Shown: in pieces, positions 1 to 64,000 of the stretch
Layout: every line of letters starts with the position of its first letter
Numbering within the stretch: position 1 is the stretch's first letter
Source of the DNA: Prorocentrum cordatum
Lineage: Eukaryota
DNA: 64,000 bases
Reading direction: 5' to 3'
Assembly (NCBI GenBank): GCA_963575745.1
Contig: CAUYUJ010000235.1
Location: 1-64,000, forward strand
The notes under the pieces: generated by a model
The model's database searches: none
Told to the model about the DNA's origin: nothing
The model's input: only the letters and a program-made list of their open reading frames with translations
Translations under genes and position numbers: made by a program

Positions 1-396
1 TTTTTTGGACCCTGACCCCGCGGATCTGCGTGAGGGGTGGCACCGAATTTCAGAAATGTGGCAACTCCCCTGTGTTTTTGGACCCTGACCCCGCGGATCT
101 GCGTGAGGGGTGTCGATTTCGAGCCCCCCCAGCAATTCAGACAACGCGCCCAGGGGGTGCTAAAAAGCCGGTTTGGGCCTCCCCCCCCCCTCGCGCGGTC
201 AATCAACTAGTTACAGTAACCAGCAATAAGCAGAACTGTAACACTGGAAACTACAAGCTACAACTGGTACAGGAAACTGCGAATCCCGCTCCTCGCAGCC
301 TGGTGGCCCCACAAGGGGGCCGGCTGATTTTCTTCAAAAGAAGGAGCATGTATCTTCCCGCCGAAGCCGGACTTCTCGGTTCCCCTCCGCGTTGGT

Positions 397-599
397 TAAT
401 GGAGGATGACGATTAATAAATGACCGGGGGTCGTGTTCACGCGGCGGCGCCCGGGATGACGATTAGAAAAACCAGCCGCGGGCTGGAAAACCATTTCTCG
501 AGACGTTCTCCTCCAGTCAGAAAATTGTGCAGAAATAGCAGAACCACTATTTTTAAACATCGTTCTCTCCCTTGTTTTAGGAATCGTCATCCCGCATTA
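397..599. mobile_element. MITE family M1, copy 1
   Basis: Inverted ends taatggaggatgacgatt / aatcgtcatcccgcatta, with terminal TA probably the TSD. Second copy at 10038-10241. Confidence 0.8.
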
Positions 600-1244
600 T
601 ATCTGCTGCGCGCGATCGCTCGTCCTGCACACTCCCCACGCAGCGCTTGTACCCAGGGCTTCGGAGTTGTTCCCCGAACCGTGCTTGCACTGAGGGGTTC
701 TTACTTTTGTGCTGAGGCAACTGAGGGCCGCCGCCCGCGCGGCGGCACGGCGCAGCGCCCGAGAGGAGGAGGAGGGGGGGAGGAGTGAGGGAGGAAGGAG
801 GAGGAGGGACGAGAGGAGGAGGAGGAGGGATGAGGAGGGATGAGGAAGAGTAGGAGAAGGAAGGAGGCAGGATGAGTAGAGGAGGAGGAGGAGGAGGAGG
901 AGGAGGAGGAGGAGGAGGAGGAGGAGGCCCCAGTGGCGGTCTGGCCAGCTTGTCGCGCCCGTCGCCGCCCGTCGCCGCCCGTCGCCGCTGGGCCCCGGAT
1001 GGCGGCCTGGTCGGCTCGTCGCCGCCCGGCGCCACGTCGTTTTGCAGCACGCTGCATTGCTTCGCACTGCTTTTCCACTGCTTCGCACTGGTTTGCGTCC
1101 CTCCTCCCTCCTCCTCCTCCTCCTCCTCCTCCTCCACCTCTCCTCCTCTCCTCCTCTCCACCTCCTCCTCCTCCTCTCCTCTCCTCCTCCTCCTCCTCGC
1201 GTTGCTGTGCCTTGCTCTGCACTGCTCCGCAGTGTGTTGCACTG

Positions 1245-1425
1245 CTCCAGATTTCGTAAGAAAGGGAGGGGGGTCTCATTTCGGGGGGGGTCTTTTCCAA
1301 GCTGTCTTGGAGGGCCTGGGGGGGTCTGGGGACGATGTTTTGGAGGGTTCTCCCAGGGGGGGGGGGTCTAAAACTTTTCGTCTGGGAGGGTTGAGACCCC
1401 CTCCCTTTTATTACGAAATCTGGAG
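1245..1425. mobile_element. Stowaway/Tc1-mariner-like MITE M2, copy 1
   Basis: ~28 bp TIR ctccagatttcgtaa(g/t)aaagggagggg; flanks TG / TA. Inverted copy at 37102-37279. Confidence 0.85.
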
Positions 1426-2689
1426 TACGTTGCGTTGATCTGCATTGAGGTGCACTGGTTTGCACTGCTCTGCGTTACGGTGCACGGATTTGCATAGATT
1501 GGTGGGCTTACGCCACAACGCCGACCCTTTGTGGCGCTGGCGGTTGTTGCGTGCTGCTCCTGGGGGGCTCTTGTGTGCATTTTGGGGGCTTCTTGGAGCT
1601 CTTTTGGGGTTTGGGGCCTCTTGGGGGCCTTTTCGGGGCCTCTTGGGCTGACATTCTCAGTTTTCGCCGTGCACGCATGGGGAAACGGGCGAGAGCCCAC
1701 GTATACAGGATATAAACGGCTGGCATCTGTCAAAGCACCCGAAGAATGATATCGAATGGCCTGCGGCATGTCCCGCTACCGTACTTGGGTTGCGGGTCTG
1801 AGGCCACTCGGATGGTTGATGGGGTCTAGTGGGAGGCGTCTCGGGGGCGTCATGGAGGCAGTCTTTGAACCTCTTGGGGGCCCCCTGGGGGGGCTTTTTG
1901 CGGCCATCTTGGGGCTCCCTGTGGCTCATTGAAGGCTTCTTGGGGCAACCCGGAGGCGTCTTGGGGTGGAAGACTCGAAATGTCCGTTCGGGTTCCTTCT
2001 CTGGGCCCCCGTTTGGGGCTGTCCTGGGGCCCTCCTGGGCCGTCTTGGGGGCTTCTTGGGCAGTCTTGGGGCCCTCTTGGGTCGTGTTGGAGCCCTCTCG
2101 GGGGCCTCTTGGCCCGTCTTGGGGCGATCTTGAAGGCCTCTTGGGCCGTCTGGGACGTTGTGAACGCCCAACAGGCGAATGTGCTAAACATGCACGTTTT
2201 CCAAATGGAATGGAACGATTTGTTTTTCTGGAGGCCCTATTGGGACGCTTATTGGGGGCTTATTGGGGCGTCTTGGGGGCCTCTCGGGCCGTCTGGAGGC
2301 CAGCGTGGTCGTGTGGGATCGATATTTCAACGACTCGTGGCTTTTGTGGATCGCCCCAAGGGCTTCTTGGGGCCCTCTTGGCTTGCTTTGGAGCCCTCTG
2401 CACCGCGGATGCGTTCACCCAGATCCCTGGAGACCCACCCTCCAAATCGACCGGACCTGGCTCCCGGAGGAGGGCTTTGGGGAGGGGCGGGGGAAACATC
2501 TCACACGCAGGTGAACCCCAAGGGATTGTGTTGAATTGTTTTGTATTGATTTGTATTGATTTGTATTGGTTTACATTGGGTTGCATTGCTTTGCATTGAT
2601 GTGCACGGATTTGCATAGACTTGCATTGCGTTGCATTGCTTCGTCATGCTTCGCAGTGCTCTGCATCCCAAAGATGGTACCACATGGAA

Positions 2690-2975
2690 TGCACCACCTA
2701 GCTTGCACCACCTTGGTTGCACCGCATAGATTGCACATCATAGTTTGCAAGAAATCACTGTTCGGGGTCCCCGCTGGCTAGCGTACGCGTATGACAAAAG
2801 TGTTGCATTGATGTGCGTTACGTTGGTTTGGATTGTTTTGCTTTGATGTGTATTCCTACGCGTTGCTTTGCATTGCTTTGCACCACCTAGATTGCACCAC
2901 ATGGAGCGCACCACCTCGATTGCACCTCATAGAATGCAAGGAATCACTGTTTGGGGCCCACGCTAGCCAACGAAT
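2690..2975 (+). repeat. Two truncated 3' ends of R2
   Basis: tgcaccac-type ~20-mers ending ggggtccccgctggctagc (~2765-2782) and ggggcccacgctagccaac (~2953-2971). Confidence 0.6.
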
Positions 2976-3429
2976 ACATGCGTCGATGTCGATATCTCTA
3001 TATACATATAGATATGTGTATATATATATATATATATACATCTGGCAAAAGCGTGCCAGCTAGTCCCAGTATCTCTCCACCATCCCTGTCAATGTATATC
3101 ATGCGGTGCACGTGCGTACGTGCGTTGATCTGCGGCGGCGACGCCGTCGCAGATGTTCAAGGATGAACACCCTCCAGGGGTCCAGCTCAGGCCCCAGGAC
3201 CCACAGAAAACCATATACACAAATGGGACTTTCAACATTTTCTGGGGACCTTCGAGAGCAGGGATCGCTCAAGAGTGAAAGGTTCACCCGACGTCAACAG
3301 ACAGAGCCCATGTCGTCAAGGCAAGGCGAGATTTTGAGGTACGCCACCATCCAATAGCTTAGCCGTACTGAGTGTTCTGGTGGGGGTCCCTTGCCCCGAT
3401 GTCTTGCGACAGCGTTCAAAACGCAGTCG

Positions 3430-4640
<1,211 letters not shown>

Positions 4641-5299
4641 CGATCGGTGTTTCACGGTACGCCGATATTGTGGAAGAGTGGCGTGACACCAAATATCGAT
4701 ATGATGAATAGTATGATTGAATGGGAGTGGACTACCCGTCGTTGGCAAGCGATGCCAGGGATGTAAGTTTTGGCTGCGCTTGCCGACGCACTCGGGATCT
4801 TGAGCTTGGGAGCGAGATTACCAGCCAGTCTGCTTCGCAAGCCCCTGGGCTTTCGCTCGTTGCATTGGCCGTGGATGGCAACGATGCTCTTTGCGATTGG
4901 AATGTCGTAAGCATCGAAGATGCAGGCAGAACCAGAGGCGCGTGGCGAGCGCGGATGCAACTCTGCGGTGGCCGCGCTGTTTCCCACCGGGCTTACCGAA
5001 CCGCAGGGGATTGCCAATGGGCGCTGCGCTTTGTCCAGAGAAGGATGTGCCCAAGACCGACAAGGACGATCGCCGCCCATCGCTAGTGTCTTGGGTTTGG
5101 GGGGTCGTTGGGCTGTCCTTTTCCCAGACGCAACGCTGTCCGTCCGGGAAGGGGAGGGGTGGAATGGAAGGAGGAGGGGGGAGGGGGCGAAGTCGACAAC
5201 CAGGGCGAGGAGGCGGGGGCGCAGCCTGATCTTCGTTTTGCTTCCCATCCTTTTCTTATCATGCCCCCATTTTTCCTCCCTCCTCGCTCCCTCTCTGCC

Positions 5300-5695
5300 T
5301 CGCCTCCTCCTCCTCCTCCTCCTCCTCCTCCTCCTCCTCCTCCTCCTCCTCCTCCTCCTCCTCCTCCTCCTCCTCCTCCTCCTCCTCCTGTGGGGGCCAG
5401 GGTCCGCCTGGCCTCGCCTGGCCGCCCGCGGTCAGGCCCCCCCCGGCCGACCCGACCGCCCGAGTCGGGGCCCGCCCAGGAGGAGGAGGAGAAGGAGGAG
5501 GAGGAGGAGGAGGAGGAGGTGGAGGAGGAGGAGGAGGAGGAGGAGAGAAGGAGGAGGAGGAGGAGGAGGAGGAGGAGGAGGAGGAGGAGGAGGAGGAGGA
5601 GGAGGAGGGACGGAGGAGGGACGGAGGAGGAGGAGGGCGAGGAGGAAGAGGAGGAGAAGGAGGAGGAGGAGGAGGAGAAAGGAGGAGGAGAAAAG
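5300..5695. repeat. (CCT)n followed by (GGA)n tracts
   Basis: Directly visible. A mirror arrangement, (GGA)n then (CCT)n, occurs at 762-1198. Confidence 0.95.
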
Positions 5696-6956
5696 AGGAA
5701 GATGGGTGAGGATGAGTGAGGATGGGGAGGATGGGTGAGGTTCCACACCGCCCTGCCCGAACGCGTGAATCGAGCGTGGGTCTGCCGATGTTCTGTGGAC
5801 GAGCCCGTGCGGAATGTTGATGCTCCAGTCTTCCCGTGGGATGTCTACAGCGGGAGTGCGCGTCAAATTTTAGGCTTGGTCTCCTCATTTTCTCGACGGC
5901 CTCGCCAGGCGAACCCGAGTCCCCCCAAGCCTGAGTCTCCCGTCTTCCTGACCGATCTCGTCGCCGTCGTGATCGGAAGTCCGCCGTCACGACGTCTGCG
6001 CGACTTGGGCCCTGGAGACCTCGCATCCCCCGTGCCCCGTGGACGGCGCCCAGCCGCCAGAGGCGCACACCACGGATCGGTCCAAGTCTAAGAACCCAGC
6101 GTTGCATACACATGAACTGCAGGAGGTCCGCGCGCCTTTCTCGGCTCAGCGCTGGGCCCCCTCTGGCAGCGCGTGCGGCGCCGCCCCTGGCGCGCTCGGC
6201 GCCGCCAGAGGGGGGGTTTCAGCGCCGATCCAAGAAATCCGCGCGGATCCCCGAAAGTTCATGGTTATTTGACTGATTGTTCCTCTATCGATGCGCCCGC
6301 CCGGGTGAGGACCCGCCCCCCAGACCTCACCCGACCGCCCGACGTGGCGTCCGCCGTCTTGTTTTCTTGTGTTTTTTCCGTGTAGCGCGAGTGGGCAGAG
6401 CAAGAGGGCAGGGAGTGATGAGGGTGACCACTTGACAGACAAGGGAGCAAGTATGGTTTGACCGCTCTTGAAAGCAATACGGCCATCCGTCGCAAGACAA
6501 TGTGTTGCTTCCCACCGGTGCGTCAAAGCTCATATGAGTCAGAGTGTGTTCCTCGGCGATCGCAACGTCTGTCTGCCGAGGGTGGCCTTGGTTGTCGAAT
6601 TGTGCTGCTGGGCCCGCATCTACAACAATTGCTCCCGCATGGAATGCCCTCCGACGCTCCTGTATACAGGGACTCGAATTGTTTTTTGAATACGTCAAGG
6701 AATCTACGCCTCCGACTGCCCGAAATCCTCCACTGCTTCAAAGATTGACGTGTCTGAGCCCCCCAAATACTCGAGGGTGCTTTCGGGGTCTCTTGGGGGC
6801 TTCTGCGGGGCTTCCAGGGGGGCCCATTGGGCTTCTTGTGATCTTGTTGAGCCCGATGGGTTCACCGATCTCTCCCCTGGAACAGTTGGGTTGAAGCATG
6901 CCGGGGCCGCATTGCCGGGTGCTAGGACCAGTTTAAGTCTTACTTTGTGGTTGTTG

Positions 6957-7132
6957 CAGTCGGGGCGCTGAAGAAGGAACCCTGTTCGTTGGGGAGGGGC
7001 TCGGTGTTCCTTGATTGTTTTACAGTTTGCCTTGGGTTTTGTTCAGGTTTTCAATGGTAAATCGAAGTTTAACTTATGGAAAGAAGGGGCCTTGTTCCTT
7101 CTTCAGGGTTCCTTAGGTCAACGCCCCGACTG
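6957..7132. mobile_element. Tc1-like MITE M3, copy 1
   Basis: TIR cagtcggggcg(c/t)tga...aaggaaccctg. Second copy at 55234-55408. Confidence 0.8.
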
Positions 7133-8327
7133 GATTGGCCGTCTCATGGGACGGTCAGGTCGTGATGTTGTGGAACACGTTGGGAAATTGTTAGGGCCTT
7201 GCACGACCTCTGTACAGGTTTCGAGAAATTACGAGGCCATTGTTGGCCGCAGCGCTTGGCAAGCCGACAACATTGGTAATTGCGCGTTCATGCGCTTGAG
7301 TTTCGAATGGTCTCTAAGGATGGATCCATCGGTGCTTTAAGACGTCTGACTTATGTAGAGCTTCGTGGGGAAATATTGGTTGAAGGAAGAGTTTGTGCAA
7401 CAAGTATTGTGGAACCACATCACATGAGCTCCCTCCGACCCCCGGCCTTAACATTGAACAAACGTTCCCAGAGAAGTGTGGCCAGCAACATTTTGAACCC
7501 ACCATCTCGAATGCAATACTTGCCAATTTGAATGCCTGAGATGGAGGGATTAAGCTGGTTCGGTCTAGATCGGGCGCTGGTGTTGCAAAGTCTGTTCCTT
7601 CAATTGTAGGGCACCTTACAGTCGTCTTGGAGGGCTCTGGGGCGCCTTGGGGCTGTGCCACGGTTGTGGGAAGCGCCGCACGCAGCACAAATCACGTGGT
7701 GACGTTCGAAAAAGTGTCACAAGACTGACGCGCTGAAGGGGCCCGCTTTTGCAGACGCACTGCCACATGTTGCCAGACGACACAGCAATTCGAGTACACT
7801 TACCATCGAAAACGGCCCCGGCCCTTTGGCCCAGCGTTTCCTCGTCACTCTCTCGAGAGCTGCTCAGCAAAACATTGACCTTCTCTGCACCGACACGGAG
7901 GCGCAGAGTTGGCCCGGTTTGCGCCCAATATTCTGTCCGACAGGTGGCTCTGAACCAGAAGCTCTTAACCTGACGCCCAGGCATGTTCTTCGAAGTCTCT
8001 GGCACCAGCAGCGGCAGCAGCGGCTCGGCCTGTGAGATTCCGTCCCCTCATCCTTTCCGTTGTCTGGTGTCTGAATGGGTGCGGCCATGGTCACGATACG
8101 GCGCTGCGTGGGAGTCGGAGAAGAGAGAGAGGGGGGAGGATAAGCCAGGGGCGCTCTGACATCCTACTCCTCCCACCCTTTTTTTCCATGGCACTGGTTT
8201 GTCTCAATTCGCGACCAGTGTCATAGCGGGCCTGTACCTCCTAAAGGGACCCCATCTCGTCATGCGCCATCAGCAAAGGGGAGTTGTGGACATCGGACGA
8301 GGCGGATGAGCAACAGGATGATGATGC

Positions 8328-8360
<33 letters not shown>

Positions 8361-9416
8361 GGAGGAGGAGGAGGAGGAGGAGGAGGAGGAGGAGGAGGAG
8401 GAGGAGGAGGGGGGGTGGGGAGGAGGAGGAGGAGAGAGGAGGAGGAGAAGAGGCGGAGGAGGAGGAGGAGGAGGAGGAGGAGGAGGAGGAGGAGGAACAG
8501 CAGCAGCACGAGCAGGAGAAGGAGGAGCGGGAGAAGCAGGAGGGCATAGGGGAGGGCGGCGGGTGGGAGGGGAGCGGGGGGCGACAGCGACGGGGAAGGA
8601 CCCGGCCCAGAATTGAGGCCCGCGCGGGGGCGAGAACGCCAATCTGAACGACGGGAGCAGCGCGTCGTTCCTCGAATTATTTGAGGATCCTCAAATCATG
8701 TGAGGATCATTTGAGGATCCAGCTTCGCGATTCGATGCTGGCCTCATTTGAAATGAGGCCAGCGCTGCAGCGGGAGCACCATCTTGAACTGCCGAATTGA
8801 ACGAAACGATGCAGTAACGAGCGCGTTTTGGATGCCTACACGTTTCTTGCATGCGGGACAACAGCGAAAGCTGCCCCGCTCGGACAGGACCCAGGAAGAG
8901 ACGAGGGGAGCATGCAGACCGAACCAGTGCGAAGGAGGAAACGGAGGAATTGCCGGGAGGAGGAGAAGGAGGAAGGAACGCGGGCCCAGGAGCACGCGGA
9001 GCTTGGCCAGTCTTTCGAGGAGGAGGACGTTACGAGGAGCGTGCGCATCCACCAGAACACGGACCGTCAGATTGTCGCGGCGTGCTGGCTGTATGCGAGC
9101 TTATTCGTTGAGGGTTGTAAGCTCTAGGTGCCAGCGAAAGCCCCGTCATGGATGGGTTGTGGACCGCCCCGCTGTTTCATCAGATCGGGGAGATCCGGGA
9201 GCCTTGCGTTTTCCGAGTGTGTTTCCCAATCAACACGGTCGGCACAACCGGCACACCGAAGTACATGACGGTACCTCTACACGTGCATGCCCAGCTGCGT
9301 GCAGCAGGTCCCAGCCCCCTGGCCAGCACCCTGGATGATGGTTGTTCGGCGGGCGCACGGGAGGCCGTAAAGTGTGACACCTCGTGTCACGACGCCTGGG
9401 AGGTCCGAGCCACAAC

Positions 9417-9592
9417 TCACCACCAACCAAACCACCCCAACCCAACCCGAAGGCCCCGATTTGCCCTCCAGTTCCAGTGGGGGGGGGGTCGGGGAACACA
9501 GAAAAAGCACATATGAAGCCTGTACCCCCCCCCCCAACCCGAAATTCGGGTTCTCGGGTTGGGTCGGGGTGGGGTGGTCTGGTAGGTAATCA
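9417..9592. mobile_element. Short element with imperfect inverted ends, flanked by 50-bp direct repeats
   Basis: Direct repeats at 9367-9416 and 9593-9642 (48/50 identical). Inner ends accaccccaacccaacccga / tcgggttgggtcggggtggggtggt. Confidence 0.65.
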
Positions 9593-10037
9593 GTAAAGTG
9601 TGACACCTCGTGTCCCGACGTCTGGGAGGTCCGAGCCACAACGTGTGACTCACTCCTCCGCGTCGTGTCCGAGTTCTCTTCTTCTCCTCGGTCGTCGTCG
9701 GCCTCTCTCTTCCTTCCGTGTCCTTTTTCCTGGGCTCCCGCGGGGCTGCCTTGGAGAGGTCCCTTGGGCCACTTCGGGCCGTTTTTGGGGGGCCCTCTTT
9801 TGGGCCGTCCTTGTGGGCTCTCTGGAGCAGCTGTGGGGCCTCCTCGGAGGCACATGGAGCCATCTTGGCGGCCCTGTTTGCCTGCCTGGGCAGTCTTGGA
9901 AGCCTGGGAGCGCGGATGATCCAGCGGTGACCCCCGGGAGCGCGGATCCATGTCGTTTTGCGCTGGGGATCGTGGCATCGACGGCGCAGATCAGTCGCTC
10001 TTGGCAGAGGAAGCGCGGGTGGAGTCAAGCAGGTGAG

Positions 10038-10241
10038 TAATGGAGGATGACGATTGGTAAATGACCGGGGGTCGCGTTCACGCGGCGGCGCCCGGGATGA
10101 CGATAAGAAAAAACCGGCCGCGGGCTGGAAGACTATGTTTTACGTCGCTCTCCTCCAGTCAGAAAATTATGCAGAAATAGCAGAACACTATGTGTTTCAC
10201 CGTTCTCTCCCATTTGTTTGATTAATCGCCACCCCGCGTTA
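10038..10241. mobile_element. MITE family M1, copy 2
   Basis: Colinear with 397-599 over ~200 bp, with different flanks. Confidence 0.8.
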
Positions 10242-10529
10242 TGATGAGAGGGCGGGCTCTTGTGAAGATGACACAGCAACCGAACCCAGCAGCCCGGCGG
10301 CCCCCGCGTGAGACGTGGGCGGGCGGCGTCTGGGCCCGGGCGGCGGCAACCTTTTGGGAGGCGGACGACGCGGCCGCGGCCTGTCACCGCCATGCCTCCT
10401 CCTCCTCCTCCTCCTCCTCCTCCTCCTCCTCCTCCTCCTCCTCCTCCTCCTCCTCCTCGTGCCTTTCCCAAGAGCAGAATGTTCGACCTCCCCGGGGAGG
10501 GGCTCGGGGTGGAGAGGGGGGGGGGGCCT

Positions 10530-10655
10530 GGCATCGCTCGGACGCGTGCATTTTTTTCTCGGCGGGGACCATCGAGGAGCATCCCTGATCATTTGGCGAA
10601 AAAACCACGCGTGAAACCGACAAAAGCACAGGGAATGGACGTCCGAGCGATGGCC
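10530..10655. mobile_element. MITE M4, copy 1
   Basis: TIR catcgctcggacg / cgtccgagcgatg. Second copy at 59442-59569. Confidence 0.75.
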
Positions 10656-10850
10656 AGTGGAGGCGAGGGCCTCGCACGGGGGGCGAGTGTGCGGACCGTG
10701 CTCGCGATGTCTTCCTCGTTGCGGCGGCCTGCAGCGGCTGTTCGCCCCGCGTGGGGCCGCCAGCTTCTTCCCGTGAGTCGTAGTCTTTGTGTGTGATGTT
10801 GCTGCTTGCTGCGCACGAGGAGCGTCTGGCACTGCGATCGCGTATGCGTT

Positions 10851-11039
10851 GACGAACCAACAGCACACACACCCATACCCATAGAGGGGTCGGAGAGGGC
10901 TATGGGTGCGTGTTGTCGGATGGGGGTCCCCGCTCGAACGGGAGCGTTCCCCAGGGCCCGACAACCCGCACCCATACCCATAGCCAGTCCTCCTCCCAAC
11001 GACACCCCTATGGGTATGGGTGTGTGTTGCTCGTTGGTC
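10851..11039. repeat. Foldback palindrome (~190 bp)
   Basis: cacacacccatacccatag...gtcg pairs with cgac...ctatgggtatgggtgtgtg; inner ggctatgggtgcgtgttgtcgg pairs with ccgacaacccgcacccata...gcc. Confidence 0.8.
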
Positions 11040-13490
11040 ATGGGTGGCGTGGGTAGCTTCTGTTGTTCAGATCAAGCCAACCCGAGGCAGCTGTGAAGTG
11101 TGCGCCTGGATGGTGGGCTTCAGTGCAGAGATTACGGCGCCTGTCAGAAGCATAATCTCGAGCGTGCATATCTTATGGTCAATGTGCTGTTGGTAGATTG
11201 CCTGCCGAGGACGAGAGGGATCCGCACATGAAGGCCACGAACTTGTTAATGATGACATCGGTGGCTCGCGATTGTAGAGCGCGGTGCTTGCGCAGGAGAG
11301 GGGCCTCTGGAAAGTGGGAAGCACGCGTGATGCAGCATAAAAGCCGAGGGTAACAGGAAGGTGTCCAGCGCCACAAAATCATAAGTGTCGTCTTGCACGT
11401 CGCGGTCGTATGCGTGTATGTTCTCCGATTGCGTTGGTGTGGACGGAGGGGCGCCTCACGTCGTGCAGCGGTGCGAAGGAGAGGTGAGCGGAGAGGGGTT
11501 GGTTCTTGAAAGTGTCGGCAATCGAAAAGTGCAGGAACTATGACCCAGCTATTTGCGGCGAAGTTCGCCACCGTGCCAGCGCTGCGTTGCCATATTGAAA
11601 TACATGCGCACACAGAGGCAGGATGCTTACATCGGACTCTCCCGTGGAGGCCCAGTAGAGCCATGCCAGTGCGAGGCCCAGGCTGGCTCCTGGGGCGCTC
11701 TTTGGCCATCTTCGGCGCGCTGGTGATTCCACGCTGTCCCGAAGAGGTTCGGTCCACGGCCTTGGGGGCCGCGCGAGAAACAGCGCCACGATGTTGCAGC
11801 GATGCTTCCATCGCACTGCCTCTGGACGGCGTGGAGGCTTCTTGTGGGCTTGCCCGGAGCCGCTTCCGACGCCTGGGCTAAGCGAAGACGTGCACGCCGT
11901 AGCTTCCAGGCGAGCTCTGCACGGCGCTCCGGCGAGGCTGTCTTTGTGTGCCCGCTCGCGCGCGGCCACGGGGCCTGACGCGCTGGCAAGCGAGCGAGGT
12001 GCGCCGCACTCCGGGAGCGCAATTCTCACATAAAAGAGTGCGCGGCAGTGAGGCGAGAGCGACATGCCGCCGCCTCGCGGGCGATTTGCGCCACATCCCA
12101 CTGTTGCTACGTATCTTGCAGCGGCGAAAGGAAAACGTATCGGAAGCCGATGCGCCTTTCACCTGTACGACGGAAGTCTCCGTCCCCAGGTCGAGCCGAC
12201 ATCGCCGGGCTGTGTGGCAGAGTGAATTCATAAAGATATCCGCGGCAATTTCCACGAATGGAACTTGGGAGCGTGGCATTGCGGTTTGGAGCTTGAAGCC
12301 AATTGCACAAACACATGTATGTATACAGACACATACGGTTGCGGACATTGTTCACGTCCATGGCACGCTGCTTCGTCCTATCGTTTGCTCGTTGCCGTGA
12401 GCCCCCGTCGACTCCCGAGGTGGAGCTAAAGATCGTCACAGACAAGGGCGTCAGCATCAGACCACTGACAGTGGCGCCTGGAAAAAGCATCTACATCTAG
12501 AAGGCTGCGCCCTCTGCCGCCATTCCCCCCCCCGACTGAAACAGAGTGGGGCAATGTTAAAACTGAGTTGACCCTCTTCGGTGCCTTTTTGGGTCACCTC
12601 GGCCACAGATTCTGCAATACAGTGACATTCGGCCCACCCCGCCACCGTACCTGCGTCTAGCCACAGTTCCGAGACCTCGGGGAAAGTCACGCCAGGAGCC
12701 TTGAGAGAGAATCTGAGCGCAGTCATATTGAGGTATTGTGCTTTCTTTGAGAGTGTTGACAACACCAAACGTTGCGAGCTCTGAGGACCTGAGGACACTG
12801 CACTCAGTGCTTGCGGCTTAGTGGAGGGCGTTGAGGCAGTGTGGGGGCCTATGGGCGCCATTTTCGTTACTGTTCATTCTGGCCTTAATGGGACATCACG
12901 GATATGTGCTGGGCGATCTTTGGCGAGATTGGAGGCTTGCTGGAGTTTTGAGAGGGGTCACCTTGTGCCAAGTCGGGGTTCATCTTGCGCCCCCCCCCGC
13001 CCCTCAGCAGCGTTTTGAAAACATGTAAAGATCTCTGAAGAGCAAAACAAGCGGCATCCACAACGTTTTAATTGAGGGGGCAACCCTTCGTGTGATAAGG
13101 AGGTAAGGGGGATGGGTGCATTTTTCGGCTTGTGATTGGCGTCGGATCGGGTTCGCGACAGATCTAGCTATGAGACCGCCCTGCTGGTGATATGGAGGAT
13201 GGGGGGCGACATCAATTTTGATTTGCGTTCAGCGCACAGTTCAATCCACAATACTGGAGCCCCTTGACCTGGAGGGACTCATCGTTGTAGTATCGCAGCC
13301 CTCTCCGTAACTGTTTACTCATATATGTACAACTGCATACCTAAATCTATGTCAAGCCATACGTATGTCTGCACATCGATCGACCTATCGGCCAGACACA
13401 TATACATGATTATGCGTGTACCCGCCTGCATACCCAACTACACATTAATCGGTGAATGTGTTTACGTATCAGAGAGAGCGTGATCCACCC

Positions 13491-15030
13491 CCGCTTTACT
13501 ATGGAAAATTCCCCCCCCTCCTCCTCTGTAACCCGAGGGTTCCCCCCCCCCTCCGAACATCCCCCCCCTGCTGGAACCCCCCGCCCCCCCCCCTCACCCC
13601 CGGCCCCCCCCCCTTCGTACCCCCCCCCCTCCGGAAAACCAGGGGGGGTCACTACCGGTTCGAACCCCCCCCCCCCTCTTGGAAATCCGGGGGGGTACCT
13701 TACCGTTCGAACCTCCCCCCCCTCCGGAAAACCAGGGGGGGGTCACTATTGGTTCGAACCCCCCCCCAAAAAAAACCCTCCCCCCCCCCCTCCGGGGGGG
13801 GGGTCACTACCGGTTCGAACCCCCCCCTCCAGAAAACCGGGGGGTCCGAACCCCTCCCCCCCCACGCTCACCGCCGGCAAACGACTCCCTCCTCGCTACC
13901 ACCGTCCGCACCACATCCCCAACCTGCTGTCCCCAGCACCACTGTCCTCACCACCACTGTCCCCACTGTTCCCACCACCGTCCCCACTGTCCCCACCAGT
14001 GCCCCCACCACTGTCGCACTGTCCCCACTGCCCCACCACTGTTCCCACCACGGTTCCACTCTCCCCACTTTCCCCACGGCCCCAACCACTGTCCCACTGT
14101 CCCCACTATCCCACTGTCCCACTGTCCCCGCCGCTGTCCCACTGAGCTGTCCCACTGGTCCCCACCACTGTCCCCACTGTACCTCTGTCCCATTGTCCCA
14201 CCGCCGTCCTCGCCACCGCCCTCACCACTGTCCCCACCACCACTGTCCCCACCACTGTCCCACTGTCCCCACCACATTCCCACTGTCCCCACACCACTGT
14301 CCCCACCACCACCGTCCCCACCACTGTCCCACAGTCCCCACCACTGTCCCACTGTCCCCACTGTTCCCACCATTGTCCCCGCTGTCCCCACCAGTGCCCC
14401 CACCAGTGTCTCGCTGTCCCCACTCTCTCCACCATTGTCCCACTCTCCCCAATTTCCCCACGGTCCCCACCACTGTCCCAGTGTCCCCACTGTCCGCACC
14501 ACTGTCCCACTGCCCCCGCCGCTGTCCCACTGTGCTGTCCCACCGTCCCCACTTTCCCCACCACTGTCCCACTGTCCCCGCTGTCCCCACCACTCTCCCC
14601 ACTGTACTACTGTCCCACCACTGTCCTCACCACCGCCTTCACCACTGTCCTCACCACTACCGTCCCCACCACTGTCCCACTGTCCCCTCCACCACCATCC
14701 CCACCACTGTCCGCACCACTGTCCCACTGTCCCCGCACCACTGTCCCCACCACCACCGTTCCCACCACTGTCCCAGTATCCCCACCACCGTCCAACTGTC
14801 CGAATCGTTTGCCGGCGGCGAGGGGGGGGGGTCGAACCGGTAGTAACCCCCCCCGGTTTTCGAGGGGGGGGGGAGGGGGCTCGAACCGGTAGTAAACCCC
14901 CTCCCTTTACATGATGGATTGGGGGGGGAGGGAATCAAACTGGTAGTGACCCCCCCCCTGGTTTTCGAGGAAGGGTGGGGGGACGGGTGGGGAACCCCCA
15001 GTGACCCCCCCCGGTTTTCCGCCAGCAGCG
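13491..15030. mobile_element. Foldback-like element enclosing a CCCCACTGT minisatellite
   Basis: Left arm of repeated ggaaaacc-Gn-tcactaccggttcgaa-Cn units (13630-13860) is mirrored at 14820-15020. Inner IR ccgccggcaaacga (~13871) / tcgtttgccggcgg (14805). Minisatellite at ~13925-14800. Confidence 0.75.
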
Positions 15031-15110
15031 GTAGAACACGCTCTCCCACGTATCAGTATACAGATGTGTGTATGCGTACGATGTTGTACATTTTATGCTA
15101 TACACATACA

Positions 15111-16055
15111 TATTCCTCTTCTTATATTTTTACAAGCCCGGGCGGGGGGAAAACCCGTCCCCCCCCCAAAAAAAGCCAGACTCCCGGGATCTGGGGCTTT
15201 GGGACCCTTCGGACGGGCCTCGAAGCGGCCTCCCAGGGCTCGCAGGGCGTTTTGCCAAGCCTTCGCAGCACACCTAGGGCGATCAGGGGGGTCATCGGAG
15301 ACGTCCCAGAGAACCCCAAGACAGCACAAGAGCGCTTCAAGAAGCCGTCATACCCCGTAAGATCGCTCCAAAACGTACCAAGAGGCCTCCAAGAGAACCC
15401 CCAAGAGGGCCCCAAGAGGGAATAATCATAGATTTAATGTAGGTTTTTGGTGAATTTCGGGTTCTCCTCTTTTCGTCTTCCGACGCTCCAAGACAGCGGT
15501 CCTCTGGGCGTCCGAAGTCGCCTGGGAGGCTCCAAAATCTCCCCGCAACCATCCGAAAGGGCTTCCAGGCAGTCCAAGAGAGCCCCAGAACGGCACAACA
15601 GGGGTCCAAAATGGCCCTAAGAGAGCCCCATCGCGGCCCAAGATGGCCCCAAGTCACCCTCCGAAGCATTCCAAATCGTGACCGGGGCGATCAGGGAGAC
15701 TGCGGTTAGAGGCAGGTTGGCTTTAGGAAGCCCCAGAGGCCCCCAGAACACGCCCAGGAGGCCTCCAGAAGGCTTTAAGAAAGCGTGAGAACTTTGGTGA
15801 GGCCTCCAGAGGCTCTCCAAGGAGGAGCCTCCGCAAAAAGAGCTGAGGAGGATGGGGAGAATACCCAGGGTATGGCGAGAATGAGGAAAAATAAGCCTGG
15901 AGGAGGGATAACGAACAACATTATTATAACGGCGATGCCAGAAAAGGCAGCAAGGAGTTATCGCAAATTTGTCCGCCTGACCTTCCTGCTATTTCCGCCT
16001 GCATACCAATCTTAGAGGACCAAGGTGCATGGCGCGAAGCACCACTGCAGTCTTG
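15111..16055 (+). mobile_element. Interspersed repeat R1, copy 1 (~950 bp)
   Basis: Starts tattcctctt...tacaagcccggg and ends ggcgcgaagcaccactgcagtcttg, embedded in TA/TATG microsatellite. Copies at 56988-57956 (+) and 47293-48073 (-). Confidence 0.85.
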
Positions 16056-16067
16056 TGTATAAATATG

Positions 16068-16430
16068 TGTGTATGTATGTATGTATGTATGTATGTATGT
16101 ATGTATGTATGTATGTATGTATGGATGGATGGATGGATGGATGGATGGATGGATGGATGGATGGATGGATGGATGGATGGATGGATGTCTGTGTGTATGT
16201 ATGTATGTATGTATGTATGTATGTATGTATGTATGTATGTATGTATGTATGTATGTATGTATGTATGTATGTGTGTGTGTATGTATGTATGTATGTATGT
16301 ATGTATGTATGTATGTACGTATGTATGTATGTATGTATGTATGAATGAATGAATGAATGTATGTATGTATGTATGTATGTATGTATGTATGTATGTATGT
16401 ATGTATGTGTATATGTATATGTATATGTAC

Positions 16431-16479
<49 letters not shown>

Positions 16480-16495
16480 CATACATATATATATA
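16068..16495. repeat. (TATG)n/(GATG)n microsatellite
   Basis: Directly visible. Confidence 0.97.
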
Positions 16496-16663
16496 GAGAG
16501 AGAGAGATATCGGAGTAGGGCCCGGCCGGTGCCGCCATCCTCCATGGGCGCCCCCCGGGACCTTTGGGGGGTCACAGACCCCCCGGGACTGCCCCAGGCC
16601 GCTTCCAAATCGCCCGCGACAGGCCACGCGGGCCGTACAGATGATCAAAAGAGCGCCCCAAGA

Positions 16664-18600
16664 GGGCCCGAGATGGCTTGAAGAAGGCCGACGAGGGCTT
16701 CAAGAGGGCCTTCCAGAGGCAAAAATAGATTCATTCCTTTTGTAGAACGTACGTCTTTAGCATACTCGCTTGCTTCGTCTTCACGGTGCCCCAGACGCCC
16801 CCGAGAGTCCCAACACAGCCCAAGAGAGACTTGAGAGGGCTCAAGACGGCCCAAAAGGGTCGTCCTGTGGGGCTCACGGAGCACCCCGAGACGGCCCAAG
16901 AGGCCCCAAAGCCAGCCCAGGAGGCCCCCAAGATGGCCTCAGGGAGGCCCAAGAGGGCCTCGTTCGACATCATGTTCCCCGAAGCCTCACTGCGAACATG
17001 ACTTCCGGGCTCCCAGGACGCCCAAGAGGCCCACAAGACAGCCTCAGCGAGGCCCCAGAGGGCCCGAGATGGCTTGAAGATGGCCCAAGAGGGCCCCAAG
17101 AGGGCCTTCAAGAGGCAAAAAAAATCCAATTCCCATCATAAAACGTACATTTTCAGCATTATCGCTTGCTTCGTCTTCGCAGCGCCCCAGACGCCCCCGA
17201 GGAGCCCCAACACAGCCCAAGAGAGACCCAAGAGAGCCCCAGACGGCCCGAACGGGTCGTCCTGTGGGGCTCACGGAACCCCCTGAGACGGCCCAAGAGG
17301 CCCCGAAGCCGGCCCAGGAGGCCCCCAAGACGGCCTCAGGGAGGCCCAACAGGGCCTCGTTCGACATCATGTTCCCCGAAGCCTCACTGCGAACATGACT
17401 TCCGGGCTCCCAGGACGCCCAAGAGGCCCACAAGACAGCCTCAGCGAGGCCCCAGAGGGCCTGAGATGGCTTGAAGATGGCCGAAGAGGGCCCCAAGAGG
17501 GCCTTCAAGAGGCAAAAAAAATCTCATTCCCATCATAAGCATTATCGCTTGCTTCGTCTTCGCAGCACCCCAGACGCCCCCGAGGAGCCCCAACACAGCC
17601 CAAGAGAGACCCAAGAGAGCCCCAGGCGGCCCGAACGGGTCGTCCTGTGGGGCTCACGGAACCCCCTGAGACGGCCCAAGAGGCCCCGAAGCCGGCCCAG
17701 GAGGCCCCCAAGACGGCCTCAGGAGGGCCCAAGAGGGCCTCGTTCGACGTCATGTTCCCCGAAGCCCCTCCGGGAACATGATTTCTGGGTTCCCAGGGCG
17801 CCCAAGAGGCCCACAAGACGGCCTCAGCGAGGCCCCAGAGGGCCCGAGATGGCTTGAAGATGGCCCAAGAGGGCCCCAAGAGGGCCTTCATGAGTCACAA
17901 ATTTGCCCATTCCACTCTGATAAAACGCACGTTTGCAGCATACTCGCTTGCTTCGTCTTCGCAGTGCCCCAGACGCCCCCGAGGAGCCCCAACGCAGCCC
18001 AAGAGAGACCCAAGAGGGCCCCAGACGGCCCGAAAGGGTCGTCCTGTGGGGCTCACGGAACCCCCCAAGACGGCCCAAGAGGCCCCGAAGCCGGCCCAGG
18101 AGGCCCCCAAGACGGCCTCAGGGAGGCCCAACAGGGCCTCGTTCGACATCATGTTCCCCGAAGCCTCTCTGGGAACATGATTTCTGGGCTCCCAGGACGC
18201 CCAAGAGGCCCACAAGACAGCCTTAGCGAGGCCCCAGAGGGCCCGAGATGGCTTGAAGATGGCCCAAGAGGGCCCCAAGAGGGCCTTCAAGATGCAAAAG
18301 TCGGCCCATTCCCATCATAAAACGTACATGTTCAGCATACTCGCTTGCTTTGTCTTCGCAGTGCCCCAGACGCCCCCGAGGAGCCCCAAGACAGCCCAAG
18401 AGAGGCCGAAGAGGGCACAAGTCGGCCCACAAGGGTCGTCCTGTGGGGTACACGGAACCCCCCAAAACGGCCCAAGAGGCCCCAAAGCCGGCCCAGCAGG
18501 CCCCCAAGACGGCCTCAGGGAGGCCCAACAGGACCTCGTTCGAAAACATGTTCCCGGAAGCCTCTCCGGGAGCATGATTTCCGGGTTCCCAGGGCGCCTA
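16664..18600 (+). repeat. Tandem array of five ~385-400 bp units
   Basis: gggcc(c/t)gagatggcttgaaga recurs at ~16664, 17060, 17457, 17840 and 18239. Confidence 0.9.
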
Positions 18601-19379
18601 AAGACAGCCCCCAGAGGCCTTGGACACGCCGAAGATGGCCTCAGGACGGCTGACGACGCCGCCAAAACCCCCCAAGAGCGCCTCCAGAGGCCCCTCCAAA
18701 GGGCCCCAGCAGCCGAAAATCACAAAGTTTCCAATGATTTTTGAAGCGTTTTTGCGCTCTCCCATGTTCCGCCTCCCCACGGTCCCGGACCGCGTCAGAG
18801 GCCCTTTAGATCGCTCCAAGACGGCCCAAGAGGCTCCCAAGAAAGCCCAGAGACGGCCCAGGAGAATCCCCAGGTACGTCCAGAGGGCCTCGAGAGCGCC
18901 CCAAGAGAGCCCCAAGAGCGACCCAAGAGGGCCCGAAGAGCGCGTCATTGCAAGGTCTCCGACCTGAGAGGCTCCTATAGGGCGCCCCCGGAGGCCATCA
19001 AGAGACTCCCACGAAGCCCCGTGAGGCTCCCAAGAGGCCCCCTGGAAGCCCCAATGGGCCCCCAAGGGACCCTCAGGGAAGCCCCTTGCGGGCCCCCAAG
19101 ACACCTCGGTCAACCATACCTCCCAGACAGCTTTCCCGGAACATGATTCCTTGGGCTTCCGCCCACCGCCCCAGCCATGTTTCCAATAGGCTTGCCGACA
19201 AGGCCGAAAGGCGCCCCTCGGTAAGCCCCCTCTTAAGAGAGCCGAAAAAATCATGCTCCCAGAAAGCTTCCCGGGAACATGATTCTCTATCTCGGAGTAG
19301 GCCCGGGGGGGGGGGAGGGCGGGCCGCTGCCTGTTCCCCCCATCGGTGCCCACTGGGGGTTGTGGGGGGGGTCCAGAGC

Positions 19380-20270
19380 TCCCGAGAGGGCCCAAGACGG
19401 TCCCAAGAGGCCCCGAAGACGCCCAAGATGCCCTCAAGACAGCCGACGAGGACTCCAATACGCTCCAGGACGGATTCAAGAGGCTCCCCAAGAGGGCCCT
19501 GGAAGGCAATATTAACTCATTTTCCGAGTGTTTTGCATTTTGGCGTTCTCGCTTTTCGCGCTTTCCAGCGCTCTCTCACGGCCTCGGAGGCCCTTCAGAT
19601 CGCTCCAAGAAGGCCCACGAGGCCCCGACGAGGGCCCCAAGACGGCCCAGGAGGCTCCCCAGACAACCCAAGTGTGCCCCAAGAGCGCGCCAAGAGAAGG
19701 CCCAGAGGGGCCCCGAGGCGGCCCGGGCCCGCCCCGAAGCAGGCCACGACAGGCAAATGGAGGTCCCGAGAGGGCCTTAGACGGTCCCAAGAGGCCCCGA
19801 AGACGCCCAATCTGCCCTCAAGACGGCCGACGAGGACTCCAACACGCTCCAGGACGGACTCTAGAGGCTCCCCAAGAGGGCCCTGGGAGGCAGGATTCGC
19901 TCGTTTTCCGATTGTTTTTGCATTTTGGCGTTCTCGCTTTTCGCGCTTCCCAGCGCTCTCTCACGGCCTCGGAGGCCCTTCAGATCGCTCCAAGAAGGCC
20001 CACGAGGCCCCGACAAGGGCCCCAAGACGGCCCAGGAGGCTCCCCAGACAACCCAAGTGTGCCCCAAGAGCGCGCCAAGAGAAGGCCCAGAGGGGCCCCG
20101 AGGCGGCCCGGGCCCGCCCCGAAGCAGGCCACGACAGGCAAATGGAGGTCCCGAGAGGGCCTTAGACGGTCCCAAGAGGCCCCGAAGACGCCCAAGCTGC
20201 CCTCAAGACGAGGACTCCAACACGCTCCAGGACAGACTCAAGAGGCTCCCCAAGAGGGCCCTGGGAGGCA
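19380..20270 (+). repeat. Tandem duplication, ~385 bp unit (~2.3 copies)
   Basis: 19530-19890 and 19915-20270 are nearly identical. Confidence 0.85.
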
Positions 20271-20956
20271 AGATTCACTAATTTTCCAATGGTTTTTGAA
20301 GGATTTAGGCGTTCTCGCTTTCCCCGCTTCCGATCGCTCCAAGACGGGCCACGAAGCCCCGAAGAGGGCCCCAAGACGGCCCAAGAGGCTCCCCAAACAA
20401 CCCAACTGTGCCCCAAGAGCTCCCCAAGAGGGGGCCCAGAAGGGGACCGCCAACCGATATTTCGATGTCTCTGGCCCTAGAGGCCGCCTGTAGGCCCCCG
20501 GAAGCCACCAAGAGGCTCCCACGAAGCCCCGTGAGGCGCCCAAGAGGCCCCCAGGAAGCCCCAAGAGCCCCCCAACGGACTCCCAGGGAACGCCCAAGAG
20601 GCCCCCCAACACACCCCAAGAAATCATGTCCCCAGAAAACCTTCCGGGGACATGGTTCATCATGGGCCCGAGAGTTCCCGGAGGCCCCCAAGGGGCCCCC
20701 AGGGAACGCCCAAGAGACCCCCCAACACACCCCAACAAACCATGTCCCCAGAAAGCCTTCCGGGGACATGGTTCATCATGGACCCGCGAGTCTCCAGAGG
20801 CTTCGAAGTACCATCATGCTACAGGAGAGCTGTCTGGGAAGTTGATTGGGAACACGACTGATCGCCTTCTCGCGGCCCTCCGCAGATCGTTTCGCACAAA
20901 GTTGCCCAAAGTGCCCTCTTGAACCGACGACGACAACGACGAATCGGCGAAAACGA

Positions 20957-20991
<35 letters not shown>

Positions 20992-22202
20992 CGCCCCAAT
21001 AGGCGACGACGACATTACGACGATGACGACGACGACAACGACGACGACGGTACGCCCCAACTCCCCAAGACGCCCCCCAAACCCATGCTCCCAGAAGGCC
21101 TTCTGGGAACCCGATTCGTCCGGCCTCCGCCCCCCTACACAATCATTTTCCCCGAAAGCCTTTCGGAATGCAGATTGCCATGCGTGGACTGTGGTCCGCT
21201 ACTTCAGTGGAGCAGTGAATTCGTCAAGGCCTGGGGCCTGCTAGAACTTGAGCGCGCACGAAGCGCGCGCGATGGTTCTAATATATATATATATAATTAT
21301 GTACCTGGATATATAAATATACACATACATATACATATGAAAACCTATGTATATCGTGCGCCGGTGTCTGATCGATTCCTTCCTGCTGATCGATCTAAAC
21401 ACACTTACCCACGTATATACATAGATCGACGTCGCCAAATTAGTTGCATTTTGACTTTCAAGTCGGTGTGAATTTCGATGTGCACTTGGAACTACACGTC
21501 CATGTGCGCTTCGAGTTGCATGTCAATCTGCATGTGCATTCGCAGTTCCCACTGGACAGCCACAGGGCCACCGCGAGACAACTTGGTTTACCGCGCGGCG
21601 CCAGAGAGACCTGTTGCTCTGTCCGGCCCCGTCTGGGCAAGGGCATCGCCTCTTGCCCGCCTACAGATTCGCCCCGCACACGCTACACCAACGGAACCCT
21701 AGAACCCGGAACCGATTTCCCTGTTGGGGGCATTCCCAGCTGACCCCAAACATCCGATCCATTGATGCCGCTATTTGTCTACCAATCGATCTGACCAGAC
21801 ATATATATATATATGTAGATACATGCACTGTATACATACACTCAGCTACATACACAGCTAGATGTACAGCTGTATACAGGTACACTTGTATCGATCTCTC
21901 GAACGACATCTGCAAACTGTATGTCTATCAGGGTGTACGCGTGGCGCTCCCATTATATGTCTACATATCGCCCGGTATAACTTTACGACACACTTGTCCG
22001 TGCATACACATGCACACATTAATGCATACAAGTATATGTAGACGTACATGTTCCCAAGTGCCGATCAATATGCCGATCTCTCCACCAACACATTTATATA
22101 TGAAAACGAAGTTGCCAAAGTAATTACCCAGCGAAATATTGTTACATGTTCACGCGTATGTGTGTATGTACGTCTATGTATGTATACATACATCTATATG
22201 TA

Positions 22203-23192
22203 TATTCCTTTTCCCTATCAAATGATGAGGGGCCCCCCCCCGGATGGGCGTCACCTAATTCGCCACCCCCCCGGACGGGCTCAAGAGAACCCCGAGAATG
22301 CTTGAAATTACCGCCAAGCTGGTCCGACGGGCCCCAGAAGCCTTCCAAGACGCCCACAGATCGCTCTAAGATGCCCCAGTTGGTCACAAAACGGCCCAAG
22401 AGGCCTCCAAGACGCCCCACACGGCCCCAAGACGGCCCAAGACGGCCCAAGACGGTGCAAGAGACTCCCAAGACGGCCCCAGAGACCCTCAAGACGGCTC
22501 CAAGAAAGGCTCCACGACAGGATCCGACCCGACATTTCGGCCCCTCGGCTCCAGGATACCCCCCAGAAGGCTCGAACACAGCCCCAGGAGGCCCCCAAGA
22601 GGCCCTAACAGGCCCCCAGGACGTCCGCGAGAAGCCATCCCACGACCCACGACAGCCCCTCGATGCCGCCGTGCCCGGAGGGCGCCAGACGCCCCCCATC
22701 CGGGCCCGAAAAAGAACAAGCAACCGTCGACGTGAACCAAAAATTGGTGCGGCCCGTCGGGTGCTCCGCGCCCCAGGACATGCTCTTTCCTAACGAAAAC
22801 CCACACCCACGACAGCCCCTCGATGCCGCCGTGCCCGGAGGGCGCCAGACGCCCCCCATCCCGGGCCCGAAAAAGAACAAGCAACCGTCGACGTGAACCA
22901 AAAATTGGTGCGGCCCGTCGGGTGGTTCCCCGGGCACGAAAAAGAAAAACCAACCGTCGACGTGAACCAAAAATTGGTGCCGCACGTCGGGTGGTTCCGC
23001 GCCCCGGGACATGCTCATTCCTTAGGAAAACCCACACCCACGACAGCCCCTCGACGCCAGCGTGCCCAGAGGGCGCCAGACGCCCCCCATCCCGAGCACG
23101 AAAAAGAACAAGCAACCGTCAGCGTGAACCAAAAATTGGTGCGGCCCGTCGGGTGGCTCTGCGTCCGCGCACATGCTCATTCCTTACGAAAA

Positions 23193-23239
<47 letters not shown>

Positions 23240-23598
23240 GCACGCACGCACGAACGCACGCACACGACGGCCCCTCGGCGCCAGCGTGCCCGCAGAGCGC
23301 CAGACGCTCCCATCCGGGGCCCCGAAGAAAAAAAACAGCCGTCGACGTGCTCCACAAATTGGTTCGGCCCGTCGGGTGGTTCTTCACTTCGAAACATGTT
23401 CACTCCTTACGAAAACACACACCCACGCAGCCCTGAGCCGTCGAGCTCGCGACAAACATCACGTTTACACCCATATGGCAATGAAAGTTCACGAGCTCGC
23501 CACATTCTGTGACCACATAGCGCGGCGAGATCCCAGAATCGCGCTCCTGCGCCAAGGATGAGGATGAGGGCGAAGCGAAGCGAGCCAACAATATCTTG
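22203..23598 (+). mobile_element. Interspersed repeat with R1-like termini and internal ~160-230 bp tandem units
   Basis: Starts tattcctttt and ends gcgaagcgaagc...atcttg before (TA)n. The internal unit acgacagcccctcga...aaccgtcgacgtgaaccaaaaattggtgcggcccgtcggg recurs at ~22649, 22809, 23040 and 23265. Confidence 0.65.
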
Positions 23599-23852
23599 TG
23601 TATATATCTATATATATATATATATATACATATATATATACACATGTATGTAGGTGTATATATATATATATATATATATAATTCCCCAAACAGGTGCTTG
23701 CACCTAGGGGGATTTACTTGGTCTAGCCGGCTTTTCGCCCCCGAGCCGCCCCGTGCCGCCCCCGTGCCGCCCCGTGCCGCCCCCGTGCCTCTCCGTGCCG
23801 CCCCCGTGCCGCCCCGTGCCGCCCGTCCCGCCCGTGCCGTTGGCCATGGCCG

Positions 23853-24548
<696 letters not shown>

Positions 24549-25591
24549 CGAAACCAATTGCCCTAGCCAGCTCAACCTGCCAACCCGTCCAACCAGCCAG
24601 CCAGCCCACCCAGCCACCCCGCCACCTAGCCAACCCGTCAGCCAACCAGCCCAGCCGCCCACCCCGTCATCCCGCCAACCAGCCGATCCCCTCCGCCTGC
24701 TCTCCGTGCCCAACCAGCCACCCTGCCAACCCGCTCTCCCCCGCCGCCTGCCCTCCGTCACCGCCGAGAGGTGGGGGGAAGTGTTTCTTACCAGCGAAAA
24801 CCAAAAAACTAGCCCTCCCGGGGACCGGCGGGACAGCGGGGAGGGGGCAAATCGCACCGTTATTTGCAGGACCGGGCGGGGGGGGGGCGCCCAGCACGGT
24901 TTTGGGCCTCAGGTGTGTAATTATCATAATTTTTCAACGTCCACCGCGCCCTCTTTCTCAACGGAAGGCTCCCATCCTTGAAACTGTCGCCAATTTTGAA
25001 GTCCCGCGCGTGGTTTCTTAGAGAGCCGCCAAGAGGCCCCAGGAGGTCTCAGGAGGCATCAGGAAGCTCGAGGAACTTTCAGGACGTCCCCGGAGGCCGT
25101 GGGAATCTTATAAGGAGGCTCCAGGACGCCCCAGGAGGTCCCAGGATGCCCGCGAGGTCCCACAAGGCCCCAGGAGGTCCCATCACGCTCCGGGCGTATC
25201 CTGAGCGACCCAAAAGTTCCAGAACGCTGCGGACGCCCCTGGAGGGCTGAGGATACCCTAGGAGAGCCCAGGAGGTTTCAAGAGGCCGCAGGAAGTCCCC
25301 AGAGGTTGCTATCCCAGGAGGCCCCCGGGATTACCAGGAGGCTCCATGAGGTCCCATGGTCCATCACGCCCGAGGTGGGGAGGGAGAGGCGGAGGAGGAA
25401 GAGGACGAGGAGGAGGAGGAGGAGGAGGAGGAGGAGGACAAGGAAAAGGAGAAGGAGGACGAGGAGAAGGATGAGGAGGAGGACGAGCATGATGAGGAAA
25501 GGATGAGCAGGGTGACAGCGTGACGCCCCAGCAAATACACTTGGTCCAATTGGTTTCTACCCCCTGTGAGGGGCGCTGCATGGGAGTAGTG

Positions 25592-25628
<37 letters not shown>

Positions 25629-25739
25629 CAGCAGTAGTAGTAATAGTAGTAGTCGCAGTAGTAGTTGTCGTAGTAGTAGTAATAGTAGTAGCATTCGTAG
25701 TAGTATTACTAGTAGTTGTAGTAGTAGAAGCAGTAGTAA

Positions 25740-25813
<74 letters not shown>

Positions 25814-25814
25814 C

Positions 25815-25929
<115 letters not shown>

Positions 25930-25994
25930 TGTTGTTGTTGTTGTTGAATTAGATACGATTGTTATTCGTGCGAATGCCAGATATAGAAGACTCC

Positions 25995-27355
25995 CCGGGA
26001 ACCGATGCAAATCACTTAGGATTCTGACCCAATGTCCACCCGACCGATGAGTTCATACTATCCCAGCCAGGCAGGTATCGCCCCCCCGCCATCCTCTGCA
26101 ACAAAATAATACGCGCACGCATTCGATAATCAAAAATTATGAGTTTTCAGACATACCTGGCAAAAAGTGGACGAAGTGCACACGCGCGCGTCGTCGCGCT
26201 CGCATGCCGAAAATCCTTTAAAAAAACCATAAGTTCCGGAATGATGTCAAAATCGGGTGTGGAAAAAACACTACTAAAACATAGGGTCTTCGCAACACGG
26301 ATGTTCAACAAAAGCGTGCGCGGTCTTGCGAATTTTGAAGGCAACTATAGGTTTGTTTCAATATCTTCGGAACATACTTCCAAACGGGCTTCGCGCGCGC
26401 ACGTCGAAATCGTTCGAACGCCCTTTGCGCGCGTGCCGTCGCGAGAATCTTTTGCAACAAACTTGACGAAGTGCACGCGCGCGCGTCGTCGCGCGCGCGT
26501 GCCGAACTCCTCCAAACACCCTTGATGTCGGAAGAAGTTCAAAATCGAGTGTCCGAACAACATACAAAAACATATGGTTTCGCAGCACGAATGTTCAACA
26601 AAAGCGCGCGCGCGCGCGTTCTTGCGGGTTCTTACGACAGCCACAAGCTGTCCAATATGTTCATTTCGTGCTACCAAACATGCTTCGCGCGCGCATATGC
26701 CGAAATCGTTCGAATGCCTTTGCGCGCGTGCTGGGGTGGCACGGCCCATGCTACATGATGCCATGCGAGCCACTCTCGCGCGTTTGCCGCGCGCATTCGA
26801 ATGTCTTGCAAATCCTTCATCGCCGACACGAAGACGCCGTCATCGGCGCTGGCGTGATCGGCATCGGCGCCGTCACTGGCCGTGCCGTCGTCGTTGTCAG
26901 CATCGTCACCAACATCGCTACTATCATCATCGTGTCTACAAGTGTCGACGTTGCCATGATGCCGCACCCGCCCAAGTCGCCGACTCGCACTCAAGTGCCC
27001 GCCTGGATGTGCCGAGCGGTCAGCGCCACCGCGGCCGCGTCGGTCGCGCCAAACTACCCGGCCGCTGCGCGCGCGCGCAAGCGCGGGCTGGCGCGGCCGC
27101 AGAGGCGCCAGCCAGCGCCGAGCACATATCGCAATCGCCTCCGCACGAGGTTTGCAGACCAAGTTGCGGGTGGGTGGGTGGGACGTTTGTGCGAACAGTG
27201 GAGTGGGCCACTCACTGCGAACAGAAATTAAGAGAACCACATAGACCGCATCGCACAAATTTCCTCACACCCGTTGCATCGCATACATTGCACCAAATGG
27301 GTCGCACCTCAAACAGAACAAGAAACCGTATTGTTGGGGCCCACACCGGCTAACA
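25995..27355 (+). mobile_element. Interspersed repeat R2, copy 1
   Basis: Reverse-complement homology to 39418-41010 and 41750-43110. Ends ggggcccacaccggctaaca before a TA-rich tract. Confidence 0.8.
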
Positions 27356-27426
27356 TATGTGTAAATATACACATATACACATATACGCATATACATATAT
27401 ACATGTATACATATATGTGTATGAAT

Positions 27427-27630
27427 TGTGGTTCGGTTTGCCTATGGGGCCAGCGCGTAGTTCAGGAGATCCAGTGAAATCTAAGGAATTTCGGATTCCA
27501 TCTGCAACGGAGTTCAGGATGAGAGAGAGACTTTCGATAGTTCGGGGGCCCGCCCGTAGCCCATCGTGCTCAAAAAAGACAGAAATTGCAGCGGAGCTGG
27601 ATTAGATCCAGCCCCCAGCGCCGCACGCGA
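27427..27630 (+). repeat. 5' LTR of the copia element
   Basis: ctatggggccagcgcgtagttcaggaga...aacggagttcaggatgagaga...cgcccgtagcccatcgtg aligns colinearly with 34218-34345, with many substitutions. End uncertain (~27590-27630). Confidence 0.8.
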
Positions 27631-27956
27631 CCCACGCGCGCCCGCGCATGCGCGATAGCCACCAGAGGGCGGACAGGAACGGAGCGGCGGATAACGACAA
27701 GAGCTCCAAGAATTGCCGGATACGGATTGGGGCGGAGGGCGCCTGATAGAGAAAGCGGCCCGCATCAGCCGCTTGAAAGGACATCGGCACCAGCTCGGAA
27801 ACGAATCGAATTACGAAAGGAACCAGAGCAGAGAAGAACGTCTCGGTCAGAGAGATGGCGCTCAACCAAGGCACGTCCGACCAGACGCGCGACGCGGCGC
27901 AGCAGGCGCAGCAATCTATCGGGGAACAACAACGACAGGGCGCATAACGACAACAC

Positions 27957-28900
27957 ATGCAGCTAGCTGGCGCGCCTGAGCTCACCAGGAAGCTCGGAGA
28001 GGCAGCGGGGAAATTAGCGGCGCCAGCGCCCATGCCGACGGCGCCGCAGCTGATCCAAGCGAAGGACACTGGCAAGTCACAGGCCTTCAAGAACGAAGAT
28101 TCGAAGTTCAGCGAGTTGCTGCAGAAGCTCGACAGCTATGTGCCCAGCGTTCGGGGTGAACGCCCGACCAGCGATCGAATTGGCCGCTGACTAGGCCAAC
28201 GATTCGGTGACGATCACCACCGCGGCGGCGGCGGCGCAGTCCATAGACGTCGCGGACCATGGGCGGGGGAAGCCGGCGAGGTGGACGAGAAGCTCTCGCA
28301 GCCCTATGCGGCGTTCATTTCGCCCATGGAAGGCGAGTCGTTCGAATTAGTGGTAAGTGCCGGCCGAGGCAATGGAGCAGGGGCCCTGCGTCTGCTGGCG
28401 CGATTCTGGGACCCCACAAGCGGCGGTCGCCGCCGAGTGCTGCTCACGAAGATCATGGCGCCCAGCCAGGTCGCGAAGCTTGAGAACTTGGCCGGAGATA
28501 TCGCGAAGTGGGAAGAGCTGATCAGGCGCCGCGAGAGGCGACGAGCCGACGGGCGAGACGCACGCCTCGACGATGAGGTCTAGATGAGTGCGCTCGAGAG
28601 TCTCGCGCCGCAACCGGACCCGATTCCAGGACTATCCGTCCATGCGTGACCAGGTCAGCAGTTTCTTAGAGACTCGACGAGCCCAAGGGGCCCTCGGTCG
28701 AGCTCGGGGGGGCCCGATGGAAGTCGACGCGCTCGCGAGGGGCGGCGAAGGGCGAGACGGCGAAGGCAAGGGCAAGGACAACAATGGCAACGGCAGAGGT
28801 ACGACGAACGACCCGAGCTCAACGTGCAGAAATTGCGGGAAGAAAGGTCACCGAGCTGCTAACTGTTGGAAGCCGAAAGACAAGGGACCGAGCAAATCTA
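27957..28900 (+). pseudogene. gag: gag remnant with CCHC zinc knuckle
   Basis: Fragments GNGAGALRLLARFWDP, DIAKWEELIRR and GPMEVDAL, plus CRNCGKKGHRAANC (CX2CX4HX4C, 28825-28866). Split by stops and frameshifts. Confidence 0.85.
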
Positions 28901-29129
28901 ACGGCCAAGAACTACGGCGAGGGCGCGATGGGCCGAGCACGCCAACAGATCGGCCTTCGCCGATGCAACCCCCGCAACCTCGGGGGCGAGGCGCAGAGCA
29001 CCGCCAGCGCGCAGTTGCCCGCCTCGGCCCCGCAGGCCGGCAGGTGCAACCAGTCGGCTGCCATTCTGGGCTTCGACGCCTTCGAGCGCGTCCTCGACCA
29101 GAACAGCGCAGAGGCGAAGGACGCGAAGC

Positions 29130-29560
29130 ACCACCGCGAGAACATTACTATGACCGACGACACCAGCGCCGCGGCGACAGCCTTCCCGTTCGCGCGGGAG
29201 GGCGAGCGCAGCGAGCCCGACGGCAGCTCCCACCGAGCGGGCACGGGCGAGATTGTAGAGGACGAGGGCGGCATCGACACCATCGGAATGTCGGGGCGCG
29301 ACGAGCGCGTGCTCCTGATGGGCAGGCGCGCGAGCACCGGGGGGCCGCTCCTGTCTGCCTCGGCTATTGCCACGAAAAGCCACTTCACCAAGATCGGCGC
29401 CTTCGGTGGCCACATCCTGAAGGACAGCGAGTTCGCCGAGGGGATCCACCAGGTGATCGACCATTACGTGGCCGAGGAGAATGAGGGCATCGCGCCGCTG
29501 CACCTGCAGGGCGGCGTCTACAAGATGGACGCGCTGGTAGACGTTCCGAAGCCGGCTGCC
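29130..29560 (+). pseudogene. Retropepsin-like aspartic protease remnant
   Basis: ITMTDDTSAAATAFP (D at 29159; DTG degenerated to DTS), followed by AGTGEIVEDEG, PLLSASAI and GGVYKMD, in the expected position after gag. Confidence 0.7.
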
Positions 29561-29789
29561 TCGTCGGAGTTAGCGGCGGCCGACCTCTGCCCTTGGGCGC
29601 CGTCGAGCGCGGGCCCTCGCAGCTGCCGGGCGCGCCTCCGCTGGGGCCGACCGCGAGACCGACGGCGGCAGCTGCGGGGGGCCGAGATCCCGCCCCCCGA
29701 GAAGCTGAAGACGGCCAAGGGATCAGGGGTGACGAAGACTACGACGGCCGCCCCGAGGAAGTTGCGCCGGCAAAGGTTCAGGGGCGCAC

Positions 29790-30880
29790 GAAACCACCGA
29801 CACGGGCCGAGGTGGGTCAACGCGAAGCTCCGGGCCGCGCCGCGTTCAGAGATCGGCGCGAAGTTTGCCGCGCCGCCAGAGGACTCGGACAACCGCGCGA
29901 GCTACAAGCTGGACCGCGTGAAAGCGCAGACCCCGTCACGGCCATCGACTTGACATTCGCGGGCGAGAAGACCCGCGGTGGGGGCGAGGACCAGGGGGGC
30001 ATTTTCCCGATGCGAGTGGCCAGAGATACCGAGGCGAAATTGCCCCACTCGTCTGCTATTCCACGCGAGAAGGTCAGTAATTGCCTGATCGAGATCCTGA
30101 TGGGCTTCATCCGGCACCTCGGCAAACGCGGGCCCATCTTCCAGATTGACGGGGAGCCCGCGATCGCGGCTCTCAAGGCGGCGGTTGCGGCGGCGGCTTC
30201 GACGGCGTAGTTCCCGCCGCGAGAATCGCCAGCAGGAGAACGCCAAAGCCATGGAGGCATCGAAGGTGAGGCGCGAGAAGTCAGGGCGAACAGGTGCGCG
30301 CTGGAGGCCAAGCTCGGCAAGAAGGTGGATGGCGCGCATTGGAGTGGCTGCCGCGGCGCGCCGCAGCCCGTTTCGGCCGGCACCGACGCGAAACGAACGT
30401 CTCACTGGAGAGCGGCGGCGCCCAGGCAGCGACTGGACAAAGTTGGAGGCGCAGGTCGGCGAGCGGGCGATGCGCGGGCCGCTCGCGCCAGGAGGTCACA
30501 GGAGCACCATGCAGGAGCGCATGATGTCTGGGAACTTCTTGGGCTACCACACGCGGACGGTGGCCCTGCTCGCCGCGGCGGTCGACGGCGCGGAGAAGGC
30601 CCACGGTTTCGCGACGTTGCCGAAGGAGCGGGCCTGGGACGACAAGGGCTGGGGCGCTCTTCGAGGAGTTCCCTGGGCCACCCGCCCAGGAGAGGAGGCG
30701 CCCACCCAGGCGCGCGCGCCGGCGGCGGCTACCGCGAGGATGGAGCCGCGAGCTCCGCGAGCAAGGTGCATCCTGCGCCGCGACGCTGCGAAGTGCGGAG
30801 CCACTTCAGGTTTCCCCGAGCGTCTGGATTCGACGCAGAATGAAAGTTTCTCAGCGCGGAGTGCCGCGACAGGATCGCGG
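29790..30880 (+). pseudogene. Copia integrase remnant (HHCC + DDE)
   Basis: Degenerate HHCC finger QREAPGRAAFRDRREVC (29818-29868); D in AIDLTF (29947); D in QIDGEPAI (30148); E in QSHGGIE (30262), in frame 38 codons later across a TAG at 30208; downstream GNFLGY motif. Confidence 0.85.
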
Positions 30881-31494
30881 AGCTGAGGATGGGCGGCCCT
30901 GGGGTTAGGGCGCGAGTTACCGAGCGCCACTTTCGAGCAGAGGAAAAACCGGTGCCTGGCCGAGGTGCTCGAGATCAACCGGCAGCTGGAGACGGAGGCC
31001 AGGCCCCCGCCCCAAAGCCGAAGGGCGCCGCGATAGCAGCAGCGCCTGCCGGAGGCGGCGGAAGCAGCCCGAGCGCTGGCAAGAAGCGCCGAGTTGTCGC
31101 ATCCGATCCTGGGCGAGCCACCCGGGCATGAGGAGATGCGCCGGGAAGGACAGCGCCCGGAGTTGCAGAGACCCGCCTCGTACTTCAGCGAGGGACACCC
31201 ATCGAGGAGACGCAGATGCACGCGGAGGACCTGGTCGACGCGCCCATGCCCCAGGCATCGCCAGCGAGCGCGGCATCTGCGTCGGCGTCGTTTGCGAGAC
31301 CGAGCTCGACACAAGGCAGACCAATGGATGCGGATCTGCTGGAGAAGATCAACGGCTACGACAAGGGCGGCACGTTTGCCGAGATTTACCGTTTGGTGAC
31401 ATTTGAGATGCGTTCGTACGCCAACATCAACAGCATCGATCAGTACCCAGAGCAGGCTGAGGAGATCGCGTCGCCGCGTACCGAGATGTGTGCC

Positions 31495-32165
31495 GTAGAC
31501 ATCGCGCGGATAAGCTCGCCGAGGAAGTTTGCCGAGATGGCGCCAAGGTACGGCCTCGCGCACAGCCTGGCGGTGGACATCGAGACTGGTCGGGATCTAC
31601 GACTACCTGAGCAACGCAAGGAGTGCAATAATCATCTGAGAGAGGAAGACCCACTGCTCGCGATCACTAGCCCGCCGCGCACGCCATTCACCAGACTGCG
31701 CAAGTTCTCGGACTGGAAGCGCGATCCGAATATCGTGGAGGCAGAAGTCCTGGAGGGCGAAACACACCTCAACTTTAACATGGAGGCCTGCAAAGAGCGC
31801 CACAAGGCAGGATGGTTATTTTGTCACGAGGCACATTGGTCAGCGAGCAGCTGGTACCGCCCCGCCAGAGCGTTCAGGAAGTTATGCAGTTGGCAAATGT
31901 GTTCTGAGTCCATGGACCTATGTGCCGCTGGCAAATGCAGGCGATTGGTGCCGACGGGAAGCCGGGCTTCCTTCGGAAGGAGACCGGGTGGCTCACCAAC
32001 AGTGAGCTGCTCGCAAGATCCTCGAGGGCTACTGCGAGTTTCCCGGAGGTCCGAACGGAGCACGACCTCGCCATGTTCACTTGGTCGACCGACGCGCAAG
32101 ACACGCGCGGCGGGATCCTCCCAACTTGGTGGCGGCCATATTGAAAGGCCTGAGAGAGAAGCTTC
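31495..32165 (+). pseudogene. C5 cytosine DNA methyltransferase-like domain inside pol
   Basis: Ordered motifs: VDIARISSPR (motif I-like), AVDIETGRDL, PLLAITSPPRTPF (motif IV SPPC; Cys codon now CGC at 31678), WLFCHEAHWSASSW (motif VI-like E at 31828), MCRW...RKETGWLTNS (motif VIII region, after a frameshift), PPNLVAAILKGL (motif X-like). Assignment is by motif recognition only. Confidence 0.65.
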
Positions 32166-32254
32166 GACGACGCGAAGGCCACACCACCCCGGCAACGCTT
32201 TGTGAGAGACCCCATCCACGCGAGGAGTGCACAGAGGTGCTCGCTGAGTACCAG

Positions 32255-33220
32255 GACGATTACTTCTTGACGATCTCACGGGCGACGTTCTCCACTCCGA
32301 GGGCGCGCAAGCTGCGAGGCAGGAAGAACTGGGGCGGTGCCGCGGAAGGCAGATATGGCAGAAGGTACCCAAGCGAGGCATGCTCATGAAAGGCAAGAAC
32401 GCAGCGACCCTACAGTGGATCGAGACGAACAAGGGCGAACGGACTCAACCACGATGTCGTTCGAGGCTGGTTGCGAGGGAGATCAAGTAGGCGGTGAGGT
32501 CAGAAGATCGACCGGATCAAGCTGAGCTGGTCTCGGCCGTACCCCCGATAGATGCGTTCAAGGCAATGGGGGCGCGTGAACAACGCCGACCATGATGGCG
32601 ACGCCGAGGTGGTCATTTACAAGTTGTGTGACATTTCGAGGGCGCATTTCTATTGCGAGGTCAACCGCGAGGTGTACGAGGAGCTACCCGAGGAGGAGAC
32701 CCACGACGATCCCGAGATGATGGTGGGCAAGCTACTCAAGACGTTACGCGGCACAGTAGATGCCAGCCACGTTTGGCAACACGACTACATAGGCTTGACA
32801 AGTTCACATGGTTTCCAGAAAAGCATTTCGGACCCTGCGCTATTCTACCATGCCGAGCGCCACGTGCAAGCGGAGGTCCACGGCGACGACTCCGGCGCGA
32901 TAACGAAGAAGTCCTAGGGGAGTGGTTCGACGATGTGCTGCCTCGCTACGGATTCAAGGTCACGGGTAGCCCGAGCAGCAAGCCGCTGAAGGAGCAGAGC
33001 GTGGCGCGCCTCAACCGGGCGCTGGCCTGGGGCCCTTTTCGAGCGTTCGGCATGCTTCGAGGCGGACACCTGGCACGCGAAGAAGGCGGTCAGGGACCTG
33101 GGGCTGGAGAACGCCGAAGCTGGGCGACGAGGAGACCAAGACCTACCGCGGCATGACCATGAGGAATATGCACCTGAGTATGGACAGACCCGACAGCAGC
33201 TACAGCGCGAGCATGCAGGC
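32255..33220 (+). pseudogene. Copia reverse transcriptase remnant
   Basis: WIETNKG (32416), RSRLVAREIK, CDISRAHFY, LLKTLRGTVDASHVWQ, DPALFYH, VHGDD (~32876-32890). Stops and frameshifts present. Confidence 0.92.
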
Positions 33221-33324
33221 CAGACACACGAAGGAGCCGAAGGATACCAATGTAGAAGACCTGAAGCGCATCGTCCGCCTCTTGAGAAGTACCCCGCAGG
33301 AAGGGTGCTGTTTCCACGAAGCCG

Positions 33325-34084
33325 CTGTCCATTGCGACAGCGACTACGAGGGCGGCCCGATTGCGAGACGTTCTCGAAGCGGAATGTCGATATTATGGGG
33401 ATCGCATTTGCTGAAACGCAGCGGCACGGCCCAATCCACGGTGAGTTTGAGCAGCGGCGAAGCCGAGTAAGACACGAAGGAGCCGAAGGATACCAATGTG
33501 GAAGACCTGAAGCGCATCGTCCGCTTCTTGAAGAAGTACCCCGCAGGAGGGGTGCTGTTTCCCGCGCAGACGCCGCCGACGAAGGCGCTGTCCACTGCGA
33601 CAGCGACTACGCGGGCGGCCCGATTGCGCGACGTTCTCGATGCGGAATGTCAATATTATGGGGATCACATTTGCTGAAACGTGGCGGCGCGGCCCAATCC
33701 ACGGTGAGTTTGAACAGTGGCGAAGCCGAGTACCATGCACTATTGCGCGGAGCCTGCCACGATTGTGGAGCGCAGGCGACGCTGGCCGACCTCAGGGTCG
33801 AGGTAGACTACGAGATTGAGCTTTACATGTTCAGCGACAGCTCAGCCGCAAGAGGAATTGCATGCCGGCAGGGACTGGGAGCTGTACGACACCTGGGCGT
33901 TCGATTATTTTGGTTCCAAGATCGAATCCAGAGCAAGAGGCCGACGCTGAAGACGGCCGCAGGGCACTGGATCCCCGCGGACCTGTTCACCAAGGCCCTC
34001 GATCAGGACGCGATAGAGCGGCTGCTGAATCTGATCTGGTTCATGATGAAGACCAGCGGCAGCGACAGGCACCGCAGACAGTGA
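33325..34084 (+). pseudogene. Copia RNase H remnant, partly duplicated
   Basis: CDSDYAGGPIARRSRCG, QSTVSLNSGEAEYHA, SDSSAARGIACRQGLGAVRHL, PADLFTKAL. A ~250 bp tandem duplication spans 33226-33469 / 33473-33732. Confidence 0.92.
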
Positions 34085-34194
34085 TGACGCCGGCTGTTTG
34101 CCGGCGAGGTCTCGTGGAAAAGATCGAGCCGCTGACCTCCTTGGCTGTCGCCCTCCGCCTCCGCCCAGTCGCGGCGCCAAAGGCCGAGGAGGGG

Positions 34195-34393
34195 TGTTAT
34201 GTTTTTTTTTTGTTTTTCTAGGGGGCGGCGCGCAGTTCAGGAGAGTATTGCAACTTGACGGAGTTTCGGATTTGATCTAGAACGGAGTTTAGGATGAGAG
34301 AAAAACTTTGGATATTTCGGAGCTCCGCCCGTAGTCCATCGTGTTCCAAATGGGCAAGAATTTTTAGATTTGTCAACCCCCGCTGCGACCAAC
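34195..34393 (+). repeat. 3' LTR of the copia element
   Basis: Starts TG directly after the purine tract at 34186-34194. ctagggggcggcgcgcagttcaggaga...aacggagtttaggatgagaga...cgcccgtagtccatcgtg matches the 5' LTR. Confidence 0.8.
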
Positions 34394-34399
34394 CATCCG

Positions 34400-34850
34400 G
34401 GGAGTCATCGTGACAACCACTGGGACAACACATTCGGGACAACACAATCGGGACAACAGTCGGGACAAGCATCGGGACAACAGTCGGGACAACTATTAAG
34501 ACAACCACATGACATCCTTGGGACAACCACAGGACACCCATCGGGACAACGATCGGGACAAACATCGTTACAACTAGCTATTGGGAAACAACCACGGGAC
34601 AAACACAGGACAATTATGGGACAGCCGCGGGATAACCATCGGGACAAACATCGGGACAACCATCGTGACAACCGTCAGGGAAATCATCGGGAAAACCACG
34701 GGACAACCACGGGATCACCACGGGACAGCCACGGGACAACCACAGGATAATCACGGGCTTCCCACGGAATAGACAGTGTGACAACAGACCTCGGGGACAA
34801 CTGTGGGGACAACCATGGGACAACCACGGGGCAACCATGGGACAACCACG
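34400..34850. repeat. GGGACAAC(CAC/CATC) minisatellite
   Basis: Degenerate 11-12-mer units abutting the 3' LTR. Confidence 0.85.
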
Positions 34851-35378
34851 GAACCTCAGTTCGGGCCAGCGGAGGGGGGAAGCAGCAAAGGATTGCAACG
34901 GGTAGTTGAATTGTGTGAAAAAAGAGAAAGAGAAAGAGAGAGAGAGAGTCAACAAAATGAATAATACCAGGTTCTTTATATTTCGGTGTGTGCGGTTTTC
35001 AGGGGGCACCAGAATATGCTATGGTTGGTGCCGCGGGCGCCCCAGCTGACAGCAGAACGGAGGTATCACTCGAGAGAGAGAGAGAGAAGACAGGAGACAG
35101 GGCAATGAAGAGAGAGAGAGAGAGGGAGGGATATAGAAGACTAGAGACGCTCGCTAGACAGCAGTACAGCACGACCTTCTATCTTTGCACCCTGAACGAG
35201 GGCCATCGGATTTGTGACGTGATTCCCTCCGACGACGGCAAGGCTGTCCGACGGATGATTTGGAGCCTGTGTTATGCATTGGCGAGACGGGAGAGCATTT
35301 GGAGGAAGCAGAGCGTTCGAGGCAGGCAGGGTTTGGCCATGGGATTGTCGTTTCTACTCAGGTCCGCCGCAGTGATGG

Positions 35379-35593
35379 CTTCGGTAGCAAGTAATGGGAG
35401 CTTTGCGTACCCTCGCAATTCTGTCTTTAGCGTCGATTGGCGTCGATTAGCTTCTGGGAGTCGATAAGATAGCTTCGGCTAGCGCCGATTAGCGTCGATC
35501 TAGCGTCAATCAGCGTCGATTTAGCGTCGATTGTCGTCGATTCGCAAGAGCCGACAAGATGGTATGGGAGGCTCTGGTGAGTTGCCACCGAAG
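35379..35593. mobile_element. MITE M5, copy 1
   Basis: TIR cttcggtagcaa / ttgccaccgaag; internal gcgtcgatt repeats; gtccgccgcagt duplicated on both flanks (35362 and 35594). Confidence 0.75.
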
Positions 35594-35800
35594 GTCCGCC
35601 GCAGTCGGAATCGCGGCGCCGCAGCGATGGCTGATCGAACGAGCGGCGGTCACGCGACCGACTTGCCGAGTATATCTTTGTGGTCTGCCCACGCCCCACG
35701 CTTCAGCCCGCGCGGCTCGGCTGCACCGTGCCGGGGCGGGGAAGAGCGGCAGTGCCGGTCGGGGGGGTGGGGAAGGAACGGCGGAGGAGCGCACAGCAGG

Positions 35801-36027
35801 CTTCGGTAGCAAATCATGGGAGCCTGGCATACTCTCCCAATTCCGTCTTTGGCATCGATTCGCGTCCAGGGGTCGATGAGATAGCGCCGATAAAGCGTCG
35901 GTCAGCGTCGACCAGCCTCGATTTAGCATCGACCAGCGTCGATTCAGCGTCGATTTGGCGTCGATCGGCGTCGATTCGCAAGAGCCGACAGGGAGGTATG
36001 GGAGGCCCCCATGAATTCCCACCGAAG
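35801..36027. mobile_element. MITE M5, copy 2
   Basis: Colinear with copy 1; abutting 32-bp direct repeats at 35769-35800 and 36028-36059 (2 mismatches). Confidence 0.8.
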
Positions 36028-37101
36028 GGGGGAGGAACGGCGGAGGAGCGCAAAGCAGGTGGGGGGGGGAGACAGACGGCGGCAGACGAGGGGAGGAGGG
36101 CCCTCCTCACGCTACGCGGCTGCGCCTCCCTTGGTGCGCCGCCGCCCCTGCGGCACGCCAGCGGCACGCGGCGGAGCGGAGGGACGGGCAGGGAAGGGCG
36201 AGGCGGGGCCCGCAGAAGAGGGCGGCTGGTGGAGGCGGCGGCGGGCGAGGGCGCGTGCGGGGAGGCCAGGGGGGCGAAGAAGCCGGAGGGCTCTCGAGCT
36301 GTGACTGCGCGGTCAATGTCTTGCCAGGCTTTTTGGGACGTGTGTGGGGTGTCTTCCAGGTGCGGGCCGCGTCGGCGGCGGAGAGCGCGGCAGGTGTGCG
36401 TGTGTGAACGTGTGTGTGTGTGTGTGGATTTGTGGTGTGTGTTGTGTGCTGTGTGTGCTGTGTGTGTTGTGTGTGTTGTGTGTTGTGTGTGTGTTGTGTG
36501 TGTGTTGTGTGTGGTTTGTGCTGTGTGTGCTGTATGTTGTGTGTTGTGTGTTGTGTGATCTGTGGTGCTGGTGTGTGTTTGCCTTTTCCGCCGGAGCAGT
36601 CGCCCTCTGCTCAGACGCAAACAGTGTGTGTGTGTGTGTGTCTGTGTGTCTATGTGTCTTTGTGTGTGTGCCTGTGTCTGTGTCTGTGTGCACGCGCGCC
36701 TGTCTACGGCAAGCCTTGCGACCGAACATGTGCGCGGAATGGCGTGGCACCGACCCTGCTCTCAGCGCTCGCCCGCTCTCGCGCCTGCTCTCGTGCGCCG
36801 GTGCGGCTCCTCGGCGCCTCTGTGCTTGTTCTGTTGCCAGATGTTCGACCTCATGGGCAACGCCGCCTCGAGTTTCCGCGTCGCCGTGTCCCAGAAGGGC
36901 GGATCCAAAGCTTCGCAGGAGCTGGAGGTTCCGTGATTGCAGTCCGCGGGTGCAGTGTGTGTGGTTCGCCGGCTGCCGCGCGTGATTGTCGAAGCACGTT
37001 GTCGTTGTTGCGGTCGGCCGCCTGCCCGCAGTTCCATTGTTGACAGCGTGTTTCAGATTGTTTTGTTGAGAGGCCGACATGCGTTATAGATGGGAGATAT
37101 A

Positions 37102-37279
37102 CTCCAGAGTTCGTAATAAAAGGGAGGGGGTCTGGACCCTCCAAGACAAGCCATTTCAGACCTCCCCCGTGGGAGAACCCTCCAAACCATCGTCCCCAGA
37201 CCCCCCAGGCCCTCCAAGATAGCCTGGAAGAGACCCCCCCAGAAATGAGACCCCCCTCCCTTTATTACGAAATCTGGAG
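37102..37279. mobile_element. Stowaway/Tc1-mariner-like MITE M2, copy 2
   Basis: TA-CTCCAG...CTGGAG-TA. The interior is the reverse complement of 1245-1425. Confidence 0.85.
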
Positions 37280-39417
37280 TATTCAGTTGGGGCGCAAGTG
37301 TTCCCGCTTGCCGAACGGACCACATAGACCAGCAGTGGGAAGTTCAAGGAGAAAAGCAGTCGCAAGGGATCTCAGATTGGAGAGGACAGCGAGATTAGTT
37401 ATTGATTGGTTTTAGGAGTCAGTAGCTACGCGCATGTTGGCAACGGAGAAACATTTGCCAGTTCAGGAGCGCTGGGACTCACCAGAAGAGCTTCATGTTT
37501 GAAAGAGTGCCTTCTGCGGACGCTTGGGGGGGGGGCCCCCCGTCCCCTCGAAAGTCGGTGGGTGGGTGGATGGGGGTCGACGACGGTCGGGGGTCCAATT
37601 CCGGCGAAGTGGGCCTAATCTTTGCGACTGGCAGAAATGAGCGGTATTCATGTAGGTTCTCACACATATTGCTCATGCCGCGTGAAGGTATGGAACAGAC
37701 GTGCAAACATTCAAGGAGGTTGAATTAGGTGTTCTGTCTTGCAACGCTGAGACTGGGTCAATGTTCCGTCATTCCGTTTTGTGTTGACACTATTGTTTGC
37801 AATGGAAATTCGCATGATGAGCTTTGCGCGTGGATATGCAGCCTCCAAAGTCTTTCTGACTTTGAAGAGTTCCGCGACATATCGTTCGGGAGCCATCAGG
37901 GCCACCGAGGATTCGGGAGACCGCAATGGCCTTCAACGGCATGCAAGCAATGAGGACCCCTCAAGGATTGCTGGTGATCTGTTCCAAGGGGCCCCAACGA
38001 CCCCCAGACAATCCCCAAGCGGCCGCACATCATTCCAACGATCGCAGAATATCTGCAAGGGCCCACTGGGCATTCAGGGTTCTCCAAGACCTATTACCAC
38101 TGCAGCGTGCACCAGGTGCAATGTATGATCTAGGCTCCCCCCCTTGCTAATGGAATCGAGCTCCCCCCCCCGCTGGATGGGTACGCCCGTGAGCCTCGCG
38201 AAGGCCTCGCGAATGGGATCGTCCCCCCCCTCCCCATGTGGTCGTGGCCCTGTGGGCGTGGCGTAGTGGTGCCCCCCCCCCCCCCTCCCCATGTGGGTTA
38301 GGGGCGGTTAGTCGTCGTCGTCTCGTCGTCGACGACGTCACCGGGGCCGATCTTTCGAGGACTCCCAGGGCTTCTGGACCGTCTGGGCGCTCTCTTGAGG
38401 CCGTCTTGGGCGCCTTTTGGGCCGTCTGGGGGGCCTCCGGCATCTCTGATGGGCACTTGCCGGGGTCTTGCAGGGGACTTGCCGTGATTTTGGCAGGGTA
38501 CTTGTCGCGTCGGGGCCCCCTAGTGGTGGGGGGGCTCATGGAATCTTGCCACCCATCCCATCTGGGGGGTGGGGGCTATGAACCCTCGGCCCTGGATCAT
38601 ACATGCCGTGCACGTTGTGCATGTTGCATGATACGCGGCGAAAGCGTCGTGGTACAATTTACGAGGTGCGAAATACGTGGCGCGTTGTAGTATAAATGTG
38701 TCTATATGTATGTATGCATATACACATATAGATATGTGTGTATGCATGTATATGTATGCGCACATGCCTTTATATAACCATCTATGAATGTACACATTTG
38801 TAGTATGCATGATAACAAGTACACACATGCACGTGGACAGTTGAGCCCTGCCGTAACAAGGGGAGTCTAGGTCACCATCCCCCTGGGAGACCCCTCGGCT
38901 TCGACACCCCCTCTCGAGATCGTCGAGCCGACGGTTTCCCTGAGGGGGCAGGGAGCAGAGCTCCCCCAGATCTAGCGGGTGGATGTGTGTCACTATGAGT
39001 ATGCACATACATGCATCCATACATACATACATGAGTGCATACATGCACACACATATATATATATATATATATATCGATATACACACACGCGAAGGACTTA
39101 CGGCCAGTGCCGCCGACCCTGAAGGCGGGACCTCCCCTGGGGCCCCCGCTGCCTGGCGACCCCCTCGGGGCGGTACTCTGACCCAGGACCCCCCCCGCCA
39201 CCCCCCTCACCCTCCCCCCACCCCCCCAGGACCCCCCCACCCCCAGCAGGGAAGGCATCAAAGGGAAGGAGCCGCCTTTTGACTTAATTACGACGTTTTT
39301 TTCCTTGTTTCTCAGCTTCCTTGGGACTGGCGACGATGACGACGACGACGACGACGACAGCGCAAGCGTCTTCCACACGCCGAGGGGTCGGCATATGCAC
39401 ATACCGGCATATATACA

Positions 39418-41010
39418 ATGTTAGCCAGCGTGGGCCCAAGAGAGTGGGTGTCAGCGTACATGTCATGCAAGATTTTGCTATGTAAATGTGTGTATAGATA
39501 TGGTGCAAGCTATGTGGTGGAAGCTATGTGGTGCAACCTACGTGATGCGAGCTATGTAGTGCAAGCTGTGTGGTGCAATATTTGTGGTGTGAGCCATGTG
39601 CTACAAGGTACGTGGTGCAATGGATGTGGTAGGAGCTACCTTACACATCTGCGTGGTGTTAGCTATGTGGTGTAAGCTACACGGCTCCGTTAATGTGGTA
39701 CGCTCGATGGAGTGTGAGTTATGTGGTGCGAGTTGCGGTTCAATCCATGTTGTGCGATCTACGTGGTGCAACCTAAGTGGTGCAAGTCACTTGTGGAACT
39801 CGCAGTTGTCAACTCCACTGCTCGCGCAATCATCCCACCCACCCACCCGCAGCTTGATTTGCAAAGCGCATGCGGCGGCGATTGCGATAAGTGCTTGGTG
39901 TTGGCTGGTGCACCTCTGCGGCCGCGCTCGCCCGCGCAAGCTCGCGCGCGCAGCGGCCAGCTAGGTTGGCGCGACCGACGCGGCCGCGGTGGCGCTGACT
40001 TCTGGGCAACTCCCAGCGGGCACTTCAGTGCGAGTCGGCGATTTGGGCGGGCGCGGTATCATGGCAACGTCGACGCTGGTCGACACGATGATGATGATGA
40101 TGATGATGGTGATGATGATGCTGATGCTGATGATGATGCTGATGATGATGATGATGATGCTGCTGCTGATGATGCAGGTAGCGACGCTGGTGGCGATGAT
40201 GACAACGGACGGCGGCGGCACGGCCAGTGACGGCGCCGATGCTGATCACGCCGGCGATGATGACAGCGTCCTCGCGTCGGTGATGAAGGTTTGGAAGTAG
40301 TTCGACATGCGCGTGCGGCCGACGCGCGACAGTGGCCCGCATGGTACTATTTGATACGGATCGTGCCGCCCAGCACGCGCGCAAGGGCGCTCGAATGATG
40401 TCGACATGCGGCGCGACAGGCTTGTCTTGCCGAATCGAGTAACAATGGGGAACAAGCGCGAACGCATTTTCGACTGAACAGCAATGTTTTTTTTCCCGTT
40501 TTCGGGGCACTCGACTGTGAAATCCGTCCGAAACCTCGGGTTTTTGACGGGTTCCGGCATGCGCGCGCGAGGACGCGCGCGCGCATCTGGTCCCATCTGT
40601 TGCAAGGGATCTTGCGACAGCACGCGCGCAAGGGCTCTCGAACGATGTCGACATACGCGCGCGATTGTTTTCTTAAGAATTTGCAAGAGCGCGAGCACAA
40701 ACTTTGTTTGAAAATTCGTGTTGCGAAATCATGTGTTTACATGTGTTCGGGACAGTTCATTTTCAAATCCCTACGAACCGGATGGTTTTTGAAGGATTCC
40801 CGCATGCGCCCGCGACGACGCGCGCGTGCGTTTTTCGTCCCATTTTGTTGCGAAGGGTTCTTGCTAATTTACGATTTCTTATGAACGAGTGCGCGCCCAA
40901 TATTTGCTGCAGAGGATGAGGGGGGGAGCCGTTACCGGGTTGGCTGGCATGATGTATTTTGGATGGGCGATGGGGCAGAATCGTGTGTACATTGCAACAC
41001 GAAAAGGGGA
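39418..41010 (-). mobile_element. Interspersed repeat R2, copy 2
   Basis: For example, the reverse complement of 40210-40292 matches 26811-26895. Shared terminus gggcccacgctggctaaca. Confidence 0.8.
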
Positions 41011-41206
41011 GCGGTTAAATCTGAGAGGGGGGAATTCCACAGTCGACCCGCATGGTACGGATGCGTAACATTCCCAAGGGTATCACTACCGCAGTCCATC
41101 CTTGGCAACTTTCGTTGGCCGCGCCCGGCTCGAAAAACTTCGAAACTGGCGCCCAAGGCCCTTGCATCCTTTTCGTGCATCCTTATGATACGGGTCAACT
41201 ATATAA

Positions 41207-41730
41207 ATCGGAGGTTGGGGGGTGAGATCGAACTGGAACGGAGAGCCCCCCACTGGGAAATCGGTTTCGGTTTCGGTTTCGTGTTCGTGCGTGCCGCGCG
41301 TGCGGGCGAGGCGAAGCTGCGTGGGCGGGCGAGAGGGAACTCTCCTGTGGCTGAAGCGCGGCGGGACCACATGATTCCCCCCGCGGCAAACGGGGCCGCG
41401 CGGTGTCCCGCCGATGTGCCGCCGGTGTCCCGCTGGTGTCCCGGTAAGTCTCATGTGGTTGAGGCGCGGCCAAACCAAATGTTTCCCGACCGGCAAACGG
41501 TGCCGCGTGTTGTCCCGCCGGTGTCCTGCCGGTGTCCCGTTGATGTCCCGGTGTCCCGCTGGTGCGAAAACGATAGTGAGACCGATAGTGAGATCAACTG
41601 TGAGATCGATTGAGAAATCGATCGTGAGATCGATCGAATGAGATCGATCGAGTGAGATCGATGGTGAGATCGATTGCGGGATCGACAGCGAGAGCGATAG
41701 TGGGATCTATGGTGAGATGGATTTCAATGA
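41207..41730 (-). mobile_element. Repeat R3, inverted partial copy
   Basis: Reverse complement of 49290-49608, followed by a gatcga tract. Confidence 0.7.
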
Positions 41731-41749
41731 TTGGACACATCCCATGCAG

Positions 41750-43110
41750 TTGCAAACATCTCACCTACCCACCCGCAACTTGGTTTGCAAAACGTCTTAA
41801 GACCGACTACGACGACACCGACGACAACGACTACGACGACACCGACGACGTCTCCGACGACTTCCACGACGACGACAACGACGACGACGACAACTTCGAC
41901 GACACCGACGACGACGACGCCGACGCCGACGACAACGACGATGACGACGCCGACGACGACGACAACGACGACACCGACGACGACGACGCTGATGTCAACG
42001 ACGCCGACGACGACGACGCCGACGTCGACGACGGCGACGACTCCGACGCCGACGACGACGACGACGAAGACGACGACGACGTCGCCAACGAAGACGACGA
42101 CGAGGGTGGAGGGAGGACGACGACGGCGACAACGACGACAACGACGACAACGACGAGGGAGGAGGGAGGACGGCGACGACGCGAACGACGAAGAAGGAGG
42201 AAGGACGGCGACGCCGACGACGACAACGACGAGGGAGGAGGGAAGACGACGACGAACGACGACGACGACGACGGCGACGAAATAGGAGGGACGACGACGA
42301 GACGCCGACGACGGACGACGACGACGACGAGGGAGGAGGAGGAAGGACGACCACGGCGACAACGACGACGGAAACGACCACGACGCCAAAGAGGACGACG
42401 ACGACGAACACGAGGAAAGACAGAGGACGACGTAGGCGACGACGACGACGCGCGGCGACGACGACGACGACGACGACGCAAGAGCGCGCGCGCACGCTTT
42501 TGTTCAAAATCCGTGTTGCGAAACCTTGTGTTGTTGAAGGTTTTTTGGACACACGATTTTGAAATCCTTCCGAAACCGATGGGTTTTGAAGGATTTCGGC
42601 ATACGCGCGCGACGACGCGCGCGTCTGCACTTCGTTTCATTTTTTGCAGAGGATTCTCGCGACGGCACACGCGCAAGGGCGTTCGACAGATTTCGACATG
42701 CGCGCGCGAAGCTCGTTTGGTAGCATGTTGTGAAAATCTTGAAATTCCTATGGTTTTCTTAAGATTTCGCAAGAGCTCGCGCGTAAGCGTTTTTAGCAAA
42801 TCAGTGTTGCGAAACCGTGTGTTTTTGTATGTTGTTTGGAAACTCGATTGCGAAGCCCTTCCGACACCGAAGGTTTTGAAGGATTTTGGCATGCGCGCGC
42901 GACGACGCGCGCGTGCGCACGTCGTCCCGTGTTTTGCAAGGGATTCGTGAAACAAGTCCTATGTTAGAATTAAAAATGTCCCCGCGTGCTGTTTTTTACA
43001 AGGGAACCTCAGGGGGAGCGATACTGGCCCCCCGGGGATAGTGTACATTCATATTTAGGATGGGCATGTGGTCAGAATCGTATGTGATTTACATACCCGA
43101 AAGGGGGACC
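41750..43110 (-). mobile_element. Interspersed repeat R2, copy 3 with (GAC)n expansion
   Basis: 41768-41795 and 42480-43093 match copy 1 in reverse. The middle is replaced by a (GAC)n/(GGA)n tract. Confidence 0.7.
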
Positions 43111-44114
43111 GATAACGCCCGGGAGGTAGAGTTTATTGTTTTCTGAGAAAGGAGAATCGATTGAGTAAGATTGATAGTGAGATCGATCGAGTGAGATCGA
43201 TAGAGAGAGAGATAGTTAGATCGATATTGAGATCGATGGTGAGATCGATGGAGTGAGATCGATAGTGAGATCGATAGTGAGATCGATGGAGGGTGATCGA
43301 TAGTGAGACCGATAGTGGGGTCGAAAACGAGATCGAGAGTGAGATCGACAGTGAAATCGATCGAGTGAGACCGATAGTGCGATCGATCGAGTGAGATCGA
43401 CAGTAAGGTCGATAGTGAGATTGATCGTGGGATCGATAGTGAGACCGATAATTAGATGCAAATCGAAATGCAGATCGAAAGGCAGATCGAAAAGCAAATC
43501 GACATGCACATCGATAAGCAAATGCAAATGCAAATCGTCAGGCACATCGACATCCTGTGCTGTATGCTGTGCCAAGAGCGAGCGGCAACGCAACAATCTC
43601 TGAACATCAAGGCTCCCAGTACGAACGTTGGCGGAACAGGCTCTTAAGGGTCGCTCCAAGAAGCTCCCGGGAGGCCCCAAGAGGCCCCCAAGAAGCCCAA
43701 AAAGGCACCCAAGAGGCCCACAAGAGCCCCCATAAGAGGCCCCCAAGAGCCCCCCTAGGTGTCCAAAAGACGCGCCCAAACGGCCCCCCCAAGCCCTTGC
43801 AAAATGAACGAAATACTTGATGATTTCATTAGTTCCCGTGGGGGGGACTGGTACCAAGGCGCCCAAGAGCGAAGGGTGACGTAAACAACTTGACACCAAG
43901 GCCCCCAAGAGCGAGCGGCAACGCAACAATCTCCACTGGCATCGTCAGAACAACAATTACCACTGTTGCCCATTGCTGGCCCCCTCCCCCCCAAACCTCC
44001 TTATCAACCGCAGGGTGGTCGTATAGGGTAGTCGTTTGGGAAAGGGAATCTATACAGTGCAAAGTATGCGGAGCGAGCTGTAGTGATGCAACAGGTGTAA
44101 ATATACACATCCAT

Positions 44115-46466
44115 CTCGAAGACGCCTACGACGAATCACCGCCGACCCCTGTCTTTTGGAATCGCCCATGTGGCCGAGCGTTGTCGCAAGAGCTTTGCCC
44201 CACCTGCCGTTGTAGGAACCCTTCGGGGAACATTTGCGGCAGGACGGCGGGGAAGATCAGGAGGAGGAGGAGGAGGGGCGGAATCTTGGGAGCTTATGGG
44301 GGCTTCACGGGGGCCTCTTTGGCCGTTTTGGGGGGCCTCTCTGGGCCGACTTGGGGCCCTCCTGGGGTGCTCCAGGGCCGTCTTGGAGGCCATCTAGGGC
44401 GTCTTGGAGGCCACTTGGGCCGTCTTGGGAACCTCTTGAGGCCGTCTTGGGAGCCTCTTGGGCCGTTCTGAGGCCATATTGCAGGCCTCTTGGGCGATCT
44501 TGGGGCGATCTTTGGGGGCTCGTGGGCCGTCGGGAGGCCGAAAAGAAGCAGATGCCGAATCCTTCAAAAACCTAGCGAACATCAATGATTTTGACCTCTT
44601 CGGGTCTTCCTGGAGGCCCTTTTGGGGGCCTCGTGGGCTGTCTTTGAGACCTCTTGGAGGCCTCTTGGGCTGTCTTGGGCCATCTTCGAGCCATCATCGG
44701 TCGTCTTGATGGCCTCCTGACCCGTTTGACGCCGTCGGAAGCCGTTTTGGGGGCCTCTCTGGGCCCTCTTGGGGTGCTCCAGGGCAGTCTTGGAAGCCAT
44801 GTAGGGCGTATCGGAGGCCTCTTGGGCCGTCTTGGGCCCCTCTTAGGGTCGTTTCGGGAGCTTCTTAGGCCGTTCTGGGGCCATCTTGGAGGCCTCTTGG
44901 GCGATCTTGGGGCCATCTTTGGGGGCTCTTGGGCCGTCTCGGGCCGTCGGGAGGTCGAAAAGAAGCAGATGCCAACATCCTTCAAACACCTAAGGAAACT
45001 CAATCATTTCGGCAGCTTCGGGCCTTCCTGGAGGACCTCTGGGAGATCTCGTGAGCCGTCTTGGAGGCCTCTTGGGCCGTCTTGGAGGCCTCTTGGAGGC
45101 CTCTGGGGCCGTCTTGGAGGCTTCTGGGGCGAACTTGGAGGCATCGTGGACTCTCTTGGGCAGCCTTCGTGGCCATCTTGGACCACCTTGGGCGAACTTG
45201 GAGGCCGTCTTGGCCGTCGTGGAGGCCATCTTGGAGCCATGACCGGTAACAGTTTGGCAACCACCTTTTCCGGGTGGCCAGCGGGACGGGCCGAAGCCCC
45301 AGTGGAGAGTTCCTTTAGAAAGGACCAAAACCAAACCGTAAGAAGTTCAGCACGCCAGGCACCCCTGTGATAAATCAACAGGGGGCGGCAGATCGAAGAC
45401 GCATACGGCGAATCACCGCCGCCCCCTGCCTTTTTGGAAGCGCCTATGTGGCCGAACGTTGAGGCCAGACCTGCCAAGCCATCGGACCATGTGTTCCCCG
45501 AATCGGTTTGGAAAGCCTTCAGGGAACACGTGGGCATCTTGAAGGTCATCTTGGCCGTCTTGGAGGCCTCGTGGGCGACCTTTCGGCGATCTTTGGGGGC
45601 TCTTGGGCCGTCTCGGGCCGTCGGAAGGCCGAAAAGAAGGAAATGCCAAAATCCGTCAAAAACCTTAGAGAAATCAAAGTGTTTGGCCTTCTCCCTCCTT
45701 CGTGCAGGCCCTCTTGGGGCCTCTTGGGCCGTCTTGGGCCAGCTTCGAGCCAACTTCGGCCATCTTGGTGGGTTCCTGGCACGTCTGACGCCGTCGGGAG
45801 CCGTCTTAGGGGCCTTTCTGGGCCAACGGGGGACCCTCTTGGGGCGCTTCGGGGCTGTCTTGGAGGCCATCTTGGGCGTCTTGGAGGCCATCTTTGGCGT
45901 GCTGGAGGCCTCTTGGGCCGTCTTGGGGCCCTCTTGGGGCCATCTTGGAGGCCACTTGGGCCGTCATGGGGCCCTCTTGGGGGCCTCTTGGGCGATCTTG
46001 GGGGCCTCTTGGGCCGTCTTGAGCCGTCGGAATGCCGAGAAGAAGCAAATTCCGAAATCCTTCAAAACCTAAGGAAAATCAATGATTTTGGCCTCTTCGG
46101 GCCCTCCTGGAGAACCTCTTGGAGGCCTCTTGGGCCGTCTGGGAGGCCTCTGGAGGCCTCTTGGGCCGTCTTGGGCCATCTTCGACTCTCTTGGGCCGTC
46201 TTGGAGGCCGTCTTGGACCATCTTGGGCGGACTTGGAGGCCATCTTGGGCCATCTTCGCGATTGTTTGAGGATGTCCCGAGCGAAACGGCCGTTTCTTGA
46301 GCCATCTTGGAGGATTTTTTCCGGATTGAGCAACTTTCCGGGTGGCCGGCGGGACGGGCCGGAGCACCAGGCGGAGTTAATTCTTTGGAAAAAGAACCAA
46401 AACCAAAACCGAGAGGATTCAGCACGCCAGGCACCCCTGCGATGAATCGACAGGTGGCGGCGGATC
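44115..46466 (+). mobile_element. Two head-to-tail copies of a GGCCTCTTGGG-rich repeat
   Basis: Both start tcgaagacgc(c/a)tacg(a/g)cgaatcaccgccg (~44116, ~45393) and end cagcacgccaggcacccctg...acagg(g/t)ggcggc(a/g)gatc (~45394, ~46466). Confidence 0.75.
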
Positions 46467-47292
46467 TAGTGGCCTTCGGCCCATCCCACCACTGTGCTTG
46501 TGTTGTGGGTTAGAGGCCTCGGTGGGAGGCCTCTCGGGGGGTTCTCGGAGGCAGCTTTGAGGCATATTGGGGGCCTCTTGGGGCATCTTGTTAGGCCTCT
46601 TGGGGGGCCTCTAGAGGGCCTCTTGAGCTCTCTTAGGGTTAGGGGCCAATTTGGGCCTCCTGGGGGCCTATTGGGGCGGAAGGCTCGAATTGTCGGTTCG
46701 TGTTCCCCCTCTTGGGGCCCTCTTGGGCGATCTTGGGCGCCTTTTAAGCCGTCTTGGGGCCCTCTTGGACCGTCTTGGGGCCCGCTTGGGAGCCTCTTGG
46801 GCCGCCTTGGGGCGGTCTTGGAGGCCTCTGGGGTCATCTTGGAGCGTCGGAAGCCCGAGAACGCGAAAAGCATGGAAAACCACATGGAAGCTCAATGATG
46901 TTTGCTTGTTGGGGCCCTGTTGGGGGTCCTCTTGGGGCGCTCTTGGGGCTTCCTTAGAGGCCTCTGGGGCCGTCGTGGGGCCACCTTGGGCGTCTTGGAG
47001 TGCTCTTGGGTTGCCTTGGAGGCATCTTGGGGCCCCTTGGGAGGTTTCTGGGGCCCTCTTGGCCCGTCTGGGGCCCTCCGGCCTTTGGAAAGTCACACGG
47101 GGCAGCCGAGAAACGCGTGGGATCGCCCAGGAAATCTGAGGATCGGGGGCCCCAGCGCCCTTGGAGTGGTATCATCCCCCAGTGCTGGAGCACAGAGAAC
47201 AGAGAACACATGAGAGTTCGGGGGGTAACTCCACTTCGTGACTCGAAGCACCGTGGCGGATACACACATGCATGTGTGTATATAGATATATA

Positions 47293-48073
47293 CAAGACTG
47301 CAGTGGCGCTTCGCGCCATGCACCTTGGTCCTTGAAGATTGGTATGCAGGCGGAAATGGCAGGAAGGTCAAGCGGACAATTTTGCGATAACTCCTTGTTG
47401 CCTTTGCTGGCATCCCCGTTATAATAATGTTGTTCGTGCTCCCTTCTCCATGCTTATTTTTCTTCATTTCTTGCGGAGGCTCCTCCTTGGAGGGCCCCTG
47501 GGGGCCTCACCAAAGTTCTCGGGCTTCCTTAAAGCCTTCTGGAGGCCTCCTGGGCGTGTTCTGGGGGCCTCTGGGGCTTCCTAAGGCCAACCTGCCTCTA
47601 ACCGCAGTCTCCCTGAACGCCCCGGTCACGATTTGGAATGCTTCGGAGGGTGTCTTGGGGCCATCTTGGGCCGCCATGGGGCTCTCTTAGGGCCATTTTG
47701 GATCCCTGGTGTGCCGTTATGGGGCTCTCTTGGACTGCCTGGAAGCCCTTTCGGATGGTTGCGGGGCGATTCTGGAGCCTCCCAGGCGACTTCGGACGCC
47801 CAGAAGACCGCTGTCTTGGAGCGTCTGGAAGCCGAAAAGAGGAGAACCCGAAATTCACCAAAAACCTACATTAAGTTTATGATTATTCTCTCTAGGGGCC
47901 TTCTTGGGGGTGCTCTTGGAGGCGTCTTGGTACGTTTTAGAGCGATCTTTCGGGGTATGACGGCTTCTTGGAGCGCTTTTGTGCGGTCTTGGGGTTCTCT
48001 GGGACGTCTCCGATGACCCTCCTGATCGCCCTAGGTGTGATGCGAAGGCTTGACAAAACGCCCCGCGAGGCCC
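47293..48073 (-). mobile_element. Interspersed repeat R1, copy 3 (5'-truncated, inverted)
   Basis: Reverse complement of ~15235-16055. Confidence 0.85.
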
Positions 48074-48129
48074 ACATGTATGTATATACGACTGTTGATG
48101 GATAAGTATATACATAAATATACCTATAC

Positions 48130-50634
48130 GAGCACCCTTCGGGTGATAAGGAGGTGCGGGGGGGAACCAACGTCTCACTCGATCGGTCTCATTATCGATA
48201 TCACGATCGATATCACTATCGGTCTCGCTCGATCGATCTCACTCGATCGATCTCATTCGATCCATTTCATTCGGTCGATCTCACAATCGATCTGACTATG
48301 GATATCACAGTAGATCTCCCTATCGATCTCACTATCGATCCCATAATCGATTTCACACTCGGTATCACGATCGGTGTCACGATCGATATCACGATCGATC
48401 TCACAATCAACGCAATCATCATCAACAACAACATCATCGTCACCAACGTCATCAACATCATCCTCATCATCATCGGGACACCATCATCACCATCACTCCA
48501 TCACCATCATCATCACCATCATTGGGGCGCCGTCATCGTCACCATCATCATCATCAACACCATCATCATCGGGACACCATCATCATCATCGGAACACCAC
48601 CACCATCATCATCCCATCATCATGAACAACATCATCATCATCGGGACACCAGCATCATCATCAGCAACATCATAATCATCATCGGGACACCATCATCATC
48701 GTCACCATCAGCATCATCAGCGACATCATCATCGGGACACCATCATCGACATCAGCATTATCATCATCACCATCATCGGGCCACCATCATCGAAATCAGC
48801 AGCATCGCCTCATCATGATCCTCATCGTCAACATCATCATCATCGGGACACCATCAGCAATATCATCATCATCATCAGCATCACCATTACTATCATCGGG
48901 ACATCATTATCATCACCATCATCATCAACAGCATCATATTTAATCTCATAAGCATCCTTGGGGCACCCTCATCATCCTCATCATCATCCTATCATATTCA
49001 TAATCCCATCATCATCATCAACGACATCTTCAGGATCATCGAATTTATCATCATCACCATCGGGACACCATCACCATCATCAGCAACATCATCATCGTCA
49101 ACATCATCATCATCATCATCATCGGGGTACCATCATCATCACCATCATCAGCACCATCATCATCATTATCAACATCGTCAGTATCATCATCATCATCATC
49201 AGGACACCATCCTCACCTCACCACGATCACCATCATCATCATCATCATCATCAACCTCATCGACATCATCATCATCATCATCAGCATCATCGGGACACCG
49301 ACGGGACACCGGCGGGACACCGGCGGGACACCGGCGGGACACCGCGGGCCACCGGACGCCGGAAGGGAGTCATTTGGTCCGGCCGCGCCTCAGCCACAGT
49401 GGGACACCGGCGGGACACCGCGGGCCACCGGCCCCCGGAAGGGAGTCATTTGGTCCTGCCGCGCCTCAGCCACAGGAGACTTTCTTCTCGCCCGCCCAGG
49501 CAATTTCGCCTCGCCCGCACGCACGGCACGCACCCACACGAAACCGAAATCGATTTCCCAGTAGGGGGGCTTTCCGTTCCACTTCGATCTCACCCCCTCA
49601 CGTCCGATACACACAAACATGTGTATATACCCATACTACCACCTTTCGGGTGATAAGGAAGTTCGGGGGGGGAGGAACCAACGTCTCACTCAATCGGTCC
49701 CACTATCGATCTCACTATCGGTCTCGATCGAGTCTACAATCGATCTCACTCGATCTATTTCATTCGATCGATCTCACAATCGATATGATTATCCATCTCA
49801 CAATCGGTTTCAGTATCGATCTCACAATCGATATCACACCTGGTTTCACGATCGATCTCACGATCGGTATCACAATCGATAGCACAATCAACGTCATCAT
49901 CATCAACAGCATCATCGTCATCAACGTCATCAACATCACCACCTCATCACCGTCATCATCAACATCATCATCATCACCTCATCATCATCGGGACACCATC
50001 ATCATCATTCCATCACCATTATCAGCAACAGCATCGTCATCATCATTACCATCATCATCAGGACACAGTCACCGTCATCATCAACACCATTAACAAGATC
50101 ATCATCGGGACACCCGCATCATCACCATCATCGGAACACCACCATCATCATATCATCATCATGAACAACATTTTCAACATCATCATCATCGGAACACCAT
50201 CCTCATCATCGACAGCATCAACCACGTCATCATCATCTGGACGCCATCATCATCGTGACACCATCATCATCATCAACATCATCATCGATACACCATCGTC
50301 AACATCAGCATCATCATTATCATCATCATCGGGCCACCATCATCAAAGTTATCATCATTGACTCATCATCACTCTCAACATCAACATCATCATCAGGACA
50401 CCATCATCGTCATCATCAGCATCAGCATCATCATTGGGAAACCATCATCATCACCCTCATCATCAGCATCATCACCAACCTCATTTTCATCATCGGGACA
50501 CCATCATCATTTTCAGCATCATTATCATGATACCATCACCATCATCATCTCATCATCATCATCAACATCATCATGATCATCAACATCACCATTATCATCT
50601 GGACACCATCATCAACATCATCATCATCATCAAC

Positions 50635-50666
<32 letters not shown>

Positions 50667-50962
50667 CGGGACACCGACAGGGCACCGGCGGGACACCGCG
50701 GGCCACCAGACGCCAGAAGGGAGTCATTTGGTCCGGACGCGCCTCAGCCACAGCGGGACACCGGCGGGACATCGCGGGACACCGGACGCCCGAAGGGAGT
50801 CATTTGGTTTGGCCGTGCCTCAGCCACAGGAGACTTTCCTCTCGCCCGCCCACGCAGCTTCGCCTCGCCCGCACGCACGGCACGCAAGAACACGAAACCG
50901 AAATCGATTTCCCGGTAGGGGGGCTTTCCGTCCCACTTCGATCTCACCCCCTCACCTCCGAT
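48130..50962 (+). mobile_element. Two tandem copies of composite repeat R3 (ATCGAT tract + CAT tract + conserved end)
   Basis: Units 48130-49608 and 49637-50962 share the start acc(c/t)ttcgggtgataagga and the end cacttcgatctcaccccctcac(g/c)tccgata. Inverted partial copy at 41207-41730. Confidence 0.8.
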
Positions 50963-52604
50963 ATATGTATATGTGGTGTGGGCTGTATGGTACTATGTAA
51001 CGCAGAGCAATGCAATAAAATGCAGAGCCATACGCAGCACGGCAAGCAGCGTAAATCAATGCAAATCAATACAAAGCAGCGCAAGGCCATGCGATTGCAA
51101 AACAGTGCGAATGCAATGAAATGACGCGAGTCCATGCAAAGCAACGCAAGCCAATGCAAAGCAATGCCCAGCAATGCCACGCACTGCAACGCAATGGAAA
51201 AGCAGCGCAACGCATTGCAGCGCAACGCGAAGCAATACAGTGCAGAGCAGTGTACAGCAATGCAAAGGAATGCAACGCAATGCGAAGTAGCGCGAGGCAA
51301 TGCAATGTAACGCAGGCCCAGACGGCGACGGGGCGGCGAAGGTGACCACATAACCGCCAGACCGAGGGGCAGGCCCAGAAGACGGGCGGCGCCGGGGTGG
51401 CGACTGCGACCATATAGCCGCCGTATCGACGGGCAGGCCCAGTCCTTTACAAAAGAAAAGCCCCGAGGTGCCAGCATTGTCTGCGGAGGCACTTGAAAAT
51501 GCGTTGCGGCGCGAACTGCGTGATGCAACCTACGTGGTGCAGCCCATGTGGTGAAATCTACGTCGTGCAAGATCTGAGCCCTATCTTGTCATGCATTTGC
51601 CACCTTGTATACCTGATCTGCTCTATGTATCCACCACTATGCCCCGAGTCGGGAGGTGGACGGCATTCAGTTCATTTCGGGCTTTCTCTATTGAGCACCT
51701 ACTGAGTCGATTTGAAAGCCCCACGACCCAAACTTGCAGAATTCTCGGCAGTGTGAGCCCATAGCGCCCGACAGTGAGTCTCACAGGCCGGTTAGCCGTA
51801 GAACCCCCTGCGCCGCTACATGAACTTTATAAGATTTACCGGCAAATTTGGAGCTATGACCTTTACGATATCCATAGTTTATTTAGGCACGATGTGCCCG
51901 ACGGACCTTATGACATAGGCCCTTGGAAGGGCTAGTTGTGAGCCATATGGGTCTTATGGACCTTCTGAGTTTTACGACGCACAGGAGCGCTATGGGCGCT
52001 TTGGGCTTTCCGGGGCGTCGTGAGCCTTGTGGGTTTCTTGAGCATTATTTGAATTTTGGGCCCCAGTGACCCTATGAGCCCCATGGTCCGTCTGAGCCAC
52101 TCCAACTCTCTGAACCATGTGTCCCCTGGGCCGCCTGAACCTTACCTAGGCGCTGAGTTGCGCAACCATGTCCGTGATCAGTTTAACGCGGGTAGTGGCC
52201 AGCAAGGGGCACGCGCGCCAAGGATCATACAATCGCGGATGCGAGACAGACGGCAAATGGCAATGGCGCCAAGGTCCGGTAGGGGGGGGGGCGGGGCAAG
52301 CGAGTGCCCCGACAGGCCGGTGACGGACCATAACGAAGGAGCGGTCCCGATGTTTTCTGCATCCTGAGGCCGTCTCGGGGGCCCCGTGGTCGTCGGTCGT
52401 CGGTGGTGGTGGTGGTCAACGTCGTCGTCGGTCGTCGTCGTCGTCGTCGTCGTCGTCGTCCTGGTCGTTGTGGTCGTCGTCGTCGTCGTTATCGTCGTCG
52501 TCGTCGTCGTCGGCGTGGTCGTCGTGGTCGTGGTCGTCGTGGTCGTCGCGGTCGTGGTCGCAGTCGTGGTCGTCGTCGTCGTGGTCGTCGCGGTTGTCGA
52601 GGGG

Positions 52605-54010
52605 GCCAGCACGACCGCCAGCATGACCGCCAGCACGACCAGCCACCAGCACGACCACCAGCACAAGAACCAGCACGACCACCAACACGACCACCAGCAC
52701 CTCCAGCACTACCAACCACCAGCGAGGGCGGGGGGAGCACGGCGGAGGGCGCTTGTGGAGGTTCAGGGTGGGGGGAGCGCAAGTGCAAGGGGAGGGGGGC
52801 GCAGGGAAGGAGCGGGGGGCCAGCGCGACCACCAGCATGACCGCCAGCACGGGCAGCAACCAGCACGACCACCAGCACAAGAACCAGCACGACCACCAAC
52901 ACGACCGCCAGCACCTCCAGCACTACCAACCACCAGCACGACCACCAGCAGAACCACCAGCACGACCACCAGCAGAACCACCAGCACGACCACGAGCACG
53001 ACCAGCCACCAGCACGGCCACCAGCACCTCCACAAGCACGACCTCCAGCACAACCGCGAGCACGACCACCAGCACGACCACCAGCACGAGCACCAGCACC
53101 TCCATCAGCACGACCAGCCACCAGCACAACCACCAGCACGACCACCAGCACGACAAGCAACACAACCACCAGCACAAGGGAGAGCAGCAGGCCCAGCCAA
53201 CAGCACCGGGCCAGCAGCACGACCACCAGCACGACCACCAGCACCTCCACCAACCACGGCCACCAGCACGACCAGCCAGCACCACCAACCACCAGCACGA
53301 CAACCAGCACAGCTAGCAGCACGACCACCAGCACAACCACCAGCACAGCCACTACCAGCACGACCACCAGCACGACCAGCCAGCACCACCAACCACCAGC
53401 ACGACAACCAGCACAACTAGCAGCACGACCACCAGCACAACCACCAGCACAGCCACTACCAGCACGACCACCAGCACAACCGCCAGCAGAACCACCAGCA
53501 CGACGACCAGCACAACCACCAGCACGACCACGAGCACGACCAGCCACCAGCACGGCCACCAGCACCTCCACAAGCACGACCACCAGCACAACCACGAGCA
53601 CGACCACCAGCACGACCACCAGCACCTCCACCAGCACAACCACCAGCAGGACCACCAGCACGACCACCAGCAGGACCACCAGCAGGACCACCAGCACGAC
53701 CACCAGCACGACCAGCCAGCACCACCAACCACCAGCACGACAACCAGCACAACCAGCAGCACGACCACCAGCACAACCACCAGCACAACCACTACCAGCG
53801 ACCAGCACGACCACCAGCACATCCACCAGCACGACGACCACAACCACCAGCACGACCACCAGCACGACCAGCCACCAGCACGGCCACCAGCACCTCCACA
53901 AGCACGACCACCAGCACAACCACCAGCACGACCACCAGCACAACCACCAGCACAACCACCAGCACAACCACCAGCAGGACCACCAGCACGACCACCAGCA
54001 GGACCACCAG
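52605..54010. repeat. ACCACCAGCACG 12-mer minisatellite with higher-order units
   Basis: Directly visible; preceded by (GTC)n at 52388-52598. Confidence 0.92.
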
Positions 54011-55233
54011 CAGAGCGCACGGTCGGTCGAAATAAAGCTGTGCGAGATCACACCGGTAGGTATGATGATAATCGTTTTGTTGTCGGTCCACATACCAGCG
54101 AGGAGTTCTTATTGCGGCTCGCGTGGGCTACTCGCGGTTCAAACGCCCCCACGCCCACCCCTCCCCCCAAAGGCCCCAATGTGCTGGCCAAGACGCCCAG
54201 GATGGAAGAGCATGGGCCATAAGATGCCCCCAACAGGCCTCAACATAGCCACAACCCTACGACCTGCCAGCACGGCCCAAGCCAAGAGTACCCCGAAGCG
54301 GTCCGAATACAGCCGCAAGATGGCTCAGCTTGGGGAGCCTGCGGCAGAGGGCGCAGCTTTGCGGGTACAGTTGGTCCCAGGCCCACCCCCCGGGAGCAGG
54401 GCTTGGTGCATGGGGGCTAGGGGTTGAGAGCGCTTCGGGTATTTAGGGTGTTGGTGGCTGGTCTTTAAAACTGGTGATTGGCATTTGGTGTTCGATGTTT
54501 GGTAAGTCATATGTGGTGCTTGATGGCGAAGTTCATAACAGGTTGCCAGGATTCGGTCGAGTTAGAGGGGGAGTCGTCCAGTTATCCAGACTTGGGTCGA
54601 GGGAATGGTCCTAATATCGGGTCGACGACGACGACGTTGACGACGACGAACACGACGACGATGTTGACGACGACAGCGACGGCGACCACGACGGGGTGGA
54701 CATGACGACGACGCAACGACCACGAACTGGTCCCATCAACGAGCGATGCGTGCATTGAACGTCCCACCCGCCCGCTCATTTTTATATCCCACCTGTAGTC
54801 GTCGATGTCGTGGCCATAGGTGTTATGTTGTTCCTTGCGCCAACATTATCGTGCCAACGCGCGAGGTTTAGGTTTCCATTCGAGGTCCCGCCTTTCCGCC
54901 CGCTTGAACTTCCCTCCCGTCGTCGTCATTGGCGACGTCGCTTTCCTGTGCCGTTTATTATCCATGGGCCTCGCCCCGTCGACGAGCAAAAATTTGATTT
55001 AAGGTCCCGGTCGCCCAGCTTCCTTAGTGTCCTGCCCGACCCACCCGTTCTCGTTTATGTGCCGACCTCGCGGAGTTGGCGTTCACGCTTGGCCAACCCG
55101 GCATGGCGGTGGTCAACCACTGCGCTGGCTGCGCCGCGTCTGGGAGAGCAGCGCTGCCTTGCCTTGCTGGGGCTTCTTGTAGAGCTCGCGGTGGCCTTCT
55201 CTGAGTGTTTGCTGGGGATATTGAAAAAGAATA

Positions 55234-55408
55234 CGTTCGGGGCCCTGAAGAAGGAACCCTTCTCGTTGGAGAGGGGCTCGGCGTTCCTTGATTGTTGTGC
55301 AGTTTGCCTCAGGTTCCCTTATGTTTTCGATGGGAAATCGAAGGTTCACTTATGGAAAAAAGGGGCCTCGTTCCTTGTTTACGGTTCCTTAGGTCAACGC
55401 CCCGACTG
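55234..55408. mobile_element. Tc1-like MITE M3, copy 2
   Basis: Colinear with 6957-7132 and flanked by TA on both sides. Confidence 0.8.
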
Positions 55409-56114
55409 TACGTTCCAATGCTGACCCTCTTGGGGCCACATTCGGGCTCTTTGGGAAAGGGGCCATATTCGGGCTCGTTGGGAGCCTCCAGGGGAGGCCT
55501 CTGTGTGCCAAATTGAGATCCCCTTTCTCGGTCCGACGGGGCTTCGGAGCAATTGCGGTGTAAGTTAGGAGGAGGAGGAGGAGGAGGAGGAGGAGGAACA
55601 GCAGGAGGAGCAGGTGGATCGTCATGAGTCGGCCCGACAAACTGCAAAAGCGAAATCGAATCGGCGCGCTTTCTTGTTTCATGGCCTGGCACGTGCAGCG
55701 CCTCCTGGGGAGGTCTTGAGGCCTCCTTGCAGCTATCCTGCGGCCATCTTGGGCGTTCTGTAGCCGCCATGGTGGCACCATTGAGCGAATTTGGTTTGTA
55801 CTGGATTGCGTATCCATAGTAGAAGGCCTGGGCTATGGAATACTGGGCCATATCCATGGCTTGTGTTGTCAGCTGTGTTCCTGCGTGTACATGGCCGGTC
55901 TTGCGACCAACTTCTTGGGCCACCGGCAAGGGTTTTCCGACAGCCCACAGCCATCACGGATTTCAGATAGCACAATGCAATAGCGATATTGGGCCATGTT
56001 TGAGACAGAGATACTCCGCATCGTGCATCGTGACTACAGACAAGGTGGCAAATCTCGCTTGTTGCGCCTCTTTGTTTACCCCTCTCTCTCTCTTTCTCGT
56101 TGTTTGTCCCTCTG

Positions 56115-56154
<40 letters not shown>

Positions 56155-56259
56155 GCTCTCTATCTTTCGCGTTCTTCATATAGCTTTCTCTCTCTCTCTC
56201 TCTCGTTCTCGCCTTCTTTCCTCTCTCTCTCTCTCTTGTTGTTTTGTTGTTGTTGTTGT

Positions 56260-56299
<40 letters not shown>

Positions 56300-56987
56300 A
56301 TTCATACTGCTGCGCAAGCCCCTGCTTCAGTCTCAGTGACTGTCTTCGTGCGCTCGTTCATCTACACACATGCCTCCTCTCTGCTCACTTCTCACCCGTG
56401 TCTCCCCAACCCCACTCGCTACATTATATGACCCCCAGGTTTCCAACCCGGAGGACCCGCAAGTACAGCAAGTTTAAAAGCATTAAATGCGCAAGCCGCC
56501 ACCATCTTCGTTGCACGAGTTTGAAAGCAGGAGTGGGGAGGGGCGTTAATGGTGGAGACGGGAACGAGGCAGAGATAGAAGGAGGAAGATAGACAGCGAG
56601 AGAGGGAGAGACAGAGAGATTGAGAGAGAATAGAGAGCAGGCAGAGAAGAGAAACAGATGAGGTATGAGAGAGGGAGAGGAGACAGAGAAGAGGGAGAGC
56701 GAGAGTGAGAGAGAGTGCGATATGATAACGGGAGAGAGGAGGGGAAGGCGAGAGAGAGAGAGAGATAATTTACATTACATAGAGAACAGATAGAGAGATC
56801 GAGAGCGAGGGTGACCGAGAGAGCGAGAGAACGAGAGAGAGAGAGATGGTGAATGAGGATGCGTACGTGTATGTATATATATACACATACACATATACAT
56901 ATACATGTATATATCTGTATACATAAACATGTACACACATATACGTATGCATATGCAGTTACATCTACATAATCACACATACACACA

Positions 56988-57956
56988 TATTCCTCTTCCT
57001 ATATGTTTACAAGCCCGGGCGGGGGGAAAACCCCTCATCCCCCCCAAAACAAAAAAAACGGACTCCCGGGATCTGGGGCTTTGGGACCCTCTGGACGGGC
57101 CTCGAAGCGGCCCCCCCGGGCCTCGCAGGGCGTTCTGCCAAGCCTTCCCAGCACACCCAGGGCGATCAGGGGGGTCATCGGAGACATCCCAGAGACCCCC
57201 AAGACAGGACAAGAGCGCTCCAAGAGTGACCGACGTGACCTCAAGATGGCCCAAGAGGCCTCCAGGACGGCCCCAAAGAGACCACCAAGAGCAGAGCACT
57301 CCCAAGAAGGCCCCAAGAGGCACAAACCATTGATTTTCTGTTGGTTTTTGGTGAATTCTGGGGTTCTCCTCTTCTCGGTTTCCCGACGCCCCAAGACGGC
57401 GGTTTTCTGGGCGTCCGAAGCCGCCTGGGAGGCTCCAAAATCGCTCCACAACCATCCGAAAGGGCTTCCAGGCAGTCCAAGAGAGCCCCAAAACGGCACA
57501 ACACGGGTCCAAGATGGCCCTCAGAGAGCCCCATGGCGGCCCGAGATGGCCCCAAGACACCCTCCGAAGCATTCCAAATCGTGACCCGGTCGTTCAGGGA
57601 GAGCGGTTGGAGGCAGGATGGCCCGAGGAAGCCCCCAGAGGCCCCCAGAATACGCCCAGCAGGCCTCCAGAAGGCCTTAAGAAAGCCTGAAACAACTTTT
57701 GTGAGGCCCCCAGAGGCTCTCCAAGGAGGAGCCTCCGCAAAAAAGAGCTGAGGAGGGGGAGAATGCGCAGGTTATGGCGAAAATGAATAAAAAGAAGCAT
57801 GGAGGAAGGATAATGAAGAACATTATTATAGCGGCGATGCCGGAAAAGGCAACAAGGAGTTATCGCTAAATTGTCGGCTCGACCTTCCTGCTATTCCGCC
57901 TGCACACCAAACTTCAAGGACCAAGGTGCATGGCGCGAAGCGCCACTGCAGTCTTG
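56988..57956 (+). mobile_element. Interspersed repeat R1, copy 2
   Basis: End-to-end colinear with 15111-16055. Confidence 0.85.
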
Positions 57957-58069
57957 TGTATATATATATGTATATATATATATATGTATATGTCTGTGTA
58001 TATGTATGTATATATATACATACATACGCCGAACTCCGAGCATTGTACGAGGATTTTTGATGGATTTCC

Positions 58070-58700
58070 ACGAGTGCGCGTGTCCAGCTCCTGTGCAATC
58101 CGAAACGGCCCCAGACGCCCTCGAGTTCGCTCCGAGACGGCCCAGGAACCTTCCAACACGGCCCAAAAACAGCCCCACAGGGCCCCCAGACCTCCAACGA
58201 AGCCGCCAACCAGCCCCTCAGACCTGCCCAGCACGATCCAGGGAGCCCCTCCTTGCCAAAAGAGCGACCCAAGACGCCCAAGGCAGCCTCCGGACAGCGA
58301 TGCCTCCAGGACGCCCCACGAAGCCGCAGAAGATCTGCCCAAGAGATCCCCCAGGGCCGCATCCCGTTCATTTCACAAAGGGTTTTTCTGGAGGATGCTC
58401 ACGTGTGCGCGTGTCCAGCTCCGGTGCAATCCGAAACGGCCCCAGACGCCTCCCGCTTCGCTCTGAGACGGCCCAGGCGGCCTCCAACACGGCCTGCCAA
58501 GAGCCCCAGATGGCCTCAAGAGGGCCCCCGAAGCCGCCCAACCAGCCCCCCGAATGCCAACACACAATCCAGGGATGCCCCCCCTCGCCAAAACAGCGAC
58601 TCCAGACGCCCAAGACAGCCTCCAGGCACCCCGTATGCCTCCAAGACACCCCAACAAGCTGCCGACGACATGCCCAAGGAGCCCCGCGAGCCGAATCTCA
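58070..58700 (+). repeat. Diverged tandem duplication (~330 bp)
   Basis: gtgcgcgtgtccagctcc(t/g)gtgcaatccgaaacggccccagacgcc occurs at 58074 and 58405. Confidence 0.7.
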
Positions 58701-59441
58701 TGCGTTGCGCCACGGATTCTCAACGATTCCTGACGGGTCCCGGCCGGCCTCGAGCTCGCTCCCACAAGGCGGAAAAAACGGCCCCAGGGACTTTTTGGAC
58801 GACCCACGAGTCCGCTGTGAAGCCCCCCAGACCTGTCCGAAACGGTCCAAAGAGCCTCCCCCTCGCCCGCCGTGAAGCCCCATGAGACCTGTCCCAAATG
58901 GTCCAGAGAGGGCCCCCCCTCCCACAAGAATGACGGCCCGAGACGCCCAGGACAGCCTCCGAAAGCGCAGGGTGCTTCCCCAAGACGCCCCAAGAAGCCC
59001 TCTGCAAACTTCCCCAAAAGCACTTCAAAGCGGCCGAAGAGGGCCCCGAGTTAACCCAAGAGGACCCACGACTGCCCAAGAGGGCCCCGCGAGGCTCTCA
59101 AGACCGCTTCCACGGGGCCCCAAGACACTCCACATGAAAAACCCACTCAAGCCCAAAGCCCCCCATGACGGGCCAGAACAGTTCATGACAGACACAAAGG
59201 TTTCGACCACGATGGCAAGGACAATGACGATGATTATGATGATGCTGATGCTGATGATTTGTTATGACGATTATGCTGATGATGGTTGTGTTCGTGATCC
59301 CGCGCCACGCGCATGCGGAACACGCTGATCCCGTGGCCGCCGCCGCGACAGTTCCTGGAGCGAGGGCCTCCGGCATCCTTGCGGAAGGCGCCCCTGGGCT
59401 TCGACGTCAAGAGCGGAGAGCTTCAGGGCAGAGGCGGACTT

Positions 59442-59569
59442 GGCATCGCTCGGACGTGGGCATTTGTCTTTCGGCGAGGACCATCGAGGAGCATCCTTGA
59501 TCATTTTGCGAAAAAACCACGCACGAGACCGAAACAAAAACGCAGGAAGTGGACGTCCGAGCGACGGCC
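59442..59569. mobile_element. MITE M4, copy 2
   Basis: Colinear with 10530-10655, with different flanks. Confidence 0.75.
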
Positions 59570-59644
59570 GGCGGAGCAGCTCGCAGGAGGCCTGGGTTCC
59601 GTGCTGCCCCCCGTCGGAGCGCGGCGGCGCCCCGCTCGGAGCCC

Positions 59645-59805
59645 GCGAGCGCCTGGGAGCGCTTGGGAGCCTGCCGGGAGCGTGCCGGGAGCGTGCCGGG
59701 AGCGCCTGGGAGCGCTTGGGAGCGCCTGCGAGCGTCTGGGAGCGCCTGGGAGCGCCTGGGAGCGCTTGGGGGCGCCTGGGAGCGCCTGGGAGCGCTTGGG
59801 AGCTC
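59645..59805. repeat. GGGAGCGCCT 10-mer minisatellite
   Basis: Directly visible. Confidence 0.9.
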
Positions 59806-61353
59806 TTGCGAACGCGCCAGCGGCCCGCGGGGTTGTCCCGGCGGCCCGGCCCGCGGGGCTGCCCCCCCGAAGGCTGCGCGATGTTGCCGTCGGAGGGCGC
59901 GCCCCTGCCGGGCGCGGCGACGGGGGCCCCGAGGAGAATCTATGCGCGCGCGCCCCCCTGCCAGGAGTGAAGGAGAGGCACGAGCGGGGCGGCGATGAGG
60001 AGGGGGAGGAGGAGGAGGGGGTGGAGGAGGGCAGGGCAAGAGCCGAGGAGGGAGAGAAGCAGGAGGAAGAGAGGGAGGAGGCGGGGGAGGCGGGGGAGGA
60101 GGAGGCGGAAGAGGATAATCTTGAGACACACAACGGCTAGGACGAGAAGGAGCAGGAGGAAGAAAAGGAAGAGGAGGAGGAGGAGGGCGGACGGAGAGGG
60201 CGGAAGGAAACCTCCGTCAGACGAAGAAGAAAGAGGCGAAGGGCAATCTAAATCGATTATCATGTGGGGTCCTCCTGCCGGATCGTTCGTCTTACAACTT
60301 CTGAGTTTCCCCATGTGGGTGGTGTGGATTCCTCCAAGAGGGCCCCGCAGAGTCTGCAAGGCTTTTCATCAAAGGGCCCCAAGAGGGGCATGCACAAAAC
60401 TATGAAAATTGGCCGCGGGTGGCCAGCGTGACGCACCGCGTCGGCATCCGCAATCATTCTGCACGAGCAACCGCAATCATTCTGCACCGTGCGGATGGTG
60501 GGCGGCCTCAGCCCAGCAAAAATCAAAGGAGCCTCAACCATCCATGACGGAAACAAGCACAAAACTGGAATTGGACCCCCACACGTCGCCAAATGCTTCC
60601 CGCAGGGCGAAATCTGCATGGCTGCTTGAAAGGAGCCGCGGCGGGGAAGACCACGCGGTTTCGCGTCGGCGGCCACTCTCCCCAGGGGACAGGGGATTGG
60701 AATCAAAGCATCCGTTGAGCCACCTAATCCCCGAGGTCAGATGAGATGTCCCTTGCTGTGCTGTCGGCCGTGATTCATGGTGGAGCCAGATGCCGGCATG
60801 TCATTTCACGCGCGCCTGGCATGCTGACGCCACCGCCAACGCACGCCATGCCAGCAGTGACAGAGACAGCACGTTTCAAGGTCACGGCGTGAGATTTTGG
60901 CAATCAGCCCCTCTGTAAAAATGCGTGTTGGCGAAAGCGTTGACAAACAGTCGCTTGGACAGCAGATCTAGATTGTGTTGCTACATGTCGCGACTGCCTG
61001 CCATGGTCGGTAGTTGTTCGATGGATTCACTTGGGTCGGAAATTGTCGCGCCCGTGGCAGTGCTACGATACCGCTACCCTCCACACCAAGCCGCGCAAAC
61101 GTTTCAGTTCCGAGTCTGGTACGTGCAGGGCGCCAACACCTCACACGCTTGTGGACCCACGGGTCTCGCGGATTCGGTCGGGAACCGCCCGTACGTAGCA
61201 CAGGGTTCGGCTCGACATGTTGCCCAACAGCCCGCCATGCCGCCTTCTCGACACAAGGGGGAGCCATGTTGCCGCATCGGAAATTGGGCATGCTATTATG
61301 AGCCTAGGGAGGATGTTGAATGTGTGGGCTCCGACAGTAAGAGTGCTGGAGGG

Positions 61354-62262
61354 ATGGTTGACGCCGTGAGCCCGCTGTCGAAGGTGAGCCTCGCACGGAG
61401 AGAGCTGCAGGCGGTGCAGAACGAACTCGAGGGGGCGAAGGTTGAGATCATTCAGGTGCTTAACCAGTCTGTTGAGACGGCGCGGCTGGACCTGGAACTC
61501 CAAAGACGACAATGGTTCAATGCGGCCGGTGTTGCACAAGCCAGGGAAGGACTGGAGCAGAAGGAGGACTTCCTTCGTCGCGTACAGCATGTTCTTTTGA
61601 GGACAACCTTGTTCTCGAAGCCTAGTAAGAGTACTGCTGTTGTCATCCGGGAGAATAACCTCACGATGCAAATGTGCCCTGGGCTTGTGGGCAAGAGTAC
61701 TCGCATAGCGGAGATTGATGAGGATAATGGGCTTTATATGGTCGAAGGGTGTGAGTTTTGGCTGCGCCGTATTGATTTCAATGTTATTGAGGTTGCACGT
61801 AATGGTTACGTGTCAGCAAGCATGTCAAGTCTCTCTAGCGATTTCTCTTCAGACTCAGACACAAGTAGCGAATACCCGATGGAAGAGCAATGGTCCAACG
61901 AAGTGGACTCTGCTCTGCTAGGGTGTTGGGTGTTAGATCGCTGCGAAGGCAATATGTCTGGCATAATGGCCGATGCCGATGTTGATTGGATCACGCAGAA
62001 GACGGCCAAAGCCTTCAACTATGGTGCGGGCTTGATTTCTCACACGTTGGAGCAATCTGGGAAGAAGCTCACTATCACAATGGCAGGTGGCTTGAAAACG
62101 TTCAAGACAAAGATAGATATGTCCACAGACGTTCCATCCCAAACGATTGCTGAAAATGGGCAAGAAGTGCTGGTGACTGGCAAATGGGATGGCAACGCTT
62201 TGGTCATCCTTGGGACAAGCAAGCGTGATGGACAACCTATTCAGGCTTCGAAGCGTTATTGA
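61354..62262 (+). CDS. Coiled-coil + small beta domain + FABP/calycin-like protein, 3'-truncated (possible retrocopy)
   Basis: Complex, lower-GC, stop-free sequence. The frame is open from 60925; the ATG at 61354 is my inferred start. The C-terminal LLGCWVLDRCEGNMSGIMADADVDWITQKTAKAFNYG...GKWDGNALVI...KRY matches the GxW-helix-turn-helix-barrel pattern of intracellular lipid-binding proteins. It ends abruptly where a repeat begins. Confidence 0.7.
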   Translation: MVDAVSPLSKVSLARRELQAVQNELEGAKVEIIQVLNQSVETARLDLELQRRQWFNAAGVAQAREGLEQKEDFLRRVQHVLLRTTLFSKPSKSTAVVIRENNLTMQMCPGLVGKSTRIAEIDEDNGLYMVEGCEFWLRRIDFNVIEVARNGYVSASMSSLSSDFSSDSDTSSEYPMEEQWSNEVDSALLGCWVLDRCEGNMSGIMADADVDWITQKTAKAFNYGAGLISHTLEQSGKKLTITMAGGLKTFKTKIDMSTDVPSQTIAENGQEVLVTGKWDGNALVILGTSKRDGQPIQASKRY

Positions 62263-63638
62263 ATCGCTTCGCTCACTCCGCCGGCCCTCGAGCGTTCTAT
62301 GGGGCCCCTTTGAAGCCTCTTGGGGGCCTCTTTGGGGCCAGGGGCATCTTGGGGGCCTCTTGGGGGTCTCGTGGGTCTCCTTGGCGGCGTCTTGGGGCCC
62401 CCTTGGGCCTCTTGGGGGGCTCTTGGGGGCCTCTTGGGGCGGGGTAGTCGAGTGCACCCCCCTCGGAGGCCACGATCCTCGTGAGGGGTGTCGAAAGAAG
62501 GCTCTCAAAACCATCTCTGGGTAGACTTGGTCGGGCAGCGGTCGGGATACTTTTCGCCGGGGGACCCCCAGGGACCGCACCGCGCGCGCGAACTAGAAAT
62601 ATTGTTAACCAGTTACTGGAGATCTTAGCACGCCTCTGGCCCGTTGGGCCGGCGAATTTGGAAGGGAACGCGCTGATTCAAGAGGTATTTCCACTTTCCT
62701 CCAAGTACTCCCCTGTGAGGCGTATATTCAGACTGAGATGACTGTGCCCGCCTGTTCGGTTGCATTGCGTTGCCGCGCTGACCGACAGCGCGGCTTCCAG
62801 GGGCTCGAGCGCAGTTAACACGAACGCCATGGGAGTCGCACGCGCACGCACACACATACACACATACCTACGCATCATACACGCGCACACCCACACATTG
62901 GCGGCTTGGTTCCAGGGTCCGGGGGCGGCCCACGTATCCAATGTCGCCCCACTGGGTCTGGGGGTTGGTTATGGTTTTCTTGGTGCTGTTTGGGCCCACG
63001 AGGCACCCCGGACGGTCTCAGAGCCCCCCCCGCGACGGCCTCGAAGGGTCTCATGACGGCCTCGAGGGGCCCCAGACGGCGCACGTGGGGCCCAAGAGGA
63101 TTCCACGACGGCCTCAAAGTGCTCCACCAGGACCAGGCCTCAAAACAATGGTTTCCCAATGGTTTTGGGAAGATTCTAGTGCTCTCGCTTTTTCGAACCT
63201 CCGACAGCCCACGAAGGTCCCAGTGTTCTCCAAGATAGCCCCAAGACGACCCAAGGGATCCCGAAAGGGCCCCCAGACGGCCCAGTGTTGCCCCAAGACG
63301 GTCTGCGAGGCGCCCATGACGGTCCTTATTGGAAGGACCCAGTAGGACCCCAAGAGGGCCCCAAGAGAGCCCGAAGTGGGAGCCAAGAGGGATTTGGGGG
63401 AGCTCTCTTGAAAGGCGCGGATCCCAAAGTGCTCCAAAGACCCTCTCGGAAGCTGCCGAGACGCTTTCAAGATGCTCCAGAAGGCTTCGGAGAGGCTAGG
63501 ACGAAGGGGGGGTACTGGGAAGACAGTGGCGCCTCTGGTGCCGAGAGGCTCTGGGCAAATTGGCCGAGTGAGCCGATTCGCTGAAACCGCAAGGGGCCCC
63601 GAGAATCATCTCGCAGGCCCTTGACCCAGAGATCCGAC

Positions 63639-63827
63639 GCTCCAAAGAAATTCTGGCGGCGCGCAGAGGGGGGTATGGGGAGGGGGGAAGGCTTCTTAGA
63701 AGAGTGCTGGTTCTTAGAAGGCGCGGGCCTTACCTATAAATGCAAGGCCCGTACCTTCTAAGAAGCAGCCTCCTTCTAAGAAGCCTTCCCCCCCCTATTC
63801 CCTCTGCGCGCCGCCAAAAATTGGAGC
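63639..63827. repeat. Long hairpin/palindrome
   Basis: tggcggcgcgcagaggg, ggggaaggcttcttagaag and ttcttagaagg..cgggcctt each have a reverse-complement partner. Loop is acctataaatgc. Confidence 0.85.
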
Positions 63828-64000
63828 TGACGATTCTTGGCCACTCTCGGCCTTTGGGGGCCCTCGCCGGGCCTCGGGGCCGACAAAACGACTCGGGACG
63901 AAAATCGGGCCCCAGGGAAGAGGCCCAGACCTCCGGGGCCCGCGCACCGAAAAAGTTGGAGCAGCAGGGCGTCTGGGGAGAAATATCCCTTGGGCGTCGC

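Follow-up and report, generated by a model that had tools for sequence, protein, structure and literature searches.

Can the dead coding DNA of a transposon decay towards G/C, and keep its CpG dinucleotides while doing so? An A/T bias is found in nearly all measured mutation spectra, and methylated CpG is as a rule lost quickly. At the locus described here, conserved residues of a decayed retrotransposon are repeatedly replaced by arginine codons, which an initial annotation had read as the mark of a process that turns TpG and CpA specifically into CpG in repeats. Analysis of the window (the whole stretch of DNA under study, 64,000 nucleotides) leads to a broader answer: the arginine codons are a visible part of a genuine excess of A/T>G/C transitions (W>S; the reverse is S>W).

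The element itself (about 27.9-34.1 kb) is a Ty1/copia-like retrotransposon, old and dead, from a Prorocentrum-like dinoflagellate (Table 1). Its parts stand in the Ty1/copia order, gag with a CCHC knuckle followed by integrase, RVT_2 reverse transcriptase and RNase H (with matches to zf-CCHC and RVT_2), and from gag through the zinc finger, integrase core and reverse transcriptase to RNase H they run collinear with the relatives P0015 and P0063; RVT_2 is found in the relatives P0011 and P0015, and the Pfam RVT_2 match in the window (E=4.1e-4, ORF 32552-32917) falls under the curated cut-off. The integrase core carries an in-frame stop at 30208 (E>stop), and part of the RNase H region is duplicated in tandem (33226-33469 and 33472-33732, 88% identical by self-BLAST). 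Judged by sequence, the pair of direct repeats of about 140 bp around the element is possibly an LTR remnant. Base composition sets the element (GC 0.637, CpG observed/expected 1.14) apart from its flanks (GC 0.57-0.58, CpG 0.82-0.91); GC is 0.65-0.72 in its 5′ half and 0.56-0.63 in its 3′ half, and TpA observed/expected is 0.48-0.53, with the right flank also low at 0.54. A word-index search with the integrase ORF among longer proteins gave no match, and neither the window ORF nor P0015 had a relative in the metagenomes scanned.

Table 1. Features of the copia-like element and of the other repeats used for comparison (window coordinates).
Feature	Position	Strand	Basis or remarks
MITE copy	10038-10242	+	right TIR with three derived A/T>G/C transitions; sister copy 397-600
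Control repeat family	15236-16061	+	members 57113-57975 and 47287-48072 (-)
Control repeat, 397-bp satellite	16657-18691		
Control tandem repeats	19376-20444 and 22639-23433		
Left direct repeat, ~140 bp, flanks element	27436-27575	+	self-BLAST against 34212-34350, 78% identity
Gag-like region of decayed copia-like element	27858-28930	+	gag parts of P0167 and P0170 align from 27858/27888
CCHC zinc knuckle	28822-28866	+	Pfam zf-CCHC, E=2.2e-4, in ORF 28588-29484
Integrase N-terminal HHCC zinc finger remnant	29785-29900	+	tblastn to P0015 and P0063; motif in five lineages
Integrase core remnants, two frames	29986-31081	+	hmmsearch with 15-relative profile: 29986-30339, 30395-31081
DNMT-fold domain remnant, between integrase and reverse transcriptase	31480-32021	+	729 HMMER hits, column profile
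Reverse transcriptase remnant (RVT_2), two frames	32260-32917	+	profile matches 32266-32571, 32615-32917
RNase H region	33063-34081	+	profile matches 33063-33467, 33477-33602, 33578-34081
Right direct repeat, ~140 bp, flanks element	34212-34350	+	self-BLAST, alignment

All six arginine codons that had drawn attention are present (CGC at 29821, 29836, 29857 and 31678; CGG at 29854 and 31591), and each stands for a residue conserved in relatives. A motif search of 166 relatives returned 16 proteins for the zinc finger, representing five distinct lineages (P0003, P0011, P0015, P0063 and P0068); in all five the motif is H..H..YR.WC..C...H, in the window R..R..FR.RR..C...R, with Arg at 29821, 29836, 29854, 29857 and 29896 in place of His, His, Trp, Cys and His. 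At 29837 (second His) the four other copies all have A, as deduced from frame-2 peptides, so the change is private to the window; at 29822 (first His) G is common to the window, P0167 and P0169, with A in P0170; and the first bases of the codons at 29854 and 29857 are unreadable in every other copy. Five of the six CpG-creating sites in the finger have changed (P=0.0016 at a per-site probability of 0.2, a post hoc value because the same cluster prompted the earlier finding), A>G and T>C both being present within 80 bases. The DNMT-fold domain of the window shows Trp>Arg at 31591, Cys>Arg at 31678 (SPPC to SPPR), Gly>Ser at 31564 and Arg>Trp at 31813. Among the best 150 of 729 HMMER hits, the 31591 column is W in 87 of 145 (K in 17, F in 10) and the 31678 column C in 141 of 148 (R in 4). 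The former change is private to the window (W in all five P. cordatum copies, T in all four paralogous contigs), and at 31678 R is common to the window, P0001 and P0168, with C kept in P0167 and P0169. An enrichment of arginine as such was considered and rejected: 12-13 of the 79 replaced conserved residues counted over the element are Arg, close to the roughly 12% CGN estimated from GC and CpG content, so that arginine itself is not enriched and only the single-step direction is biased.

That direction was measured on singletons of the copia family, polarised over six lineages (the window and five P. cordatum copies; P0002, which is 32% identical, and P0151, from the same cluster as P0001, were left out). 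W>S transitions occurred at 67 of 1838 sites and S>W transitions at 31 of 2060 (OR 2.48, p=2e-5), a bias that is inflated on the copy branches because the bases of the other copies were deduced from predicted proteins and not DNA, in which stop-creating S>W changes are invisible. Since copies used to polarise the window form one tight clade (the X clade), branch counts were structured as three lineages: W>S exceeded S>W on the X-clade terminal branches (26/1143 vs 5/1223, p=7e-5) and on the P0001 branch (20/200 vs 9/238), the X-clade stem was without bias (6/200 vs 8/238), and the window's own branch gave a non-significant 9/200 vs 5/238 (p=0.18). Deep conservation gives the same picture. Where 15 relatives agree in a column to at least 75%, transitions in the window are found at 21 of 195 A/T sites (3/32 CpG-creating, 18/163 other) and at 8 of 279 G/C sites (A/T against G/C, p=6.6e-4). 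The bias is smaller at a 60% threshold (36/268 A/T, 6/43 CpG-creating, 37/441 G/C), and all five P. cordatum copies go in the same direction relative to deep conservation. Across the family, the per-site OR of A/T>G/C transitions over the reverse lies between 2.5 and 5.7, which establishes direction and size and bears out the earlier view that the decay is not of a C>T, CpG-losing kind. The bias is also strand-symmetric (on the sense strand A>G 0.037, 42/1144; T>C 0.036, 25/694; p=1.0), and it is seen in transitions only, polarised transversions being unbiased (13/1838 W>S vs 14/2060 S>W; a second count gives 7 vs 8).

Is the excess directed at CpG? This narrower version, in which TpG and CpA specifically become CpG in repeats, draws on the six real codons, on the finger cluster, and on the recurrence of Cys>Arg in the catalytic motif of P0001, P0168 and 4 of 148 family members (from the best 150 of 729); CpG gains also outnumber losses among singletons (23 vs 12; per-site OR 2.2, p=0.026). 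The structured family branches (21 vs 12), however, are not significant (p=0.16), and CpG-creating sites are no faster than others. T changed at 12 of 205 TA, 23 of 711 TC, 23 of 571 TG and 9 of 351 TT sites, so that T outside TpG is no slower (p=0.59); in the deep columns CpG-creating and other A/T sites do not differ (p=1.0), nor do they in the sums over the five copies (9/101 vs 64/706). Of the sites polarised by at least two paralogous contigs, those listed comprise three gains and five losses; these are 21 rows among 40 of 568 differing places, with contigs from run X1 (share of words 0.12), run X2 giving none and run X3 ten short pieces. Another 19 rows, with one contig each, did not count as polarised; in 15 of them (30552-30617) the window mostly has CpG and the contig TpG or CpA. 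The pairwise contig table (window C/G against T/A in the other 181 times, the reverse 169, p=0.56) is uninformative between hypotheses, symmetry being expected from every stationary or shared process. Context independence is thus a property of the bias. CpG also shows no strong hypermutability: among singletons it decayed at 12 of 649 sites, compared with 19 of 1411 for other C (p=0.44), the pooled counts are 20/1167 vs 43/3397 (OR 1.36, CI 0.80-2.32), and of 32 conserved Arg columns 18 are still CGN and 10 AGR, with none TGN or CAN.

The other repeats in the window fit a CpG-directed process no better. The right TIR of the MITE does differ from the other three TIRs by its three A/T>G/C changes, but only one of them makes a CpG; of the two TA flanks said to have become TG, that at 1243 stands (the opposite side and the second copy both have TA), and that at 6955 is ambiguous (left flank TG, right flank GA). 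The non-copia repeats are balanced, with nine CpG gains and eight losses and with 29 W>S and 32 S>W changes, a symmetric spectrum being what the initial annotation had itself named as counting against its claim. We consider a CpG-specific process very improbable. Per site the non-copia repeats give 29/1607 vs 32/2504 (OR 1.42, CI 0.86-2.36). The heterogeneity between copia and other repeats (p=0.012 for X-clade terminal branches, 0.034 for deep-conserved columns, 0.09-0.10 for pooled sets) is borderline and compares different kinds of site, former codon positions 1-2 and non-coding repeats. The weaker bias in the non-copia repeats means that a single genome-wide process may not suffice.

On balance we lean towards a reading in which dead coding sequence relaxes to a GC-rich, CpG-tolerant equilibrium through a context-free excess of A/T>G/C transitions. 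Once selection stops, the codons of the element would drift to the neutral composition of the genome, GC-rich and tolerant of CpG, driven by per-site A>G and T>C transitions that outnumber G>A and C>T whatever the strand or the neighbouring base. A single transition leads from CAY (His), TGY (Cys), TGG (Trp) or CAR (Gln) to CGN (Arg); because of this adjacency, conserved His, Cys and Trp would turn into Arg, and CpG would pile up as a by-product. As to the source of the bias, a tentative candidate is base excision of the MBD4 type, which would turn G:T or G:hmU mismatches into G:C. Such repair would act on replication errors, deaminated 5mC and heteroduplexes, and would account for a bias limited to transitions as well as for the CpG that survives; the part of PMC6680887 available to us reports MBD4, UNG and NTH1 orthologues in dinoflagellate transcriptomes and genomes. 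Of the mechanisms offered earlier, biased G:T repair and GC-biased conversion are possible, only not as processes limited to CpG, and hmU mispairing is a poor fit because 5hmU in Crypthecodinium cohnii is reported to prefer TA and TC (PMC11572971, in excerpt) while all four T contexts change here.

A uniform process predicts less clustering than is seen in the zinc finger (five of six sites) and in the 29.7-30.4 kb bin, where unpolarised differences between the window and the X clade have G/C in the window 37 times and A/T 13 times (167:129 elsewhere, p=0.02). GC-biased gene conversion could fix W>S changes in this way, with clusters in the 5′ half, whether it acted between alleles at a local recombination hotspot or ectopically between copies. 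The regional counts (99:49 over 28.9-31.3 kb, 81:70 over 31.3-34.1 kb, in summed bins) and the higher GC of the 5′ half agree with it, and the finger cluster is typical of biased clustered substitution, a pattern known from the mammalian literature. Unpolarised transversions lean likewise (53:35, p=0.07), which fits conversion better than a transition-only repair bias. Against conversion, the polarised transversions carry no W>S bias and GC is not high on either side of the element (0.556 and 0.56). In the literature searched there was no report of GC-biased conversion or of a polarised mutation spectrum for dinoflagellate repeats. We regard it as doubtful.

A process aimed at transposons or repeats, producing A/T>G/C transitions by DNA adenine deamination or by hmU-linked T>C (a “reverse RIP”), appears a little less probable still. 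It would explain why the bias is stronger in copia than in the other window repeats and confined to transitions, and T>C is indeed fastest at TpA (12/205, or 0.059, vs 55/1633, or 0.034, elsewhere; p=0.077). The low TpA content of the element and the cluster of changes at 29.7-30.4 kb also speak for it. Available parts of two reports lend it some plausibility: 5hmU is enriched in repeats of Amphidinium carterae (PMC11572971), and foreign DNA in Bigelowiella natans shows near-exclusive A>G and T>C, with reverse transcriptase and DDE genes among those depleted in TpA (10.64898/2026.01.13.699255). The spectrum here is not exclusive, however: G/C>A/T accounts for 31 of the 98 polarised transitions, and only 12 of the 67 W>S transitions lie at TpA. 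Moreover, the heterogeneity between repeat classes is borderline, the copia ratio is inflated by the missing stop-creating changes, and TpA is strongly depleted in the right flank too. In its fullest form, a dinoflagellate reverse RIP on transposons (by adenine deamination or 5hmU) in which Arg erases catalytic residues and CpG is protected, the idea is more unlikely again; its traces would be the stronger copia bias, the clusters in the zinc finger and at 29.7-30.4 kb, the TpA depletion and the T>C peak at TpA, and, if true, it would parallel hypermutation in B. natans, another SAR lineage, as far as the available part of that preprint describes it.

A by-catch of the analysis, the DNMT-fold domain carried by the copia element, may outweigh the mutation bias in importance. 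The assignment of a C5 DNA methyltransferase fold comes from a predicted structure, the AlphaFold model of the relative P0005 (pLDDT 90.7), for which Foldseek returned 27 hits at E<=1e-3; all among the matches listed are C5 DNA methyltransferases (DNMT1, DNMT3, Dnmt2, DIM2 or similar chains; TM 0.33-0.49). The family has a Pro-Cys motif, SPPC, which we take to be catalytic motif IV, and the window copy, with Arg at the Cys position, is dead. Sequence comparisons gave less: neither the window ORF nor any of 12 relatives has a Pfam match over the domain (PF00145 was not matched), a PDB sequence-profile search found no methyltransferase (only a chance match at E=0.47), a word-index protein search with the ORF at “near” lengths found no match, and the Atlas offered a mere lead to PF00145 (score 0.85). 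The family consensus has no glycine-rich SAM-binding motif I and reads E.YSPPR at the expected place.

What this small polarised sample says is that dead coding DNA of a Prorocentrum-like dinoflagellate goes GC-ward while its CpG survives. If genome-wide, the trend would bear on the GC-richness of dinoflagellate genomes, on CpG retention under heavy CG methylation (known from Symbiodinium data and assumed for P. cordatum) and on 5hmU or mismatch repair as a shaper of base composition. It also holds a caution for annotators: Arg-rich, CpG-rich “ORFs” in such genomes can be decayed transposon genes.

Several known systems invite comparison. Symbiodinium retrotransposons (SymbioLINE-Dnmt and SymbioDIRS-Dnmt3) likewise have a domain of cytosine methyltransferase fold inside their polyprotein, according to the available part of PMC5890265, which also states that Symbiodinium Copia has no DNMT domain; the carrier here, in contrast, is copia-like, and its domain lacks a Pfam match and motif I and is dead in the window. 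Deamination of 5mC and fungal RIP are also context-related forms of repeat decay, as might be looked for in a heavily CG-methylated lineage (heavy CG methylation is reported for Symbiodinium in the same excerpt; our literature search found no paper on CpG depletion there), but the direction here is the opposite and CpG is not lost clearly faster than other C. The TpA-targeted hypermutation of B. natans shares the A>G/T>C direction, the mobile or foreign DNA and the TpA depletion; in the excerpt of the bioRxiv preprint, however, 230 of 231 mutations are A/T>G/C, all on TpA, whereas the copia family, with 67 of 98 transitions, shows neither near-exclusiveness nor confinement to TpA. ADAR hyperediting of retroelement RNA leaves similar A>G clusters, but here A>G equals T>C per site and both kinds are mixed in the cluster, a strand symmetry that rules out ADAR-type editing. 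GC-biased substitution, including gene conversion, acts on neutral DNA such as dead transposon copies. The copia element departs from that pattern in having its polarised bias confined to transitions, and resembles it in the net W>S excess in neutral sequence, in local clustering at 29.7-30.4 kb and in a composition heading to GC above that of constrained codon positions.

The decayed Ty1/copia-like retrotransposon in the window (see table) lies in eukaryote-like DNA (GC 0.58), and its reading frame carries at least nine changes when set against a profile of relatives. The nearest proteins are unnamed Prorocentrum cordatum products, which share 58-68% identity with the broken translation of the element. 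Over the zinc-finger stretch 29780-29960, the gene models for four P. cordatum copies of the family (P0001, P0167, P0169 and P0170) follow frame 2 rather than the integrase frame, so these "proteins" are models drawn over decayed copies; their frame-2 peptides nevertheless allow some of the copies' bases to be inferred. A low-coverage sequencing run (X1) yielded pieces at least 99% like the window together with many paralogous pieces; with the nearest proteins, this is why the host is taken to be a Prorocentrum-like dinoflagellate. One paralogous contig omits 33246-33521, within the tandem duplication of the RNase H region. The direct repeat on either side of the element could be what is left of an LTR, or a short repeat unrelated to it. 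Tandem DNA is abundant in the window (a 397-bp satellite with 5 copies at 82-95% identity, a ~384-bp array and a ~160-bp array), as are simple repeats: long stretches of (GTA)n, and tracts of (TG)n, (TGCG)n and (TGTC)n.

Positions of the copia-like element, its domains and other repeats in the window
Feature	Position	Strand	Evidence or remark
Decayed Ty1/copia-like retrotransposon	about 27.9-34.1 kb	+	domain order as in the next five rows
gag with CCHC knuckle	first part of copia-like element	+	Pfam
Integrase zinc finger and core	3' of gag in copia-like element	+	collinear relatives
Extra domain (DNMT fold)	31480-32021, between integrase and RT; also in relatives P0005, P0015 (residues about 600-800) and P0063	+	HMMER family, model of relative
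RVT_2 reverse transcriptase	after extra domain	+	Pfam match, weak
RNase H with internal tandem duplication	last part of copia-like element	+	profile, self-comparison
Tandem duplication, ~245 bp, RNase H region	33226-33469 and 33472-33732		88% identity
Direct repeat, ~140 bp, flanking the element	27436-27575 / 34212-34350		78% identity
MITE-like pair	1245-1427 / 37100-37279(-)		terminal inverted repeats, 87-89% identity (both pairs)
MITE-like pair	6960-7132 / 55237-55408		terminal inverted repeats, 87-89% identity (both pairs)
Tandem DNA	16657-18691; 19376-20444; 22639-23433; 23700-24500; 3350-4620

The extra domain had been called DNMT-like, and at the level of fold the label holds: an AlphaFold model of P0005 (pLDDT 90.7) matches C5 DNA methyltransferases in the PDB, with 27 matches at E<=1e-3 (TM 0.33-0.49) and, among the matches listed, only DNMT1, DNMT3, Dnmt2, DIM2 or similar chains. 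The domain has no Pfam family and no PDB match at the sequence level. Its consensus is ..VD..E.YSPPR..GL.pG.A.DL.TGWD...P.LL.GSPPCT.FS...HL.F...Q..GR.FLHEHP..A.SW..D.C..G., and a HMMER search of 1.84 billion representatives gave 729 matches at E<=1e-3. Since Symbiodinium Copia is described as having no DNMT domain in De Mendoza et al., 2018 (PMC5890265), the copia-borne domain could represent a retrotransposon DNMT that is highly divergent and has gone unreported.

The initial annotation had claimed that the element decays by gaining CpG (TG>CG and CA>CG), pointing to six Arg codons at conserved sites. All six are present in the window. The His, His, Trp and Cys expected in the zinc finger are borne out as well: 16 motif matches among 166 relatives, in 5 lineages, all read H..H..YR.WC..C...H. 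Relative to these, the window has Arg in place of both His, the Trp, the first Cys and the downstream His, and 5/6 CpG-creating sites (T of TpG or A of CpA) in the finger have changed. In the extra domain, among the best 150 of the 729 HMMER matches, the column of 31591 holds Trp in 87/145 and that of 31678 holds Cys in 141/148. Some changes are private to the window: at 31591, Trp is kept in 5/5 P. cordatum copies and T in 4/4 paralogous contigs, and at 29837, A is kept in 4/4 copies (inferred from frame-2 peptides). Others occur in further copies too: P0167 and P0169 also have the first zinc-finger His>Arg, P0001 has the downstream one, and both P0001 and P0168 have Cys>Arg at 31678. This last, catalytic-motif change thus recurs in 2/4 P. 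cordatum copies and in 4/148 family members (best 150 of 729 matches), with Tyr in none; it is either a recurrent TGY>CGY change or the mark of an inactive sublineage that spread.

Arg codons chosen in this way can reveal only T>C and A>G, and therefore all changes were counted wherever a conserved residue fixes the ancestral base, using a profile of 15 collinear relatives picked from 42 proteins of at least 700 aa. At 75% conservation, transitions in the window affect 3/32 CpG-creating sites, 18/163 other A/T sites and 8/279 G/C sites: A/T and G/C differ (p=6.6e-4), and CpG-creating sites do not differ from other A/T sites (p=1.0). The corresponding counts are 2/22, 10/92 and 4/169 at 90% conservation and 6/43, 36/268 and 37/441 at 60%, where the contrast between A/T and G/C is smaller. 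Conserved Arg columns (n=32) keep CGN in 18 and have AGR in 10 and TGN or CAN in 0; at the 60% threshold, TGG, CAC or CAG occurs at 4/28 CGN-type columns. The window also shows changes in the reverse direction, one example being Gly>Ser at 31564 (from CGG to CAG) and another Arg>Trp at 31813.

The family was also compared within P. cordatum, through tblastn alignments of P0001 and P0167-P0170 with the window, filtered for local identity. The bases of these copies come from predicted proteins, in which stop-creating changes (all G/C>A/T, or S>W) are not visible. Among singletons in six lineages, A/T>G/C (W>S) transitions number 67/1838 and S>W transitions 31/2060 (OR 2.48, p=2e-5), with no such bias among transversions (13/1838 vs 14/2060). 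By context, T changed at 12/205 TA, 23/711 TC, 23/571 TG and 9/351 TT sites, and C at 8/350 CA, 3/665 CC, 12/649 CG and 8/396 CT sites; neither TG vs other T (p=0.59) nor CG vs other C (p=0.44) differs. The four copies P0167-P0170 form one tight clade (85-89% amino-acid identity), so the recount used three lineages: the window, P0001 and the clade. W>S and S>W transitions are then 9/200 and 5/238 on the window branch, 20/200 and 9/238 on the P0001 branch, 6/200 and 8/238 on the clade stem, and 26/1143 and 5/1223 on the clade's terminal branches; summed over branches, CpG gains number 21 and losses 12 (p=0.16).

As a control, majority rule was used to polarise 16 copies from four other repeat families in the window: a three-copy dispersed family, two tandem arrays and the 397-bp satellite. 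Over all copies, CpG>TpG/CpA changes number 15/709 and the reverse 16/631, with 48/2736 for other C>T and 52/1604 for other T>C; without four long outgroup-like copies, W>S is 29/1607, S>W 32/2504, CpG gain 9/457 and CpG loss 8/518. These balanced counts are as expected for compositional equilibrium near 58-60% GC. Among 40 of 568 differing places listed, 21 rows could be polarised by at least two unanimous paralogous contigs, giving 8 W>S and 7 S>W transitions, and 3 CpG gains and 5 losses in the window. An X1 paralogous contig (depth 12.9) differs from the window at 33/227 bases over 30477-30703; in 15 rows listed within 30552-30617, unpolarised, the window mostly has CpG where the contig has TpG/CpA, and either the window copy gained CpG or the contig copy lost it. 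In the MITE copy at 10038-10242, whose right terminal inverted repeat had been read as polarised toward CpG, three derived A/T>G/C transitions are real, but only one makes a CpG. The copy at 1245 has TG as its left flank and TA as its right, and the flanks of that at 6960 are TG and GA.

The polarised data concur: per site, A/T>G/C transitions are in excess, without strand asymmetry and independently of CpG context, and strong CpG hypermutability is not seen (pooled OR 1.36, CI 0.80-2.32). The direction of decay given in the initial annotation is real and the tie to CpG is not; its observation is confirmed in part, and its interpretation is supported in part. With one window and six copies as the sample, effect sizes are rough. 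Relaxation toward neutral GC is enough to explain the finding, with no CpG-directed process needed. A working gene keeps its codon positions 1-2 near 53% GC (2060/3898 sites), so that once dead it accumulates G and C as it approaches the neutral level. A single transition turns codons for His, Cys, Trp and Gln into CGN, and Arg is hence the product that stands out. The mechanism we favour for the bias, though only tentatively, is repair of G:T and G:hmU (5-hydroxymethyluracil) mismatches toward G:C, because it would fit the transition-only pattern, the survival of CpG and the MBD4, UNG and NTH1 homologues reported in dinoflagellates (PMC6680887). hmU is reported to be repeat-enriched in Amphidinium carterae and, in Crypthecodinium cohnii, to favour the contexts TA and TC (PMC11572971), a distribution that does not single out TpG.

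Some observations sit poorly with relaxation and leave two rivals standing, namely GC-biased conversion at the local scale and an A/T>G/C process aimed at transposons. The copia sets are more biased than the other repeats (OR 2.5-5.7 vs 1.42; heterogeneity p=0.012-0.10). The window is G/C-richer than the tight clade mainly over 28.9-31.3 kb, with a ratio of 37:13 in the 29.7-30.4 kb bin vs 167:129 elsewhere (p=0.02), and unpolarised window-vs-clade transversions tilt the same way (53:35, p=0.07). The change at 5/6 CpG-creating sites in the zinc finger is a further such point. A transposon-targeted process has a recent precedent in Bigelowiella natans, where integrated viral DNA is reported to carry mutations almost only of the A>G and T>C kinds, at TpA, and TpA-depleted genes to be enriched in RT and DDE domains (10.64898/2026.01.13.699255). 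TpA o/e is 0.48-0.53 in the copia element (28500-34100), 0.83 in the left flank and 0.54 in the right, and the T>C rate is highest at TpA (0.059 vs 0.034, p=0.077); TpA nonetheless holds only 12/67 W>S transitions. ADAR-like editing was rejected because, among singletons in the family, the per-site rate of A>G (42/1144) matches that of T>C (25/694).

No polarised spectrum of dinoflagellate repeats came up in a literature search. Deamination of 5mC and RIP run in the direction opposite to the pattern in the copia element, which instead behaves like GC-biased substitution in other genomes.
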